NCBI RefSeq assembly: GCF_006345805.1
Contig: NC_042999.1
Location: 165,788,001-165,852,000 of the forward strand
Origin: Octopus sinensis
Lineage: Eukaryota
DNA: 64,000 nt
Reading direction: 5' to 3'
Shown: piece by piece, positions 1-64,000 of the stretch
How the letters are laid out: the number at the start of each line of letters is the position of its first letter
Position numbering within the stretch: the first letter of the stretch is position 1
Translations under genes and position numbers: made by a program
Notes under the pieces: generated by a model
The model's database searches: none
Told to the model about the DNA's origin: nothing
The model's input: the letters and a program-made list of their open reading frames with translations, nothing else

Positions 1-1033
1 TAGGGACCCACTGCTTTTTTTTTTGCTTTTTTTTTTTTCAGTATAGGAGGCATCTCAGAGCATGAGATTGAGAATTATAGAAGCAGACTACACATACAGT
101 ACATATACACCTAAAAGTAATTTTCAGATCAACATTTTGAAAGTATGATTAAATACATTTTCAAACACCTCTGGTTTGTATTATTTTATCAGGAAATCAT
201 AATACAATATCCAAGTTCATATCCTTGTGAGACCTTTTACTAAATATAGTTTATATCATGTTGAAATACCTACCATTATGTAATTTATAAGTGTAATATT
301 TAAATTTATACGTTTTATACCATAATGAGATATTTAGTCTAATATATTTATTCCACCCGTGAGCAACATTTTACCAGCAGCAGACCATACTACCAGAGCC
401 TATAAGAGTGGGATTTGGCTGGTACACCAGTTTGGGGACCAGAGAAGGATGGAGGGCTCTTTGACTTTTTACTAGGAGCCACCCTTTAAAAAAAATTTAC
501 AGCCCACTTGAAATTTGAGAAGACTTCTTTGCCTACAAGAACTCAAAAGCAGTCTTGTTTCACCTTGCTGAATTTCTTCCAGAGGACATGCATATCACTA
601 AAAGAATACTTTAACATACATAATGGATAGTACAGGGTACATTATTTATCTTACCCGAAAGAAAATCATAAACATTTTATGAAAAGAAAGCGTGAGTGAC
701 TGAGAGATAGACAGTAACAAAATATAATAGTCATACCTAAATATTATGCCTCTAAATTTTAGTAAAAATATAATTATGTAACCATCATATTATACATGTC
801 ATACAAAAGGTGAAAAAGACCACCTTGTAACCTTAGTGCGACAGGATACCAATGTTTGGTTTATACGATGGTCAGGAAACTACACCGGTATGGAATTAAT
901 ACACATCATAGCTTTAAATATTTGAAAATCAAATTCAATTTTTTCAAGGCTGCACCATTTCTGAGCCTTTCCAGGGCTAAACACACATACATAATCACAT
1001 GCACTAGCGTGTATACAGTAGATATATATGTAT

Positions 1034-1414
1034 AGGCACAGGAGTGGCTGTGTGGTAAGTAGCTTGCTAACCAACCACATGGCTCCGGGTTCAGTCCCAC
1101 TGCGTGGCATCTTGGGCAAGTGTCTTCTGCTATAGCCCTGGGCCGACCAATGCCTTGTGAGTGGATTTGGTAGACGGAAACTGAAAGAAGCCTGTTGTAC
1201 ATATGTATATATATATAAGTGTGTGTGTATATGTATGTGTGTCTGTGTTTGTCCCCCTAGCATTGCTTGACAACTGATGCTGGTATGTTTACGTCCCCGT
1301 CACTTAGCGGTTCGGCAAAAGAGACCGATAGAATAAGTCTCGGGGTCGAGTTGCTCAACTTAAGGCGGTGCTCCAGCATGGCCGCAGTCAAATGACTGAA
1401 ACAAGTAAAAGAGT
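1034..1414 (+). mobile_element. SINE family A (tRNA-derived, (GAGTAAAA)n tail), near full length
   Basis: A-box-like TGGCTGTGTGG and B-box-like GGTTCAGTCC, internal (TA)/(TG) tract, tail ...CAGCATGGCCGCAGTCAAATGACTGAAACAAGTAAAAGAG; about 20 similar copies in the window. May match a published octopus tRNA-SINE family (not verified). Confidence 0.9.
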
Positions 1415-2070
1415 ATATATGTACACACACACACACACACACACAATAAATGTACACATATATATGTGTGTGGATATAGGTGTGTCTTCGTGTGTAATCA
1501 AAATATGACTACTCCCATTAGATTAAAAAGAAGGGGAACTGCCAAAAGTATTCAAAAATTCAAAAATATAAAAATATCCTAAATAGTTTGAGAAAAAATA
1601 GATTCTGTAGGAATGTCACAAGGACAGCATTTCCCGATCATGGTTCCATGAGAAGTTGCAAGGAATTCCAGGATAGATATGGATAAACTGGGGAATTAGA
1701 TGTATTCAGCTTTATGTTTGTTTTTTGTTTTTGGTAATTTTTGTATTCACTTTTATATTTGTAGTTTTATTACACGTGTGTCACATATTCTTTTAAGAGG
1801 AAAAATCTTGGCATTTATATTTAGTAAGGAGAATCTTGAGGAAACAATTATGTCTTCATAGGCAATTGTATGAGAAATTGGTCTTAAAACAACATTTCTT
1901 CAGACATTTTTGTTTTGCAGTTTAATGACATAATCTCTTGAGGTATTTAAATCCTTTAAATCCATCATCACTGCAGGGTATCAGAAAGCACGAGAAAGCC
2001 ACATGAGTGATTCTCCCTGAATCAAGTATTTGCTTTGCTTCTTTTTAATGAAACATTACATATAAAAAAA

Positions 2071-2295
2071 ATAATAATAATCCTTTCTACTATAGGCACA
2101 AGACCTGAAATTTGGGGGGAGAGGAGACAAGTCAATTACATCAACCCCAGTCTTTCACTGGTACTTAATTTATTGACCCTGAAAGGATGAAAGGCAAAGT
2201 CAACCTCAATGGAATTTGAACTTAGAACATAAAGACAGGTGAAATGCCACTAAGCACCTTGCCCAGCATTCTAACGATTCTGCTGGCTTGCTGCT
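2071..2295 (-). mobile_element. SINE family B (tRNA head, Deu/Nin-like central motif, (TTA)n tail)
   Basis: Minus strand: GCAGAATCGTTAG head, GTTCAAATTCC B box, TTGCCTTTCATCCTTTCAGGGTCAATAAATTAAGTACCAG core, tail GTGCCTATAGTAGAAAGGATTATT; homologous copies near 29800, 34004, 53790, 57930, 60840. The Deu-domain resemblance is from memory. Confidence 0.8.
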
Positions 2296-2303
2296 GCGGC
2301 TGC

Positions 2304-2336
<33 letters not shown>

Positions 2337-2337
<1 letters not shown>

Positions 2338-3158
2338 CTAAACGCAAAAGAAATAGACAAAGAAAAATCCCAGCAATGGTTGAGAAGCTCAGGACTCAAA
2401 GCAGAAACAGAGGGATTTTTAATTGCAGCACAAGACCAAAGCCTCCCCACCAGAAATTACCAAAAACATGTAATGAAAAGAAATATTACAAGTAACTGCA
2501 GAATATGTGGAGATGGACAAGAAATAATAAATCATATTATCTCTAGCTGCCCAGTCCTGGCTAAGAAGGAATATATTCACAGACATGACAGAGTTGGAAC
2601 CTACATACATTGGAAGCTATGCCAACATTATGGAATAACAACAGAAAAAAGATGGTATAGGCACACACCAGAAAAGGTCACAGAAACGAGAAAGCAACAT
2701 ACTCTGGGATATGCCGATACACACAGATAGAGAAATTAAGGCCAACAGACCAGATATAGTTGTCAGAGATCACGAAGAAAAAAAATGCTTTTTAATTGAT
2801 GTATCAATACCGGCAGATGACAACGTGTCTCTAAAAGAAATGGAGAAACTCTCAAAATACAAAGACCTGGAAATAGAGGTAACTAGAATGTGAAATCTGA
2901 AAACAGAAACAATTCCTATCATAGTAGGTGCATTAGGCATGATAAAAAAATATTCAGACAAATACATAATAAAAACACCAGGACTTACAAACACATATAA
3001 CATACAGAAAATTGCACTACTAGGCACTGCACACATCCTACGCAGAACAGTTTCCATACAATAACTATCAGAGCATCACAACAAATCACAGCACATACCC
3101 AAGGCACACAGAGCTGCGCTCGGTAGTGAAGTGAAAGCACGCTATAAAAATAAAACTA

Positions 3159-3161
<3 letters not shown>
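2337..3161 (+). mobile_element. 5'-truncated R4/Dong-clade non-LTR retrotransposon (CCHC knuckle + restriction-like endonuclease), pseudogenised
   Basis: LKAETEGFLIAAQDQSL, CRICG..INHIISSC zinc knuckle, NRPDIVV..IDVS..K endonuclease, then IVGALG and KIALLGTAHILRR to stop at 3062-3064; frameshift near 2690 and TGA at 2891; (TAA)n on both sides. Confidence 0.88.
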
Positions 3162-3215
<54 letters not shown>

Positions 3216-3468
3216 CCCTGAAGTGGTTCTCTCCCCTTGAAAGGAATCTTCACTCTCACTTCTATTTCTTAGTAAACTCTCTCTCTCTCCCTCCCTTAAT
3301 CTAAAAGCAACTGTAGATGGCGGCTCCAACAGTCCCCAGTCGAAATTTCTCACGTGTGTATTAAAAATGATCTATTGTTCATCAATTATCTATATTGAGC
3401 ATTACATAACTATTAAAACGATTAACAAAAATTACAAAGAATAATTAAAAGTAAAAGTGACTGCAAGA

Positions 3469-4140
3469 TAGGCACAGGTATTGCTACCTGGTTAGAAGTT
3501 TACTTCCCAGTCCCATGACTCTAGGATTCACCCCAGTCCCATGGCATCTTTGGATAAGTGTCATCTGCTACAGCCCCGTGCCAACTAAAGCTTTGTGAGT
3601 AGATTTGGTTGATGGAAACTAAAAGAAGCTCATCACACACACACACACGTGTGCATTGATGTTTGTATTTGTAACCCATCTCCACCAATTGCCGACCAGT
3701 ATTTCCCATAACTTAGTGTTATAGCAAAAGAGACCAATAGAATAAATACCAGACTTTAAAAAAAAGTACTGGAGTCAATTTGTTTGACTAAGCCTTTCCA
3801 GTCCACACTCCAGCATGGCCACAGTTCAATGGAACTCCATTGATTATGACGACGAGGATTCCAGTTGATCTGATCAATGGAACAACCTGCTCGTGAAATT
3901 AACACCTGTACCCTTAATGTAGTTCTCAGGGAGATTCAGCATGAGACAGAGTGTGACAAGGCCAGACGCTTGAAATTACAGGTATACCTCATTTTTGCCA
4001 GTTGAGAGGACTGGAGTAACATGAATTAAAGTGTCTTGCTCAAGGACACAACACACTGCTAGGAAATGAACTCACAACCTTACACATCGTGAGCTGATTG
4101 CCTGACCACAATGCCAGTGACTGAAACAAGTAAAAGATAA
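3469..4140 (+). mobile_element. Old SINE A copy, split near its tail by a SINE C insertion
   Basis: Diverged SINE A body 3469-3828; tail GTGACTGAAACAAGTAAAAGA resumes at about 4116. Confidence 0.75.
3829..4115 (-). mobile_element. Degraded SINE family C copy nested in SINE A
   Basis: GACGACGAGGATTCCAGTTGATC..CCTGCTCGTGAAATTAA..GTAGTTCTC matches the copies at 39365 and 55253. Confidence 0.7.
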
Positions 4141-4199
4141 GTGATACTTTTGTCTTGTCTTCTAATGTAGTGAGGAATGATTACATCTTTAACTTTTAC

Positions 4200-4203
<4 letters not shown>

Positions 4204-4235
<32 letters not shown>

Positions 4236-4285
4236 GTTTAACGTCCGCTTTCCATGCTAGCATGGGTTGGACGGGCTAGCATGGG
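4204..4285 (-). mobile_element. Extreme 3' tail of the RTE LINE family
   Basis: Reverse complement of CCGTCCAACCCATGCTAGCATGGAAAGCGGACGTTAAACGA(TGA)n, matching the 3' end of the LINE at 17559. Confidence 0.85.
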
Positions 4286-4519
4286 AATAATTCAGATCGG
4301 TCCCACTCTGGTCATTCTACATTCTACAAATGTTCACAATCTAATAAAAATAATAAGGTTTAAAAACATAGTAAAAACTGAAAATATTGAAGAAGAATAA
4401 ACCTAGGCAAAAACTAAAGGAAAAGGTGCTTGTTTCTTGACATTTACTTGAGCAGAAATGAAAATAAAGCAGTTAAGCAGTTTATTGAAATAAATAGAAT
4501 ATGAACAGCTTTAGTTTAC

Positions 4520-4912
4520 TGACTTGTATCTTCTATCTTTTATTTACTTCAGTCATTAGACCGTGGCCATGCTGGGGCACTGCCTTTAAGAACTTTTCGG
4601 TGAAGGAGTCAACCTAGTACTTATTTTTTTAAAAGCTGGTACATATTCTATCTGACCCTTTTTGCTAAACTATTAAGTCATGAGGACATAAATAAACCAA
4701 CACTGGTTGTGGGGTGGTCGTGGGGGGGGACAAACACACACACACACACAATGGGCTTCTTTCAGTTTCTGTCTACCAAATCCACTCACAAGGTTTTGGT
4801 TGGCTCAAGGCTATAGTAGAAGGTACTTGCCTAAGCTGCTGCACAGTGGGACTGAACCCAGAACCTCGTGGTTGTGAAGCAGACTTCTTACCACACATCC
4901 ACACCTGTGCCT
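4520..4912 (-). mobile_element. SINE A, older copy
   Basis: Reverse complement of SINE A head and tail motifs. Confidence 0.75.
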
Positions 4913-5219
4913 ATATTGATGTTCGCTTTCTTGTTGCTCTTGAAAGGCAGAGGTTGTAGGAAAGTAAATTTAATTCCCTTTTTTTCTATTAATTTTGTTT
5001 TTGTAGGAACCCAATTCTTTACTTTAGTGTAAACTTATTTCTGTAAACTTTCAACTACCAAAAGAATTTTAGAAACTTATGGGCCATTTGAATTGTTTTC
5101 ATTCATGGTTGGTTAATAGCAAAGGATAAAAATTTGACCAGGTGAGTATGCTATAAACCTTGTCCTTCTATCAGGGTGGGGGATGGTGGAGTTAGTGTAT
5201 GATCCTATACCTATTCTTG

Positions 5220-5635
5220 AGAAAGAAGAGAGGCGAGAGAGGTGAAGAGAGAGAAAGAGAAAGAGAGAAAGGGGGAGAGAAGTGAAAGAGAGTGGAGGAG
5301 AGAGGTGAAGAGAGAGAGAGAGAAAGAGAAAGAGAGAAAGGGGAGAGAAGTGAAAGAGAGTGGAGGAGAGAGGTGAAGAGAGAGAGAGAAAGAGAGAAAG
5401 GGAAAGAGAGAAAGGGAAAGAGAGAAGTGAAAGAGAGTGGAGGAGAGAGGTGAAGAGAGAGAGAGAGAGAAAGAGAAAGAGAGAAAGAGAAAAAGAGAAA
5501 GAGAGAAAGGGGGAGAGAAGTGAAAGAGAGTGGAGGAGAGAGGTGAAGAGAGAGAGAGAAAGAGAGAAAGGGGGAGAGAAGTGAAAGAGAGTGGAGGAGA
5601 GAGGTGAAGAGAGAGAGAGAGAGAAAGAGAAAGAG

Positions 5636-5667
<32 letters not shown>

Positions 5668-5678
5668 AAGAGAAAGAG

Positions 5679-5775
<97 letters not shown>

Positions 5776-5829
5776 AGAGAGAAAAGAGAGAAAGGGGGAG
5801 AGAAGTGAAAGAGAGTGGAGGAGAAAGGT

Positions 5830-5860
<31 letters not shown>
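5220..5860. repeat. Compound polypurine (GA)n minisatellite
   Basis: Almost entirely G/A on the + strand; recurrent unit GGGGGAGAGAAGTGAAAGAGAGTGGAGGAGAGAGGTGAAGAGAGAG... among (GA)n runs. Confidence 0.95.
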
Positions 5861-5863
<3 letters not shown>

Positions 5864-6185
5864 CTAAAACCTAATGAATATCTTTTCTTTATTTTTAGCA
5901 AGCAAATCTTTTGACAGACTATTTGTGTATTTATCTAAACTTGTTTTCAAATGTACATTATGTTTATAAAAAAGTACATATACAAAAGGTTTTCATGTAC
6001 CCACAATGATATGAAAGTAATCTGGAAATATGTAGAGGTGAATAAAGGTAAGGCTAAAATGAAATATCCAGACAGAGCTCAAATAAGTCGTGATTAAAGA
6101 GGATTTCTGTCAGCATATAATCTTGTTCTCTGAGCTGACCTCACTCAGGGCATTGACTAAACCTTTTCCCCTAATAGTTTATGCA

Positions 6186-6595
6186 TAGGCGCAGGAGTGG
6201 CTGTGTGGTAAGTAGCTTGCTAACCAACCACATGGTTCCGGGTTCAGTCCCACTGCGTGGCATCTTGGGCAAGTGTCTTCTGCTATAGCCCCGGGCCGAC
6301 CAATGCCTTGTGAGTGGATTTGGTAGACAGAAACTGAAAGAAGCCTGTCGTATATATGTATATATATATATATGTGTGTGTTTGTGTGTATGTGTTTGTT
6401 CCCCTAGCATTGCTTGACAACCGATGCTGGTGTGTTTACGTCCCCGTCACTTAGCGGTTCGGCAAAAGAGACCGATAGAATAAGCACTGGGCTTACAAAG
6501 AATAAGTCCCGGGGTCGATTTGCTCGACTAAAGGCGGTGCTCCAGCATGGCCGCAGTCAAATGACTGAAACAAGTAAAAGGAGTAAAAAGAGAGT
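6186..6595 (+). mobile_element. SINE A, full length, young
   Basis: Complete head, body and GAGTAAAA tail. Confidence 0.9.
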
Positions 6596-6734
6596 AAAAT
6601 ATAAATATAGCTTACACAGCCCTGTTTCCGGTCTTGTCTGCACTTCCTGTTATGTTGGTACACTCCTTTGTTTTCCAGCTTTATTTTGTATTTTTTACTC
6701 TTTATTTAGAGCTGTTGTTTGAATTTTAAAATTT

Positions 6735-7312
6735 ACCTTTTACTTGTTTTAGTCGTTAGATTGCAGCCAAGCTGGGGCACTGTCTTGAAGAAATTGTAGT
6801 CAACTGAATCAACCCCAGTACTTATTCTCTTGTTAAGTTTGGTACTTATTTTATTGTTCTGTTTTGCCAAACTGTCAAGCAGTGTGGGGGGGGGGCACAA
6901 ACACAGACACAAAGACACACACACACACATATATATATAACTAAATTGTTTCTCCATTTTCTTATTTGTATTATAAATTAATGGTAAAATATTTCTTTAC
7001 CTTCACCTGTTTAATACAATAAATAAGTTAATTGCATTGCAATTAAAAACATTTATGTATTAAGAATTTGGGTACTTTACCAACAGAATATTGGATAAAT
7101 ACTATCCCTTAGTGGGTTGGATCCATAACCCCTAACTTACTTGGTATTATATATATATATATATATATAACAGGCTTCTTTCAGTTTCTGTCAACTAAAT
7201 CCACTCACAAGGCCTGAGGTTATAGAAGACACTTGCCCAAGGTGCCATGCAATGGGAGTGAACCCGGAACCATGTGGTTGGGAAGCAAGCTTCTTACCAC
7301 ACAGTCATGTCT
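6735..7312 (-). mobile_element. Two partial SINE A fragments (3' half 6735-6935; 5' half 7150-7312)
   Basis: Reverse-complement matches to the SINE A halves. Confidence 0.65.
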
Positions 7313-7321
7313 GGATCTATA

Positions 7322-7718
7322 TACTCTTTTTACTTGTTTCAGTCATTTAACTGCGGCTATGCTGGAGCACCACCTTTAATCGAGCAACTCGACCCCAGGA
7401 CTTATTCTTTGTAAGCCTAGTACTTATTCTATTGGTCTCTTTTGCCGAACTGCTAAGTAACGGGGACATGAACACACCAGCATCGGTTGTCAAGCGATGT
7501 TGGGAGGACAAACACAGACACACAAAAACACACACACACATATATATACATATACACGATAGGCTTCTTTCAGTTTCCGTCTACCAAATCCACTCACAAG
7601 GCTTTGGTTGGCCCAGGGCTATAGCAGAAGACACTTGCCCAAAGTGCCACGCAGTGGGACTGAACCCGGAACCATTTGGTTGGTAAGCAAGCTACTTACC
7701 ACACGGCCACTCCTGCAC
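7322..7718 (-). mobile_element. SINE A, full length
   Basis: Reverse complement of the copy at 6186. Confidence 0.9.
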
Positions 7719-7909
7719 CTATATATATATATATTTATGTTTATTTAGTAAGTTTGAGAAAGTTTTGTGTATATATCTGGTGTTGCTATTATATGAAAAT
7801 GTTTGTATTGTTACCCTCTTTTGCCCACTCATTTCAAAGATTAATTCTTATGTTCCCCTTTATTTGCTTCAGTTCTAATGGGTTTTTTACTTGTTTTATT
7901 TCTTTATGA

Positions 7910-8830
7910 AATATCTGACAGTCCACTGTGATGAATTTTGAAGAGGAAACATCCAGAAAGTTTTGCTGAAACTTGTAATGAATAATTTCAATCTTCTGGT
8001 AAATGTCTCAGTGTGAATGCAAAAATAGACACACACAAAAAAGATTCTTTCATACTCTGACAAGTATTTATCAATGGTTACTGAAATTATTGCACAGAAA
8101 TATCACACAGTTGGTGAGAACTTTTATAATGCTAGCATGTAAAATTATAATGTGTGAAATGCTGGGACAATATGCAGCATGATGAATTGAATTCCACTTT
8201 CAGACAATACAATAAGTTAAAGAATTAATGACCTCTCACATAATGCTGAACTAGATTTGTGTAATAAACTACAAAATTGGGAGACTTTTTTTTACTATCC
8301 ATGTTGGTGAGTCAACAGATCTTACCAATAAATGTAACACTGTAACTTTGATAAGATTTGTATAAAATTACAAATAAGTTTTCTGTTGCAAAGAATTGCA
8401 TAAGAGAAGCAAAGGAATAGATATCACTAATATTTTATCCTCGTATCTGGAAGCAAGAGGACTTTTTGACAGAGATAATAATAGTACCATTAGTGATTGG
8501 CTCTATAATTTATTTAAAGCTGCTGATTTTAAAATCTCTTGGAAATGAGTTGACAAACATTTTAACAGTCATCTTACTAAACAAAGTCCAATTTACCTCA
8601 AAATATTTTAAAAGCTAGTGCAGGACAAAGAGCACATAGATGAAAGAGCTACAGAAAACTGGTGAATGAGCAAAGGAAGAGTTCTAGATAAGATGTTTGA
8701 GCTGAAAGAGAATTGAAGAAGAATACTTTTTAAAAAACAGAATTTTCCAAATGCTCTGAAGATAAAAAATAGTTGCAGGAATTAATTTACTTTGCAAGCA
8801 TTTTTCCTCACATGAATCAGGTGATTCATC
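7910..8830 (+). pseudogene. Fossil hAT (Charlie/Buster-like) transposase
   Basis: Broken translation recovers IPLSDNTI, GESTDLTNKC, FCCKELHKRSKGIDITNILSSYL and W*MSKGRVLDKMFELKE, resembling Buster-type motifs (IPLSDNT, LDESTD, RWLSRGKVL); many stops and frameshifts. Confidence 0.7.
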
Positions 8831-9244
8831 TGTCTCTCATCCTCCATACTATAGTTTCTATAACCTACAAAATATTCACTAAAACCATTCAAACCAAAAC
8901 TACAACTCTCTGAATATTTTTTCTGACAGGATGAAGATTAGTCATATAGACCATTCCTATATGGTAACATCTCCAAAAGCTAAAGAACTGCTTATCCTTC
9001 TTGGACTAAAATGACAAGAAGAAAAAGAAGAAACCATTGCAGAAAGAAATACACATACAAACGATGGATATTGTTTGTCTGAGGACTAAAAGCTTTAGTG
9101 TGTTGGTGCTTAATGTCATATTTATTAGACAGGTAGCATTTTGTAATAATGGTTATGAACTTATGAACATCTCAGTACTCCAGAACAGGTATATTCATGT
9201 CTTATAATACAACATTTCTTAATTCTAGGGGCACACTTGAAATA

Positions 9245-9429
9245 TGTGCTGAAAAGTTCTTAGCCCAACCTTCCATATTCTTTTACAGAGCTTAGAAAAA
9301 CTGAAGGACCACTGCAATAAGTGTGTGAATCTGAGAGGGGAGTACATTGAATAAAATCATAATTAATTGATCCTCCTGTATTTTATCTTACCCCAAGCCA
9401 GGAACTTTTCAGCACCCCCCCCCCCCTTG
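9245..9429 (+). mobile_element. Internally deleted mariner element (MITE)
   Basis: Imperfect TIRs TGTGCTGAAAAGTTCTTAGC / GCCAGGAACTTTTCAGCACCC, TA flanks, and a mariner C-terminal remnant LKDHCNKCVNLRGEYIE*. Confidence 0.75.
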
Positions 9430-9947
9430 TAAATTCCATGTTGCAAGGAACTACTAAACAAAAATTATTATAAATCTTTATTAAACTCCTTAAAGATAAA
9501 TTTCACGAGGTAAACATTACACTGTTTTGATAATTAGTTAGGCAAAAGTGTTTAAGTTTTACTTAAATTTAACAACACAAAAAAAACCAAAAAAAAAACC
9601 AGAAAATCAAATTGATTGTTCAAGATAACTCACACAAGAAAAAAAAAAACTCTGTTTAAGACTGAAATATTTTCATGGATTTTAAGATGGGAAAACTAGT
9701 GTTTCTGATGTATTCTTGAATAACTGACAAATATATGATCAATTTGAAAGGTTATCAGGAAATTGCAAGGCTTAGCAATTGTTTTTCTGTAAGGAGTATG
9801 ACAATTTTAGTCATGTATTATTTGTAAGTAATAAGATAACGGTGTTCATTCTTTCATTTTTAACCCCTAAGCAGCAACAATGTGAAATAATATGCATGTG
9901 TATACACATCAGCCAGACCTTTCTTCTGCGAACACATGTATCGTATA

Positions 9948-10346
9948 CTAGCAGTGTCGCCCGGCGTTGCTCGGGTTTGTAAGGGAAATAACTATATAAA
10001 CATTTTTTTAGAGATGTAAAGTATAATAGCCATCTCAATATGGCTAACCACAAAGGGGGGGGGGTGTGTTACTGTAGCTTTTTACGTTGAGATTTAATAA
10101 TACATTTTTAGAGAGTTACTTCCCTTATATATGCCAAAAATGCATTAAAAATGGGGAAAATTGAAGGTAAATTTTTTTTAAATTGTAGACTCATCGTAGA
10201 TGCGCGCTAATACCCAGAAGGGCTCGATATGAATCACGACTATAAGATACCCAGTTTTGGTTAAACTGCACCGCAAAATGTGGAGTAGTTAGGAATCTAA
10301 ATCGTAGGAGACAGACAGTACACAACCTTACTTTTATATATAAAGA
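9948..10346 (-). mobile_element. Non-autonomous Helitron, copy 1
   Basis: On minus strand A^TCTTTATATATAAAAG 5' end, 3' hairpin CCCGAGCAACGCCGGG followed by CTAG^T; no TSD. Confidence 0.85.
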
Positions 10347-10618
10347 TAATCACTTGTATGTTACACAGGTCACAGAGACACACTTTGAATGCACACACTG
10401 TATAATAGACTCACTTGTATAGGCAGATGCATGCAATCTCACTTGTCTGAAGGCACATACTGTGCAGATTCATTTGTTGTACTCTGCATTTTTGTGAAAG
10501 TTAAGCTGGAAAGTAAGTTAATGTCGTTCCTTGTGGAAAGTCCTGACAGAAGACTACAAAAGACATTCTGTTATTGTTGCACATGTTCCGGTTTGCTAGT
10601 CTGCTGCCTAAGTCATAA

Positions 10619-10819
10619 CAACAGCAGCAGCTACTACTACTACTACTACTGCTACTGCTACTGCTACTACTACTACTACTACTACTACTACTGCTACTGC
10701 TACTGCTGCTACTGCTACTACTACTACTACTGCTACTACTACTACTACTGCTGCTGCTGCTACTGCTACTGCTGCTGCTGCGGCTGCTGCTACTACTACT
10801 ACTACTACTGCTGCTACTG

Positions 10820-10854
<35 letters not shown>

Positions 10855-10948
10855 ACTACTACTACTACTACTACTAATACTACTACTACTATTTGTACTC
10901 CTCCTCCTCCTCCTACTACTACTACTATTGCTGCTTCTACTACTACTA

Positions 10949-10980
<32 letters not shown>
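10619..10980. repeat. Mixed (CTA/CTG)n trinucleotide tract with a (CCT)n patch
   Basis: Directly visible. Confidence 0.95.
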
Positions 10981-10981
<1 letters not shown>

Positions 10982-11531
10982 TTCTGTAATCTATTTATTT
11001 AATAGTTGTAAGTAAAATTAAGTGTATAGAGTGGGTGCACCCCTGTGGCATGCTATCAATGCAGTCTTTTTATTGTGAGAGATTCACCACAGATTTATTT
11101 TCTCAGTACAGATGTGATTCTACTGGTTCTTCAGCACTTGTAATTTGCCCACAGTGCAAAATAGATTCCTCACCTTGGACAAAGGACAAGGATGGACATA
11201 TAAACAAACCATGGTCCCAATGTGCTTCACGGCATTCTTGTAGCTCCTGGATGATGCCACCCCACTGGCTAGGCAGGCAAGCCAGCTTTTCCTCCAAGAG
11301 GAATGCCAGTCTATTGCAGGATTCTCTGTTTACATTGAAGAACACAATTCCCTGCTGGTCTGGAAATTACAATGGAACACCATATAACCACTAGCAGACA
11401 TACCTTAATCAACAAGGCAAGCATATTCTGTACTGTGGAGTTGACAACTTTTGTGCCTGGTGTCTTTCCTCACTCTGTGTTCAGTGCTGTTCTTTGCCAA
11501 ATTTTGAGAAGAAAAAATATTGATTGACAAA

Positions 11532-11934
11532 TCTTTATATATAAAAGTGAGGTTGTGTGAGTGTCTGTCTCCTACGATTTAGATTCCTAACTACTCCCAC
11601 ATTTTGCGGTGCAGTTTAACCAAAACCGGGTATCTTATAGTCGTGATTCATATCGAGCCCTTCTGGGTATTAGCGCGCGTCTACGATGAGTCTATGATTT
11701 ACAAAAAAATTTACCATCATTTTTTTCCATTTTAATGCATTTTTTCGCTATTATATAAGGGAAGTAACTCTCTAAAAATGTCTACGATGAGTCAACGATT
11801 TAAAAAAAAATTTACCATAATTTTTTTTTCTATTTTTAATGCATTTTTTTGCTATTTTTTTGCTATAACTCTCTAAAAATGCTTATATAGTTATTTCCCT
11901 TACAAACCCGAGCAACGCTGGGCGATACTGCTAG
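11532..11934 (+). mobile_element. Non-autonomous Helitron, copy 2
   Basis: A^TCTTTATATATAAAAG ... CCCGAGCAACGCTGGGCGATACTGCTAG^T; internal duplication of the CTACGATGAGTC...TTTAATGCATTTTT block. Confidence 0.85.
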
Positions 11935-12278
11935 TTATTTATATTTTTATTATCAACCAAAAATCCTGAAAATCATTGGCTTGTCGGGTCACCACTGAAT
12001 CTAACAAGATCAAAATATGTCCACTGCATTATCAAATACGAGACTCACTCAGGTCTACTTTCTATTTTTAATTCTAATTTTAGAGAAATTTGGCTGAAGC
12101 TGACGTACTTAATACAAAGTAACATACTCAACGTGGTGATTCAAGAAATTTTAATAAGTTAAAAACAGCACCTGTAATAAGTAAAAAAAAAAAAAATAAT
12201 AATTAGCATATTGATTAATTCTGACCAGGAAAAACAATTTCAAATTTGAATTAATTTTAATCTCAATTTGAGATTACT

Positions 12279-12497
12279 CTTTTACTAGTTAAGTTGTTTC
12301 TGTCATTTGACTGCAGCCATGCTGGAGCACTGCCTTGGAGAGTTTTAGTTGAACAATCAATCCCAGGACTTATTTTTTAAGCATAATACTTATTCTATCA
12401 GTCTCTTTTGTCGAACCACTATGTTACAGGGACGAAAACACACCAGCACTGGTTGTCAAGCCATGATGGGGGGACGAATACAGATATACACATACAG

Positions 12498-12529
<32 letters not shown>

Positions 12530-12530
12530 G
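12279..12530 (-). mobile_element. SINE A 3' half
   Basis: Reverse complement of the tail and 3' body. Confidence 0.7.
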
Positions 12531-12653
12531 TATGCGTGTATATATATATATATACATGCATATATATATATATTATATATATATATATATATTATATATA
12601 TATATATATACATGCATATATATATATATATTTATATATATAAACATATATTT

Positions 12654-14573
12654 ATAGTCGACTGCTACAAGGGTAAAGGTGATGCTCTAGATAGGAATAA
12701 CTACAAGGGTATTAAACTGCTTGATTAGGTAATGAAGGTCACAGAGAGGGTCATAGTCCATCTCATTAGGGAGAGAGTCTGCTTAGATGAGATGCAGTTT
12801 GGTTTTGTTCTGGGTAGAAGCACCACCGATGCCATATTCCTGGTTCGACAACTGCAGGAGAAATACCTAGCTAAAGATAAACCCCTCTACTTAGCTTTTG
12901 TGGACTTGGAGAAAGCCTTTGACAGGGTCCCCCGATCCCTTATCTGGTGGGCGATGCGGAAACTGGAGATTGACGACTGGTTGATAAGGGCTATACAGGC
13001 CCTATACAGAGAGGCCGTTAGTAAGGTTAGGATTGGCAATGAGTATAGTGGAGAATTCCGGGTAGAAGTAGGGGTCCACCAAGGTTCAGCCCTTAGTCCC
13101 CTTCTATTCATCATAGTCCTCCAGGCAATAACAGAGGAATTCAAGATGGGTTGCCCCTGGAGCTCCTCTATGCTGATGACCTGGCCCTCATAGCAGAATC
13201 ACTACTGGAACTAGAAAAGAAATTTCGGGTGTGGAAGCTAGGTTTAGAATCAAAGGGCCTTAGAGTAAATGTAGCAAAGACCAAAGTTGTAGTAAGCAGA
13301 AAGGCGAACTCATCACACACCACCTCGGGCAGATGGCCCTGCTCGATCTGTAGAAAAGGTGTAGGTAGAAACTCCATAAGATGTACTTAGTGTAAGCTAT
13401 GGACGCATAAGAGGTGCAGCAACATCAAAGGAAAATTAACTGAGAAGATAGCTTTCATGTGTGGCAGATTCACAGGGGCAATAGACACCACAGATACTCA
13501 GAAAACAGATTCCATCATACTAGAAGAAACTAGAAGTAGTTGATAGTTTCCGCTACCTAGTGACCAAGTTAGTAGTAGAAGTGGATGCTCAGAGAGTGTC
13601 ACCACTAGAATATGAATAGCCTGGGCAAAGTTGAGAAAGCTTCTACCCCTACTGGTGACAAAGGGTCTCTCGCTCAGAGTGAAAGGTAGATTGTACGATG
13701 CATGTGTGCGAACTGCTATGCTCCACGGCAGTGAAACATGGGAAGTGACTGCGGAGGACATATACAGACTTGAAAGAAATGAAGCTAGCATGATCTACTG
13801 GATGTGTAATGTCAGTGTGCACACACCACAGAGTGTAAGCGCCCTGAAGCATCAGATGTGGTGTGCAAGAGAGACAATATGCTGTGACTGCAAAGACCCG
13901 ACAAATAATGTGAGTTCATGGCTGCTTCCTGCACCAGTTTCGCATAGCCCCAGCCCATCCAAAGTACCTTGGATTGCAGAACGACCTGCTGTGCTTACCT
14001 TGGATTGTAGGGTGACCTGCTGTGCTTGAGGAGATCTATTGAGACAAGTACATCAACATCAAAATAGATATCAAATGGAAATTGTAGTTATGATATCTGT
14101 GCCGGCAGCATGTAAAAAGCACCATCTGAATGTGGCCGATGCCAGTGCCACCTTGACTGGCTTCTGTGCCGGTGGCACATGACCTGCTGTGCTTGAGGAG
14201 AGCTATTGATTCAAGTACATCAACATCAAAATAAATATCAAATGGAAATTGCAGTTGCGATATCTGTGCCAGTGGCATGTAAAAAGCACCATCCGATGCC
14301 AGCACTGCCTTGACTGGCTTCTGTGCCGGTGGCATGTAAAAAGCACCAACTGATTGTGGCCGCTGCCAGCCTCCCCTGGCACCTGTGCTGAAGGCACATA
14401 AAAAGCACCCACTACACTCACGGGATTGTTGGCATTAGGAAGGGCATCCAGCTGTAGAAACACTGCCAGATCAGACTGGAGCCTGGTGCAGCCTCCTGGC
14501 TTCCCAGACCCCGGTCGAATGGTCCAACCTGTGCTAGCACGGAAAATGGACGTTAAACGATGATGATGATGAT
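12654..14573 (+). mobile_element. RTE LINE copy 1, 5'-truncated, frameshifted
   Basis: ORFs 12732-13193, 13151-13390 and 13631-14029 give QFGF, FVDLEKAFDRVP, GVHQG, LLYADD and a PHD-like finger; 3' UTR with duplicated block, (GAT)n tail; (TA)n on both flanks. Confidence 0.92.
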
Positions 14574-14645
14574 ATATATATACATATACTTATATATACA
14601 TATATATACATATACATATATATACATATACATACATATATATAT

Positions 14646-17559
14646 ATCGACTACATCGACTAAATCGACTACATCCTTGCCAGAAAAAGGGAAAGATGGC
14701 TGCTTATAAATGCCAAAACCTTCCCAGGCGAAGAATGCACCCCACAACATAGACTGGTAGTTAGTGACTGTAGGATCAGGTCTAAGAGGGTGACTAGAAG
14801 ACGACCGACATGGAGAAGAAGGGTCTGGAAGCTTAAAGACCCTGCGAATAGACAGAGATTTAGAGACATGTTACTTGAAGCCTTTGACGAAATGGAAGGG
14901 GGTATAGCTACGCATGGGGTACAAGACAACTGGACGCTTCTGAGGGACAACCTGCTGAAAGCCACTGACCAGATCTGTGGCTGGTGCAAAGTCCCCTTAA
15001 GACCCAAAATAACGTGGTGGTGGAACAATATTGTTGACAGGGCTATTAGACAAAAGAAACAGGCTTGGAAGGCCTGGAAGAACGGTGGTAGCAGGGAAGT
15101 GTATCAGACTGCCAGAAGGGAAGCTAGGAGACAGGTCTATCTAGCCAGAGGGGAAGCAGAAAAGAAAAACTTTGCCAATGTCCTGCGCCGTGAGGATGAA
15201 AGACTTGAGGTATTTCGTGTTGCAAGACAGTGTGTGAGAGAGAATCGTGACGTGGTAGGAGAGAAATGTGTTCGCAAGGATGACGGTTCACTTGCGCTAA
15301 ATGAGGATGCAAAGAGGGAGGCTTGGAGACGCCACTATGAAAGGTTGCTGAATGAGGAAAATGAATGGGATAAAGAGAGTCTGCCGAATGTCGACCCAAC
15401 AGAGGGCCCAGCAATCCGAGTTAACAGTTCCTTAGTAGTTAAGGCAATTACAAGCATGAAAACAGGGAAAGCCCCAGGCCCATCAGGAATTACTGCAGAG
15501 ATGCTCAAAATATCTGGTAGTGTCGGCTATAGCATAGTCACCCATATAGTTAACCAGGTGATACATGAAGGAGTCATACCCAATGACTGGTGTAGCAGCA
15601 TAATAGTCAACTGCTACAAAGGTAAAGGTGACACCCTAGATACAAATAACTACAGGGGCATCAAGCTGCTGGATCAGGTAATGAAGGTTACAGAGAGGGT
15701 TATAGCCCAATTAATTAGAGAGAGAGTTAGCTTAGATGAGATGCAGTTTGGGTTCGTGCCAGGGAAAAGTACTACTGATGCTATATTCCTGGTAAGACAG
15801 CTGCAGGAGAAATACCTAGCCAAAGATAAGCCCCTGTACCTGGCTTTTGTTGACATGGAGACAGCCTTTGACAGGGTCCCCCGATCCCTTATCTGGTGGT
15901 CAATGAGGAAACTAGGGATAGATGAATGGTTAGTGAGAGCTGTGCGAGCCATGTACAGAGACGCTGCTAGTAAGGTGAGGGTTGGCAACAAGTACAGTGA
16001 AGAATTCCAGGTAGAGGTTGGTGTCCACCAAGGTTCAGTCCTCAGTCCCCTCCTATTTATCATAGTCCTCCAGGCAATAACGGAGGAATTCAAGACAGGA
16101 TGCCCCTGGGAGCTCCTCTATGCTGATGACCTTGCTCTAATTGCTGAGTCACCATCAGAACTGGAGAAGTTTCAGGTGTGGAAACAAGGATTAGAATCGA
16201 AGGGCCTTAGAATCAACCTAGCCAAAACCAAAGTCCTAATAAGTAGGAAGGTGGACCAATCACAAATGACTTCAGGTAGATGGCCTTGCTCGATCTGTAA
16301 AAAAGGTGTAGGTAGAAACTCTATAAGGTGCACCAAGTGTAAGCTATGGACTCATAAGAGGTGCAGTAATGTCAAAGGAAGGCTAACTAGGAAAATAGTT
16401 TTTGTCTGTGGCAGATGCTCAGGAGCAATAAACACTGGAAATGTGCAGAGACCAACTTCTACCACGTTCCAGGGAGACAAACTAGAAGTAGTTGATAGCT
16501 TCCGCTGCCTAGGTGACCAAGTCAGTAGCGGGGGTGGGTGTGCTGAAAGTGTAACGGCTAGAGTAAGAATAGCCTGGGCAAAGTTTAGAGAGCTCTTACC
16601 CCTGCTGGTGACAAAAGGCCTCTCGCTCAGAGTAAAAGGCAGACTGTATGATGCATGTGTACGTACAGCCATGCTACATGGTAGTGAAACTTGGGCTGTG
16701 ACTGCTGAGGATATGCGTAAGCTCACAAGAAATGAAGCCAGTATGCTCCGATGGATGCGTAATGTCAGTGTTCATAGTCGACAGAGTGTAAGTACTTTGA
16801 GAGAAAAGTTGAACCTAAGAAGCATCAGTTGTGGTGTGCAAGAGAGACGGCTGCGTTGGTATGGTCATGTGACGAGAATGGCTGAAGATAGTTGTGTGCA
16901 AAAGTGCTACACTCTAGCAGTTGAGGGAACCTGTGGAAGAGGTAGACCCAGGAAAACCTGGGACGAGGTGGTGAAGCACGACCTTCGAACTTTAGGTCTC
17001 ACCAAGGAAATGACTAGAGACCGAGACCTCTGGAAGTATGCTGTGCGTGAGAAGACCCGGCGAGACTAGTGAGGCCATAACCCGTGGCCCCTACCTGGGA
17101 CGTAGTCAGTCCACCTGTGCATACCTTCCTTCTTGTGACACTTGTGAAGACCTGTTGAGGCAAGTGAAAATCAAACCAAAATCAAACCAAATCAAAATAG
17201 ATGAACATCAATGGAATTTGTATCTTTGTGGTACCAGTGCCGGTGGCACATAAGAAAACCATCCGAACGTGGCCGTAGCCAGTACTGCATCGACTGGCCT
17301 CCGTGCTGTGGGCACGTAACAAACACCATCCGATTGTGGCCGTTCGCCAGCCTCGTCTGGCACCTGTGTCGGTGGCACATAAAATCACCCACTACACTCT
17401 CGGAGTGGTTGGCGTTAGGAAGGGCATCCAGCTGTAGAAACACTGCCAGATCTGACTGGCCTGGTGCAGCCTTCGGGCTCCCCCCAAACCCCAGTTGAAC
17501 CGTCCAACCCATGCTAGCATGGAAAGCGGACGTTAAACGATGATGATGATGATGATGAT
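14646..17559 (+). mobile_element. RTE LINE copy 2, truncated within the APE endonuclease, with an intact RT region
   Basis: Begins at IDYILARK...QHRLVV (end of APE domain); RT motifs; ~480-bp 3' UTR; tail CCATGCTAGCATGGAAAGCGGACGTTAAAC(GAT)n. Confidence 0.95.
14790..17069 (+). CDS. RTE LINE reverse transcriptase ORF (759 aa in the track; frame open from about 14664), lacking most of the endonuclease
   Basis: GKAPGPSGI, NYRGIKLL, QFGFVPGKST, AFDRVP, GVHQGSVLSPLLF, LLYADD, C4-H-C3 finger, RLRWYGH, GRGRPRKTW; no stops. Confidence 0.9.
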   Translation: MTRRRPTWRRRVWKLKDPANRQRFRDMLLEAFDEMEGGIATHGVQDNWTLLRDNLLKATDQICGWCKVPLRPKITWWWNNIVDRAIRQKKQAWKAWKNGGSREVYQTARREARRQVYLARGEAEKKNFANVLRREDERLEVFRVARQCVRENRDVVGEKCVRKDDGSLALNEDAKREAWRRHYERLLNEENEWDKESLPNVDPTEGPAIRVNSSLVVKAITSMKTGKAPGPSGITAEMLKISGSVGYSIVTHIVNQVIHEGVIPNDWCSSIIVNCYKGKGDTLDTNNYRGIKLLDQVMKVTERVIAQLIRERVSLDEMQFGFVPGKSTTDAIFLVRQLQEKYLAKDKPLYLAFVDMETAFDRVPRSLIWWSMRKLGIDEWLVRAVRAMYRDAASKVRVGNKYSEEFQVEVGVHQGSVLSPLLFIIVLQAITEEFKTGCPWELLYADDLALIAESPSELEKFQVWKQGLESKGLRINLAKTKVLISRKVDQSQMTSGRWPCSICKKGVGRNSIRCTKCKLWTHKRCSNVKGRLTRKIVFVCGRCSGAINTGNVQRPTSTTFQGDKLEVVDSFRCLGDQVSSGGGCAESVTARVRIAWAKFRELLPLLVTKGLSLRVKGRLYDACVRTAMLHGSETWAVTAEDMRKLTRNEASMLRWMRNVSVHSRQSVSTLREKLNLRSISCGVQERRLRWYGHVTRMAEDSCVQKCYTLAVEGTCGRGRPRKTWDEVVKHDLRTLGLTKEMTRDRDLWKYAVREKTRRD

Positions 17560-18367
17560 ATATAAAAGAGGTGAGGACCAAAATCATTCAAAGGGATGTT
17601 AACTTGGATTTGAATTGAATTAAAGTTCGTCTACACTTACAATCTTTTCCTTTCCTTATGTAACGGATGAGGTTGAGTTTCTTCATTATGTAAGGATGAA
17701 AGAATGAAAGAACAATGATTGAAGTTGTAAAGAAAATATTTATTTTTACCGTTACATTATGCAATACCTTGCCTTGACAGGCAGGTGATAAACTCCAAGA
17801 GCATGCAAAGTAAAAAAGTTAATTTCGGCCTGTATATTCTTATTGTAGTAGTAAACTATAGAGAGAGATATGCAGAGAAGAGAAATTGAGTCTGTGAAAG
17901 TGAGAGAGTGTGGGACAAAACAACTGCTCCGTTGTTCTCTTTCACCTTCTCTTTTGAGATGATGTTTTGTTTAGCCTGTCAGCCAGACTCTGTTCTCACT
18001 GAGTTATCACCAAGTGACTAACTGATTGAGTTGTCATCAGCCAACTAACTGATTTTTGCTTGGGGTTCTTGCTTTTATAACTATCCAAGAAGGATAGACA
18101 TATTGTTGAGAACAATGGATTTAGTCTGTGGTACTTATCTTACTTCTAGCTTTTGGTGGTCTAGGAGAGGTTAGAAAGGTCAAGTGGTGAAGATATTATT
18201 TCGGCCTAGCTAAAGGCATCTGGCATATGTAAACTGTCACAGAAAAACTATTGTTCCACCATGAGAAAAGTTCTGTTGAAGTGTTAATTTAAATTTGGCT
18301 ATGGTGGATTGAATCCACTTCATGCCTGCAAGATCCACTACACTTATACTTCATATATATATATATA

Positions 18368-20424
18368 TCATCATCATCATCATCATCATTTAGCGTCCGT
18401 TTTCCATGCTAGCATGGGTTGGACAGTTTAACTGGGGTCTGTGAAGCCGGAAGGCTTCATCAGGCCCAGTCAGATTTGGCAGTGTTTCTACGGCTGGATG
18501 CCCTTCCTAACGCCAACCACTCCGCGAGTGTAGTGGGTGTTTTTTACGTGCCACCTGCACAGGTGCCAGACAGAGCTGGCACAATGGCCACGAACGGATG
18601 GTGCTTTTACGTGCCACCGACACGGGGCCAGACAGAGCTGGCAAACGGCCACGAACGGACGGTGCTTTTATGTGTCACCGGCACGGGGGCCAGCCGAGGC
18701 TGGCAATGAACACGAGCGGATGGTGCTTTTACGTGCCACCGACACGGGGCCAGACAGAGCTGGCAAATGGCCACGAACGGACGGTGCTTTTACGTGTCAC
18801 CGGCACGGGGGCCAGCCGAGGCTGGCAACGAACATGAACGGATGGTGCTTTTACGTGCCACCGACACGGGGGCCAGACAGAGCTGGCAAACGGCCACGAG
18901 CGAACGGTGCTTTTATGTATCACCGACACGGGTGCCAGATGAGGCTGGCAGCGGACACGGATATATGATTTGATTTTGATTGTTCTCACTGGTCTTCTCA
19001 CGCACAGCATACTTCCACAGGTGTCGGTCTCTGGTCATTTCCTTGGTGAGACCTAGAGTTCGAAGGTCGTGCTTCACCACCTCGACCCAGGTTTTCCTGG
19101 GTCTACCTCTTCCACAGGTCCCCTCAACTGCCAGGGTGTGGCACTTTTTCACACACCTATCTTCGTCCATTCTCGCCACATGACCATACCAGCGCAATCG
19201 TCTCTCTTGCACACAACATCTGATGCCTCTTAGGTCCAACTTTTCTCTCAAGGTACTTACACTCTGTCGACTATGAACACTGACATTACACATCCAACGG
19301 AGCATACTAGCTTCATTTCTTGCGAGCTTACGTAAATCCTCAGCAGTCACAGCCCAAGTTTCACTACCATGTAGCATGGCTGTACGTACACATGCATCAT
19401 ACAGTCTGCCTTTTACTTTGAGCGAGAGGCCTTTTGTCACCAGTAGGGGTAAGAGCTCTCTAAACTTTGCCCAAGCTATTTTTACTCTAGCAGTTACACT
19501 TTCAGCACACCCGCCCCCGCTACTGACTTGGTCACCTAGGTAGTGGAAGCTATCAACTACTTCTAGTTTTTCTCCCTGAAACGTGATAGAAGTTGGTCTC
19601 TGCATATTTTCAGAGTTTATTGCTCCTGAGCATCTGCCACAGACAAAAACTATTTTCCTAGTTAGTCTTCCTTTGACATTACTACATCTCTTATGTGTCC
19701 ATAGCTTACATTTGGTGCATCTTATAGAGTTTCTACCTACGCCTTTTCTACAGATTGAGCAAGGCCATCTACCTGAAGGCGTTTGTGATTGGTCCACCTT
19801 CCTACTTATTAGGACTTTGGTTTTGGCTAGGTTGATTCTAAGGCCCTTCGATTCTAAACCTTGCTTCCACACCTGAAACTTCTCCTCCAGTTCTGATAGA
19901 GACTCAGCAATTAGAGCAAGGTCATCAGCATAGAGGAGCTCCCAGGGGCATCCTGTCTTGAATTCCTCCGTTATTGCCTGGAGGACTAAACCTTGGTGGA
20001 CCCCAACCTCTACCCTGAATTCTTCACTGTACTCGGTGCCAACCCTCACCTTACTAGCAGCGTCTCTGTACATGGCTTGTACAGCTCTCACTAACCATTT
20101 ATCTATCCCTAGTTTCCTCATTGACCACCAGATAAGGGATCGGGGGACCCTGTCGAAGGCTTTCTCCATATCGACAAAAGCCAGGTATAGGGGTTTGTCT
20201 TTGGCTAGGTATTTCTCCTGCAGCTGTCTTACCAGGAAAATAGCATCAGTAGTACTTTTCCCTGGCACGAACCCAAACTGCATCTGATCGAAGCTAACTC
20301 TCTCTCTAATTTGTTGGGCTATAACCCTCTCTGTAACCTTCATTACCTGATCTAGCAGCTTGATACCCCTGTAGTTATTTGTATCTAGGGCGTCACCTTT
20401 ACCTTTGTAGCAGTTGACTATTAT
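18368..20424 (-). mobile_element. RTE LINE copy 3, 5'-truncated, tail-to-tail with copy 2
   Basis: ORF 18913-20343 (476 aa) closely similar to copy 2, with an in-frame deletion after GVHQG; 3' UTR with a 7-unit tandem array; (CAT)n at 18368. Confidence 0.95.
18535..18965 (-). repeat. Tandem array of ~61-bp units in the RTE 3' UTR
   Basis: Seven units starting GGTG(C/T)TTTTA(C/T)GTG near 18537, 18600, 18661, 18722, 18783, 18843 and 18906. Confidence 0.9.
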
Positions 20425-20437
20425 ATATATATATATA

Positions 20438-20541
20438 CTTTATTTAAAGCAGCAGAAAATTCAACAAAACCTGTTACTCTGAGTTTCTCGGGAAACTCAG
20501 AGTAACAGGTTTTGTTGAAGTTTCTGCTGCTTTAAATAAAG
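20438..20541. repeat. Near-perfect 50-bp inverted repeat with a 4-nt loop; probable Penelope-type end (right arm continues to about 20612)
   Basis: 20438-20487 is the reverse complement of 20492-20541 with one mismatch; loop TCGG. Penelope assignment is inference. Confidence 0.9.
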
Positions 20542-20610
20542 CATATTACTCTACCACTGGTATTTGAATACTCTTTTTTCCACCTTGTTTCACATTTATG
20601 TGTTTACTCC

Positions 20611-20649
<39 letters not shown>

Positions 20650-20668
<19 letters not shown>

Positions 20669-20820
20669 TACGACGGGCTTCTTTCAGTTTCCGTCTACCA
20701 AACCACTCACAAGGCTTTGGCCAGCCCGAGGCTATAAAAGACACTTGCTCAAAGTGCCACGCAGTGGGATTGAACCCGGAACCATGTGGTTGGGAAGCAA
20801 GCTTCTTACCAAACACCCAC
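20650..20820 (-). mobile_element. SINE A 5' half
   Basis: Reverse complement of the tRNA-like head. Confidence 0.75.
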
Positions 20821-21589
20821 TATCCCTTTTTTTATGGTCATTGTCTAGAATCATTAAAATAACGATTCTCCTACTTCACTACTTGTGATTTTAATCACTT
20901 AAAATAAAGTGTTAGCATCTACTTTACTTAATGGCCATGCGTTAACCTACATTAAAAAATCATAAGAGAATGAGAGCCTCTACGTTGTCGTTCAACATGC
21001 TAGAAATACAACCAAATCTGTTTTGAACTACACCCTTATTCTCTTGCAAAATGCCGGAACAATGCGACCCTAGATACACTATGTTGGAATAACATTTAGA
21101 AAAAAGAAGATAGGTTGATAAAAGTTAGAACACCTTTGATCGAAGTTGACCGGGGAGCTAATTCAACAGCATTGAACACACGCCTACTTACCTTACAACA
21201 GTCATATCTGACACGAACTTAGGAGCGAGTTTCTGTGATCACTCGGTCTGTTAGAAATAGGAGCAAAATCTTTCTCAAATCGCACGATACTGTCTTTGAA
21301 AGAAAGAAGGACATATATGATAATGTAGTTTGTGACTAACTGTGTCCGAAAAGACATGATGGGGAAAGTGAGAAATACCTTTGAACTTTAATTCGTTCGA
21401 CAAGGACTGACTTGTGACAAAACCACGACACAGAAATGATTAAAACCAGTTTCTTTTGCCTGTATATCCTAAGTAGTCGAGACATCACAGCTACATAACG
21501 CTACTCGGAGCTAACTTACGGTTATATTAACACCCCCAGCAACTATCACACGGATATCTGCAATGTTAAATCATGACCAATTTATTCAT

Positions 21590-22110
21590 TACCTACTTGG
21601 TGAAATACTGTACGAAAAAATAAACAAATAAAATACCAAATTTGCATAAGGAGACACGAATACTTCTTACGATAGACGAACAGTTAATGATTTCTAATAG
21701 CGGCACAAAGAAAATTACAATCACAACAAACAACCAGGAAGCAGAATAAGTGCGTGAATTATAATTAAAGAAAAGTGGCATAAGTAGAGAGATTTTAGTA
21801 GAAATACAGTCAATTTAATCGCCCCTATGTAATTGACAGGTACTCGATGTATCGACCCGCGAAGAATTAAAGAGAAAGTGAACACCCGGAGAAAGAAATA
21901 GTAAGAAGCGAAGAGGGAGGGGGTGGAGGTGTGTCTTACGTCACAGCCTCTTTGTGAGGTGAAACATGGCAGCTACCGTGTTCAACATCTTGGCATGGTA
22001 ACCAAGCTTTCAGTCTTCTCTTTTGGCTGCCAGCAGCAGCACGGATCTATGCTGCCTCTCTCACCCTTCGGATACATTACTATATATTTCCCTAACAACC
22101 AGTGTAAGTA
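21590..22110. promoter_or_regulatory. Candidate bidirectional promoter with first exons on both strands
   Basis: Unique sequence with raised CpG; CRE-like TTACGTCA at 21936; YY1-like AAACATGGC at 21962; + donor GTAAGT at 22104; - donor TAG|GTAATG at 21592. Confidence 0.35.
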
Positions 22111-24134
22111 AAATCATCGCCTGTCTTCCTTTTTTTTCTCCTTTTCGCTTATCTGGTTGGTAAATGGCTCAAAGCTTATCGATCCGAGATTCCACACAAA
22201 ACCGTCGTCTTGCTACACTTGGACGACGTCTGGCCACCAAATCCCATTCTCACTTTTACACATACAATACATGTATATATATATATTTGAGAACATAATC
22301 TTTGTGGAGAATGGCGATTTGACGTCTATATCTAGCATGTTGACTGTCCACTTTTCGTGTTCACTCCTTAATTGGTATATATAAATATTTTAATCTTCGG
22401 ATTCTTTTTTAATATGCTAGACCACTGGTTTTAATTGATAAATATCAATTTCTACCCTTAATTAATTATATATATATATATATATATTTGTGTGTGTAAA
22501 GTTAGTGCGTTAAATATAGTTTTTTTTGGTTTTTTCTTTTAAATTCCTTTGGAGTCGGGGTAAAACTTGCTGCATTTTCTGTGTCGTCGTCTTCGTCTCT
22601 TCTTTCTGATCAAATAAAAAGCTTTCAAGTCAACTTTTATCCTCGTGAGGTCGATGAAATACGAGACCACTATCATATACTGGTGTCAGTATGTCGATTC
22701 TATCCAGCTTGTAATTTACCTTTACACTAATTGCTTTCTGTGCCCAGTTAAATTATCATTTAAGGCAGATTGCAGAATCAATAAACTGTTTGACCAAATG
22801 ACTTGCGTTATTTTGCTACATTTCTCAAGGTGTTGAGTTCAAACCCTGCCCTAGTCGAATATACTCTCCATATTTTTGGTATCGATATGTACGAGTTGTG
22901 TGCTAATATTAATATTCACTGTTTGCCTTCCCAAAAGTTGTAGGCCTTGTGCTAATATTAGAAACTCTTTCAATTTTTTTTTTATAGTTAATTTTGACTT
23001 GGCCAAGAGAATAGGACACTTGCGCTGACAACTTTACTGTCTTTATTTCCATCTGCCTTAGTTCCGAGTTCAAATTCAGCCGAGCTCAACGTTGTCTTCT
23101 CTCCCGACGACGGACTTAGATAAAAATGCATTAACATACTTGACCGCTTCAATCGAATTAAACTTGTCTTCAAAGAATTTGGACTTTGTTACCCAGTCAA
23201 AAGAAATTGTTCAAATGCCGTAGAAAGGTTCACTAAATCAGTATCTCCCCCTTTCTTGTTTCACTGGATTTTAGTCTGCCATCATTTTTGACGTCGATGA
23301 ATTAAATACCAGTAAGATACTAGTGTAACTGAATTGGTTATAACTTCACAAGCAGCATATGAGATTGGTTTTTCACATAATCAAAACTAAGGTGAGCATA
23401 GTAGAGCTGGAGCTCAGCTGGTTTCGATTCCCGTCTGTCGCTATTTCATCTTTTTCAGCTCATGAACTTGAAGGAGGTATTAACATGACACACATTTTTT
23501 TCCTCCCTATGTCCGGTAGTAGTAATGATTTTGACTCTAAGCCTAAAACAGAGAACTGAATGAATCTCACACCCCACAAGCTCTTGTGGTATTTTGTCAA
23601 CTTCGTTTTCTTATAAGGAAGCAGATTTTCTGCTGTTGCTAGCGGTAACAACTATCGATGATTTGTTACATGTATGAACTTGTATTGCGGTTGTGAGCAT
23701 TTCACAACCATGGCCGAATCACAACCAAGTCCGCTTCACTATCGTGAGTTCTTAATACGCAACACCTCCTACAAGTGTTTTATTTACCGTGGTCCTAAGC
23801 AAGCTTGAATAAATGGAAACTGTATGGCGATTCATCGAATGAACTATACGTTTGATGCAAGGACCTCTTGTTTGTTAGATTGGCAGTGTGTGGTTAAGGA
23901 TAAGTGTCGGCGGAGTACTTGGCCATTACTGTCACAATAATTCGAGGAGTTGGAGGAATCAGAATTTTTTTACTGCAAGAGTCTTTGTTATAAAATCAAT
24001 TATTTTGTATTGTCAATCAGACGTTAACCTCAATTCACAGTCGTAAGATAATTCCAGTGCACGATATACGTAAACACAAGCACCACATCGCTCGCTATCA
24101 CACCAACGTGTATGTGTGTGTGTGTGTGTGTACT

Positions 24135-25010
24135 TTGCTCAGACAATTATCTGAATTTAGGTACTGCAGAACACTAATGGCTAGCTCCGAGGGGCATATC
24201 AAAGTGCACAGTCGCCTTGCCTGGAAAGTACTTAGTGATATTGAAGAATATTTGCCCCATTCCACGTCTCCAAAGAATTCATGAAGAGGGTCTTCATAGC
24301 AGCCATCAAGAAAATTCTCCTCAACAGGTGTGAAGCTTGGATTGCCACTAGATCCATAGCCAAGTCTCTCAATAGCTGCTACACTTAAATGCTCAAAATA
24401 GCCTTTGGCACTATTGGATGCCGAGAGTGACCTAGAGCAACTCTGTGGTGACCTCCCCTAGTTGACCAACAAGATGGCAGAATGAGCTTGCTCTCTTACT
24501 CTTTTACTCTTTTACTTGTTTCAGTCATTTGACTGCGGTCATGCTGGAGCACCGCCTTTAATCGAGCAACTCGACCCCGGGACTTATTCTTTTTGTAAGC
24601 CCAGTACTTATTCTATCGGTCTCTTTTGCCGAACCGCTAAGTAACAGGGACATAAACACACCAGCATTGGTTGTCAAGCAATGCTAGGGGGACAAACACA
24701 GACACACAAACAAACACACACACACATATATATATATACATATATACGACAGGCTTCTTTCAGTTTCCGTCTACCAAATCCACTCACAAGGCATTGGTCG
24801 GCCCGGGGCTATAGCAGAAGACACTTGCCCAAGGTGCTATGCAGTGGGACTGAACCTGGAACCATGTGGTTGGTTAGCAAGCTACTTACCACACAGTCAC
24901 TCCTGCGCCTGGGTATTCTAAGAAACTCAGGGAGAGTTGCTCCATGGGAGGATGAACTATGGGCATCCACACTGACCCCATGGGAGCAGCTAACTTACAC
25001 AACCAAGTAC
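24135..25010 (+). mobile_element. Degraded LINE RT 3' fragment (RTEX-like), interrupted by SINE A
   Basis: Remnants FRY..LMASSEGHIKV..LAWK, CEAW, KSLNSCYT, DLP; the reading resumes after the SINE at 24909. Confidence 0.55.
24495..24908 (-). mobile_element. SINE A, full length
   Basis: Complete reverse-complement copy. Confidence 0.9.
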
Positions 25011-25149
25011 GTTTTTATTTTGTGGTCTCAAAAAGCAATTTCAAGTCTGCGTTTGTTTGCAGTTTTTATTCTTAGATTCTGTCAATTTTACTTGTATTCT
25101 TTTGATCTAGTGACCTCATTACATCCAACTTTGTCATTGTTACCCAATG

Positions 25150-25500
25150 GGGGAAGCTGTATTTTGAGGGCATTCGCATATTGTTGGCAATGATATTGTT
25201 AGTGTTTCTGGATTAAGTTTACATTTGCTTTTTTAATGATATTTTCTGTCTTTGGTGTGTAAGGTACTTTGTGAATTTGGTTTAAAGGGGCTTTCTAGAT
25301 TCTGGATTGCATGTAGAACTTCAATATTCCATGCAAGGCCTTCTACTTTCTTCCCTCTGTCTTTTATGTCAAGTACTCATGTATGAGCTTCTTAGTGAAC
25401 TGGTTTATTTTCATGATTTTCTATTTGTTGTGTTAAGTAGGATTTTCCAACATCTCTGGAGGAAACCTCCACGTTACCTTATGTCTTATGTTTCTCAAGT
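25150..25500 (-). mobile_element. Possible degraded Penelope endonuclease C-terminal fragment
   Basis: Minus-strand DIKDRGKKVEGLAWNIE...PFKPNSQS resembles the LKD..I.W.I...PY.P motif; weak. Confidence 0.35.
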
Positions 25501-25878
25501 CCATTAGCTATCTTAATAACACAAATATTCTATGTACGTAATCTATACATGTACAGTTTGTAAATATATTTATGTAATGTATGCATGCATACAATATATG
25601 TTTGTATTCATGTTTATATACACACATATCTATATCTCAACTCTCATAATTTTACACCCACTCTCCATCCTGATATGGCTTGGATGTAAAATGTGTCTCT
25701 ATCTGTCTCTGTTGTGTGTGCATATAATATAGTTTGTGTATGTATATATATATATAGTATACATATATCTGCATAGAACTTGGACAATAAATGATGATGA
25801 TGATGATATATATATTTTTTTCCCTCTTTCTTATATATATATATATATATATATATAATAAATATATAGATAAATAAA

Positions 25879-27210
25879 GCATTGAAGGATATGAAGGCAG
25901 GGAAGGTTCCTAGTCCATCAGGAATTACTGCTGAGATACTTAAAACATCTGAAGGAGTGGGATACAGACTAGTTATCTTATGGTTAATCAGTTAGTACAG
26001 GAAGGTATTGTACCCAATAACTGGTGTAGCAGCATTATAGTCAACTGTTACAAGGTTAAAAGAGATGCCTTAGACAGAAGTAATTACAGAGGTATCAAAT
26101 TTCTGTATCAGGTCATGGAAGTTACAGAAAGGTGTATAGCTCAACCAATTAGGCAGAGAGTGTCACCTAGATGAGATGCAATTGGTTTTGTGCCAAGGTG
26201 AAACCTTACTGATACTCTGTTTCTTGTGAGACAACTGCAAGAGAAGTATTTACTTCACTAATTTGCTGTATTTCGCCTTTGTTGACTTGAAGAAATCCTT
26301 TGACAGGTCCCTTGCTCCGTCATCGGGTGACTGCTATGGATGCTAGGGGTAGATGTATAGTTGGCGAGAGTTGTCCAAGGGTTAGCAATAAATACATCAG
26401 TAAGTTTAATGTGCAGGTAGGAGTTCGCCAGGGTTCATTTCTCTGTTATCTCCTATTTATCATAGCCCTTAGGGCCATAACACAGGAGTTTAAAATTGGT
26501 TGTCTGTCGGAGTTTCTCTATACTGACAACCTTGTTCTTATTGTGGAATCTGTTGTAGATTTGGAAATAAAGTCCAGGTGTGGAAGCAAAACCTATACTC
26601 AAAGGTCCTTAAGGTTAACTGAGCAAAGACCAAAGTTACAGTAAGCAGGAAAACAAACAACTAATCCCTTCAGGAAAAGGGTTCTGTTTAATATGTAGAA
26701 AAGACTTTGGTAGAAATTCCATAGAGTGTATCCAGTGCAAACTGTAGACTAACAGAAAAGACAAGGCTTTGAGTGTAGCAGATGTGTAGAAGCAATACAC
26801 AATAAGAACAGCTAGAAAATAGATTTTCTCAAATGCAGGACCCTTAAAAGTAGTAGATAGCAGTGGAGGAGGATGCCTTGAAAGATAGTCACAAGAATAA
26901 GAATCAACTGGATGTTAGCATGCTCCATCAGATGTGCAGTGTCAGTGTACACATATGACAAAGTGTAAATATGTTGAGAAAAATTGGGCATAAGAGATAT
27001 CTGATGTAATGTGCTCGACAGAAGACTATGCTTGTATGGTTATGTGATAGATATATGGATGAGGACAGGTGCATAACAAAGCACTAACTGTTGAATGTGG
27101 AAGGAACCTCTTGAAGAAGGAGACCCAGAAAGACATGAGACAAAGTAGTGAAGACCAACTTCAGGTTGTTGAGCTTCACAGGGGGGATGACAAAGGATTA
27201 GGATGATTGG
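25879..27210 (+). mobile_element. Old degraded RTE LINE (same lineage as copies 1-3)
   Basis: PNNWCSSIIVNCYK, NYRGIKFL, FVDLKKSFD, GVRQGS, LYTDNL; many stops. Confidence 0.85.
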
Positions 27211-27684
27211 CAATTCACCATGTTCTAGCAGAGTTGATCATCTCAGCAAAAATGAGGAACTGAGAGCCTATCATTATATTATTAATGTCTTTGCCCCTGC
27301 ACCCAATCTGTCCCCATTGATTCCTCTCCACTGCTCATCTTCATAACACTCATTGCTCCTTCACCTCTCTAACTATGGTACTATATCCTCAGTTATTGTA
27401 ATTATATGAGAGCAGAACTGCATATATTCCATCTCTCTTTTGTGCTACCAGTTCTCTCTCTTCTTGGAAACACTTCTTTTGCCATCCATCCTGCACTCTC
27501 AAGATCATCCCTACTTTTTTTAAAATATTTTTTATTTGTATGTGTATATATCACCGTATTGACTAGACTAGATGTCGTTACACATGACTAATCACAATGT
27601 GCTACAGTGCAGTGTTGTAGCTTTCAAATAATACCACTCTGCTGGCTAGGTTGGTGAGTAGCATTCTCCCTGAACAGAATACAA

Positions 27685-27850
27685 GTCAAAAAATACCTTA
27701 GGAATGAGAACCCAGGTTCGAAATTTCCCCAAGACACCTGATGAAGGCTGGAGAGTATTTCAGCCAAAACGTTGTGTTAACAAACAAGATGAGGACAAAT
27801 ATCTGTCAAATGTAAATAATGTACATAATTCCTCATCTCTTAAATAAAGA
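27685..27850 (+). mobile_element. Penelope-like terminal remnant containing a hammerhead motif
   Basis: CCTGATGAAGGCTG...CAGCCAAAACGTTGTG signature followed by an AT-rich end. Confidence 0.6.
27733..27778 (+). ncRNA. Degenerate minimal type-I hammerhead ribozyme
   Basis: Stem I ACAC/GTGT, core CTGATGA, stem II GGCTG/CAGCC, GAAA present as AAAA, palindromic ACGT stem III, predicted cleavage after GTT. Confidence 0.6.
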
Positions 27851-28359
27851 ATTGTATTATCATTTTAACTTTTTCTCAATAAAAGTTAAATCAATAGAAA
27901 TTTAACCACTATGCTTTCCCTGGTGAAGAGAAATTGGCCTGCAAGAGTCCTGTGTTAGTGACACATAAAAAGTACTTTGGCCAGCACCATATTAGAGCAC
28001 ACATGCTGGTGCCATGTTAAAAGCATCCAATAGACACTGTAAAGTGGTTACCTGTAGGAAGGGCATCCAGCTATATAAACCAAACCAAATCAGACTGGAA
28101 TGTGGTGCAGCTCACCAGCTCTGGTCAAACTGTCCAACTCATTACAGAATGGAGAATAGACGTTAAAGGATGATGATATAAAGTAATCGACAAAGAAATA
28201 AAAACAAATGCTTATTTTACTGCTAAGTATTACTCTCTTTTACTTGCTTTAGTCATTTGCCTGTGGCCATGCTGGTGCACCACCTTTGGTCGAGCAAGAA
28301 AAAGTACCTGCAAAATTATCATGTGAAAAATGTGACACGACTTTCTTTCCAGTCTTTTA

Positions 28360-28712
28360 GGAGTGGTTGTGTGGTAAGAACTTGCTTCCCAACTACATGG
28401 TTCCGGGTGCAGTCCCACTGTGAGGCACCTTGGGCCGACCAAAGCCTTGTGAGTGGATATGGTAGACGGAAACTGAAAGAAGCCTGTCATATATATGTGT
28501 GTGTGTGTTTGTTATTTGTGTCTGTTTCTCCCCCACCATCACTTGACAACCAGTGTTGGTGTGTTTATGTCCCACGTCACTTAGCAGTTCAGCAAATAAA
28601 ACTGATAGAATAAGTACCAGGCTTACAAAGAATAAGTTCTGGGATCGAGTTGTTCGACTAAAGGTGGTGCTGAAGCATGGCCACAGTCAAATGACTGAAA
28701 CAAGCAAAAGAA
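28360..28712 (+). mobile_element. SINE A, near full length (minus-strand tail fragment at 28233-28300)
   Basis: Head, body and tail motifs. Confidence 0.8.
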
Positions 28713-28769
28713 TAAAAGTGTGTGTGTATAAACCTGTCAAACCAAGTGGAACCACAGTTGTGACTGATG

Positions 28770-29039
28770 AATAACAGGTGGCATGTAAAAAGCACCCTTC
28801 AAACGTTGGGCCTCACGGAGGTGGTAAATGACCAAGACCTTTGGCAATATGCTGTGCTTGAGAAGACTTGTCAAGCCAAGGGAAATCGTAGTTGTGGCTG
28901 ATGCTGGAGTCTCTTAACTAGCATTCATGATGGTTGCATGTAAAAAAGCACCCACTACACTCTTGGAGTGGTTGGCATTAGGAAGAGCATCCAGCTGTAG
29001 AAACCATGCCAGATCAGATTTGAACCTGGTGCAGCTTAT

Positions 29040-29040
<1 letters not shown>
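28770..29040 (+). mobile_element. Degraded RTE 3' region
   Basis: GACCTTTGGCAATATGCTGTGCTTGAGAAGAC (ORF end) plus 3' UTR motifs. Confidence 0.65.
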
Positions 29041-29078
<38 letters not shown>

Positions 29079-29082
<4 letters not shown>

Positions 29083-29575
29083 TCATCATCATCGTTTAAC
29101 GTCCGCTTTCCATGCTAGCATGGGTTGGACGGTTCAACTGGGGTCTGGGGAGCCCGAAGGCTGCACCAGGCCAGTCAGATCTGGCAGTGTTTCTACAGCT
29201 GGATGCCCTTCCTAACGCCAACCACTCCGAGAGTGTAGTGGGTGATTTTATGTGTCACCGACACAGGTGCCAGACGAGGCTGGCAGACGGCCACGCTCGG
29301 ATGGTGTTTTTTATGTGCCACCGACACAGGTGCCAGACGAGGCTGGCAGACGGCCACGCTCGGATGGTGTTTTTTATGTGCCACCGACACAGGTGCCAGA
29401 CGACGCTGGCGAACGGCCACAATCGGATGGTGTTTGTTACGTGCTCACAGCACGGAGGCCAGTCAATGCGGTACTGGCTACGGCAACGTTCGGATGGTTT
29501 CCTTATGTGCCACCGGCACTGGTACCACAAAGATACAAATTCCATTGATGTTCATCTATTTTGATTTGGTTTGAT
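29079..29575 (-). mobile_element. RTE 3'-UTR-only insertion with a duplicated 61-bp unit
   Basis: Close match to 17170-17559 reverse complement; (TA)n on both flanks. Confidence 0.9.
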
Positions 29576-29619
29576 ATATATATGAACCATCCGATCTTCT
29601 GATTACCTCATTTCTTCTA

Positions 29620-29698
<79 letters not shown>

Positions 29699-29799
29699 CC
29701 AATTTCTGTATGCTCCCGTGTGTGTACAGAAGATGCACTTGTCTGGCAAGTGGTTTGATATGAGACTGTTTTGAAATTAAAACATATCATGAAAGACAA

Positions 29800-30012
29800 A
29801 TAATGGTTTCAAATTTTGTCACATGGCTAGCAGTTTTAGGGTGAGTCGATTACATCCACCCTAGTGTTCAACTGGTACCTATTTTATTGACCCCAAAAGG
29901 TAGAAAGGCAAATTTGACCCTGGCGGACTTGGAACTCAGAATGTAAAGACGACCAAATTGCCTGCCACTAAGCATTGTAGCTGGTGTGCTAACGATTCTG
30001 TCAGTTCACAGC
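29800..30012 (-). mobile_element. SINE B
   Basis: Homologous to 2071-2295. Confidence 0.7.
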
Positions 30013-30579
30013 AACTCGAATAATAAATGTCTTAGTGAAATTGGTATTATTTCATTCTTTCATGATTTTCACTAAGAAAAAAAAAACACTCGGATTTTTT
30101 GCATGGAATCAAGTACCCTGACGCTCAGAAAAAAGTGGGAGTGGGAAACCAAACCCTTTATATCCCAGAATCATTTGAAATTTTTTTCCGTTGACTGAAT
30201 TCCAGTGACTTCCTAGTATGCTACAAAACCCTTTTTTGGGTTCAGAAAACGGGATGGGGGGTGGGGGTGGAACACCCAGAAATTTCACCCCCACCCCCAT
30301 TTTCAAATATTTTTTGCTGTTTCTTTCTTTACCCATAATTTTAGATAACGTTTTGCAGAAATACGTTTCGAGAGAGTGTGGATTACATTAGATTGAAAAT
30401 TCAAAGAAGTTTGAAATGAATTAGTGAAAATGCAGAGCTTATAGAAGTTAGTGGTAATGAAGTGTGGAGAGATAAACAATAAATTCATCTTAAAAAAAAA
30501 ACATTAGTTTTTGCATGTATGAGTGAAATGGAGAAAGAAGTATATTGACAAAATATCTTTTTCCTACCTCTTAAAATCA

Positions 30580-31058
30580 TAATCATCATCGTTTAACGTC
30601 AGCTTTCCATGCTAGCATGAGTTGGATGATTTGATTGAGGACTGGTGAGCCAGAAGGCTGCACCAGGCTCCAATCTGATCCGGCAGAGTTTCTACAGCTG
30701 GATGCCCTTCCTAACGCCAACCACTCTGAGAGTGTAGTGGGTGCTTTTACATACCACTGGTACGAGGGCCAGTCAGGCGGTACTGGCAACGGCCACGCTC
30801 AAGTGGTGATCTTTACGTGCCACCTGCACAGGTGCCAGTCCAGCGTCACTGGCAACGACCTCGCTCAAATGTTTTTTCACATGCCACCGGCACAAGTGCC
30901 AGTAGGGCGACGCTGGTAACAATCATGCTCGGATGGTGCATTTTACATGCCACCGGCACGGAAGCCAGTCTGCTGCTCTGGCAGCGATCACGCTTGGATG
31001 GTGCTCTTGCACTCCACTCGCACGGGTGCCAGTCATCGAATTTGCAAATTTGACTTGA
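30580..31058 (-). mobile_element. RTE-family 3'-UTR insertion in the left arm of the palindrome
   Basis: (CAT)n GTTTAACGTC..CCATGCTAGCATG tail plus repeated UTR units. Confidence 0.85.
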
Positions 31059-31870
31059 GATTTTCCTAGCTTGCCAATCTTTAGTCAAACCGTCCAACCC
31101 ATGCGAGAATGGAAAGCAGACGTTAAACAATGATGGGGAAGATGATGTATAATGATATATATAATTATGATAGATTGTTCAACCATTCAATGTTTAGGCA
31201 AACTTTGTCACCCACTCTCTCTCTCTCTCTCTCCCCATACAAAAATGAAACACATTTCGGCACCAAAAGTTGCAAAGGGAAAATCTATTTATGGTGCCGA
31301 AATGTGTTTCATTTTTGTATGGGGAGAGAGAGAGAGAGAGAGAGAGTGGGTGACAAAGTTTACCTAAACATTGAATGGGTGAACAATCTATCATAATTTT
31401 ATATATCATTATACATCATTGTTTAACGTCTGCTTTCCATTCTGGCATGGGTTGGACGGCTTGACTGAGGACTGGCAAGCCAGGAAAATCTATTCGGGGT
31501 TATTATATTATATCCAGTGATTTTAAGAGGTAAGAAAAAGATATTTTGTTAATATTATACTTTTACTCCGTTTCACATGCAAAAACTCTAACGTGTTATT
31601 ATTTTTTTTTTTAAGATGAATTTATTGTTTATCTCTCCACACTTCGTTACCATTAACTTCTATGACTATATTTAGTCATTTCAAACTTCTTCAAATTTTC
31701 GATCTAATGTATTCCACACTCTCTCGAAAACGTATTTCTGCAAAATGTTATATAAAATTATGGTAAAGAAAGAAATAGCAAAAAAATATTTGAAAATGGA
31801 GGTGGGGGTGAAATTTCTGAGGGTTCTACTCCCACCCCACCCCGTTATCCGGACCCAGAAAAGGCTTTTG

Positions 31871-32903
31871 GGTTAATGTTTACATTCTTGACCCGCAAAT
31901 GAAAATCCAAGGAAAATATACTGGAATGAGTGTTAAACAATGTGTAGGAAACGAATATGAAAAAAAAAAATGCGTGCAAAGCAACGGGAGGGTGGAGAGG
32001 ACATCGGAAAACTCACAAAATCCGAGTTTTTCCCTCATAACTTATAGGAAAATGGATTTTATTCAATGAAATTTTATAGAAATACCTTTCAAACGGCATA
32101 CATTACGATTATAAAGTAATTTGTGGGGAAAATCTTTTCCAAAGGGTGGGGAGAGAACTTCGGAAAATTCACAAGATCCAAGTTTTCTCCTCATAACTGT
32201 ATATGTGTATGTATATATATATATGTGTGTGTGTGTGTGTATGTATATATAGCTATCTCTCTCTATATATAGAGATAGAGAGAGAGAAAGTAATAACGAT
32301 GAAGAATTAAAAAAGCGTAAAAATAATTGAAAATGAAATAAAATTGAAGCCAAAACATTAAAAATTATTGAAAGAGGGTAGGAATAAACACTACATAGTG
32401 TAGTAGTACTACGCTAGGGTATCTGTAGAAAGTTGAATGTGATTTCAGAATAACGAAGAAAATTCAGATCTTGGGAATTTTCTGAAAGTCCTCTCCTCAC
32501 CTCAAGATTTTCCCCACAAAATACTTTATAGTCATAATGTATGCCGTTTCAATGGTATCTATATAAAATTTCATTGAAAAAACCCCATTTTCCTAAAAAG
32601 TTATGAGGGAAAAACTCGGATTTTGTGAATTTTCCGAAGTCTTCTCCTCACCTCCTTGGAAAAGATTTTCCCCACAAATTTCTATATAATCTTAATGTAA
32701 AATTTCATTGAAAAAAACCTCATTTTCCTAAAAGTTATGAGGGAAAAGCTCGGATCTTGTGAATTTTCCAAAGTCCTCTCCCTACCCTCCCGTTGCTTTG
32801 CACGCATTTTTTTTTAATATTCGTTTCCTACATATTGTTTTACACCCATTCCATTATATTTTGTTTGGATTTTCCTTTCCGGGTCAAGATGTAAACATTA
32901 ATC
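31871..32903. mobile_element. Foldback-type non-autonomous DNA transposon with long modular TIRs and an 8-bp TSD
   Basis: Ends GGTTAATGTTTACATTCTTGACCCG / CGGGTCAAGATGTAAACATTAATC; TSD GGCTTTTG (31863-31870) / GGGTTTTG (32904-32911); arms about 330 bp or more with ~150-bp subrepeats. Confidence 0.8.
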
Positions 32904-34003
32904 GGGTTTTGTAGCACATTAGGTCACTGGAATTCAGTCAACGAAAAAAAAAAAAAAATTCCAATAATTCCGGGCTATGGCGGGGTCCGGTTTCACTCAC
33001 ACCCCCTTTTTTTTCCGAACAAAAATAAGGGGTTTGCAGATGCAAAAAATCCGAGCTTTTTTTTTTTCTTTGGGAAAATCGTGCAGGTGTAAAGATCAGT
33101 GCGAGTAGGAGGTGAATTTCCCAGGCTTCTACCTCACCCCGTCCCGTTTTCCGGACCCATAAAAGGGTTTTGTAGCATATTAGGAGGTCACCGGAATTCA
33201 TGCTTTACCGTGAAGTTATGTTTTTGTGTTTTTTGACTGGCTAATACGAGTCTCCGTACTGTAATTGTTATAGGTACACACACACATACATAGATGTATG
33301 TATATTAATGCATGCTCTTTTTTTTTTTTAACTGGCATCGCCATAAGGTGAAACGATGACGCCTCAACTTCTTTAGGTCTCTCCGTGCCCCGGTAGGACA
33401 AAGCTGTTTTCACGTTTGAGATTTGGCCTGAATGCTCGCGTTAAATAGGCGTCTAAAAGGCGCGACCACAATGGTCAGTTGGTGGTGGAAGACTTGATTG
33501 CTTTTGTGTGTGTGAATGCTTGTGTGTTTATTTTACCTTGTCAATTTGATAGTTTATTATTTCGTATTTATGTTGAACTTGTATATATAAGTCAATGTTC
33601 TCGAGACAGAGGAATCATAACTTTATTGCATTTTTTTCTTTTGCTAACCTCGTGGCCAATATATAATGGAGATTTTTATTTATTGTCTGTAATAATAATA
33701 ACAAAAATAATTTTGTATGATACAATCGGTAGAATGTCAAATAATATGCTCTGTAATTAGTCGCCTCAATCTATTTTCTAAGTTCAAATCTCGCTTAGGT
33801 CGGCTTTATTTTTCACCTTTCCCGGATTCAATAAAATATGTATTCGATCTAATCGAATTTCTCTCTCTGCCAATATTTGTGGCCTCGTGCTTAAGTGAGA
33901 AATCAATATTTTTTTTATTGTACCAGTCTTTGACCGATGATTCTACCACTCCCCTCTATGTTTGTAATTTTGCTTCCCTCTTCAGGAAGAAGAAGAAGAA
34001 GCG

Positions 34004-34190
34004 GTAGAGCGTCGGTCGGAATGCGTTTAGTGTTTCAATTACGTCCCTTTACGTTCTAAGCTGAAACCCCGCCGGAGATGACTTTCACTGTTCGTGGGTC
34101 GATAAAATAAGTACCAGGCAGGGAAAGCTTTAATCGACTGGTCCTATCTCTCCAAAATGTGTGGCCTCGTGCCATTCTTGAGAATCACTG
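34004..34190 (+). mobile_element. Degraded SINE B
   Basis: GGGTCGATAAAATAAGTACCAG core and GTGGCCTCGTGCC tail. Confidence 0.6.
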
Positions 34191-36640
34191 TTGTCACGTG
34201 TGGACACAAAAGTACAAGATAATTCCGCGATTGCAAGGTAAGACACCCTGGGATGAGTAGATGGGATATGACCAGATATCACAGACAGCACTTGACGTTC
34301 AACAAGTGCAGTTTACTTGGGATAGTACTGCTGCTGCCGCTGCTACTGCTGCTACACGACGATAGTTGTGATGCTGATTGTAATGACAATGATGATACCT
34401 GATGGTGGTACTGTTTCTTGCTTTTATAATAATCGTTTTAATGTCACTTGAAAAGTGCAGTCGTCGTCACAAGTGTTCTGCAGCCGTCCATCAAACACTA
34501 CTACACTCTTCTTACACTGCATTCAATAGATTCTCTCTCTCCCCATCTGTCTCTCTATCTATAAATATGTCTCTCTGTTTTGCTTCCCGTCTATGTTGCC
34601 TCTTTTGTTTAAATATTTCTTTTTAGCTAATCACTATTTCGAATCCAACATTCTTCGCCAATTCCACTTGCTTTCATAATTATTATTTATTTTAATTACG
34701 ACAGTTCACTGTTATTATTATTCCGAGTGTTTTTAAATAATATGATTTCACTAATTGGCTTTTTTTTTTCTCTGTAAATTATTTTTTCCTCGCCTTATTA
34801 TTTCTTTTTTATAATCCACCCGTTTCAAATCCCCGAAACATGATTCAACATCATTATATATTTATATATGTGTATGTATACACAGCATTTTTATAATGGT
34901 GAAATAATGTTATTTTCTGTGCAGAGTCCTGATTATTTATTTATATTATAAACATAAATAGTTTTGACTCTTTAAACATAAATATTTCACCAATATTATT
35001 TTCCAACAAACGTTACAGCAAAAATTTTTAAAAAATAATAAACCTATCTAACTTCAAGACAACATTATCGACTTGAAGAGTTGTATTTATTGATCTTTTC
35101 TTGTTGTTTCGTTTGGAAAAAAAAAAAAAAAACCTGCATATTTTCCAGGGATTAAGGGTACCTGTTGATTTGAAGTGGGTTCTGTGTTACAGAAATATTT
35201 GCGCTAATATCCGACCAAGGTGCTTCATTGTAGTTTTTTCTTGTTTTTTTTGAAGATATATAATTCTAGTGAACATAAGATATTCATCTGGAGAACACGA
35301 GACTATTTGAGAGAGCTAATTAGATTGTATCTGGTTTATCTAGTAATGCCATTTTAAGTGGACATGTCTGTTCCGGTATGCTACATCTACTTTTACATTG
35401 TCACCCTGGGTCACTGCATTCCTTCAAAACGTTGTGACTATCGGTTTTCTTATAACAGGGCACAAAGTTTTAGTGTTTTAGAGGAGGAGGGGAATAACGC
35501 ATACCGTGCAATATATTCACGCCTTTACCACCGGCTTTAGTGTCGTCGAGTGGATAAGAAATTCGCTTCGTAATCTTGACATTCCAGGTTCAATCCCACT
35601 GCACAACATACTGAACCTCTGCTTGACCCCCATGCATTGTGAAAGAAAATGGATTGACAAACTGTAGAAGATAATTAAACTTTAGCACAGCGTCACCATG
35701 GAATTTATCAGAGCCTTGTCACTATTTAAAGGAATATATTATCTATATCGAACCGGAAAACAAAATTCTGTATTAAAAGTGGTAGATATGGTTGTGAGCG
35801 CGTAACAGTGAGTTGTCTAATGAGCATATCAATGAAAACTAGCTTTCCACGTCCAGTGAATTTTGTGTACGCAGAACCTTGTTTAATCCCAGATAACTCT
35901 GATGAAGCAAACCTAGGATTAAAAGCCTTCCGACCATAACCACATCATCACTTATTTAGACTGTGTGTTTAGGGTTACATAAGTTAACGGTATTTCTGTT
36001 TTTTGTTTTTTTTTAACAGTAGGTGTGTGATTTGAAGGATATCTGACTGCTATTTCTAGCAATTTTAGTGGATGTCTAAAATTGCTTTATTTTGCCGGTG
36101 TCTCGTCACTACCCGGACATCAGTTTCAGCTCCCAATTGGTCCATTACTCACAATACCGAGCTGTGTAAGTTTAAGGTTGGTTGGTAGGTAGGTAGGTAG
36201 GTAGGTTTTAATCACAGCAGGCTTAACGAAATCCGGGTAAGATCTTATAATTTTCACGTTAATACAAAAAAGAATGAAAAGTTTTAATCATAACAATTTT
36301 ATCATACAGTAATGAAGAGAATGAATTAAAAACAGTGTTCAATTTCTCTTATTTGCGTCAAGGGCGCCATAATGACAATATGAAACACAATTTAAAACTG
36401 ATACTGCACAAATGAACATACGGTAGAATTGTGTGTATGTAAACAGCAGTTTGATAACTGTCAGGACACGAAACTCATGACCATTAAGTCACCCTGTAAC
36501 TTCTGCCACTTAATATGTATAGGATTCATATGTGTACTTACATGTGCGATGTAGTCATGTCTTTTTTTTTGTTTTAGTCTGGAAGTAGGGGGTGTGACCA
36601 CTGTCTTTGCAAATCTGTGACCAGTGAGATTGGTGTCTTC

Positions 36641-36868
36641 AACCCTTTAGCATTCAGATTACTCTATCAAATGCAATGTTTACTTATTCACACATTGTTT
36701 TGAATTAATCCTGCATTATCTTGTAGCTTCAAGATTTCAATGATGTGATCATACAGTTTTAGAATGACATTGTAGGGTAGGTGTGACGTGCTGGATCGGG
36801 TCAGTTTTAGCATAAAAAGGTAAAATATTTGGACTAGATGTGGTCAGTTTAAATGCTAGAGTTAAGGT
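36641..36868. mobile_element. ~225-bp MITE, piggyBac-like ends; related copies at about 43651-43860 and 62121-62345
   Basis: AACCCTTTAGCATT ... AATGCTAGAGTTAA termini; shared internal GAATGACATTGTAGGGTAGGTGTG in the three copies. Confidence 0.65.
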
Positions 36869-37222
36869 TCTGTTAGAGGACCCCAGAAAAGACTGAGAGG
36901 AGAGAGTGTGTCTGTGAATCAGTGAATATGCTACAGGGTGACTTGGTGCCAATCGAGTGGATTTTCTCTGAATGAGAAGTCCATTGTGTGTCTCACCTGA
37001 GCTTTGTGAAGGATTAATAGTTTAAGAGGAATGTTTGTCTTTGTTGTGTAGTCTTTTCTGTGTTAACGTTGTCACTTTACTTGGAAAGATCCTCGATGAT
37101 GGTGAAGTGTGATATTTGAAATGATTATGAGGGTTATTAGTTGTGTGTTGCTCTTGTTTAAGCGGGGATGAGGTGCAGTGATTATATTTTTTAGATGGAA
37201 ACTAAAAGAAGCCCATTGTATA

Positions 37223-37254
<32 letters not shown>

Positions 37255-38113
37255 CATACATATATATGTATGTGTGTTTGTCTCTCTCTTTATCTTGATA
37301 GTTGTAAATGATTGTCACTGTCATACAAGCAGTGTTATTCCTTTTCAATATTCTGCAAGAACATGTCTAGCCAGGGGGAAATATTACCTTGCTTGGAAAT
37401 TGGTGATTGTTGTTGACAGTAAGAGCATCCGGCCATAAAAAGTTTACCTCAATGAATTCTATCTGGAAACGTGGACATTAAAATGATAATGATGTTGAAA
37501 AAATGTTAATATATCATTGAATGAATACCAGATGTATGAATGTGTGGATGTAGGTGTGTTATTGGTTATATGAATGTGTGTGTGTGTATGTATGTGCATT
37601 AGTGCCAGCATTCATGCATCTGGTATATACACATGTATATACATTTGCCGGCCTTGCCTATGCCAACTCCCAAACAGCAAGAAGCCACCAGCTTCCAGTT
37701 CAGCCATGCAGTTCAAGGGATTCGCCTTTCTAATGAATCTGGTGTCATTGAATTGCCAATCTCACCTTAAAAAATACCATGTGACTATCCTTGACCAATA
37801 GCAGCTCATTTTCCAGTAGCCAGCTTTGACTTTGCGTTTCTTCGTTCAGTAATTTATGACTGAACGAGATGTGGAACTTTAAGTTGCATGGAGCCAAATC
37901 AAGCTGTTTTAAATAATAACACGTGTAACTCCTATTAAATGTGTCAAGTGCCTTTTTCTTTGTTTGTCCACTCACTTGTGTGTGTATATACAGGGTGCAG
38001 TGAATAAATTGTTGTCTAAATTACTCAAAAATGAAAATAGCACTGATATATTTATATGCATACATTTATACATGTATATCTATCCATACATACATACATA
38101 CATTTCTATATAT

Positions 38114-38668
38114 GGTGGCTGCCCCCTCGTTATCGAGTATGGCCATTGCACAAAGCTTAATCAATGTCGTTATCGTGCAATGCCTGTGCAAGAAGATTTT
38201 TTTTCTTAAGTGAGGAAAGGCTGTGCACTGAGTCAATCCCACTCACTAAGCAACAGCAGCCATAATCCGAAAAGAAGAACAAGTCAACATCATCGGTAAC
38301 CACTGAGCCTCAGGTTTTATGTCGGAATCATCCCAGTTACCTGAGTTACCTTCTCCTAGAAGGATGCCCTAACAAAGGCTAGGAGTCCTTCACTCCCAAT
38401 GGTTTAACCTCGCGATTGGGTATTCAGTCCGATTATTTCTATGTCCCCACGCATGATACAGCCTTAAGACATTTATTGGATGACCATTGACTCTCAAGAG
38501 TTCCTCTGTGCTTTGATGGGTTTTGTTTTTCATCCCGCAGGGTGTCCAATAAGCACCCTCCTCACCAAGCAAGCTTGGTGGGGTTGTCGGTTTAGTCGCT
38601 GACGACCTGACTATGCAACAGGTTGTACTGGGTTACATGTTACCAATAGCACTCTAAAGTGACCTGAC
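38114..38668 (-). mobile_element. Short non-coding element, probably a bipartite non-autonomous RTE derivative
   Basis: Its 5' part is homologous to 55745-55990 (+); contains TTAGGGCATCCTTCTAGGAGAAGGTAACTC (RTE 5'-UTR-like) and ends CTCGATAACGAGGGGGCAGCCACC; TA-rich flanks. Confidence 0.5.
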
Positions 38669-38854
38669 ATAAATATATATATATTATATATATATATATA
38701 TATATACATACATTTCTATATATATATATATATTATATATATACATACATTTCTATATTATATATATATATATTATACATACATTTCTATATATATATAT
38801 ATATACACACACATATATATATATACATATATACATTTCTGTATATATATATAC

Positions 38855-38901
<47 letters not shown>

Positions 38902-38930
38902 ATATACATACATTTCTATATATATATATT

Positions 38931-38963
<33 letters not shown>

Positions 38964-39091
38964 TACATACATTTCTATATATATATATACACATATATAT
39001 ATATACATATATACATTTCTCTATATATATATACATATATACATTTATATATAAATATATATATATATATATACACACACATATATACATT

Positions 39092-39130
<39 letters not shown>

Positions 39131-39162
39131 TATATACATTTATATATATATATATATATACA

Positions 39163-39193
<31 letters not shown>

Positions 39194-39217
39194 TATATAT
39201 TATATACACATATATAC

Positions 39218-39293
<76 letters not shown>

Positions 39294-39297
39294 ATAC
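38669..39297. repeat. Compound (TA)n satellite with recurrent CATACATTTCT motif
   Basis: About 630 bp; seven CATTTCT occurrences. Confidence 0.95.
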
Positions 39298-39364
39298 ATA
39301 ACCCATGCTAGCATGGAAAGCGGACGTTAAACGATGATGATGATGATGAAATACATTATATATG

Positions 39365-39757
39365 GAAATGGAATGGAATCACTCCGTCGGTTACGACGAC
39401 GAGGGTTCCGGTTGATCCGAATCAACGGAACAGCCTGCTCGTGAAATTAACGTGTAAGTGGCTGAGCACTCCACAGACACGTGTACCCTTAACGTAGTTC
39501 TCGGGGATATTCAGCGTGACACAGAGAGTGACAAGGCCGGCCCTTTGAAATACAGGTACAACAGAAACAGGAAGTAAGAGTGAGAGAAAGTCGTGGTGAA
39601 AGAGTACAGCAGGGATCACCACCATCCCCTGCCGGAGCCTCGTGGAGCTTTAGGTGTTTTCGCTCAATAAACACCCACAACGCCCGGTCTGGGAATCGAA
39701 ACCGCGATCCTATGACCGCGAGTCCGCTGCCCTAACCACTGGACCATTGCGCCTCCA
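39365..39757 (-). mobile_element. SINE family C (tRNA-Arg-like head, (ATTCC)n tail)
   Basis: Minus strand GGAGGCGCAATGGTCCAGTGGTTAGGGCAGCGGACTCGCGG..GGTTTCGATTCC; TCG at the anticodon position. Confidence 0.85.
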
Positions 39758-39778
39758 CATATATATATATATGTATAT

Positions 39779-39970
39779 CGTCTCAAATGCTAGCTGAAGC
39801 ATAAAAACTTTCACTCACAAAAACTTTCACTCACAAAAACTTATTCACACCACCGCAAAGCATTTCATCTCAATCCTGTCTTCTTTCTGCCGCCTAAAAC
39901 CTCATCTCCCAATTCTCTCTCTCGCTATGTGGTGTCGGTTCTCCCTCTGTTTTCACTGTCTCTCTCTCTC

Positions 39971-40006
<36 letters not shown>

Positions 40007-40279
40007 GGTATATATCTCACCTTCACTCGCTACCGCAGGATGAAAAAAGAAAACATCAGCTAAGTTCCCGACCTATTTCCTCTTTTCATTGTTTTTGCAA
40101 GCCTTATTATTATTGTGTCCCCATCTAGTAGCGTTGTCGTCTTTCGTCTCAAATGCTAGCTGAAGCATAAAAACTTTCACTCACAAAAACTTTCACTCGC
40201 AAAAACTTATTCACACCACCGCAAAGCATTTCATTTCAATCCTGTCTTCTTTCTGCCGCCTAAAACCTCATCTCCCAAT
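39779..40279. repeat. 135-bp direct repeat pair (39779-39913 and 40145-40279)
   Basis: Two mismatches by eye; internal AAAAACTTTCACTCAC subrepeats. Confidence 0.9.
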
Positions 40280-40532
40280 GCGCGGTGCACCCGCCCTCCC
40301 ACCCCCACCACCAATACCGGATATCTCTATATTTTGCTCCATCTATACCGGATGTCGCTTCTCCCACCACCATTATAGGTATCTACTCTTCGAACCCCCC
40401 TCTTCAATACGCTATTTCACCATGCATTACCCCTCTCTCGATATCCTACGTTCTACTTGCCTAGAACCTGTCATCATTTCTCTGAACCACCCCTCCCCAC
40501 TGGTGCTCCCCTATATTTCTGCACCCCCCCCC

Positions 40533-40782
40533 CACATAAAAAGCACCATCCGAACGTGGCCGATGCCAGACCCCTCTGGCATCTGTGCAGGTGGCACGTA
40601 AAAAGCACCCACTACACTCGCGGAGTGGTTGGCGTTAGGAAGGGCATACAGCTGTAGAAACACTGCCAGACTAGACTGGAGCCTGGGGCAGTCCCGAGCT
40701 CCCCAGACCCCGGTCGAAACCCTCCAACCCGTGCTAGCGCGGAAAACGGACGTTAAACGATGATGATGATGATGATGATGAT
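40533..40782 (+). mobile_element. RTE 3'-UTR-only insertion
   Basis: Matches the LINE 3' UTR; (GAT)n tail. Confidence 0.88.
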
Positions 40783-41041
40783 ATATAAGAATTTTTTGCG
40801 TAATAAGATAAAAAATCAATTACATAAAAAATTCTTAGATACACACGCTAACATGGAACCAACGTTGAACCCTTTATTTGCAATATTACCGAATCTGGAA
40901 CTTAACTATGGTCTGTCTATAGCACTTATTGAGCATTACCTGACACCTTTGGGTCTCAGTGACACATTATCTCCTATAACCTCAACTATATATATATATA
41001 CACATACATACATTTATATATATATATATATAGGGCGAAAT

Positions 41042-41719
41042 AGAAATAGTTGATAGCTTCCGTTACCTAGGTGACCAAGTCAGTAGCGGGGGGGTGGGGG
41101 TGCTGAAAGTGTAACTGCTAGAGTAAGGTCATGTGACAAGAATGGATGAAGATAGTTGTGTGAAAAAGTGCCACACCCTAGTGGTGGAGGGAACCTGTGG
41201 AAGAGGAAGACCTGGGATGAAGTGGTGAAACACGACCTTCGAACTTTAGGTCTCACTGAGGAAATGACTAGAGACCGAGACCTTTGGAAGTATGCTGTGC
41301 GTGAGAAGACCCGGCAGGACAAGTGAGACCATAACCCATGGCCTCTACCTGGGATGTAGCCAGTCCACTTATGCATACCTTTCCTTCTTGGGACACTAAA
41401 CTCTACTTGTGAAGACCTGTTGAGGCAAGTGAAAATCGAAATCGATCAACATCAATGGAAATTGTAGTTGTGGTACCAGTGCCGGTGGTATGTAAGAGAA
41501 CCATCCGAACATGGCCGTTGCCAGCCTTGTCTGGCACCTGTGCTGGTGGTATGTAAAAAGCACCCACTACACTCATGGAGTGGTTGGCGTTAGGAAGGGC
41601 ATCCAGCTTTAGAAACACTGCCAGATTATACTGGGCCTGATGCAGCCTTCTGGCTTCACAGACCCCAGTTGAACCGTCCAACCCATACTAGCATGGAAAG
41701 CGGACGCTAAATGATGATG
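41042..41719 (+). mobile_element. 5'-truncated RTE with internal deletions
   Basis: IVDSFRYLGDQVSSG, jump to GHVTRMDEDSCVKKC, then ORF end, 3' UTR and tail; (TA)n upstream. Confidence 0.88.
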
Positions 41720-41959
41720 AGAGAGAGAGAGAGAAACAGTAAATGATGCTGATATGTTATCAACCACACATACTCAATGTAAGTAGTGTTTTGTTTGTTT
41801 GCTGGTTTGCTGCGGAACACCGTCTGGGGGAGACGACTCCCTCATTATGCTGGGTTTTAAAACACCCAAGACAACCCACCTCCAATCCCATTCAGAAGTG
41901 TTGGATACTGGATATTTCACCATTTTCGTGGCTTATCAACAACACGCACTCACACACAT

Positions 41960-42022
41960 ATTCTCTCTCTCTCTCTCTCCTTTTTCCTCTTTCCTTTTTT
42001 CTCTCTTTCCTTTTCTCTCTTT

Positions 42023-42061
<39 letters not shown>

Positions 42062-42092
42062 TTTCTCTCTCTCTCTCTCTGTCTCCTCCCCC
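41960..42092. repeat. (CT)n polypyrimidine tract
   Basis: Directly visible. Confidence 0.9.
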
Positions 42093-42357
42093 CAGATGCT
42101 GTGGAGATTATGAAGTAAACACACCATAGTGGATATCTTTTGACTATCAAAGCAATGTAAACCTAGTTTAAAATCTAAGGATTACAAAATTTTCTCTCCC
42201 TGATAATTATATCAATAATCCCTGAAATGAAAGCCTAACAAAAAAAGAAGCCCTCTACAGTAATCTCACTTAATACAGTTTATTACATTGGATCAAAGTG
42301 AACAGATTTTGTTTTTTCTGTGAAAAGCAAAAGTTTAAGGTTTAAAAAAAAGTAGAT

Positions 42358-42690
42358 TTTCTCTTTTACTTGTTTCAGTCATTAGTCTTCAGCCATGCCA
42401 GGAGTGGGGGCACCACCTCAAAGAATTTCAGTCAAACAAACCAACCCCTGTACTTCGTTTTAAAAACCTTGTACTTATGCTATCAGTTTTTTTTGCCAAA
42501 CTGCCAAGTTACGGGGACATAAACACACAACACCAGTTGTCAAGTAGTGGTAGGGGACAAATGCAGACACTAAGACACACACACACACATACAATGGGCT
42601 TTTTTCAGTTTCCTTCTATCAAAGCCACTTAGAAGGCTTTGTCTGTCCAAGGCCATTGTAGAAGCAAACTTCTTACCACATGGCCATGCC
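42358..42690 (-). mobile_element. SINE A, older copy
   Basis: Reverse-complement tail and body. Confidence 0.7.
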
Positions 42691-42742
42691 TGAGACACTA
42701 TTTCAATTAATTTTGAGAAGGAAGAATTTAGTAAAATAACTA

Positions 42743-43493
42743 CCAATATCATAATATAAATGATATATAAATATATGCATATATACATACATGTATGTAC
42801 ATACCGACATATGTATATATACATGCATATATGAGTACAGGACATCAAAAAAACGTTGAACACAATGAGAAATAAAAACATAGAAACAAACTTTTTTTCG
42901 AACAACAAAAAAAAACAAACAGAGAAACGAGATACAACATAAAGAATATTTCCCTTCTTCAGTTGTCCCTGTTTCATCTACTCCACGTTCCGAAGGCAAG
43001 GACAAGACGAGACTTCATTGAAAGAGTCCTTCCTCCAAAGCAAAGTGCTTATACTGTCTTCCTTAGCGTTCATAATAATTTTTCCATTGTCTTGGCTTAA
43101 CAACCCTCACCGTTTGTTTTTACTGTTTTGTTCTCACTGTCCTGTTCTTGTTACCACTTTCACCCTCCGCAATAAATTCTGAATTTTAATTTACTTTGCA
43201 GGAAGGACTGTTTCAACGAAGTCACGTCTTGTCCTTGCCTTTGAAACACGGAGTAGATGAAACAGGGACAACTGAAGAAGGGGAATATTCTTTATGTTGT
43301 ATGGTCTCGTTTCTCTGTTTTTTTCATTGTCTGAAAAAAAAGTTTGTTTCTATGTTTTTGTTTCTCATTGTGTTCAACATTTTTTTGTTGTCCTATACCC
43401 ATATATGCATGTATATATACATATATATGTAGGTATGTACACATATATATGTATATATGCATATATTTATATATTATTTATATTATTATATGG
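42743..43493. repeat. ~300-bp inverted repeat with a 145-bp spacer (possibly a Penelope-type inverted end)
   Basis: 42743-43044 is the reverse complement of 43190-43493 at roughly 85% identity by eye. Confidence 0.85.
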
Positions 43494-43958
43494 TCGAACG
43501 CATCGCATCCTTTTCCGAGTAAGTTTTATCTCATTAATATCATAAACTGGTTTTCGGAACATAACATGAAATTTTGAAAGGTTTTCATTTAGATCACTTT
43601 AAAAAGAAGGATACTGTCATAGAACCAAGGGCAGATTGATATAAAAAGGGGTTAACTCTGGCATTCAGATTTTTCTGTCAAATGTAATGCTTATTTGTTC
43701 ACATTGTTTTGAATTAACCATGAATTATCTCAGCTTCGAAAATTTGCTAATGTGATTGCTTATTTTTAGAATGACATTGTTGGGTAAGTGTGAGAGGCCA
43801 GGTCAAGTCAACTTGAACATAAAACAGGTAGATTATTCTGGCCAGCTGAAGGATTAAACCTAAACTTTAACAGGTTAGGGTGCTAAAAAAAGTTGGGCAT
43901 GTTGTGTACTTTAACTCAAATATATTATGCCGATTACATCTTGAGAAGTCAGAGTTAA

Positions 43959-44321
43959 TCTTTATATATAAAAGTGAGGTTGTGTGCTGTCTGTCTCCTA
44001 CGATTTAGATTCCTAACTACTCCCACATTTTGCGGTGCAGTGTAACCAAAAGTGGGTATCTTATAGTTGTGATTCATATCGAGCCCTTCTGGGTATTAGC
44101 GCGCGTCTACGATTTTAAAAAGAATTTACCATTTTTTGCTATTATATAAGGGAAGTAACTCTCTAAAAATGTATTATTAAATCTCAGAACGTAAAAAGCT
44201 ACAGTAACATCCCCGCTTTGTGGTTAGCCATATTGAGATGGCTATTATACTTTACATCTCTAAAAATGCTTATATAGTTATTTCTCTTACAAACCCGAGC
44301 AACGCTGGGCGATACTGCTAG
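43959..44321 (+). mobile_element. Non-autonomous Helitron, copy 3
   Basis: A^TC start, hairpin plus CTAG^T end; same family as 9948 and 11532. Confidence 0.85.
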
Positions 44322-44559
44322 TGGTACATAAATTGAGGTGAGTTTGAAGGTGTATCAACTTCACAGACCTTAAGTAATAGCCAGCAGATTTTCCCCCTAG
44401 GGAGGTACAACTACTACTACAAACACAATCATTATTATCACCACCACAACTACTATATTACTACTACATTAACACCACATTAAATACAGCCATCACCACC
44501 AGTAAGGAGAAAATAATCTAGCTAGCTAACAATCTCTTCTGAGTACTATTGTACCTTCT

Positions 44560-44922
44560 GTTGTTGTTCAGTCCCACTGCATGGCATCTTGAGCAAGTGT
44601 CTTCTGCTATAGCCCCGGGCCGACCAATGCCTTGTGAGTGGATTTGGTAGACGGAAACTGAAAGAAGCCTGTCGTATATATGTATATATATATATATATG
44701 TGTGTGTGTATGTGTATATGTTTGTGTGTCTGTGTTTGTCCCCCTAGCATTGCTTGACAACCGATGCTGGTGTGTTTACGTCCCCATCATTTAGCGGTTC
44801 GGCAAAAGAGACCAATCGAATAAGTACTGGGCTTACAAAGAATAAATCCCGGGGTCGATTTGCTCGACTAAAGGCGGTGCTCCAGCATGGCCGCAGTCAA
44901 ATGACTGAAACAAGTAAAAGAG
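44560..44922 (+). mobile_element. SINE A (5'-clipped)
   Basis: Body and tail match the copy at 6186. Confidence 0.88.
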
Positions 44923-45171
44923 TATGTGTATATAACTATATGATTATACAAAATTATATATATACATATAACTATATACATACATATATTGTTATTATTA
45001 AACAAGAATGTTGTTGACAGCTAACCCATCACTGGACAAAATTATAGAATAACACATCAGGTTAATGTAAAATTGTTTTTATTTTAACTGAACATAAAAA
45101 AGCATTAATACACACACACACACACACACACACATTTAATTTATACATTGAAAGTTAAGCTGAAATACTCA

Positions 45172-45590
45172 ACTACTCTTTTACTCTTTTACTTGTTTCA
45201 GTCATTTGACTGCGGCCATGCTGGAGCACCGCCTTTAATCGAGCAAATCGACCCCAGTACTTATTCTTTTGTAAGCCCAGTACTTATTTTATCGGTCTCT
45301 TTTGCCGAACCGCTAAGTAACGGGGACATAAACACACCAGCATCGGTTGTCAAACAATGCTAGGGGGACAAACACAGACACACAAACACATACACACACA
45401 CATATATATATATATACATATATACGACAGGCTTCTTTCAGTTTCCGTCTACCAAATCCACTCACAAGGCTTTGGTCGGCCCGAGGCTATAGTAGAAGAC
45501 ACTTACCCAAGGTGCCACGCAGTGGGACTGAACCCGGAACCATGTGGTTGGTAAACAAGCTACTTACCACACAGCCACTCCTGCGCCTGA
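45172..45590 (-). mobile_element. SINE A, full length
   Basis: Complete reverse-complement copy. Confidence 0.9.
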
Positions 45591-46299
45591 TAGAGATTCT
45601 TTTGATTTCAGAATCAAATAGGGGACAACAAAATGCAGTGCTCTTCCATTGCTTGTTCCTTGTCAACAGAGAGAATTAACTGCAAGAGAACAGTTGTTAA
45701 CTATACAGCATTTCTGTGTATATATTGTGTGTGTTTATTGTGTTAGCACTGGCTGTGAAAACCCCTTTTGGATAGAAAAAGCTGAAGGCCTTCCACTTTT
45801 CCTATCCAAAGATGTTTTTTGATCCAGGGTTTGCAGCTTTGCTTTGAGTTCCACCATTATGAGAACAACTTATTTCACATTTTCTTGAGGTTCTTATAAC
45901 ATAAACGATGCCCATATGTGTGCGTCTAATATACGAGTTGCACTATTAAGCCAAGTGGCTGATTACCAATTGATCACTCTTACATATTTATCCAATACTG
46001 TTTAATCGGCTGTTAGTTATTCATAATGTAATAATGCATTATGATACAAAAATGTGTATTATAATTAATTGTAGGTAATATGTTATTTTATAATTAATCA
46101 CGTTTACAGAGCTACTATTTGAAAGTATATAACAGAATTTGGCTGATTTTACTATAGTTTCTATTTTGTAGTGTCAGCCAACAGCTCAGTCTTCTGTACA
46201 CAACACATCTCACATTCTGTGTCTACATATAAGTTGCTATTTTATTTAATCATTTTCTGACCATAATCCCAACATGTGTACACTAAGAAGTTATTAGCC

Positions 46300-47593
46300 C
46301 AGGGCCGGATCTACCACTAGGCGACCGCCTAGGGTGGCAATATCTATTGGGTGACAAAATCTGATGATGTCTTGGGAGGCACTTAGAGAGAGAAGGTTTA
46401 AGAAATTTATGATTATAGAGTGATAATTTTGTTGTTATAATAAAAAAATTCACTTATCAAATCGTCAGCAATTAGTAGGTAAAGTTTGATAAAGATTTCA
46501 GTAACACTTAGACTTCTGAAATCCTATGTTCCCTCTAAGGCTTTGGTATGTGTGCAGAATTTGAAGTAAAGCCAGTGTGCATTAAAAGAAAGAAACAACA
46601 ATTCTGATATGAAGGAGAAAATGAACCTATCCAGGGTAGTAAACAAAATGAATGTTTTATGTTGCAAAACTGGATACGTCAATTAATTCAGTTTCAAAAT
46701 GCTTTGAACAACTGAAACATAGAAATTCCATCTTTGGCTTTCTCTGGGATATAAAATCTTTGCAATGTAAAACTTCTCATCAAGTAATGGAATTTTACAT
46801 AAAATTTGAGTCTGCCCAACAGGTTGAAGAGTCAAAGGGTGTTGATACTAAAGATTTGGCTAATGAACTAAATGTCATATCAAGAAGACTTGAAAAATCC
46901 TCTGGGTCCTCTGAAAGTGCTTGAACTTCTTTCTGAGTAGCAACAAAGAGAAAGCTTTCCAAATTTGTACATCTCTCTCAGAAACCTGCTAACTCTACCA
47001 ATGAGTGCCACAAGTGGAGAGCGTAGCTTTTCAAAACTTAAATTAATAAAGGCATTTCTAAGAACTTCAATGGCCCGAGAGGGGCTCACTGGACTAGCTA
47101 TGCTTTCCATAGAACATGGAATTTGTAGAAAACTTCCACTCCAAGAGCTTGTAAAAGATTTTGCAAGACAGAAAGCTCGCAAAATTAGCTTTCAAATACC
47201 AAGATGAAAAAAACAACAGTATTTCAATATTTCAACAATCAATAATAAAGTGAAATCAAACCAAAGAAGGATACAAACAAGGGCTTGGTGAACTACTGTT
47301 TGTTTACCATATTTGCTCGTAGCCAATTAGTAAAATATTAAATTTTCAGTATATCATGTTTATTAGTTATATATTTTTTCATTAATTTTTAAGAAATGAA
47401 TTTTAAAATTTTCCTTTACAAGTGACTTCAAATTGCTCCTATGTTTATTCATATTTCTAAAATCTTTCTTGGGGAAATCCCCAGCTTGTTGGGCTCGCTT
47501 CACCCATGACCAGACCCCCCCCCCCCGTGGAGGGGAGTGGGGAGTTTAAAATTTGATTCGGCTGGGGTGTCAGTTACTCTCAGGCCAGCGCTG
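46300..47593 (+). mobile_element. Internally deleted hAT (Tip100/ZMYM1-like) element
   Basis: TIRs CAGGGCCGG / CCAGCGCTG; degenerate 8-bp TSD TATTAGCC / TATAAACC; dimerisation-domain remnant FPNLYISLRNLLTLPMSATSGERSFSKLKLIKAFLRTSM (46965-47207). Confidence 0.85.
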
Positions 47594-48921
47594 TATAAAC
47601 CATGAGTGAAAATAAAATTCCAATTAATCAAGCATTCACAGAAGGTATCACTTATAATGGCTTTTAATATATTAGTTATTAGCTATCCAAGACAGACATG
47701 GACAACTTTTTTGATAATCAAGTCACATGAGATCTTGCTTATCATCAAGCAGGTCACACTACTAAGAAAAAATCAGGATAGTTTTTTGTTAGGCATACCA
47801 TTCAGAACATCCTGTGGACTGCAGTGTTCCCATGACTGATCTAAACTTAGCCTCTTTGTTGTCTTGTATTCATGAATCCCTAACTTGTGACAAAACTGAT
47901 TGGTATTGTGGATTCCTTTAAACTGGACTCCTGAGGGTAGTGTATTTATTCCCTAGCCTGTTAGTATGAACACTGTTGAAGTTGACAGGAATCCTTATCA
48001 CTGGAAGATTCCTGAATACCTTTAAATAAACAAACGTAATTGGAATTTTAAATTGATGATAGCAGTTTTTGTCTGAAGATGAAGAAGAAGAGTGGCAAAC
48101 CCTTAACCATTTAGCATTTAAACCAGCCATATCAAGCCAAAATATTCTACCAGTTTTATGTTCAAGCTAGTCAGATCTGGTCTCGCACACCTGTTATGTA
48201 GGTTTTGGTCAGATGGGGGTCATGACAACAACTTTTGTCTTTGGGCTTTTGTTATTTATGGCAGTTACTTTGGCCTTCTTACAATTACTTGCAGCATTCT
48301 AGATGCAACCTTGTCACTTCTCCCTCTGGGTGGGGTGGGGGGTGAGGTAACTCAGCTCAATCAGAACAAAAGAGACAGGAGCTGCCCAGCAGTGTTTCAA
48401 AGACCAGATGAAATACAAGCTCAACCAGCTTTGTCAAAGATCAATTGAACACATCTCAGGAGAGTTGGAATGTGTCTCTTCTACTTTGTTACCTTTGTAC
48501 TTACAGGAAGTTATGGCTCTGGGACAGTCCTAAGTAATTGTGCATTGTGTCAATTGTCACATTTTAAACTCTGGGAATAGGGTTAGATGACGCTGGTCAG
48601 CTTAGATTGTGTGTTCTAAGAAGCAATATATTTCCTTTGTCACTTAAGATGTTGGATCTAATGTGTTTTCTGAATCCATGGCTGATGATTAGCAAACCAG
48701 TTGATTGTCCAAAAACTGATATTGATTAATCAGCAAAACGTCTGATTACTGATTAACTGCTGCTGATTAATCAGTACAATCTTAATGTGTGTGTTAGTGC
48801 TTGTGATATATGTATGTGTAGATAACATGTATGTATAAAAGTATGTGTGTATATGTTTGTGTATAAATGTGTGCATGTGTATATATGACTATATATGTGT
48901 GTATGTACATGCTTATACACA

Positions 48922-49100
48922 CACACACACAGGTAGGAGTGTGGCTGTGGTGAGAAGTTTACTTCTGAACTATATGGTTCTGATTTCAGTCCCACTGTGT
49001 GGCACCTTCAGCAAGTGTCTTCTACAGCCTCCGGCCAACCAAAGGTTTGTGAGTGGATCTGGTAAACCGATGGAAGAAGCCTCTCTCTCTCTCACACACA
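48922..49100 (+). mobile_element. SINE A 5' half
   Basis: Head motifs. Confidence 0.65.
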
Positions 49101-49604
49101 CACATGCTCGCACACACTTGCATGCACATGCACACACAGATATATGTATGTGTGAGATGTGTATGTATGTCTATATGCAAGTATTTGTATGTGTATCGAT
49201 AACGGTGATAATTTACTGAAAGCAATTAATTTGCTCGATTGCTTCTCTTCCCTGGACAGGAACTGATAGGCTTTTGCTTGTTGTTCAATCAGTCTGCCCC
49301 TTGTTTTCTGTGAGCAAAAGAGGGGGAGAGAGTTTTATCTTCCCTGTTGTTGAAACAAATGCTGCCTCCAGTTGTTCAATAAAATATCAATAAAACTACT
49401 GGCTTTCCTGCAGTGTCTACTCGGAAATGTAAAATAGGATGTCAGAAAATTATAGGATGCCCATGATTTTCGTTTTATTTTACAGCTATTTTTTCTAATC
49501 GCTCCGTATCCTTTTCACCTTTATTAAGTGAAGACTGCGTTTTTATTTATGTAAAGTAGTTGGTATAAAAGAGCTGCTCAAGACATTGGTTTTCTGCTTT
49601 ATAA

Positions 49605-49965
49605 GCTGGCTGTGCAGTAAGAAGTTTTCTTCACAATGACATGATTCAGTCCCACTGGGTGGCACCTTGGGCAAGTGTCTTCTATAGCCTCAGATCAACC
49701 AAGCCCTTGTTAGTGGATTTGATAGATGATAACCAAAAGAAGCTTGTCATGTGTGTGTGTGTCTTTATATCTGTGTTTGTCCACCACCACTGCTTGACAG
49801 CTGGTGTTGGTGTGTTTACATCCCCATAACAAACAGCTCAGCAAAAGAGACCGATATGCACCAGGCTTTAAAAAAGTTAAGAACTGGGGTCAATTCACTC
49901 AACAAAAATTCTTCAAGGTGGTGCCCCAGCATGGCCACAGTCTAATAGCTGAAACAAGTAAAAGA
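49605..49965 (+). mobile_element. SINE A, older copy
   Basis: Diverged head, body and tail. Confidence 0.7.
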
Positions 49966-51439
49966 TAACATAGAAATTAGTCAAGTAAGCCCTGTTGTTA
50001 CCATCATCAAACTATTGTAAATATATGAGTCAATGGTAGCCTTTTTAGAGTAATTGTGTGTGTGTGTATATGTTTGTATATATAAAGCCTTGGCCAAAAG
50101 TATTAGGTCGCCCTAATGTTTTTGAGTTCTGCTATCTCAATGTTAATGAAACTCATATGCACAGAAATTATACATGTAATACATGTGGCTTATGGTTAGG
50201 GTGTTGCACTCATAATTGTTAGAGAGTGGGCTTGATTCCTGGCCTGGGTGGCACATCCTAAGTCTAGCCAAAGTTCCAGTAATCTACTTAATGGTGGCAT
50301 TAAGTCGTGGAGAAGGTTCACATGCACCGGACCTGCCTAAGGGTAGACCACCACTAGGTACACATGAATATCATAATAGCCACTGCAGGGATCCTAATTT
50401 TCTCAGTGCAAATGTTTGAGAAGTTTTATCAGACTCAGTGCTGTTCAGTTTGAGACATCATAGTTCAGAGTTGAACCCCTGCTTATGTAGAAAGGCTAAG
50501 TTGCAACACTTAGGGGTAAACAAGAGAATGTTGATTTTCTGAATTCTTTATGAGACTATGATTGAGTATATTTCTGCTCAATATATACATCACTTCATTT
50601 TAATGTCCACTTTTCCATTCTTGTGTGGGTCAGACAGTTTGGTGAGGCAGATTTTTTTATGGCCAGATGCCCTTCTTGTTATCAACCTTTACCTGTTTCC
50701 AAGCGAACTAATATGTTCTCACGACCATGTGTGGAAGACTGGGAATGAAGGATGTTGATTGTATGGTGATGATGACACTCATTTACAACTCACATGATGT
50801 CAAAGCAAGGATACCATAACACACACGCATGTGCACACACACACACACACAGAGGCTTTTTTCAGTTTCTGTTTACCTAATTCACTCATGAGGCTTTGGT
50901 TGGCCTGCTGCTATAATAGAAGACACTTTTCCAGTGTGCCACTCAGTGTGACTGAACCTGAAACCTTGTGATTGTGAGGCAACCTCACAGCCAAACCTGC
51001 CACTATTGTTGATTAATACCAAAGTGGTCTTAGTCTGGCAGACTTATTAGTAAAAGCATTCTAGCTATGACATGCTGATTTTTTTTATTCAAAGATGGTA
51101 TAGTTTAGACTGTCATCTAATGTGTCTATAATTATAATTAATGAGGGTTAATTTGATTGCTGGTCTTTCTTGGCTCCCCCCCCCTCTCGTTCACTCTATA
51201 TATATATATATATATAAAAGGTAGTGAATATTCTTAGAAATATCACCACCAGTGGCCTAGCATGTATGAATAGTCAATAGACAACATATTTTCAATATAA
51301 AATAGTGTACATTAAACACAAGAGAAAACTACCCTTTAACAGGTAATTTTTACACGCTAGAAGAAACAGTCAAAACAACCAAAACCACATTTATTAGCAA
51401 TTTTTGAAGGAAATGAAAAATAAAAGCTATATATATATG

Positions 51440-51471
<32 letters not shown>

Positions 51472-52393
51472 TATAATAAAGTAAACCTATATATAAGACC
51501 ATCAAACATGGCAAATTTAACTGTTTCCTTATATGTTGAAAAAAATTAATAAACAGCATTGATCAATTCTAGATCCTTGGGGTTTCATTAGGTGTGTGTT
51601 CATCACTTAATTAAGTAACCAATCTGTTTATATACACAATGAATCCAGTAGCTTCAGAGAAGTGGAACTGCTAATTTGCATACCATAAGTGTTTAACACT
51701 TTATTTAATATTGGTGGCCAGTTATCAGAGGACTGAGATGTGTGGTGCATTGCTGTAATCAAGAAGACCTGCCCACCACAACAGAATTGAAATCCTAAAA
51801 CTAAGGTGCCATGTAAAAAGCACTGGTGATGGTGCCACACAAAAAGCAGCCAGTATACTCTGTGGTTGGCATTAGGAAGGGCTTGTAGCTGTAGAAATCA
51901 AGCCAAAACAGGTTACAGAAGCTGGTTTGGCCCTTGGCCTTGCCAGTTCCTGTCAAGCTGTCCAACCCATGCCAGCAGGGAAAACATGTTGAATGTTTAT
52001 ATATATATATATGATTGACTTGCAGCTTGCAGCATTCTGTTCCTAAGTGTTTCATGTCCTGATCCTTTGACATTCTTCAGCAGTTTCTCTATGACATTTT
52101 GTTTCCTCCCAGTTCATCTTCCTTAGGTGTTTATACATTGGCATATGCCTTTAACATTAAAAAGAAATATGTTAGCTGACAGAAATTATTAAATATAGCT
52201 GTCAGCCCTTCAAGTATATACATATACGTACATGCATAAACAATTTATCTGTCATAGACTAAATAAACAAAGTAAGCTTAGGAGAGTAATTTAATGCTTA
52301 CATGTCCTTTGCTTGGCATCGAACTCAATCTATGCACGAACACACACTGACAAATTTGCAATGATACAAACTCTCAGACCTCTGGACCTGAAA

Positions 52394-52447
<54 letters not shown>

Positions 52448-52475
52448 ACACACTTACATAAATGGGCAGAATTCT

Positions 52476-53402
52476 GGTTTAACCACCCCATATAACCTCT
52501 CATAATTTTTTTATTTTGGGAATTTTCAGAAAACTTTTGTGAATTTGTGTTCTACACAAGAGAATTCATACGATTATGAAAAAGAGAACTTTTGAAACAA
52601 TTTTTTAACCCCCTCCCCACCTCATAAATCCTAAGAGTTCTACTCATTTTTGAATTTCTGTTTTTAAATCAGTTTAAAATAAAGACAGTTCAAATTTTTT
52701 ACTTAAATCCAAGCAACGGATCATCTTTGGGTGCCTCATCATTCCATTATGAGGAGAAAAATATGAAAACATCAATATCTCAGAGTGACAAAGAAACGAA
52801 GACTGTGTAGGTGGTCATGAGATGTGCTAAAAACAATAGTTAAATCACCCTTAATTCACACACACACAAACTTTTTGTGTAATTGAAGGTGCAGGAGTGG
52901 CTGTGTGGTAAGTAGCTTGCTAACCAACCACATGGTTCCGGGTTCAGTCCCACTGCGTGGCATCTTGGACAAGTGTCTTCTGCTATAGCCCCGGGCTGAC
53001 CAATGCCTTGTGAGTGGATTTGGTAGATGGAAACTGAAAGAAGCCTGTCGTATATATGTATATATATATATATGTGTTTGTGTGTCTGTGTTTGTCCCCC
53101 TAGCATTGCTTGACAACCGATGCTGGTGTGTTTACGTCCCCGTCACTTAGCGGTTTGGCAAAAGAGACCGATAGAATAAGTACTGGGCTTACAAAGAATA
53201 AGTCCCGGGGTCGATTTGCTCGACTAAAGGTGGTGCTCCAGCATGGCCGCAGTCAAATTACTGAAACAAGTAAAAGAGAGTAAAGAGTAATTCTAGTTTG
53301 TAGAACACAAATTTGCAAAAATTTTCTCAAAATTTCAAAAAATAAAATGGTTATGAAAATTCAAGAAAAAAAAAAATGAAAATGTTATTGAGTGCTTAAA
53401 CC
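52476..53402. mobile_element. Degraded MITE with imperfect TIRs, carrying a SINE A insertion
   Basis: GGTTTAACCAC..GAATTTGTGTTCTACA on the left pairs with TGTAGAACACAAATTTGC..GTGCTTAAACC on the right. Confidence 0.4.
52878..53290 (+). mobile_element. SINE A, full length
   Basis: Complete copy. Confidence 0.9.
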
Positions 53403-53789
53403 ATAATTTCAACCACAAATATATATAAATCCCTACCCATCAATTTCCAAGCCCCATCCTTGTCAAAGCTCCAGAATTCACAGTGACGTAGTATTGATAA
53501 TGGTTGCATTAATATAATCATGGATACCAGGAAGCCTTTGCATTTCAGTAGGAAATCTGCATAGGTCAAGAATACTAAGGACTCGCTTGGTGTCACTGTA
53601 TCCTGCTTTGACTGAGAAGCAGTCTGCATTATGGTGAGATTAGCCTTGGAAAGTTTAATTCTTAATTTAACACATTAGACATGGACTTGTACCATGATGA
53701 CAGTCTAACATAATTGACACAGCCGAGATGAAATAATCATTCCCTTTGAGAAACTGGGGCTTAATGCCACTGTTATTACTGATATTATA

Positions 53790-54003
53790 ATAATAATAAT
53801 TCTTTCTACTGAAGATACGAGGCCTGAAATTTTGAGGGAGAGAGTAAGTTGATTACATTGACCCCAGTATTCAACTGGTACTTAATTTATTGACCCTGAA
53901 AGAATGTAGGCAAAGTTGACCTCAGTGGAATTTGTACTCAGAACATAATGATGGATGAAATAGCATTAAGCATTTTGCATTAAGCATTCTGCCAGCTTGC
54001 CAC
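53790..54003 (-). mobile_element. SINE B
   Basis: Homologous to 2071; (AAT)n on both sides. Confidence 0.75.
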
Positions 54004-54039
54004 CTGAATAGTAATAATAATAATGATTTCAATCTTTTT

Positions 54040-54645
54040 ACACATGCCACCGGCACAGGTGCAAGTAAGGCGACGCTCGTATGGTGCCCTTTTACGTGCC
54101 ACCGGCATGGAAGCCAGTTAGCCGCTCTGGCAACGATCATGCTTGGATGGTGCTCTCTGGCAACGATCACACTCAGATGGTGCTCTTGGCACCCTACTAG
54201 CATGGGCACAAGTGCCAGTAAGGCGACGCTGGTAACAATCACACTCGAATGGTGCCTTTTATGTGCCACTGGCACGGAAGCCAGTTAACCGCTCTGTCAA
54301 CAATCACACTCGTATGGTGCTCTTTGCACCCTGCTAGTCATCGATTTTGATTTTGATTTCACTTGCCTCAACAGGTGTTCGCAAGTAGAGTTTAGTGTTC
54401 AAAGAAGGAAAAGGTACGCATAAGTGGGCTGGTTACACTTCTGGCATAGGCCACAGGTTATGGTCTCATTTGGCTTGCCGGGTCTTCTCAAGCACAGCAT
54501 ATTTCCAAAGGTCTCGGTCACTAGTCATTTCCTTGGTGAGGCCTAAAGTTCGAAGGTCGTACTTCACCACTTCATCCCAGGTCTTCCTGGGTCTACCTCT
54601 TCCACAGGTTCCCTCAACCGCTGGGGTGTGGCACTTTTTCAAACA
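54040..54645 (-). mobile_element. RTE fragment (ORF end plus UTR repeats, no terminal tail)
   Basis: Reverse complement of EGTCGRGRPRKTWDEVV..LWKYAV and UTR units. Confidence 0.85.
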
Positions 54646-54689
54646 ATAATAATAATAGACTTAGTATTACCTTGTTCATCACATATTAA

Positions 54690-55140
54690 TACAAACATAC
54701 AGAAAATGAAAGGAAGATCTTATTGCTGTTGGCAAAACTTCCAACCAACTTAAACACTTTTTAGAACTTTATCACCAGCATTGATAGAGGAATCTCCAGC
54801 ATGTCCTCAGACAAAGGAACAGTCAGTGGAGTGACAAACTACCACATTAAAGTGCTGGAGAATGGTTGGTTTAAGGAAAAAGTTTTCTCGCAAATCCTGA
54901 ACTATCCCCAGCTAATGAAGCCAAAAATCATCACTATAATGTAATCTTACTTAATCCTTTATGTAACCTCAATGTGAATTCTGATATTGCCAAGAGCTTC
55001 TTGAATCTGATCTGGAAATAATTTCTCACTGAACACAAATATTCTAAACTATTTAACAAGCAAAGCTTATAGTTATAATTACATGAATATGCAGAACATC
55101 ATTACAGTTCACAACTACCCAAAGCCACATAAATAAGCCC
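54690..55140 (+). pseudogene. Degraded Penelope-like ORF fragment
   Basis: NPLCNLNVNSDIAKSFLNLI..HKYSKLFNK resembles the Penelope NPPF.NV.TNIG..FL.LI..HF...KLFN motif. Confidence 0.6.
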
Positions 55141-55252
55141 AACAACCTGAACTGTGAACAGTTATTTGAATAACTTTGCTAATCTTGATATCAGGAGATA
55201 AGAGCAACTGCCAAGATAAAGAGTTTTGTCCTTTAAAGCTCTGTATCTTGGA

Positions 55253-55630
55253 TTGGATGGAAGCACTCCGTCGGTTACGACGACGAGGGTTCCGGTTGAT
55301 CCGAATCAACGGAACAGCCTGCTCGTGAAATTAACGTGTAACTTTGCAGACACGTGTACCCTTAATGTAGTTCTCGGGGATATTCAGCGTGACACAGAGA
55401 GTGACAAGGCCGGCCCCTTGAAATACAGGTACAACAGAAACAGGAAGTAAGAGTGAGAGAAAGTTGTGGTGAAAGAGTACAGCAGGGATCACCACCATCC
55501 CTGCCGGAGCCTCGTGGAGCTTTTAGGTGTTTTCGCTCAATAAACACTCACAACGCCCGGTCTGGGAATCGAAACCGCGATGCTATGACCGCGAGTCCGC
55601 TGCCCTAACCACTGGGCCATTGCGCCTCCA
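55253..55630 (-). mobile_element. SINE C, full length, with a 14-bp TSD
   Basis: TSD CTCTGTATCTTGGA at 55239-55252 and 55631-55644; A and B boxes. Confidence 0.92.
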
Positions 55631-55744
55631 CTCTGTATCTTGGACAATTTATGCAAAGTTATGCAATTTTCAATGCTAGTGTCAGTCCCAGATGACACAA
55701 ACCCTTAGAATATATATTGGAATATATGAGGGTAACTTCAAGAG

Positions 55745-55990
55745 TTAGGTCACTCTCAAGTGCTACTGGTTAGTGACCAAGTACAACCTGTCACATAGTC
55801 AAGTTGTCAGTGACTAAACCAGCAACTCCATCAAAATTACTTGGTGAGGAGAGTGATTTAGACACCCTACAGGATGAAAACCGAAACTCATCAACGGGCG
55901 GAGGAACTTGTAGTGTCAATGGCCATCTAATAGTGTGTGTACAGAGGAGTTAAAATCACCAAGCCATGGTCACAACAAAATCATGGGGTA
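55745..55990 (+). mobile_element. Degraded 5' part of the 38114-38668 element family
   Basis: TAGGTCACT..GTACAACCTGT..CATAGTCAAGTTGTCAGTGACTAAACC..CTTGGTGAGGAG..GACACCCT..GGATGAAAA. Confidence 0.65.
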
Positions 55991-56741
55991 ACAGCATGGT
56001 GGATGTGAATTTGGACATATGAATCTTCACTTGGCAAAATCACAAACACAGTGTGGGTGGAAGAGCCTCTCCAGCCAATGGTCAGTCTAGGGTCAACCCA
56101 TCCAGTTCGCAGATTACTGCCAGTTACCAGAACTGGCAATTATTCATCAACTCACTTTAGCTATTTTAAGACACAGTGGAGTTCTGGAGCCTCATAGTTT
56201 TACCAATTGTAGTAGTAGTAGTAGTAGTAGTCGTCAAGAGTTGTTGTTTAAACTATAAGTTCACCTTTCAACAGTCATAGCATTAGTAACCGTAATGTCA
56301 TCTGATCTATATAACACTTCAACAATAAGTACATCCCCATTGCTCAAATTTGTGTGACCCATCCAACAATAAAACGTACTTCATCTCCATCAAATCAACT
56401 GACCTCCCTTAAACACAAGATCAAAGTTAATTTCTGAGTGCTGCCATGAAAATACATTTATCCTCTCAAATCTCTGCAGAACTAGAACCAGGAAACAAAT
56501 ACTGAAAGATTAAAAAAAAAAAAAACAACCCCAAAACAACCCAGTAAAACATAAAAAAAACTAGTGTGAACATGTGAGTGTATAGATGTGTGTTATGAGT
56601 GTTTGTATGCTGCTATGTCTATGTGTGCATCTTTGTGTGTATATGTATATCTATCTTTCTATATACACACACATACATACCCACATATATTTGCACATAG
56701 GTTTGCATATGTTTCTGTTTATCTGTGTGTGTGTGTATATA

Positions 56742-57150
56742 TACTCTTACTCTTTACTCTTTTACTTGTTTCAGTCATTTGGCTGCGGCCATGCTGGAGC
56801 ACCGCCTTTAGTCGAGCAAATCGACCCCGGGACTTATTCTTTGTAAGCCCAGTACTTATTCTATCAGTCTCTTTTGCCGAACCGCTAAGTAACGGGGACG
56901 TAGACACACCAGCATCGGTTGTCAAGCAATGCTAGGGGGACAAACACAGGCACACAAACATATACACACACACTTATATGTATATACATATATACGACAG
57001 GCTTCTTTCAGTTTCCGTCTACCAAATCCACTCACAAGGCATTGGTCGGTCCGGGGCTATAGCAGAAGACACTTGCCCAAGATGTCACGCAGTGGGACTG
57101 AACCCGGAACCATGTGGTTGGTTAGCAAGCTACTTACCACACAGCCATAC
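56742..57150 (-). mobile_element. SINE A, full length
   Basis: Complete reverse-complement copy. Confidence 0.9.
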
Positions 57151-57176
57151 CACACAGCTATATATATATATATATA

Positions 57177-57412
57177 ACGTAAAAAGCACCATCCGTTCGT
57201 GGCCGTTGCCAGCCTCGCCTGGCCCCTGTGCGGGTGGCACGTAAAAAGCACCCACTACACTCACGGAGTGGTTGGCGTTAGGAAGGGCATCCAGCCGTAG
57301 AAACACTGCCAGATCAGACTGGGCCTGAAGCAGCCTTCTGGCTTCACAGACCCCAGTTGAACCGTCCAACCCATGCTAGCATGGAAAGCGGACGTTAAAT
57401 GATGATGATGAT
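57177..57412 (+). mobile_element. RTE 3'-UTR-only insertion
   Basis: LINE tail; (TA)n upstream. Confidence 0.88.
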
Positions 57413-57624
57413 AAAGAATATATGTACATGTATATAATTATATTGACTTACATATATAGTTATGTATATATAACCTCAGATTATGTGTCTACACAGTTAT
57501 AAATGTGTTTATAACCAGGTTATATTTCGTACTTGCCCATAGCTAACTTTTTTTTTAAACAAGTGTATATGACTTCTTGTTATCCATATACAGATGCAGG
57601 CATATGGGTCTATGTGTGTGCGTG

Positions 57625-57660
<36 letters not shown>

Positions 57661-57929
57661 TTCATGTGTACATTTGTTGTATGTAAACATAAGTGATAAA
57701 CCAGAAGCCAATTGAATTGCTGTCTTGTAGTCACAACTAATCAGAAATGCCATTTCATTCTAACAGAAACAGCCTATCACTTGGCAGTTAGCATCTCAGC
57801 ATCTCAGAATAGGTACACCATATCAATGTGTTGTAGGAGGCTACTTAAAGGGATGAAGTCAGGAAGGGCATCTCCTCATAAAACATACTCCTTGACCAAC
57901 TCATGTCATCCTGGAGGAGTGGTTGTAAA

Positions 57930-58118
57930 ATATTGGTTTCAAATTTCGGGGTGGGGCGTAAGTCGATTACATGAACCCCAGTGTTCAACTGCTACTTATT
58001 TTACTGACTCCAAAAGGATGAAAGGTGAAGTCTTTCAGAATTTGGACTCAGAATGTAAAGCCAGGAGGCTAAGCACGCCCCCCCCCTGGGGGGCATGTTA
58101 ATGATTCTGCCAGCTTGC
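57930..58118 (-). mobile_element. SINE B, degraded
   Basis: Core motif in reverse complement. Confidence 0.65.
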
Positions 58119-58859
58119 TGCCCTGTGGAGGTAAAATATTGATGATAGTGAATGTCATGATAGTCTGGGTAACAATATGTTGTAAGCTGCAATTGTAACT
58201 CTTCATATCAAACATTTAGTCTACCAAAGGTCTTGAGTCCTTTCAGTTTTAAGTTTTACTGTACACATTGGTATCTTATGAACACACCACAACTTGTATG
58301 TGTGTTTTGTAATTTATATGTAGAAACAAGAGATTTATTTGTATTTACACAAATAACTATATGGATTTAAACAAATACTCTTTCTCTCTCACACACACAC
58401 ACATTTGCATGTGTGTGTGTGTGTGTGCATATATATAACTGCAAAGTTAATGTCTCTCCATTTTCAGAGATGCATACAAAAAGTGAATGGAAGATGTAAG
58501 AGGAGATTAAATGGATATCACATCTAAAAAATAAGTAAGTAAATTTGATGTTGTTATTGGAGTCAAGGTCATTGAAGTGGTTGCAATTGATAAATGGAAA
58601 GATTAATAAAGCAGAAGTTTCAATTAAAGCTGTAAGAATTGAGAGAGTGACTGTGTGGGAGGCTGCCACGGTTGTTGTATCTACTACTACCTACTTTGCT
58701 TTACAGTGAAACAGGGTCATGAAATTTATTGTTGTCTCACACAAATGAGATGATCATGTGACATTACTTGATGCTTCAAAATGCAGCTACTATTTAGATG
58801 ATGATCATCATCATCATCATCCTCATCATCATATATGAGTTGAATAGGCCTCCCCCCCC

Positions 58860-59330
58860 CAGCACAGCATCTTACCTATTGTTGTCTTTTGTCATCTCTT
58901 TTGTGAGGCTCAGCTTTAAAAGCATTTCTCTTAAGTCTTCTTTCATTTCTCTCTTTCACAGATTCTTTCCATTTGGATGGCTTGCCCCCCCCCCCCCCCT
59001 TTATCCATCTGTCACCCTTCGTATACACATGTCCATAGTAAAACTCATTCTCCTTCTTGCATGTTACAGCTGATTCATATTATACACAGTTTTTTTCTCT
59101 CAGATCATTTTTTTCCTTGGTGATTTTGTGCTCACCTCATTTCTTTCCCGTCTTCACTCAACTGTATCCAAGGCCCATGACTCATTATCATGCAATATTA
59201 CACTTCATATAACGGCATTGTACATTCTACAAGTGAATCCCTATATTACCAGTAGAGGTGACAGCTTCTTGAAGTTTTTCTACTGCTTTCTTACTCTTAC
59301 TACTTTACTTTTGGAACTCCCACTTTCCCC
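58860..59330 (-). mobile_element. Highly degraded RTE 3' fragment
   Basis: Minus-strand remnants resembling YNAV...LHD.ESW and GKPSKWKE. Confidence 0.45.
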
Positions 59331-60839
59331 TATTTATTAGGCCAACTGTGTTACAGAAGTTACCAATTTACTACTTGGAAGTCTTCAAGACATTTGAAAG
59401 AATGTATTAACTATTCTTGTGCACATGAAGCCCTTATTCTTAGTCAGCTTGTCTATGATTCAACTGTATCTCTTGTGCAGCTACTGTTTATATTAAGTAC
59501 TCAATACAGTATTTTCTACCTTCACCTTTTCTGCATGTTGAACAAAACCACATCCCACATGGTAGAAGAATTTTGCACTCTATAATGCCATCTAAGACTT
59601 GGCTTTGCTAGATTTACCTTCTTGGTATGTTCATTTTAGGCTCTACTTCCATCTTTGGAGCTTTTTCCCTAAATGCTTCCTCATTAGTTTGAAAGTGAAT
59701 TGAAATGAATGCAACGTATTTCAGCTGAACAATAGTATTAAATCAAAAGCAAAGTGTTGCTTGTTTCAGTCAACTAATAACAATTATCTCTAGTACCACT
59801 TTGTATTTGAGTGGTTAATACTAAGGAACCTTATCTCCATCTGTGCTCCCCAATACATGTGAAAGTCCAAAGCTGCAGTACATTGTCAATGAAGCAAATG
59901 AAGCAATGAAGCTGTGATATATTAAAGACTTAGCGTTTTTTTCTGTATCCTATTTTAATGTTAGAAATATATTCTTTGAATCTATTCTAGATTGATATTT
60001 TATTTCTGACTGATTCTTATTGCTTTATTTCTAATAAATAGAAGGAGCTGGTTATTAAGAATGACTGCCATTCGTTCTATTGTATTCCATGCAGCTGCTA
60101 CCAAGTTGTGGCCAATAGAGTTCTGATAGTGACAATTGAACTCCACCTCATTTTCATCTCTTTTCCTCATGTACAGATGTTTTCTTTTTCTCTAACTATT
60201 TTATGAGATCTCTATCCATAGAGATTTAGGGATTTAATATTCCTTTATTTAAAAGAAAGAGGGAAAAAAGAACTGCCACACTTGGTGTTGGTTAAATTTG
60301 TTTCTCACAATGAATAGTTAATGTAGTTGCATGTGTCCTTATTGTTTGCTAAGGATTTGATGGTTCTGCAAATTAATAAGAATTTGAATAAATAGTTATC
60401 TTGCTGGGTTGTTCGGCTGAGGATGCTTCATGTTGAAAGACTCCAAACACCTGATGTTCCCAGACCACATCACTAAGATTTGATCACAGGTCATCCAAAC
60501 ATTATGTGTGTGTGTGTGTGTATATACTTTAAAATGTGCACAGGAAGAGGCAACATATTACCAAAAGGTTTGGGATTGGTAAATTTCACACTCCACACCT
60601 GTACTCGATGTGGTTTGATAACCATCATATCTCCAGAGAGGGTAATGTGTGTAATCTGAACCATGTTATAGTAATAATAAACACAGAAAATGTAATTGGT
60701 GGTTTTTAAGCTGATCAATGTTTATACATAACCCAATTGGATAATAGCAACTGGTTTAAAGAAATACATGTTATGCAATGCTTAAAAATACTAATTATGT
60801 TTTCTGTGTTTCTTATTACTATATATATATATATATATA

Positions 60840-61040
60840 TATCCTTTCTAGTGTAGGCACAAGGCCTGAAATTTTCAGGGAGGTGGCTAGTCTATTTCAT
60901 CAATTCCAGTGCCAAATTAGTACTAATTACTGAAAGGATGAAAGGCATTGCCCACCTCAGCAGAATTTGAATACAAAACATAAAAGGCAGAAGAAATGCT
61001 ACTTAGCATTTTGTCCAGCATGCTAATGATTCTGCCCCCT
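60840..61040 (-). mobile_element. SINE B
   Basis: TCCTTTCTAGTGTAGGCACAAGGCCTGAAATTT tail and core. Confidence 0.7.
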
Positions 61041-61368
61041 CACTTCCTTAACACAGGTATGTCAATGTCACATTGACATCGGCTGTCAAACAATGGGGTG
61101 GGGGAAAACATACATATATGTGTGTATATATATTTGTGTGTGGTGTGTATATATATATGTGTGTGTGTGTGTGTAATGATAGATCGTTAGCCACTACACA
61201 CATTTTTTTCTCTCCTTGTTTTTTTTTTCTGTGTCCCTTTCTGTAGAAGAGTGTAGGCTCGAAACATAAAAGACTTTTTCTGTAGAAGAGCATTATCCTT
61301 ATACATCTGTTTGTTTTGTACACCACCTGTCTTCGTCTTTTGTTTTTTTCGTAAACTCTCCCTATATA

Positions 61369-61428
<60 letters not shown>

Positions 61429-61519
61429 GCCACATAAAAAGTATCTAGTAAATGATTGGCATTAGGAAGGGTATCCAGCCATAGAAACCTTCTCAAAACA
61501 CAATTGGAGCCTGATGCAG

Positions 61520-61810
61520 GTGACCAGCTTATGGGAATGTAAACACACTGACACCAGTTATCAGATGGTGGGGGAGGGGAGAAACATAGACATAAAGGTG
61601 TGCACACACACTCATGTATATATATATATATACGTACATGAGTACATGATGGGTTTCTTTCAGTTTCTCCCTACCGAATCCACTTAAAAAGACTGGTTGG
61701 TGTGAGGCTGTAGTAGAAGACACTTGTCCAAGGTGTCATGCAATGGGACTGAATATGGAACCATGTGGCTGAGCACCAAACTTCTTACAACACAGCCACA
61801 CCTGCACCTA
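61520..61810 (-). mobile_element. SINE A, older partial copy
   Basis: Reverse-complement head and body. Confidence 0.65.
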
Positions 61811-62460
61811 TCTCAAAAATTATTTGGGACTTTGCAATTAGTGTAATTAAAATTTTCATAACCACTGTAAGCAAGTTTCAGTGTTTTTGGCAACTCAAAA
61901 AAAATTAGCTGTGTATTTGTGAAATTTGTTTCACAGCTAACCTGTTCCAGGATTGATCTCACTACATAGCAACTTGAGAAAGTGTCTTGTACTCGTTGTA
62001 CTGTAGCTTCACATTAATCTATATTTCTGAATGGAAACAGTAAAAATCTGTCATCTATGAATATACTTCTGTCATGTTTTTGCTTACGTCCTACTCTTTG
62101 TCCCAATGGCTTAGTGGTTTAACCTTTAGCATTTAGATTCTTCTTGTGAAATGTAATGCTTATTTATTCACATTGTTTGGAATTAATCAAGCATTATCCT
62201 GTAGCTTCAAGATTTCAATGATGTGATTGTTTACTTTTAGAATGACATTGTAGGGTAGGTGTGAGAGGCTAGATCTGGTTGGCTTGAACATAAAACTGGT
62301 AGAATTTTGTGGCCAAATGTGACTGGTTTAGTGCTAAAAGGTTGACACAGAATAATAAAATAAACTACAGACTGAAATTGTTAATGGTATTGCTATATTC
62401 TCTTAATGCCTTCGGATATATTCAACCAATGCCTAGTAAAAGAATAGCAGAACATCCACA

Positions 62461-62745
62461 TGCTTGACAACCGATGGTGGTGTGTTTACGTCCCCGTCAC
62501 TTAGCGGTTCGGCAAAAGGGACCGATAGAATTTGTGTGTCTGTGTTTGTCCCCCTAGCATTGCTTGACAACCGATGCTGGTGTGTTTACGTCCCCGTCAC
62601 TTAGCGGTTCAGCAAAAAGAGACCGATAGAATAAGTACTGGGCTTACAAAGAATAAGTCCCGGGGTCGATTTGCTCGACTAAAGGCGGTGCTCTAGCATG
62701 GCCACAGTCAAATGACTGAAACAAGTAAAAGAGTAAAAAGAGAGT
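62461..62745 (+). mobile_element. SINE A 3' half with a 5' partial duplication
   Basis: TGCTTGACAACCGATG..GACCGATAGAAT occurs twice (62461 and 62561). Confidence 0.85.
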
Positions 62746-63719
62746 GAGTATGCACACATGAATTTAATTACAATAGTTCTGTGGGGGACATTAGTTGTTT
62801 TTACTCCTTACACATGTGACTCCCTAAAGAAAACATATCAAAGCATTAGTAAACTGGTTTCTTATTAATTCCAGTTGATCTGCTATACCACTTTTTCTTT
62901 TATTCCCCTCCCCCCTTTTTTTTTTCAAAGACTTCTTTGTTTGTAATAAGTAGCAGCTTTGCTGTTGTCTTCTTAATAAAAAAGAAAAAAATCAATGCTC
63001 CTTTTTTTCTTTTTATTTGCTACTAAAGTACATCATGATCAAAACAAAGCAAATAATTACATACAAACTGGGTCTATGTGTATGAAGCCGTTCAGTCTCT
63101 CTCTCTCTCTCTCTTTCCTCTCCTATTGAAATTCAAATCCCTATTTAACCATCACTTCAGTTAATTGGATTGATTATTATTGTCTATGAGAACCAAAACC
63201 TAGAGTGTTTATAGAAAAATGAATCTGATGTAAAGGTGTGAAGTGATTGTCTGGAACATCCATATAGAATTTCAAACAGAATAATAACATCTGTGACTTT
63301 TTTATGCCATAGCATTTTGTAGAGATTGTTATTGCATGTTCTGCATTATTATAGACATTGATTCTTCTGTTTGAGAAATATTTAATACAGCTACTGTCTA
63401 TGGTAGAAGAGGGATGCAGTAAATGTTAACGGCTGAATCTGTTGATGAGTGTATTATACTACTACCAAGTCTGTTGGTTGATGACAGGGTACTTTAGTTT
63501 TAGGCTATCTGCATTACTATACAGACACCTTCCACATAGTGGAGAACTGTATTAACACATAGCATGGCTCTGAGTGGTATTATGCCAACAGATGTACATA
63601 ATGGGACATGGCACTAACACACACACACACACATGGCACTGTACTAACAAATGCACAGTGGGGAAATGCACTCATAGTTGCAGGTTTTCTGTGGAACGAT
63701 ACTGACAGGTGCATTAAGT

Positions 63720-64000
63720 ATGCAGGTTGCTGTCTGGTAAGAAGTTTACTTCCCAACCACATGGTTCCAGGTTCAGTCCCACTGCATGGCACCTTGGGCA
63801 AGTACCGTCTACTATACTGTTCTCTGCTCACCAAAACCTTGTGAGTGGATTTGGTAGACAAGATGAAAGAAGCCTCTCGTGTGTGTGTTTCCCCATCACT
63901 TCTGAAGAGACCGATAGATTAAATACTAGGTTTGGGTCCATTCATTTGACTAAAACTCTAAGTGGTACCTAGCATGGTCACTGTATAATGACTGAAACAA
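63720..64000 (+). mobile_element. SINE A, older copy running off the window end
   Basis: Head and tail motifs. Confidence 0.7.

What the first reader, a model, noticed from the sequence alone, without database searches (positions are those of the whole stretch)
30061..33083. ~3-kb nested palindrome whose arm identity rises towards the centre
Seen: removing an RTE-UTR insertion (30580-31058) from the left arm and a foldback element (31871-32903) from the right leaves two ~750-bp arms around a 26-nt spacer (31266-31291). By eye, the innermost ~135 bp differ by 3 substitutions plus small indels, the next 54 bp by 6, and the outermost part is much more diverged. A short RTE tail is mirrored in both arms, so it predates the duplication or was copied across. 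Transposon TIRs are usually best conserved at the tips, the reverse of this. Inference: ongoing arm-to-arm conversion through hairpin/cruciform repair, or serial re-formation of the centre; it lies just upstream of CpG-richer unique DNA at 33.3-33.5 kb.
Basis: partly seen in the sequence, partly recalled or inferred. Interest (0 to 1): 0.75.

Follow-up and report, generated by a model that had tools for sequence, protein, structure and literature searches.

The report
Decaying DNA palindrome with fresher centre
A 3-kb stretch of repeat-rich, non-coding, eukaryote-like DNA is an old inverted duplication, later split by two transposon insertions; its halves match perfectly beside the centre, about 95% over the next 500 bases and about 85% at the outer ends, most likely because the halves kept correcting each other near the centre, which is a known kind of behaviour and not a new system.

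Summary
The structure is real. After removing a 479-bp LINE 3'-UTR copy (30580-31058) and a 1033-bp foldback MITE with an 8-bp target duplication (31871-32903), two ~750-nt arms align around a 26-nt spacer.

Arm identity falls with distance from the centre (logistic slope +0.26 per 100 nt, p=1.7e-5). This survives other alignment settings, low-complexity masking and removal of CpG columns. The fall is not smooth:
- about 70 nt with no substitution;
- a ~94-95% plateau out to ~550 nt;
- ~84-87% in the outer ~250 nt.

A single step at ~550 nt fits as well as a linear gradient (AIC 392.9 vs 392.8). Divergence is also raised within 50 nt of both insertion sites.

Arm-private insertions and 5-16% divergence exclude an assembly artefact. 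No other arm copy lies in the window apart from a 90-nt older paralogue at 33108-33200.

Best reading: one old inverted duplication, homogenised arm-to-arm only in the long uninterrupted inner blocks. The main rival is a two-layer origin by fold-back template switching. Neither can be settled from one haplotype. This is an ordinary member of a known kind, with modest interest.

The parts
30061..30277 (-). Left arm, outer tier (segments Y_L 30061-30195 and X_L 30196-~30277). It pairs with 31819-31870 plus 32904-33083 at ~84% substitution identity.
30278..30579 (-). Left arm, middle tier. It pairs with 31518-31818 at ~94%.
30580..31058 (-). Arm-private insertion: a 5'-truncated LINE 3'-UTR copy, with its tail at 30580 and five ~65-bp internal tandem units at 30745-31034. 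It replaces 27 nt that the right arm keeps; no TSD was seen.
   Evidence: homology to the 3' UTR after the RT ORF 14790-17069
31059..31265 (+). Left arm, inner tier. It holds an old 78-nt LINE tail fragment (31059-31135, + strand), a degenerate ATGA/ATA tail, unique DNA and a (TC)n run.
   Evidence: (I2, I4, I13)
31266..31291 (.). Spacer or loop: 26 nt by strict identity, 19 nt unpaired in the DNA minimum-free-energy fold. It contains GGAAAATCTATT (31278-31289), the same 12-mer as at 31483-31494.
31292..31490 (+). Right arm, inner tier, including the mirrored LINE tail fragment (31414-31490, - strand).
31491..31517 (+). 27 nt present only in the right arm. This is the target sequence lost from the left arm at the LINE insertion. 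Its first 4 nt complete the second copy of the 12-mer (31483-31494).
31518..31870 (+). Right arm, middle tier plus the first part of X_R (from ~31810). TSD copy 1, GGCTTTTG, lies at 31863-31870.
31871..32903 (.). Arm-private insertion: a foldback MITE with ~330-nt subrepeated arms (90.6% substitution identity), a microsatellite-rich middle, 15-nt TIRs matching 14/15 and an 8-bp TSD matching 7/8.
   Evidence: (I3, I5, I7, I9)
32904..33083 (+). Right arm, outer tier (rest of X_R, then Y_R). TSD copy 2, GGGTTTTG, lies at 32904-32911.
33108..33200 (+). X': a solo ~90-nt older paralogue of arm segment X, direct with respect to the right arm. It serves as an outgroup to both arms.
   Evidence: (D14, D17, I8)

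Best explanation
This is one old, local inverted duplication of ordinary non-coding DNA. The copied DNA already carried a 5'-truncated LINE tail and a (GA)n run, and the duplication produced a ~750-nt-arm quasi-palindrome with a short loop.

Each arm later took a private transposon: a LINE 3'-UTR copy in the left arm ~210 nt from the centre, and an 8-bp-TSD foldback MITE in the right arm ~610 nt from the centre.

The arms have not diverged freely. Arm-to-arm copy correction has kept re-equalising the long uninterrupted inner homology blocks. The correction could be intrachromatid gene conversion, or hairpin-templated or template-switch repair. It works poorly close to the two heterologies. It no longer works in the short, indel-ridden outer block that the MITE cut off.

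The result is a substitution-free core, a ~95% plateau and a ~85% outer tier.

Shown: the anatomy, the order of events (LINE tail before the duplication; the two insertions after it) and the non-uniform divergence.

Inferred: that homogenisation, rather than layered origin or rate variation, causes the non-uniformity. No function is implied.
For: - Both arms share one LINE insertion, with the same truncation point and the same flank. The arms are therefore copies of one segment.
- The arms are each other's closest relatives compared with the X' paralogue. X' differs alone at 14 sites, against 3-4 sites where only the right arm differs and 6 where only the left arm differs.
- Uniform divergence is rejected at p=1.7e-5. 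The result is robust to alignment settings, low-complexity masking and CpG removal.
- Inside the MITE site, divergence within 50 nt of the two insertion sites is 11.8%, against 4.9% elsewhere. Fisher p=0.0086, but the test was post hoc, and p ranges from 0.004 to 0.09 with window size. This is the edge effect expected if correction needs flanking homology.
- The outer tier (15.9% substitutions) is more diverged than the MITE's own arms (9.4%, p=0.028), while the inner tiers (5-6%) are less diverged. That order is what one expects if the inner tiers were equalised after the MITE arrived.
- The private LINE copy is 13.5% from the window consensus, yet the arm blocks either side of it differ by only ~5-6%.
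- Six of the seven comparable inverted pairs tested in the same window (arms ~300-1450 nt, spacers 146-3457 nt) have flat profiles. The method therefore does not create gradients.
- The central 434 nt fold as one hairpin in single-stranded DNA (-205.7 kcal/mol, z=-38).
- Arm-to-arm conversion in palindromes and inverted repeats is established (PMC1803023; PMC8327919 and the works cited there).
Against: - There is only one haplotype and no outgroup locus, so no conversion event is actually observed.
- No tract-like patchiness is seen beyond a smooth trend (p=0.25-0.5).
- The best step lies at column ~551-560, which is 55-63 columns inside the MITE site (614). A step placed exactly at the insertion sites fits worse (AIC 400 vs 393).
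- Column 551 coincides with the start of homology to X'. This model does not explain that coincidence.
- The 'age' of the LINE copy is confounded by subfamily structure. It shares the motif GAyTGAGGACTGG with the arm fragment and not with the majority consensus.
- The MITE's arms need not have been identical when it inserted.
- Four of the five differences next to the LINE junction that could be polarised are derived in the arm that carries the insertion. Insertion-associated mutagenesis could explain them instead.
Confidence: 0.42

Rival explanations
1. Layered origin, the reader's 'serial re-formation'. An older inverted pair (the X-Y tier) flanked a single-copy spacer. One or more fold-back template switches during replication or repair then copied that spacer in inverted orientation. 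The inner ~550 nt of the arms are therefore simply younger than the outer ~250 nt. A later centre break left the present spacer.
For: - A single step at column 551 fits as well as a gradient. The middle and outer tiers show no internal slope.
- The step coincides with the start of the segment that has an older paralogue, X'.
- The 12-mer GGAAAATCTATT occurs only twice in the 64 kb, against 0.02 expected. One copy is in the spacer and the other at 31483-31494. Together they flank exactly the right inner arm, as a fold-back-and-return switch or a templated filler would leave them.
- Structural change concentrated at palindrome centres is documented (PMC8327919).
Against: - Neither arm shows a junction, indel or filler at column ~551.
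- Non-CpG identity of the inner and middle zones is equal (95.6 vs 95.2%). The 12-mer therefore does not mark an age boundary.
- By my own estimate, some exact 12-mer direct repeat somewhere in this 3-kb region is expected about 0.6 times by chance. 10-11-mers are common there.
- The model does not predict the raised divergence next to the LINE junction.
Confidence: 0.25
2. The whole 3-kb unit is one copy of a multicopy foldback or long-TIR transposon family. Its consensus already has near-perfect inner repeats and looser outer repeats, so the pattern is inherited and not made locally.
For: - The window is full of foldback-like inverted pairs: 6185-7722, 42746-43491, 44566-45533 and the nested MITE.
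- A third partial copy of segment X lies next door.
Against: - No other copy of the inner, middle or outer arm sequence lies in the 64 kb.
- There were 0 exact hits for a 32-mer of the core in metagenome contigs.
- No TSD or defined termini are visible at 30061/33083 (read by eye).
- The arms contain a 5'-truncated LINE tail plus its flank and a microsatellite. That looks like captured genomic DNA, not a transposon body.
Confidence: 0.13
3. A single duplication with no homogenisation. The outer part merely mutates faster or aligns worse, because of homopolymers, G-runs, CpG decay and its position beside a CpG-rich, presumably unmethylated domain.
For: - The outer tier is rich in A/T and C/G runs and has the most gap events per column.
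- 13 of the 60 mismatches are in CpG context. In 10 of those 13 the right arm keeps the CpG.
- CpG o/e is ~1 from 32.8 to 34.2 kb, against 0.45 for the window.
Against: - The trend survives masking of low-complexity columns (p about 1e-5 to 4e-4).
- It also survives removal of all CpG-context columns (86.6% vs 95-96%, p=3.5e-4).
- A threefold difference in rate over 250 nt of similar GC content (0.33-0.39) would be unusual.
Confidence: 0.12
4. The inner stem is kept paired by selection, because the locus is transcribed into a hairpin RNA such as an endo-siRNA or miRNA-like precursor.
For: - The core is a long, near-perfect hairpin.
- The centre gives generic sub-threshold hits to many miRNA precursor models.
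Against: - Every Rfam hit is below its gathering score, occurs on both strands and goes to unrelated families. Any long hairpin behaves this way.
- There are no expression data.
- The stem consists of a LINE tail, a microsatellite and AT-rich DNA.
Confidence: 0.05
5. Assembly artefact, from a chimeric fold-back read.
For: Short-spacer palindromes are a known product of long-read chimeras. This rests on my own knowledge.
Against: The arms differ by 5-16% and by many indels. Each carries a private, well-formed transposon insertion whose empty site is visible in the other arm.
Confidence: 0.02

Closest known systems
Palindromes and inverted repeats homogenised by arm-to-arm gene conversion: primate X/Y palindromes and Caenorhabditis intergenic inverted repeats (PMC8327919, PMC1803023)
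   Same: Two inverted arms lie around a short spacer. Their identity is higher than free divergence would leave. The centre is the structurally active part.
   Different: The arms here are ~0.75 kb, not >8 kb, and 84-100% identical, not >99%. They carry no genes. Identity is tiered, and the outer part seems to have escaped correction. Conversion is inferred here and not observed.
Quasi-palindrome correction and short template-switch mutations: Ripley-type hairpin-templated synthesis, and template switching that creates or perfects hairpins (from my own knowledge, not checked in a paper here)
   Same: The action is short-range and centred on the loop, so it would make the bases nearest the loop the most perfect. 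It can leave short templated filler such as the 12-mer in the spacer.
   Different: Described events span tens of nucleotides. Here the equalised region is ~550 nt per arm. No individual switch event can be reconstructed.
Foldback transposons and long-TIR MITEs
   Same: The unit is long inverted arms with little between them. It sits in a genome region rich in such elements, and a true foldback MITE is nested inside it.
   Different: No TSD, no defined termini and no second copy were found. The arms contain a captured LINE fragment and unique DNA. The tips are the worst-conserved part.
Centre-break stabilisation of perfect palindromes: central deletion or filler that creates a spacer (from my own knowledge)
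   Same: A 26-nt asymmetric spacer sits between otherwise perfect inner arms. Part of it duplicates nearby arm sequence.
   Different: This explains only the spacer, not the tiered identity.

Membership tests
Conversion-maintained large palindrome (sex-chromosome type) | Arms of at least 8 kb with at least 99% arm-to-arm identity | tested here: not met
   The arms are ~750 nt after removing the insertions. Overall substitution identity is 91.3%, ranging from 84% to 100% by tier.
Conversion-maintained large palindrome (sex-chromosome type) | Demonstrated conversion: both arms share derived states relative to an orthologous outgroup, or paralogous sequence variants turn over in a population | not testable with these tools
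   Only one haplotype is available. The source genome is absent from the searchable collections.
Foldback / long-TIR transposon (the whole 30061-33083 unit) | Multiple copies in the genome | tested here: inconclusive
   There is no other copy in the 64-kb window apart from the 90-nt X' fragment, and there were 0 metagenome hits. The whole genome could not be searched.
Foldback / long-TIR transposon (the whole 30061-33083 unit) | Target-site duplication flanking defined termini | tested here: not met
   Homology fades at about 30055-30061 and 33083-33090. The flanks do not repeat (TTCATTCTT vs GGTGTAAAG; read).
8-bp-TSD foldback MITE (nested element 31871-32903) | TIRs, an 8-bp TSD and an empty site | tested here: met
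   The TIRs match 14/15. The TSD is GGCTTTTG / GGGTTTTG. The left arm shows the unoccupied site AAAAGGGTTTTGTAGC. The superfamily (hAT-like) is inferred from TSD length only.
Non-LTR retrotransposon 3' fragment (30580-31058, and the mirrored 78-nt pieces) | Collinear homology to the 3' UTR and tail of an element that encodes APE and RT | tested here: met
   The fragment matches 17229-17547, directly downstream of ORF 14790-17069. That ORF carries RVT_1 plus a sub-threshold PHD match, and its homologues carry the Exo_endo_phos domain. At least 13 tail copies lie in the window. Assignment to the RTE clade specifically was not tested.
Template-switch / fold-back inverted duplication | An inverted copy adjacent to its source, with a short spacer and microhomology or templated filler at the junction | tested here: inconclusive
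   The adjacent inverted copy and the 26-nt spacer are present. The 12-mer shared by the spacer and the arm is suggestive but could be chance. The original junctions have since diverged.
Known miRNA / hairpin RNA family (Rfam) | A score at or above the family's gathering threshold | tested here: not met
   The best hits score 57-60 bits against thresholds of 76-100. They occur on both strands and go to unrelated families.

The most novel reading that the evidence does not exclude
The tiering is a natural record of hairpin or cruciform formation in a germ line. On this reading, intrastrand pairing nucleates at the loop and templated correction spreads outwards. It is stopped by heterologies, so that transposon insertions 'uncouple' the distal arm segments, which then decay. 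If this were general, identity profiles of small palindromes could map how far secondary structures extend in vivo, and could date when each insertion arrived.
Probability: 0.15. Interest if true: 0.55.

Novelty: new member of a known kind. Interest (0 to 1): 0.27.

Why it matters
It is a clean small example of how a non-coding palindrome ages. Private transposon insertions break the arms into homology blocks, and the blocks then seem to follow different fates: a perfect core, a ~95% plateau and an ~85% cut-off tip. With haplotype or sister-species data, the locus could separate centre-seeded, hairpin-templated correction from ordinary gene conversion and from layered origin. On present evidence it adds no new mechanism and no function.

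Tried and rejected
- A step model placed a priori exactly at the two insertion sites fits worse than a linear gradient or a step at column 551 (AIC 400.1 vs 392.8/392.9).
- A test for conversion-tract patchiness (longest perfect run, windowed chi-square against the fitted gradient) found nothing.
- Dating the private LINE copy against a window-derived consensus gave 13.5%. The estimate is confounded by subfamily structure, so it counts only as weak support.
- The search for a second footprint at the column-551 boundary found only 10-11-mers of chance quality.
- The search for other copies or haplotypes found nothing. Two exact-pattern scans of metagenome contigs gave 0 hits (arm core 32-mer, then a LINE-tail 36-mer). 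Two look-ups of arm ORFs in public assemblies also found nothing.
- Host identification through the LINE ORF failed: the best relative is only 54% identical.
- Rfam gave only generic sub-threshold hairpin hits.
- Literature searches found no paper reporting a centre-to-tip identity gradient in small palindromes. Not finding one in this library does not prove novelty.
Full report
**Context**

The window is AT-rich (38.7% GC), CpG-depleted (o/e 0.45) and packed with microsatellites, LINE tails and foldback-like inverted pairs. It looks like eukaryotic, probably animal, intergenic or intronic DNA.

A LINE ORF at 14790-17069 carries RVT_1 and a PHD-like match below Pfam's cut-off. Its relatives carry an AP-endonuclease domain, but the best is only 54% identical. 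The host genome is therefore not in the searchable collections, and I could not name the organism.

**Checking the observation**

Self-BLAST of 29.5-34 kb gives three collinear inverted matches:
- 31058-31491 against itself;
- 30224-30579 against 31518-31870;
- 30061-30231 against 32904-33083.

I removed 30580-31058 and 31871-32903 and aligned the arms outwards from the centre. This gave 688 aligned columns with 60 substitutions.

*The left-arm insertion.* It is a 5'-truncated copy of the 3' UTR of the window's LINE family, in minus orientation with its tail at 30580. It replaces 27 nt that the right arm keeps (31491-31517), and I saw no TSD.

*The right-arm insertion.* It is a 1033-bp foldback MITE. 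Its TIRs are GGTTAATGTTTACAT / GATTAATGTTTACAT and its 8-bp TSD is GGCTTTTG / GGGTTTTG. The left arm preserves the empty site.

*The mirrored LINE tail.* Both arms contain the same 78-nt LINE tail fragment, with the same truncation point and the same flank. The arms are therefore copies of one pre-existing segment.

*Artefact.* Arm-private insertions plus 5-16% divergence rule out an assembly artefact.

**Is the gradient real?**

Yes in coarse terms.
- Substitution identity per 100 columns from the centre is 0.979, 0.932, 0.928, 0.963, 0.912, 0.896, 0.854, 0.840.
- A logistic regression gives +0.26 log-odds of mismatch per 100 nt, LRT p=1.7e-5. The fitted mismatch rate rises from 2.8% at the centre to 19% at 800 nt.
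- The slope survives five scoring schemes, MAFFT and masking of homopolymers and microsatellites.
- It also survives removal of all CpG-context columns (slope 0.24, p=3.5e-4).
- The same procedure gave flat profiles for six of the seven other inverted pairs with arms of ~300-1450 nt in the window, the nested MITE's own arms among them. The exception is 9947-10347 / 11531-11935, which is also graded (p=0.008). Of two very small self-palindromes, one is flat and one (60667-60823) runs the other way.

**Shape of the gradient**

It is tiered rather than smooth.
- The first ~70 aligned columns have no substitution, only a (GA)2 length difference.
- Columns 70-551 sit at ~94-95%.
- Columns 551-804 sit at ~84% (86.6% without CpG columns).
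- A single step at column 551 has AIC 392.9 against 392.8 for the linear model.
- Within-zone slopes are non-significant in the middle and outer zones, and significant only in the inner zone (p=0.004).
- Column 551 (left 30277 / right ~31810-31819) is where homology to a third, partial copy of the arm begins. It lies 63 columns inside the MITE insertion site.
- Mismatches are not detectably patchy beyond the smooth trend.

**The third copy**

X' (33108-33200) is a ~90-nt solo paralogue of arm segment X, direct with respect to the right arm. In a three-way alignment:
- X' differs alone at 14 sites;
- the left arm differs alone at 6 sites;
- the right arm differs alone at 3-4 sites.

The two arms are therefore sister sequences and X' is an older outgroup. 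Nothing beyond X' on the right, or beyond 30061 on the left, is homologous. A SINE-like repeat lies 60 nt outside the left end.

**Further features that bear on mechanism**

(a) *Heterology edges.* Inside the MITE site, divergence within 50 nt of the two insertion sites is 11.8%, against 4.9% elsewhere (Fisher p=0.0086). The test was post hoc, and p runs from 0.004 to 0.09 for windows of 30-60 nt.

Next to the LINE junction, polarising with the LINE family shows 4 of 5 differences derived in the left, insertion-bearing arm. Next to the MITE site, polarising with X' shows no excess in the insertion-bearing arm.

(b) *Relative ages.* These three values are suggestive only:
- the MITE's own arms differ by 9.4%;
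- the outer tier differs by 15.9% (p=0.028 against the MITE's arms);
- the inner tiers differ by 5-6%.

If the MITE arrived with identical arms and rates are uniform, the inner tiers coalesce after the MITE insertion and the outer tier before it.

The private LINE copy is 13.5% from the window consensus, while the arm blocks either side of it differ by ~5-6%. That copy shares subfamily-specific bases with the arm fragment, however, so the 13.5% overstates its age.

(c) *The 12-mer.* The spacer contains GGAAAATCTATT (31278-31289). The only other copy in the 64 kb lies at 31483-31494, at the outer end of the right inner arm, where the arm-private 27 nt begin (0.02 copies expected).

Together the two copies flank the right inner arm exactly. 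That is what a fold-back-and-return template switch would leave, or a templated filler after a centre break.

By my own estimate, some 12-mer direct repeat in a 3-kb AT-rich region is expected about 0.6 times by chance. 10-11-mers are common here. I therefore treat it as a lead only.

(d) *CpG asymmetry.* The right arm's outer part lies inside a ~1.4-kb domain with CpG o/e ~0.8-1.2. In 10 of 13 CpG-context mismatches the right arm keeps the CpG. This asymmetric CpG decay adds to the gradient but does not explain it.

(e) *Hairpin potential.* As single-stranded DNA, the central 434 nt fold into one hairpin (-205.7 kcal/mol, z=-38).

**Interpretation**

Free, uniform divergence after a single duplication is rejected. 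Two explanations fit almost equally well.

*Preferred (about 0.42).* One old inverted duplication was followed by arm-to-arm copy correction. Correction persists in the long uninterrupted inner blocks, is weak near heterologies, and has ceased in the short, indel-ridden outer block beyond the MITE. The points in favour:
- it accounts for the plateau;
- it accounts for the raised divergence at both heterology edges;
- it fits the age ordering relative to the MITE;
- it matches an established process (PMC1803023, PMC8327919).

The substitution-free core next to the loop suggests an extra centre-seeded component, either hairpin-templated correction or a recent centre repair.

*Main rival (about 0.25).* A layered origin. 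An older X-Y inverted pair had its single-copy spacer later copied in inverted orientation by fold-back template switching. This explains the step at the X boundary and gives the 12-mer a role. It predicts neither the heterology-edge effect nor the equal divergence of the inner and middle zones.

*Lesser rivals:*
- an inherited family pattern (no other copies seen, but the genome could not be searched);
- local rate or alignment heterogeneity (it survives the masking controls);
- selection on a hairpin RNA (only generic sub-threshold Rfam hits);
- an assembly artefact (excluded).

**Comparison with what is known**

The locus behaves like conversion-maintained palindromes. It fails their operational definition on arm length and on identity, and conversion itself was not observed.

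It resembles quasi-palindrome or template-switch correction in being centre-weighted, but the scale (~550 nt per arm) is larger than the described events.

As a whole it is not a demonstrable foldback transposon: it has no TSD, no second copy, and its tips are the worst-conserved part. It does contain one.

**Verdict**

It is a new member of a known kind, of modest interest.

**Limits**

All inference rests on 60 substitutions in one haplotype. Several tests (the step at column 551, the edge effect, the 12-mer) were framed after looking at the data.

Noticed in passing
window 33108-33200: A solo ~90-nt paralogue (X') of arm segment X lies directly after the right arm. It is older than the split between the arms. 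It could be a remnant of a ~261-bp tandem duplication or of a small dispersed repeat.
   Followed up: partly
window 31278-31289 and 31483-31494: The 12-mer GGAAAATCTATT occurs only twice in the 64 kb: in the palindrome spacer and at the outer end of the right inner arm. It may be a footprint of template switching or a templated filler, or it may be chance.
   Followed up: partly
window 32800-34200: A CpG-island-like domain (CpG o/e ~0.8-1.2 against 0.45 for the window) starts inside the right arm's outer part. In 10 of 13 CpG-context arm differences the right arm keeps the CpG. No gene or RNA family was identified there.
   Followed up: partly
window 31068-31089: A cluster of four transitions, derived in the left arm, falls within ~20 nt next to the 5' junction of the private LINE insertion. 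This may be insertion-associated mutagenesis or a conversion edge effect.
   Followed up: partly
window 9947-10347 and 11531-11935: Another inverted pair (~400-nt arms, 1.2-kb spacer) also has identity falling from the inner to the outer end: 0.97, 0.93, 0.89, 0.85 (p=0.008). An ORF with no Pfam match (10389-10877) lies in the spacer.
   Followed up: partly
window 12635-20437: Two LINE copies lie tail-to-tail in inverted orientation, with ORFs at 14790-17069 (+) and 18913-20343 (-). They are 92.5% identical over 1.46 kb with a flat identity profile, and form a much larger palindrome-like structure.
   Followed up: partly
window 6185-7722, 42746-43491, 44566-45533: Further foldback-like inverted pairs have 300-400-nt arms, 88-92% identity, spacers of 146-725 nt and flat identity profiles. 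Some share sequence with other loci in the window (45185-45577 / 49607-49965), so they are probably MITE families.
   Followed up: no
window 29838-30000: A SINE-like repeat has three other copies in the window (about 2130-2282, 53841-53951, 57958-58060). It lies 60 nt outside the left end of the palindrome.
   Followed up: no
window 30584-30653 vs 31066-31135: The private LINE copy and the old LINE fragment lie head-to-head in the left arm, with 5' ends within 8 nt of each other. They are only 80% identical, so they are two separate insertions at almost the same point.
   Followed up: partly
window 24389-24468 (-): ARAGORN calls a 'tRNA-Pyl (cta)'. In this context it is probably a tRNA-derived repeat or a pseudogene.
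   Followed up: no
window 5000-6000: A purine-rich tract with extreme strand skew (GC skew 0.75, AT skew 0.48) and many GA-microsatellite matches accounts for the spurious 262-aa ORF at 5113-5901.
   Followed up: no
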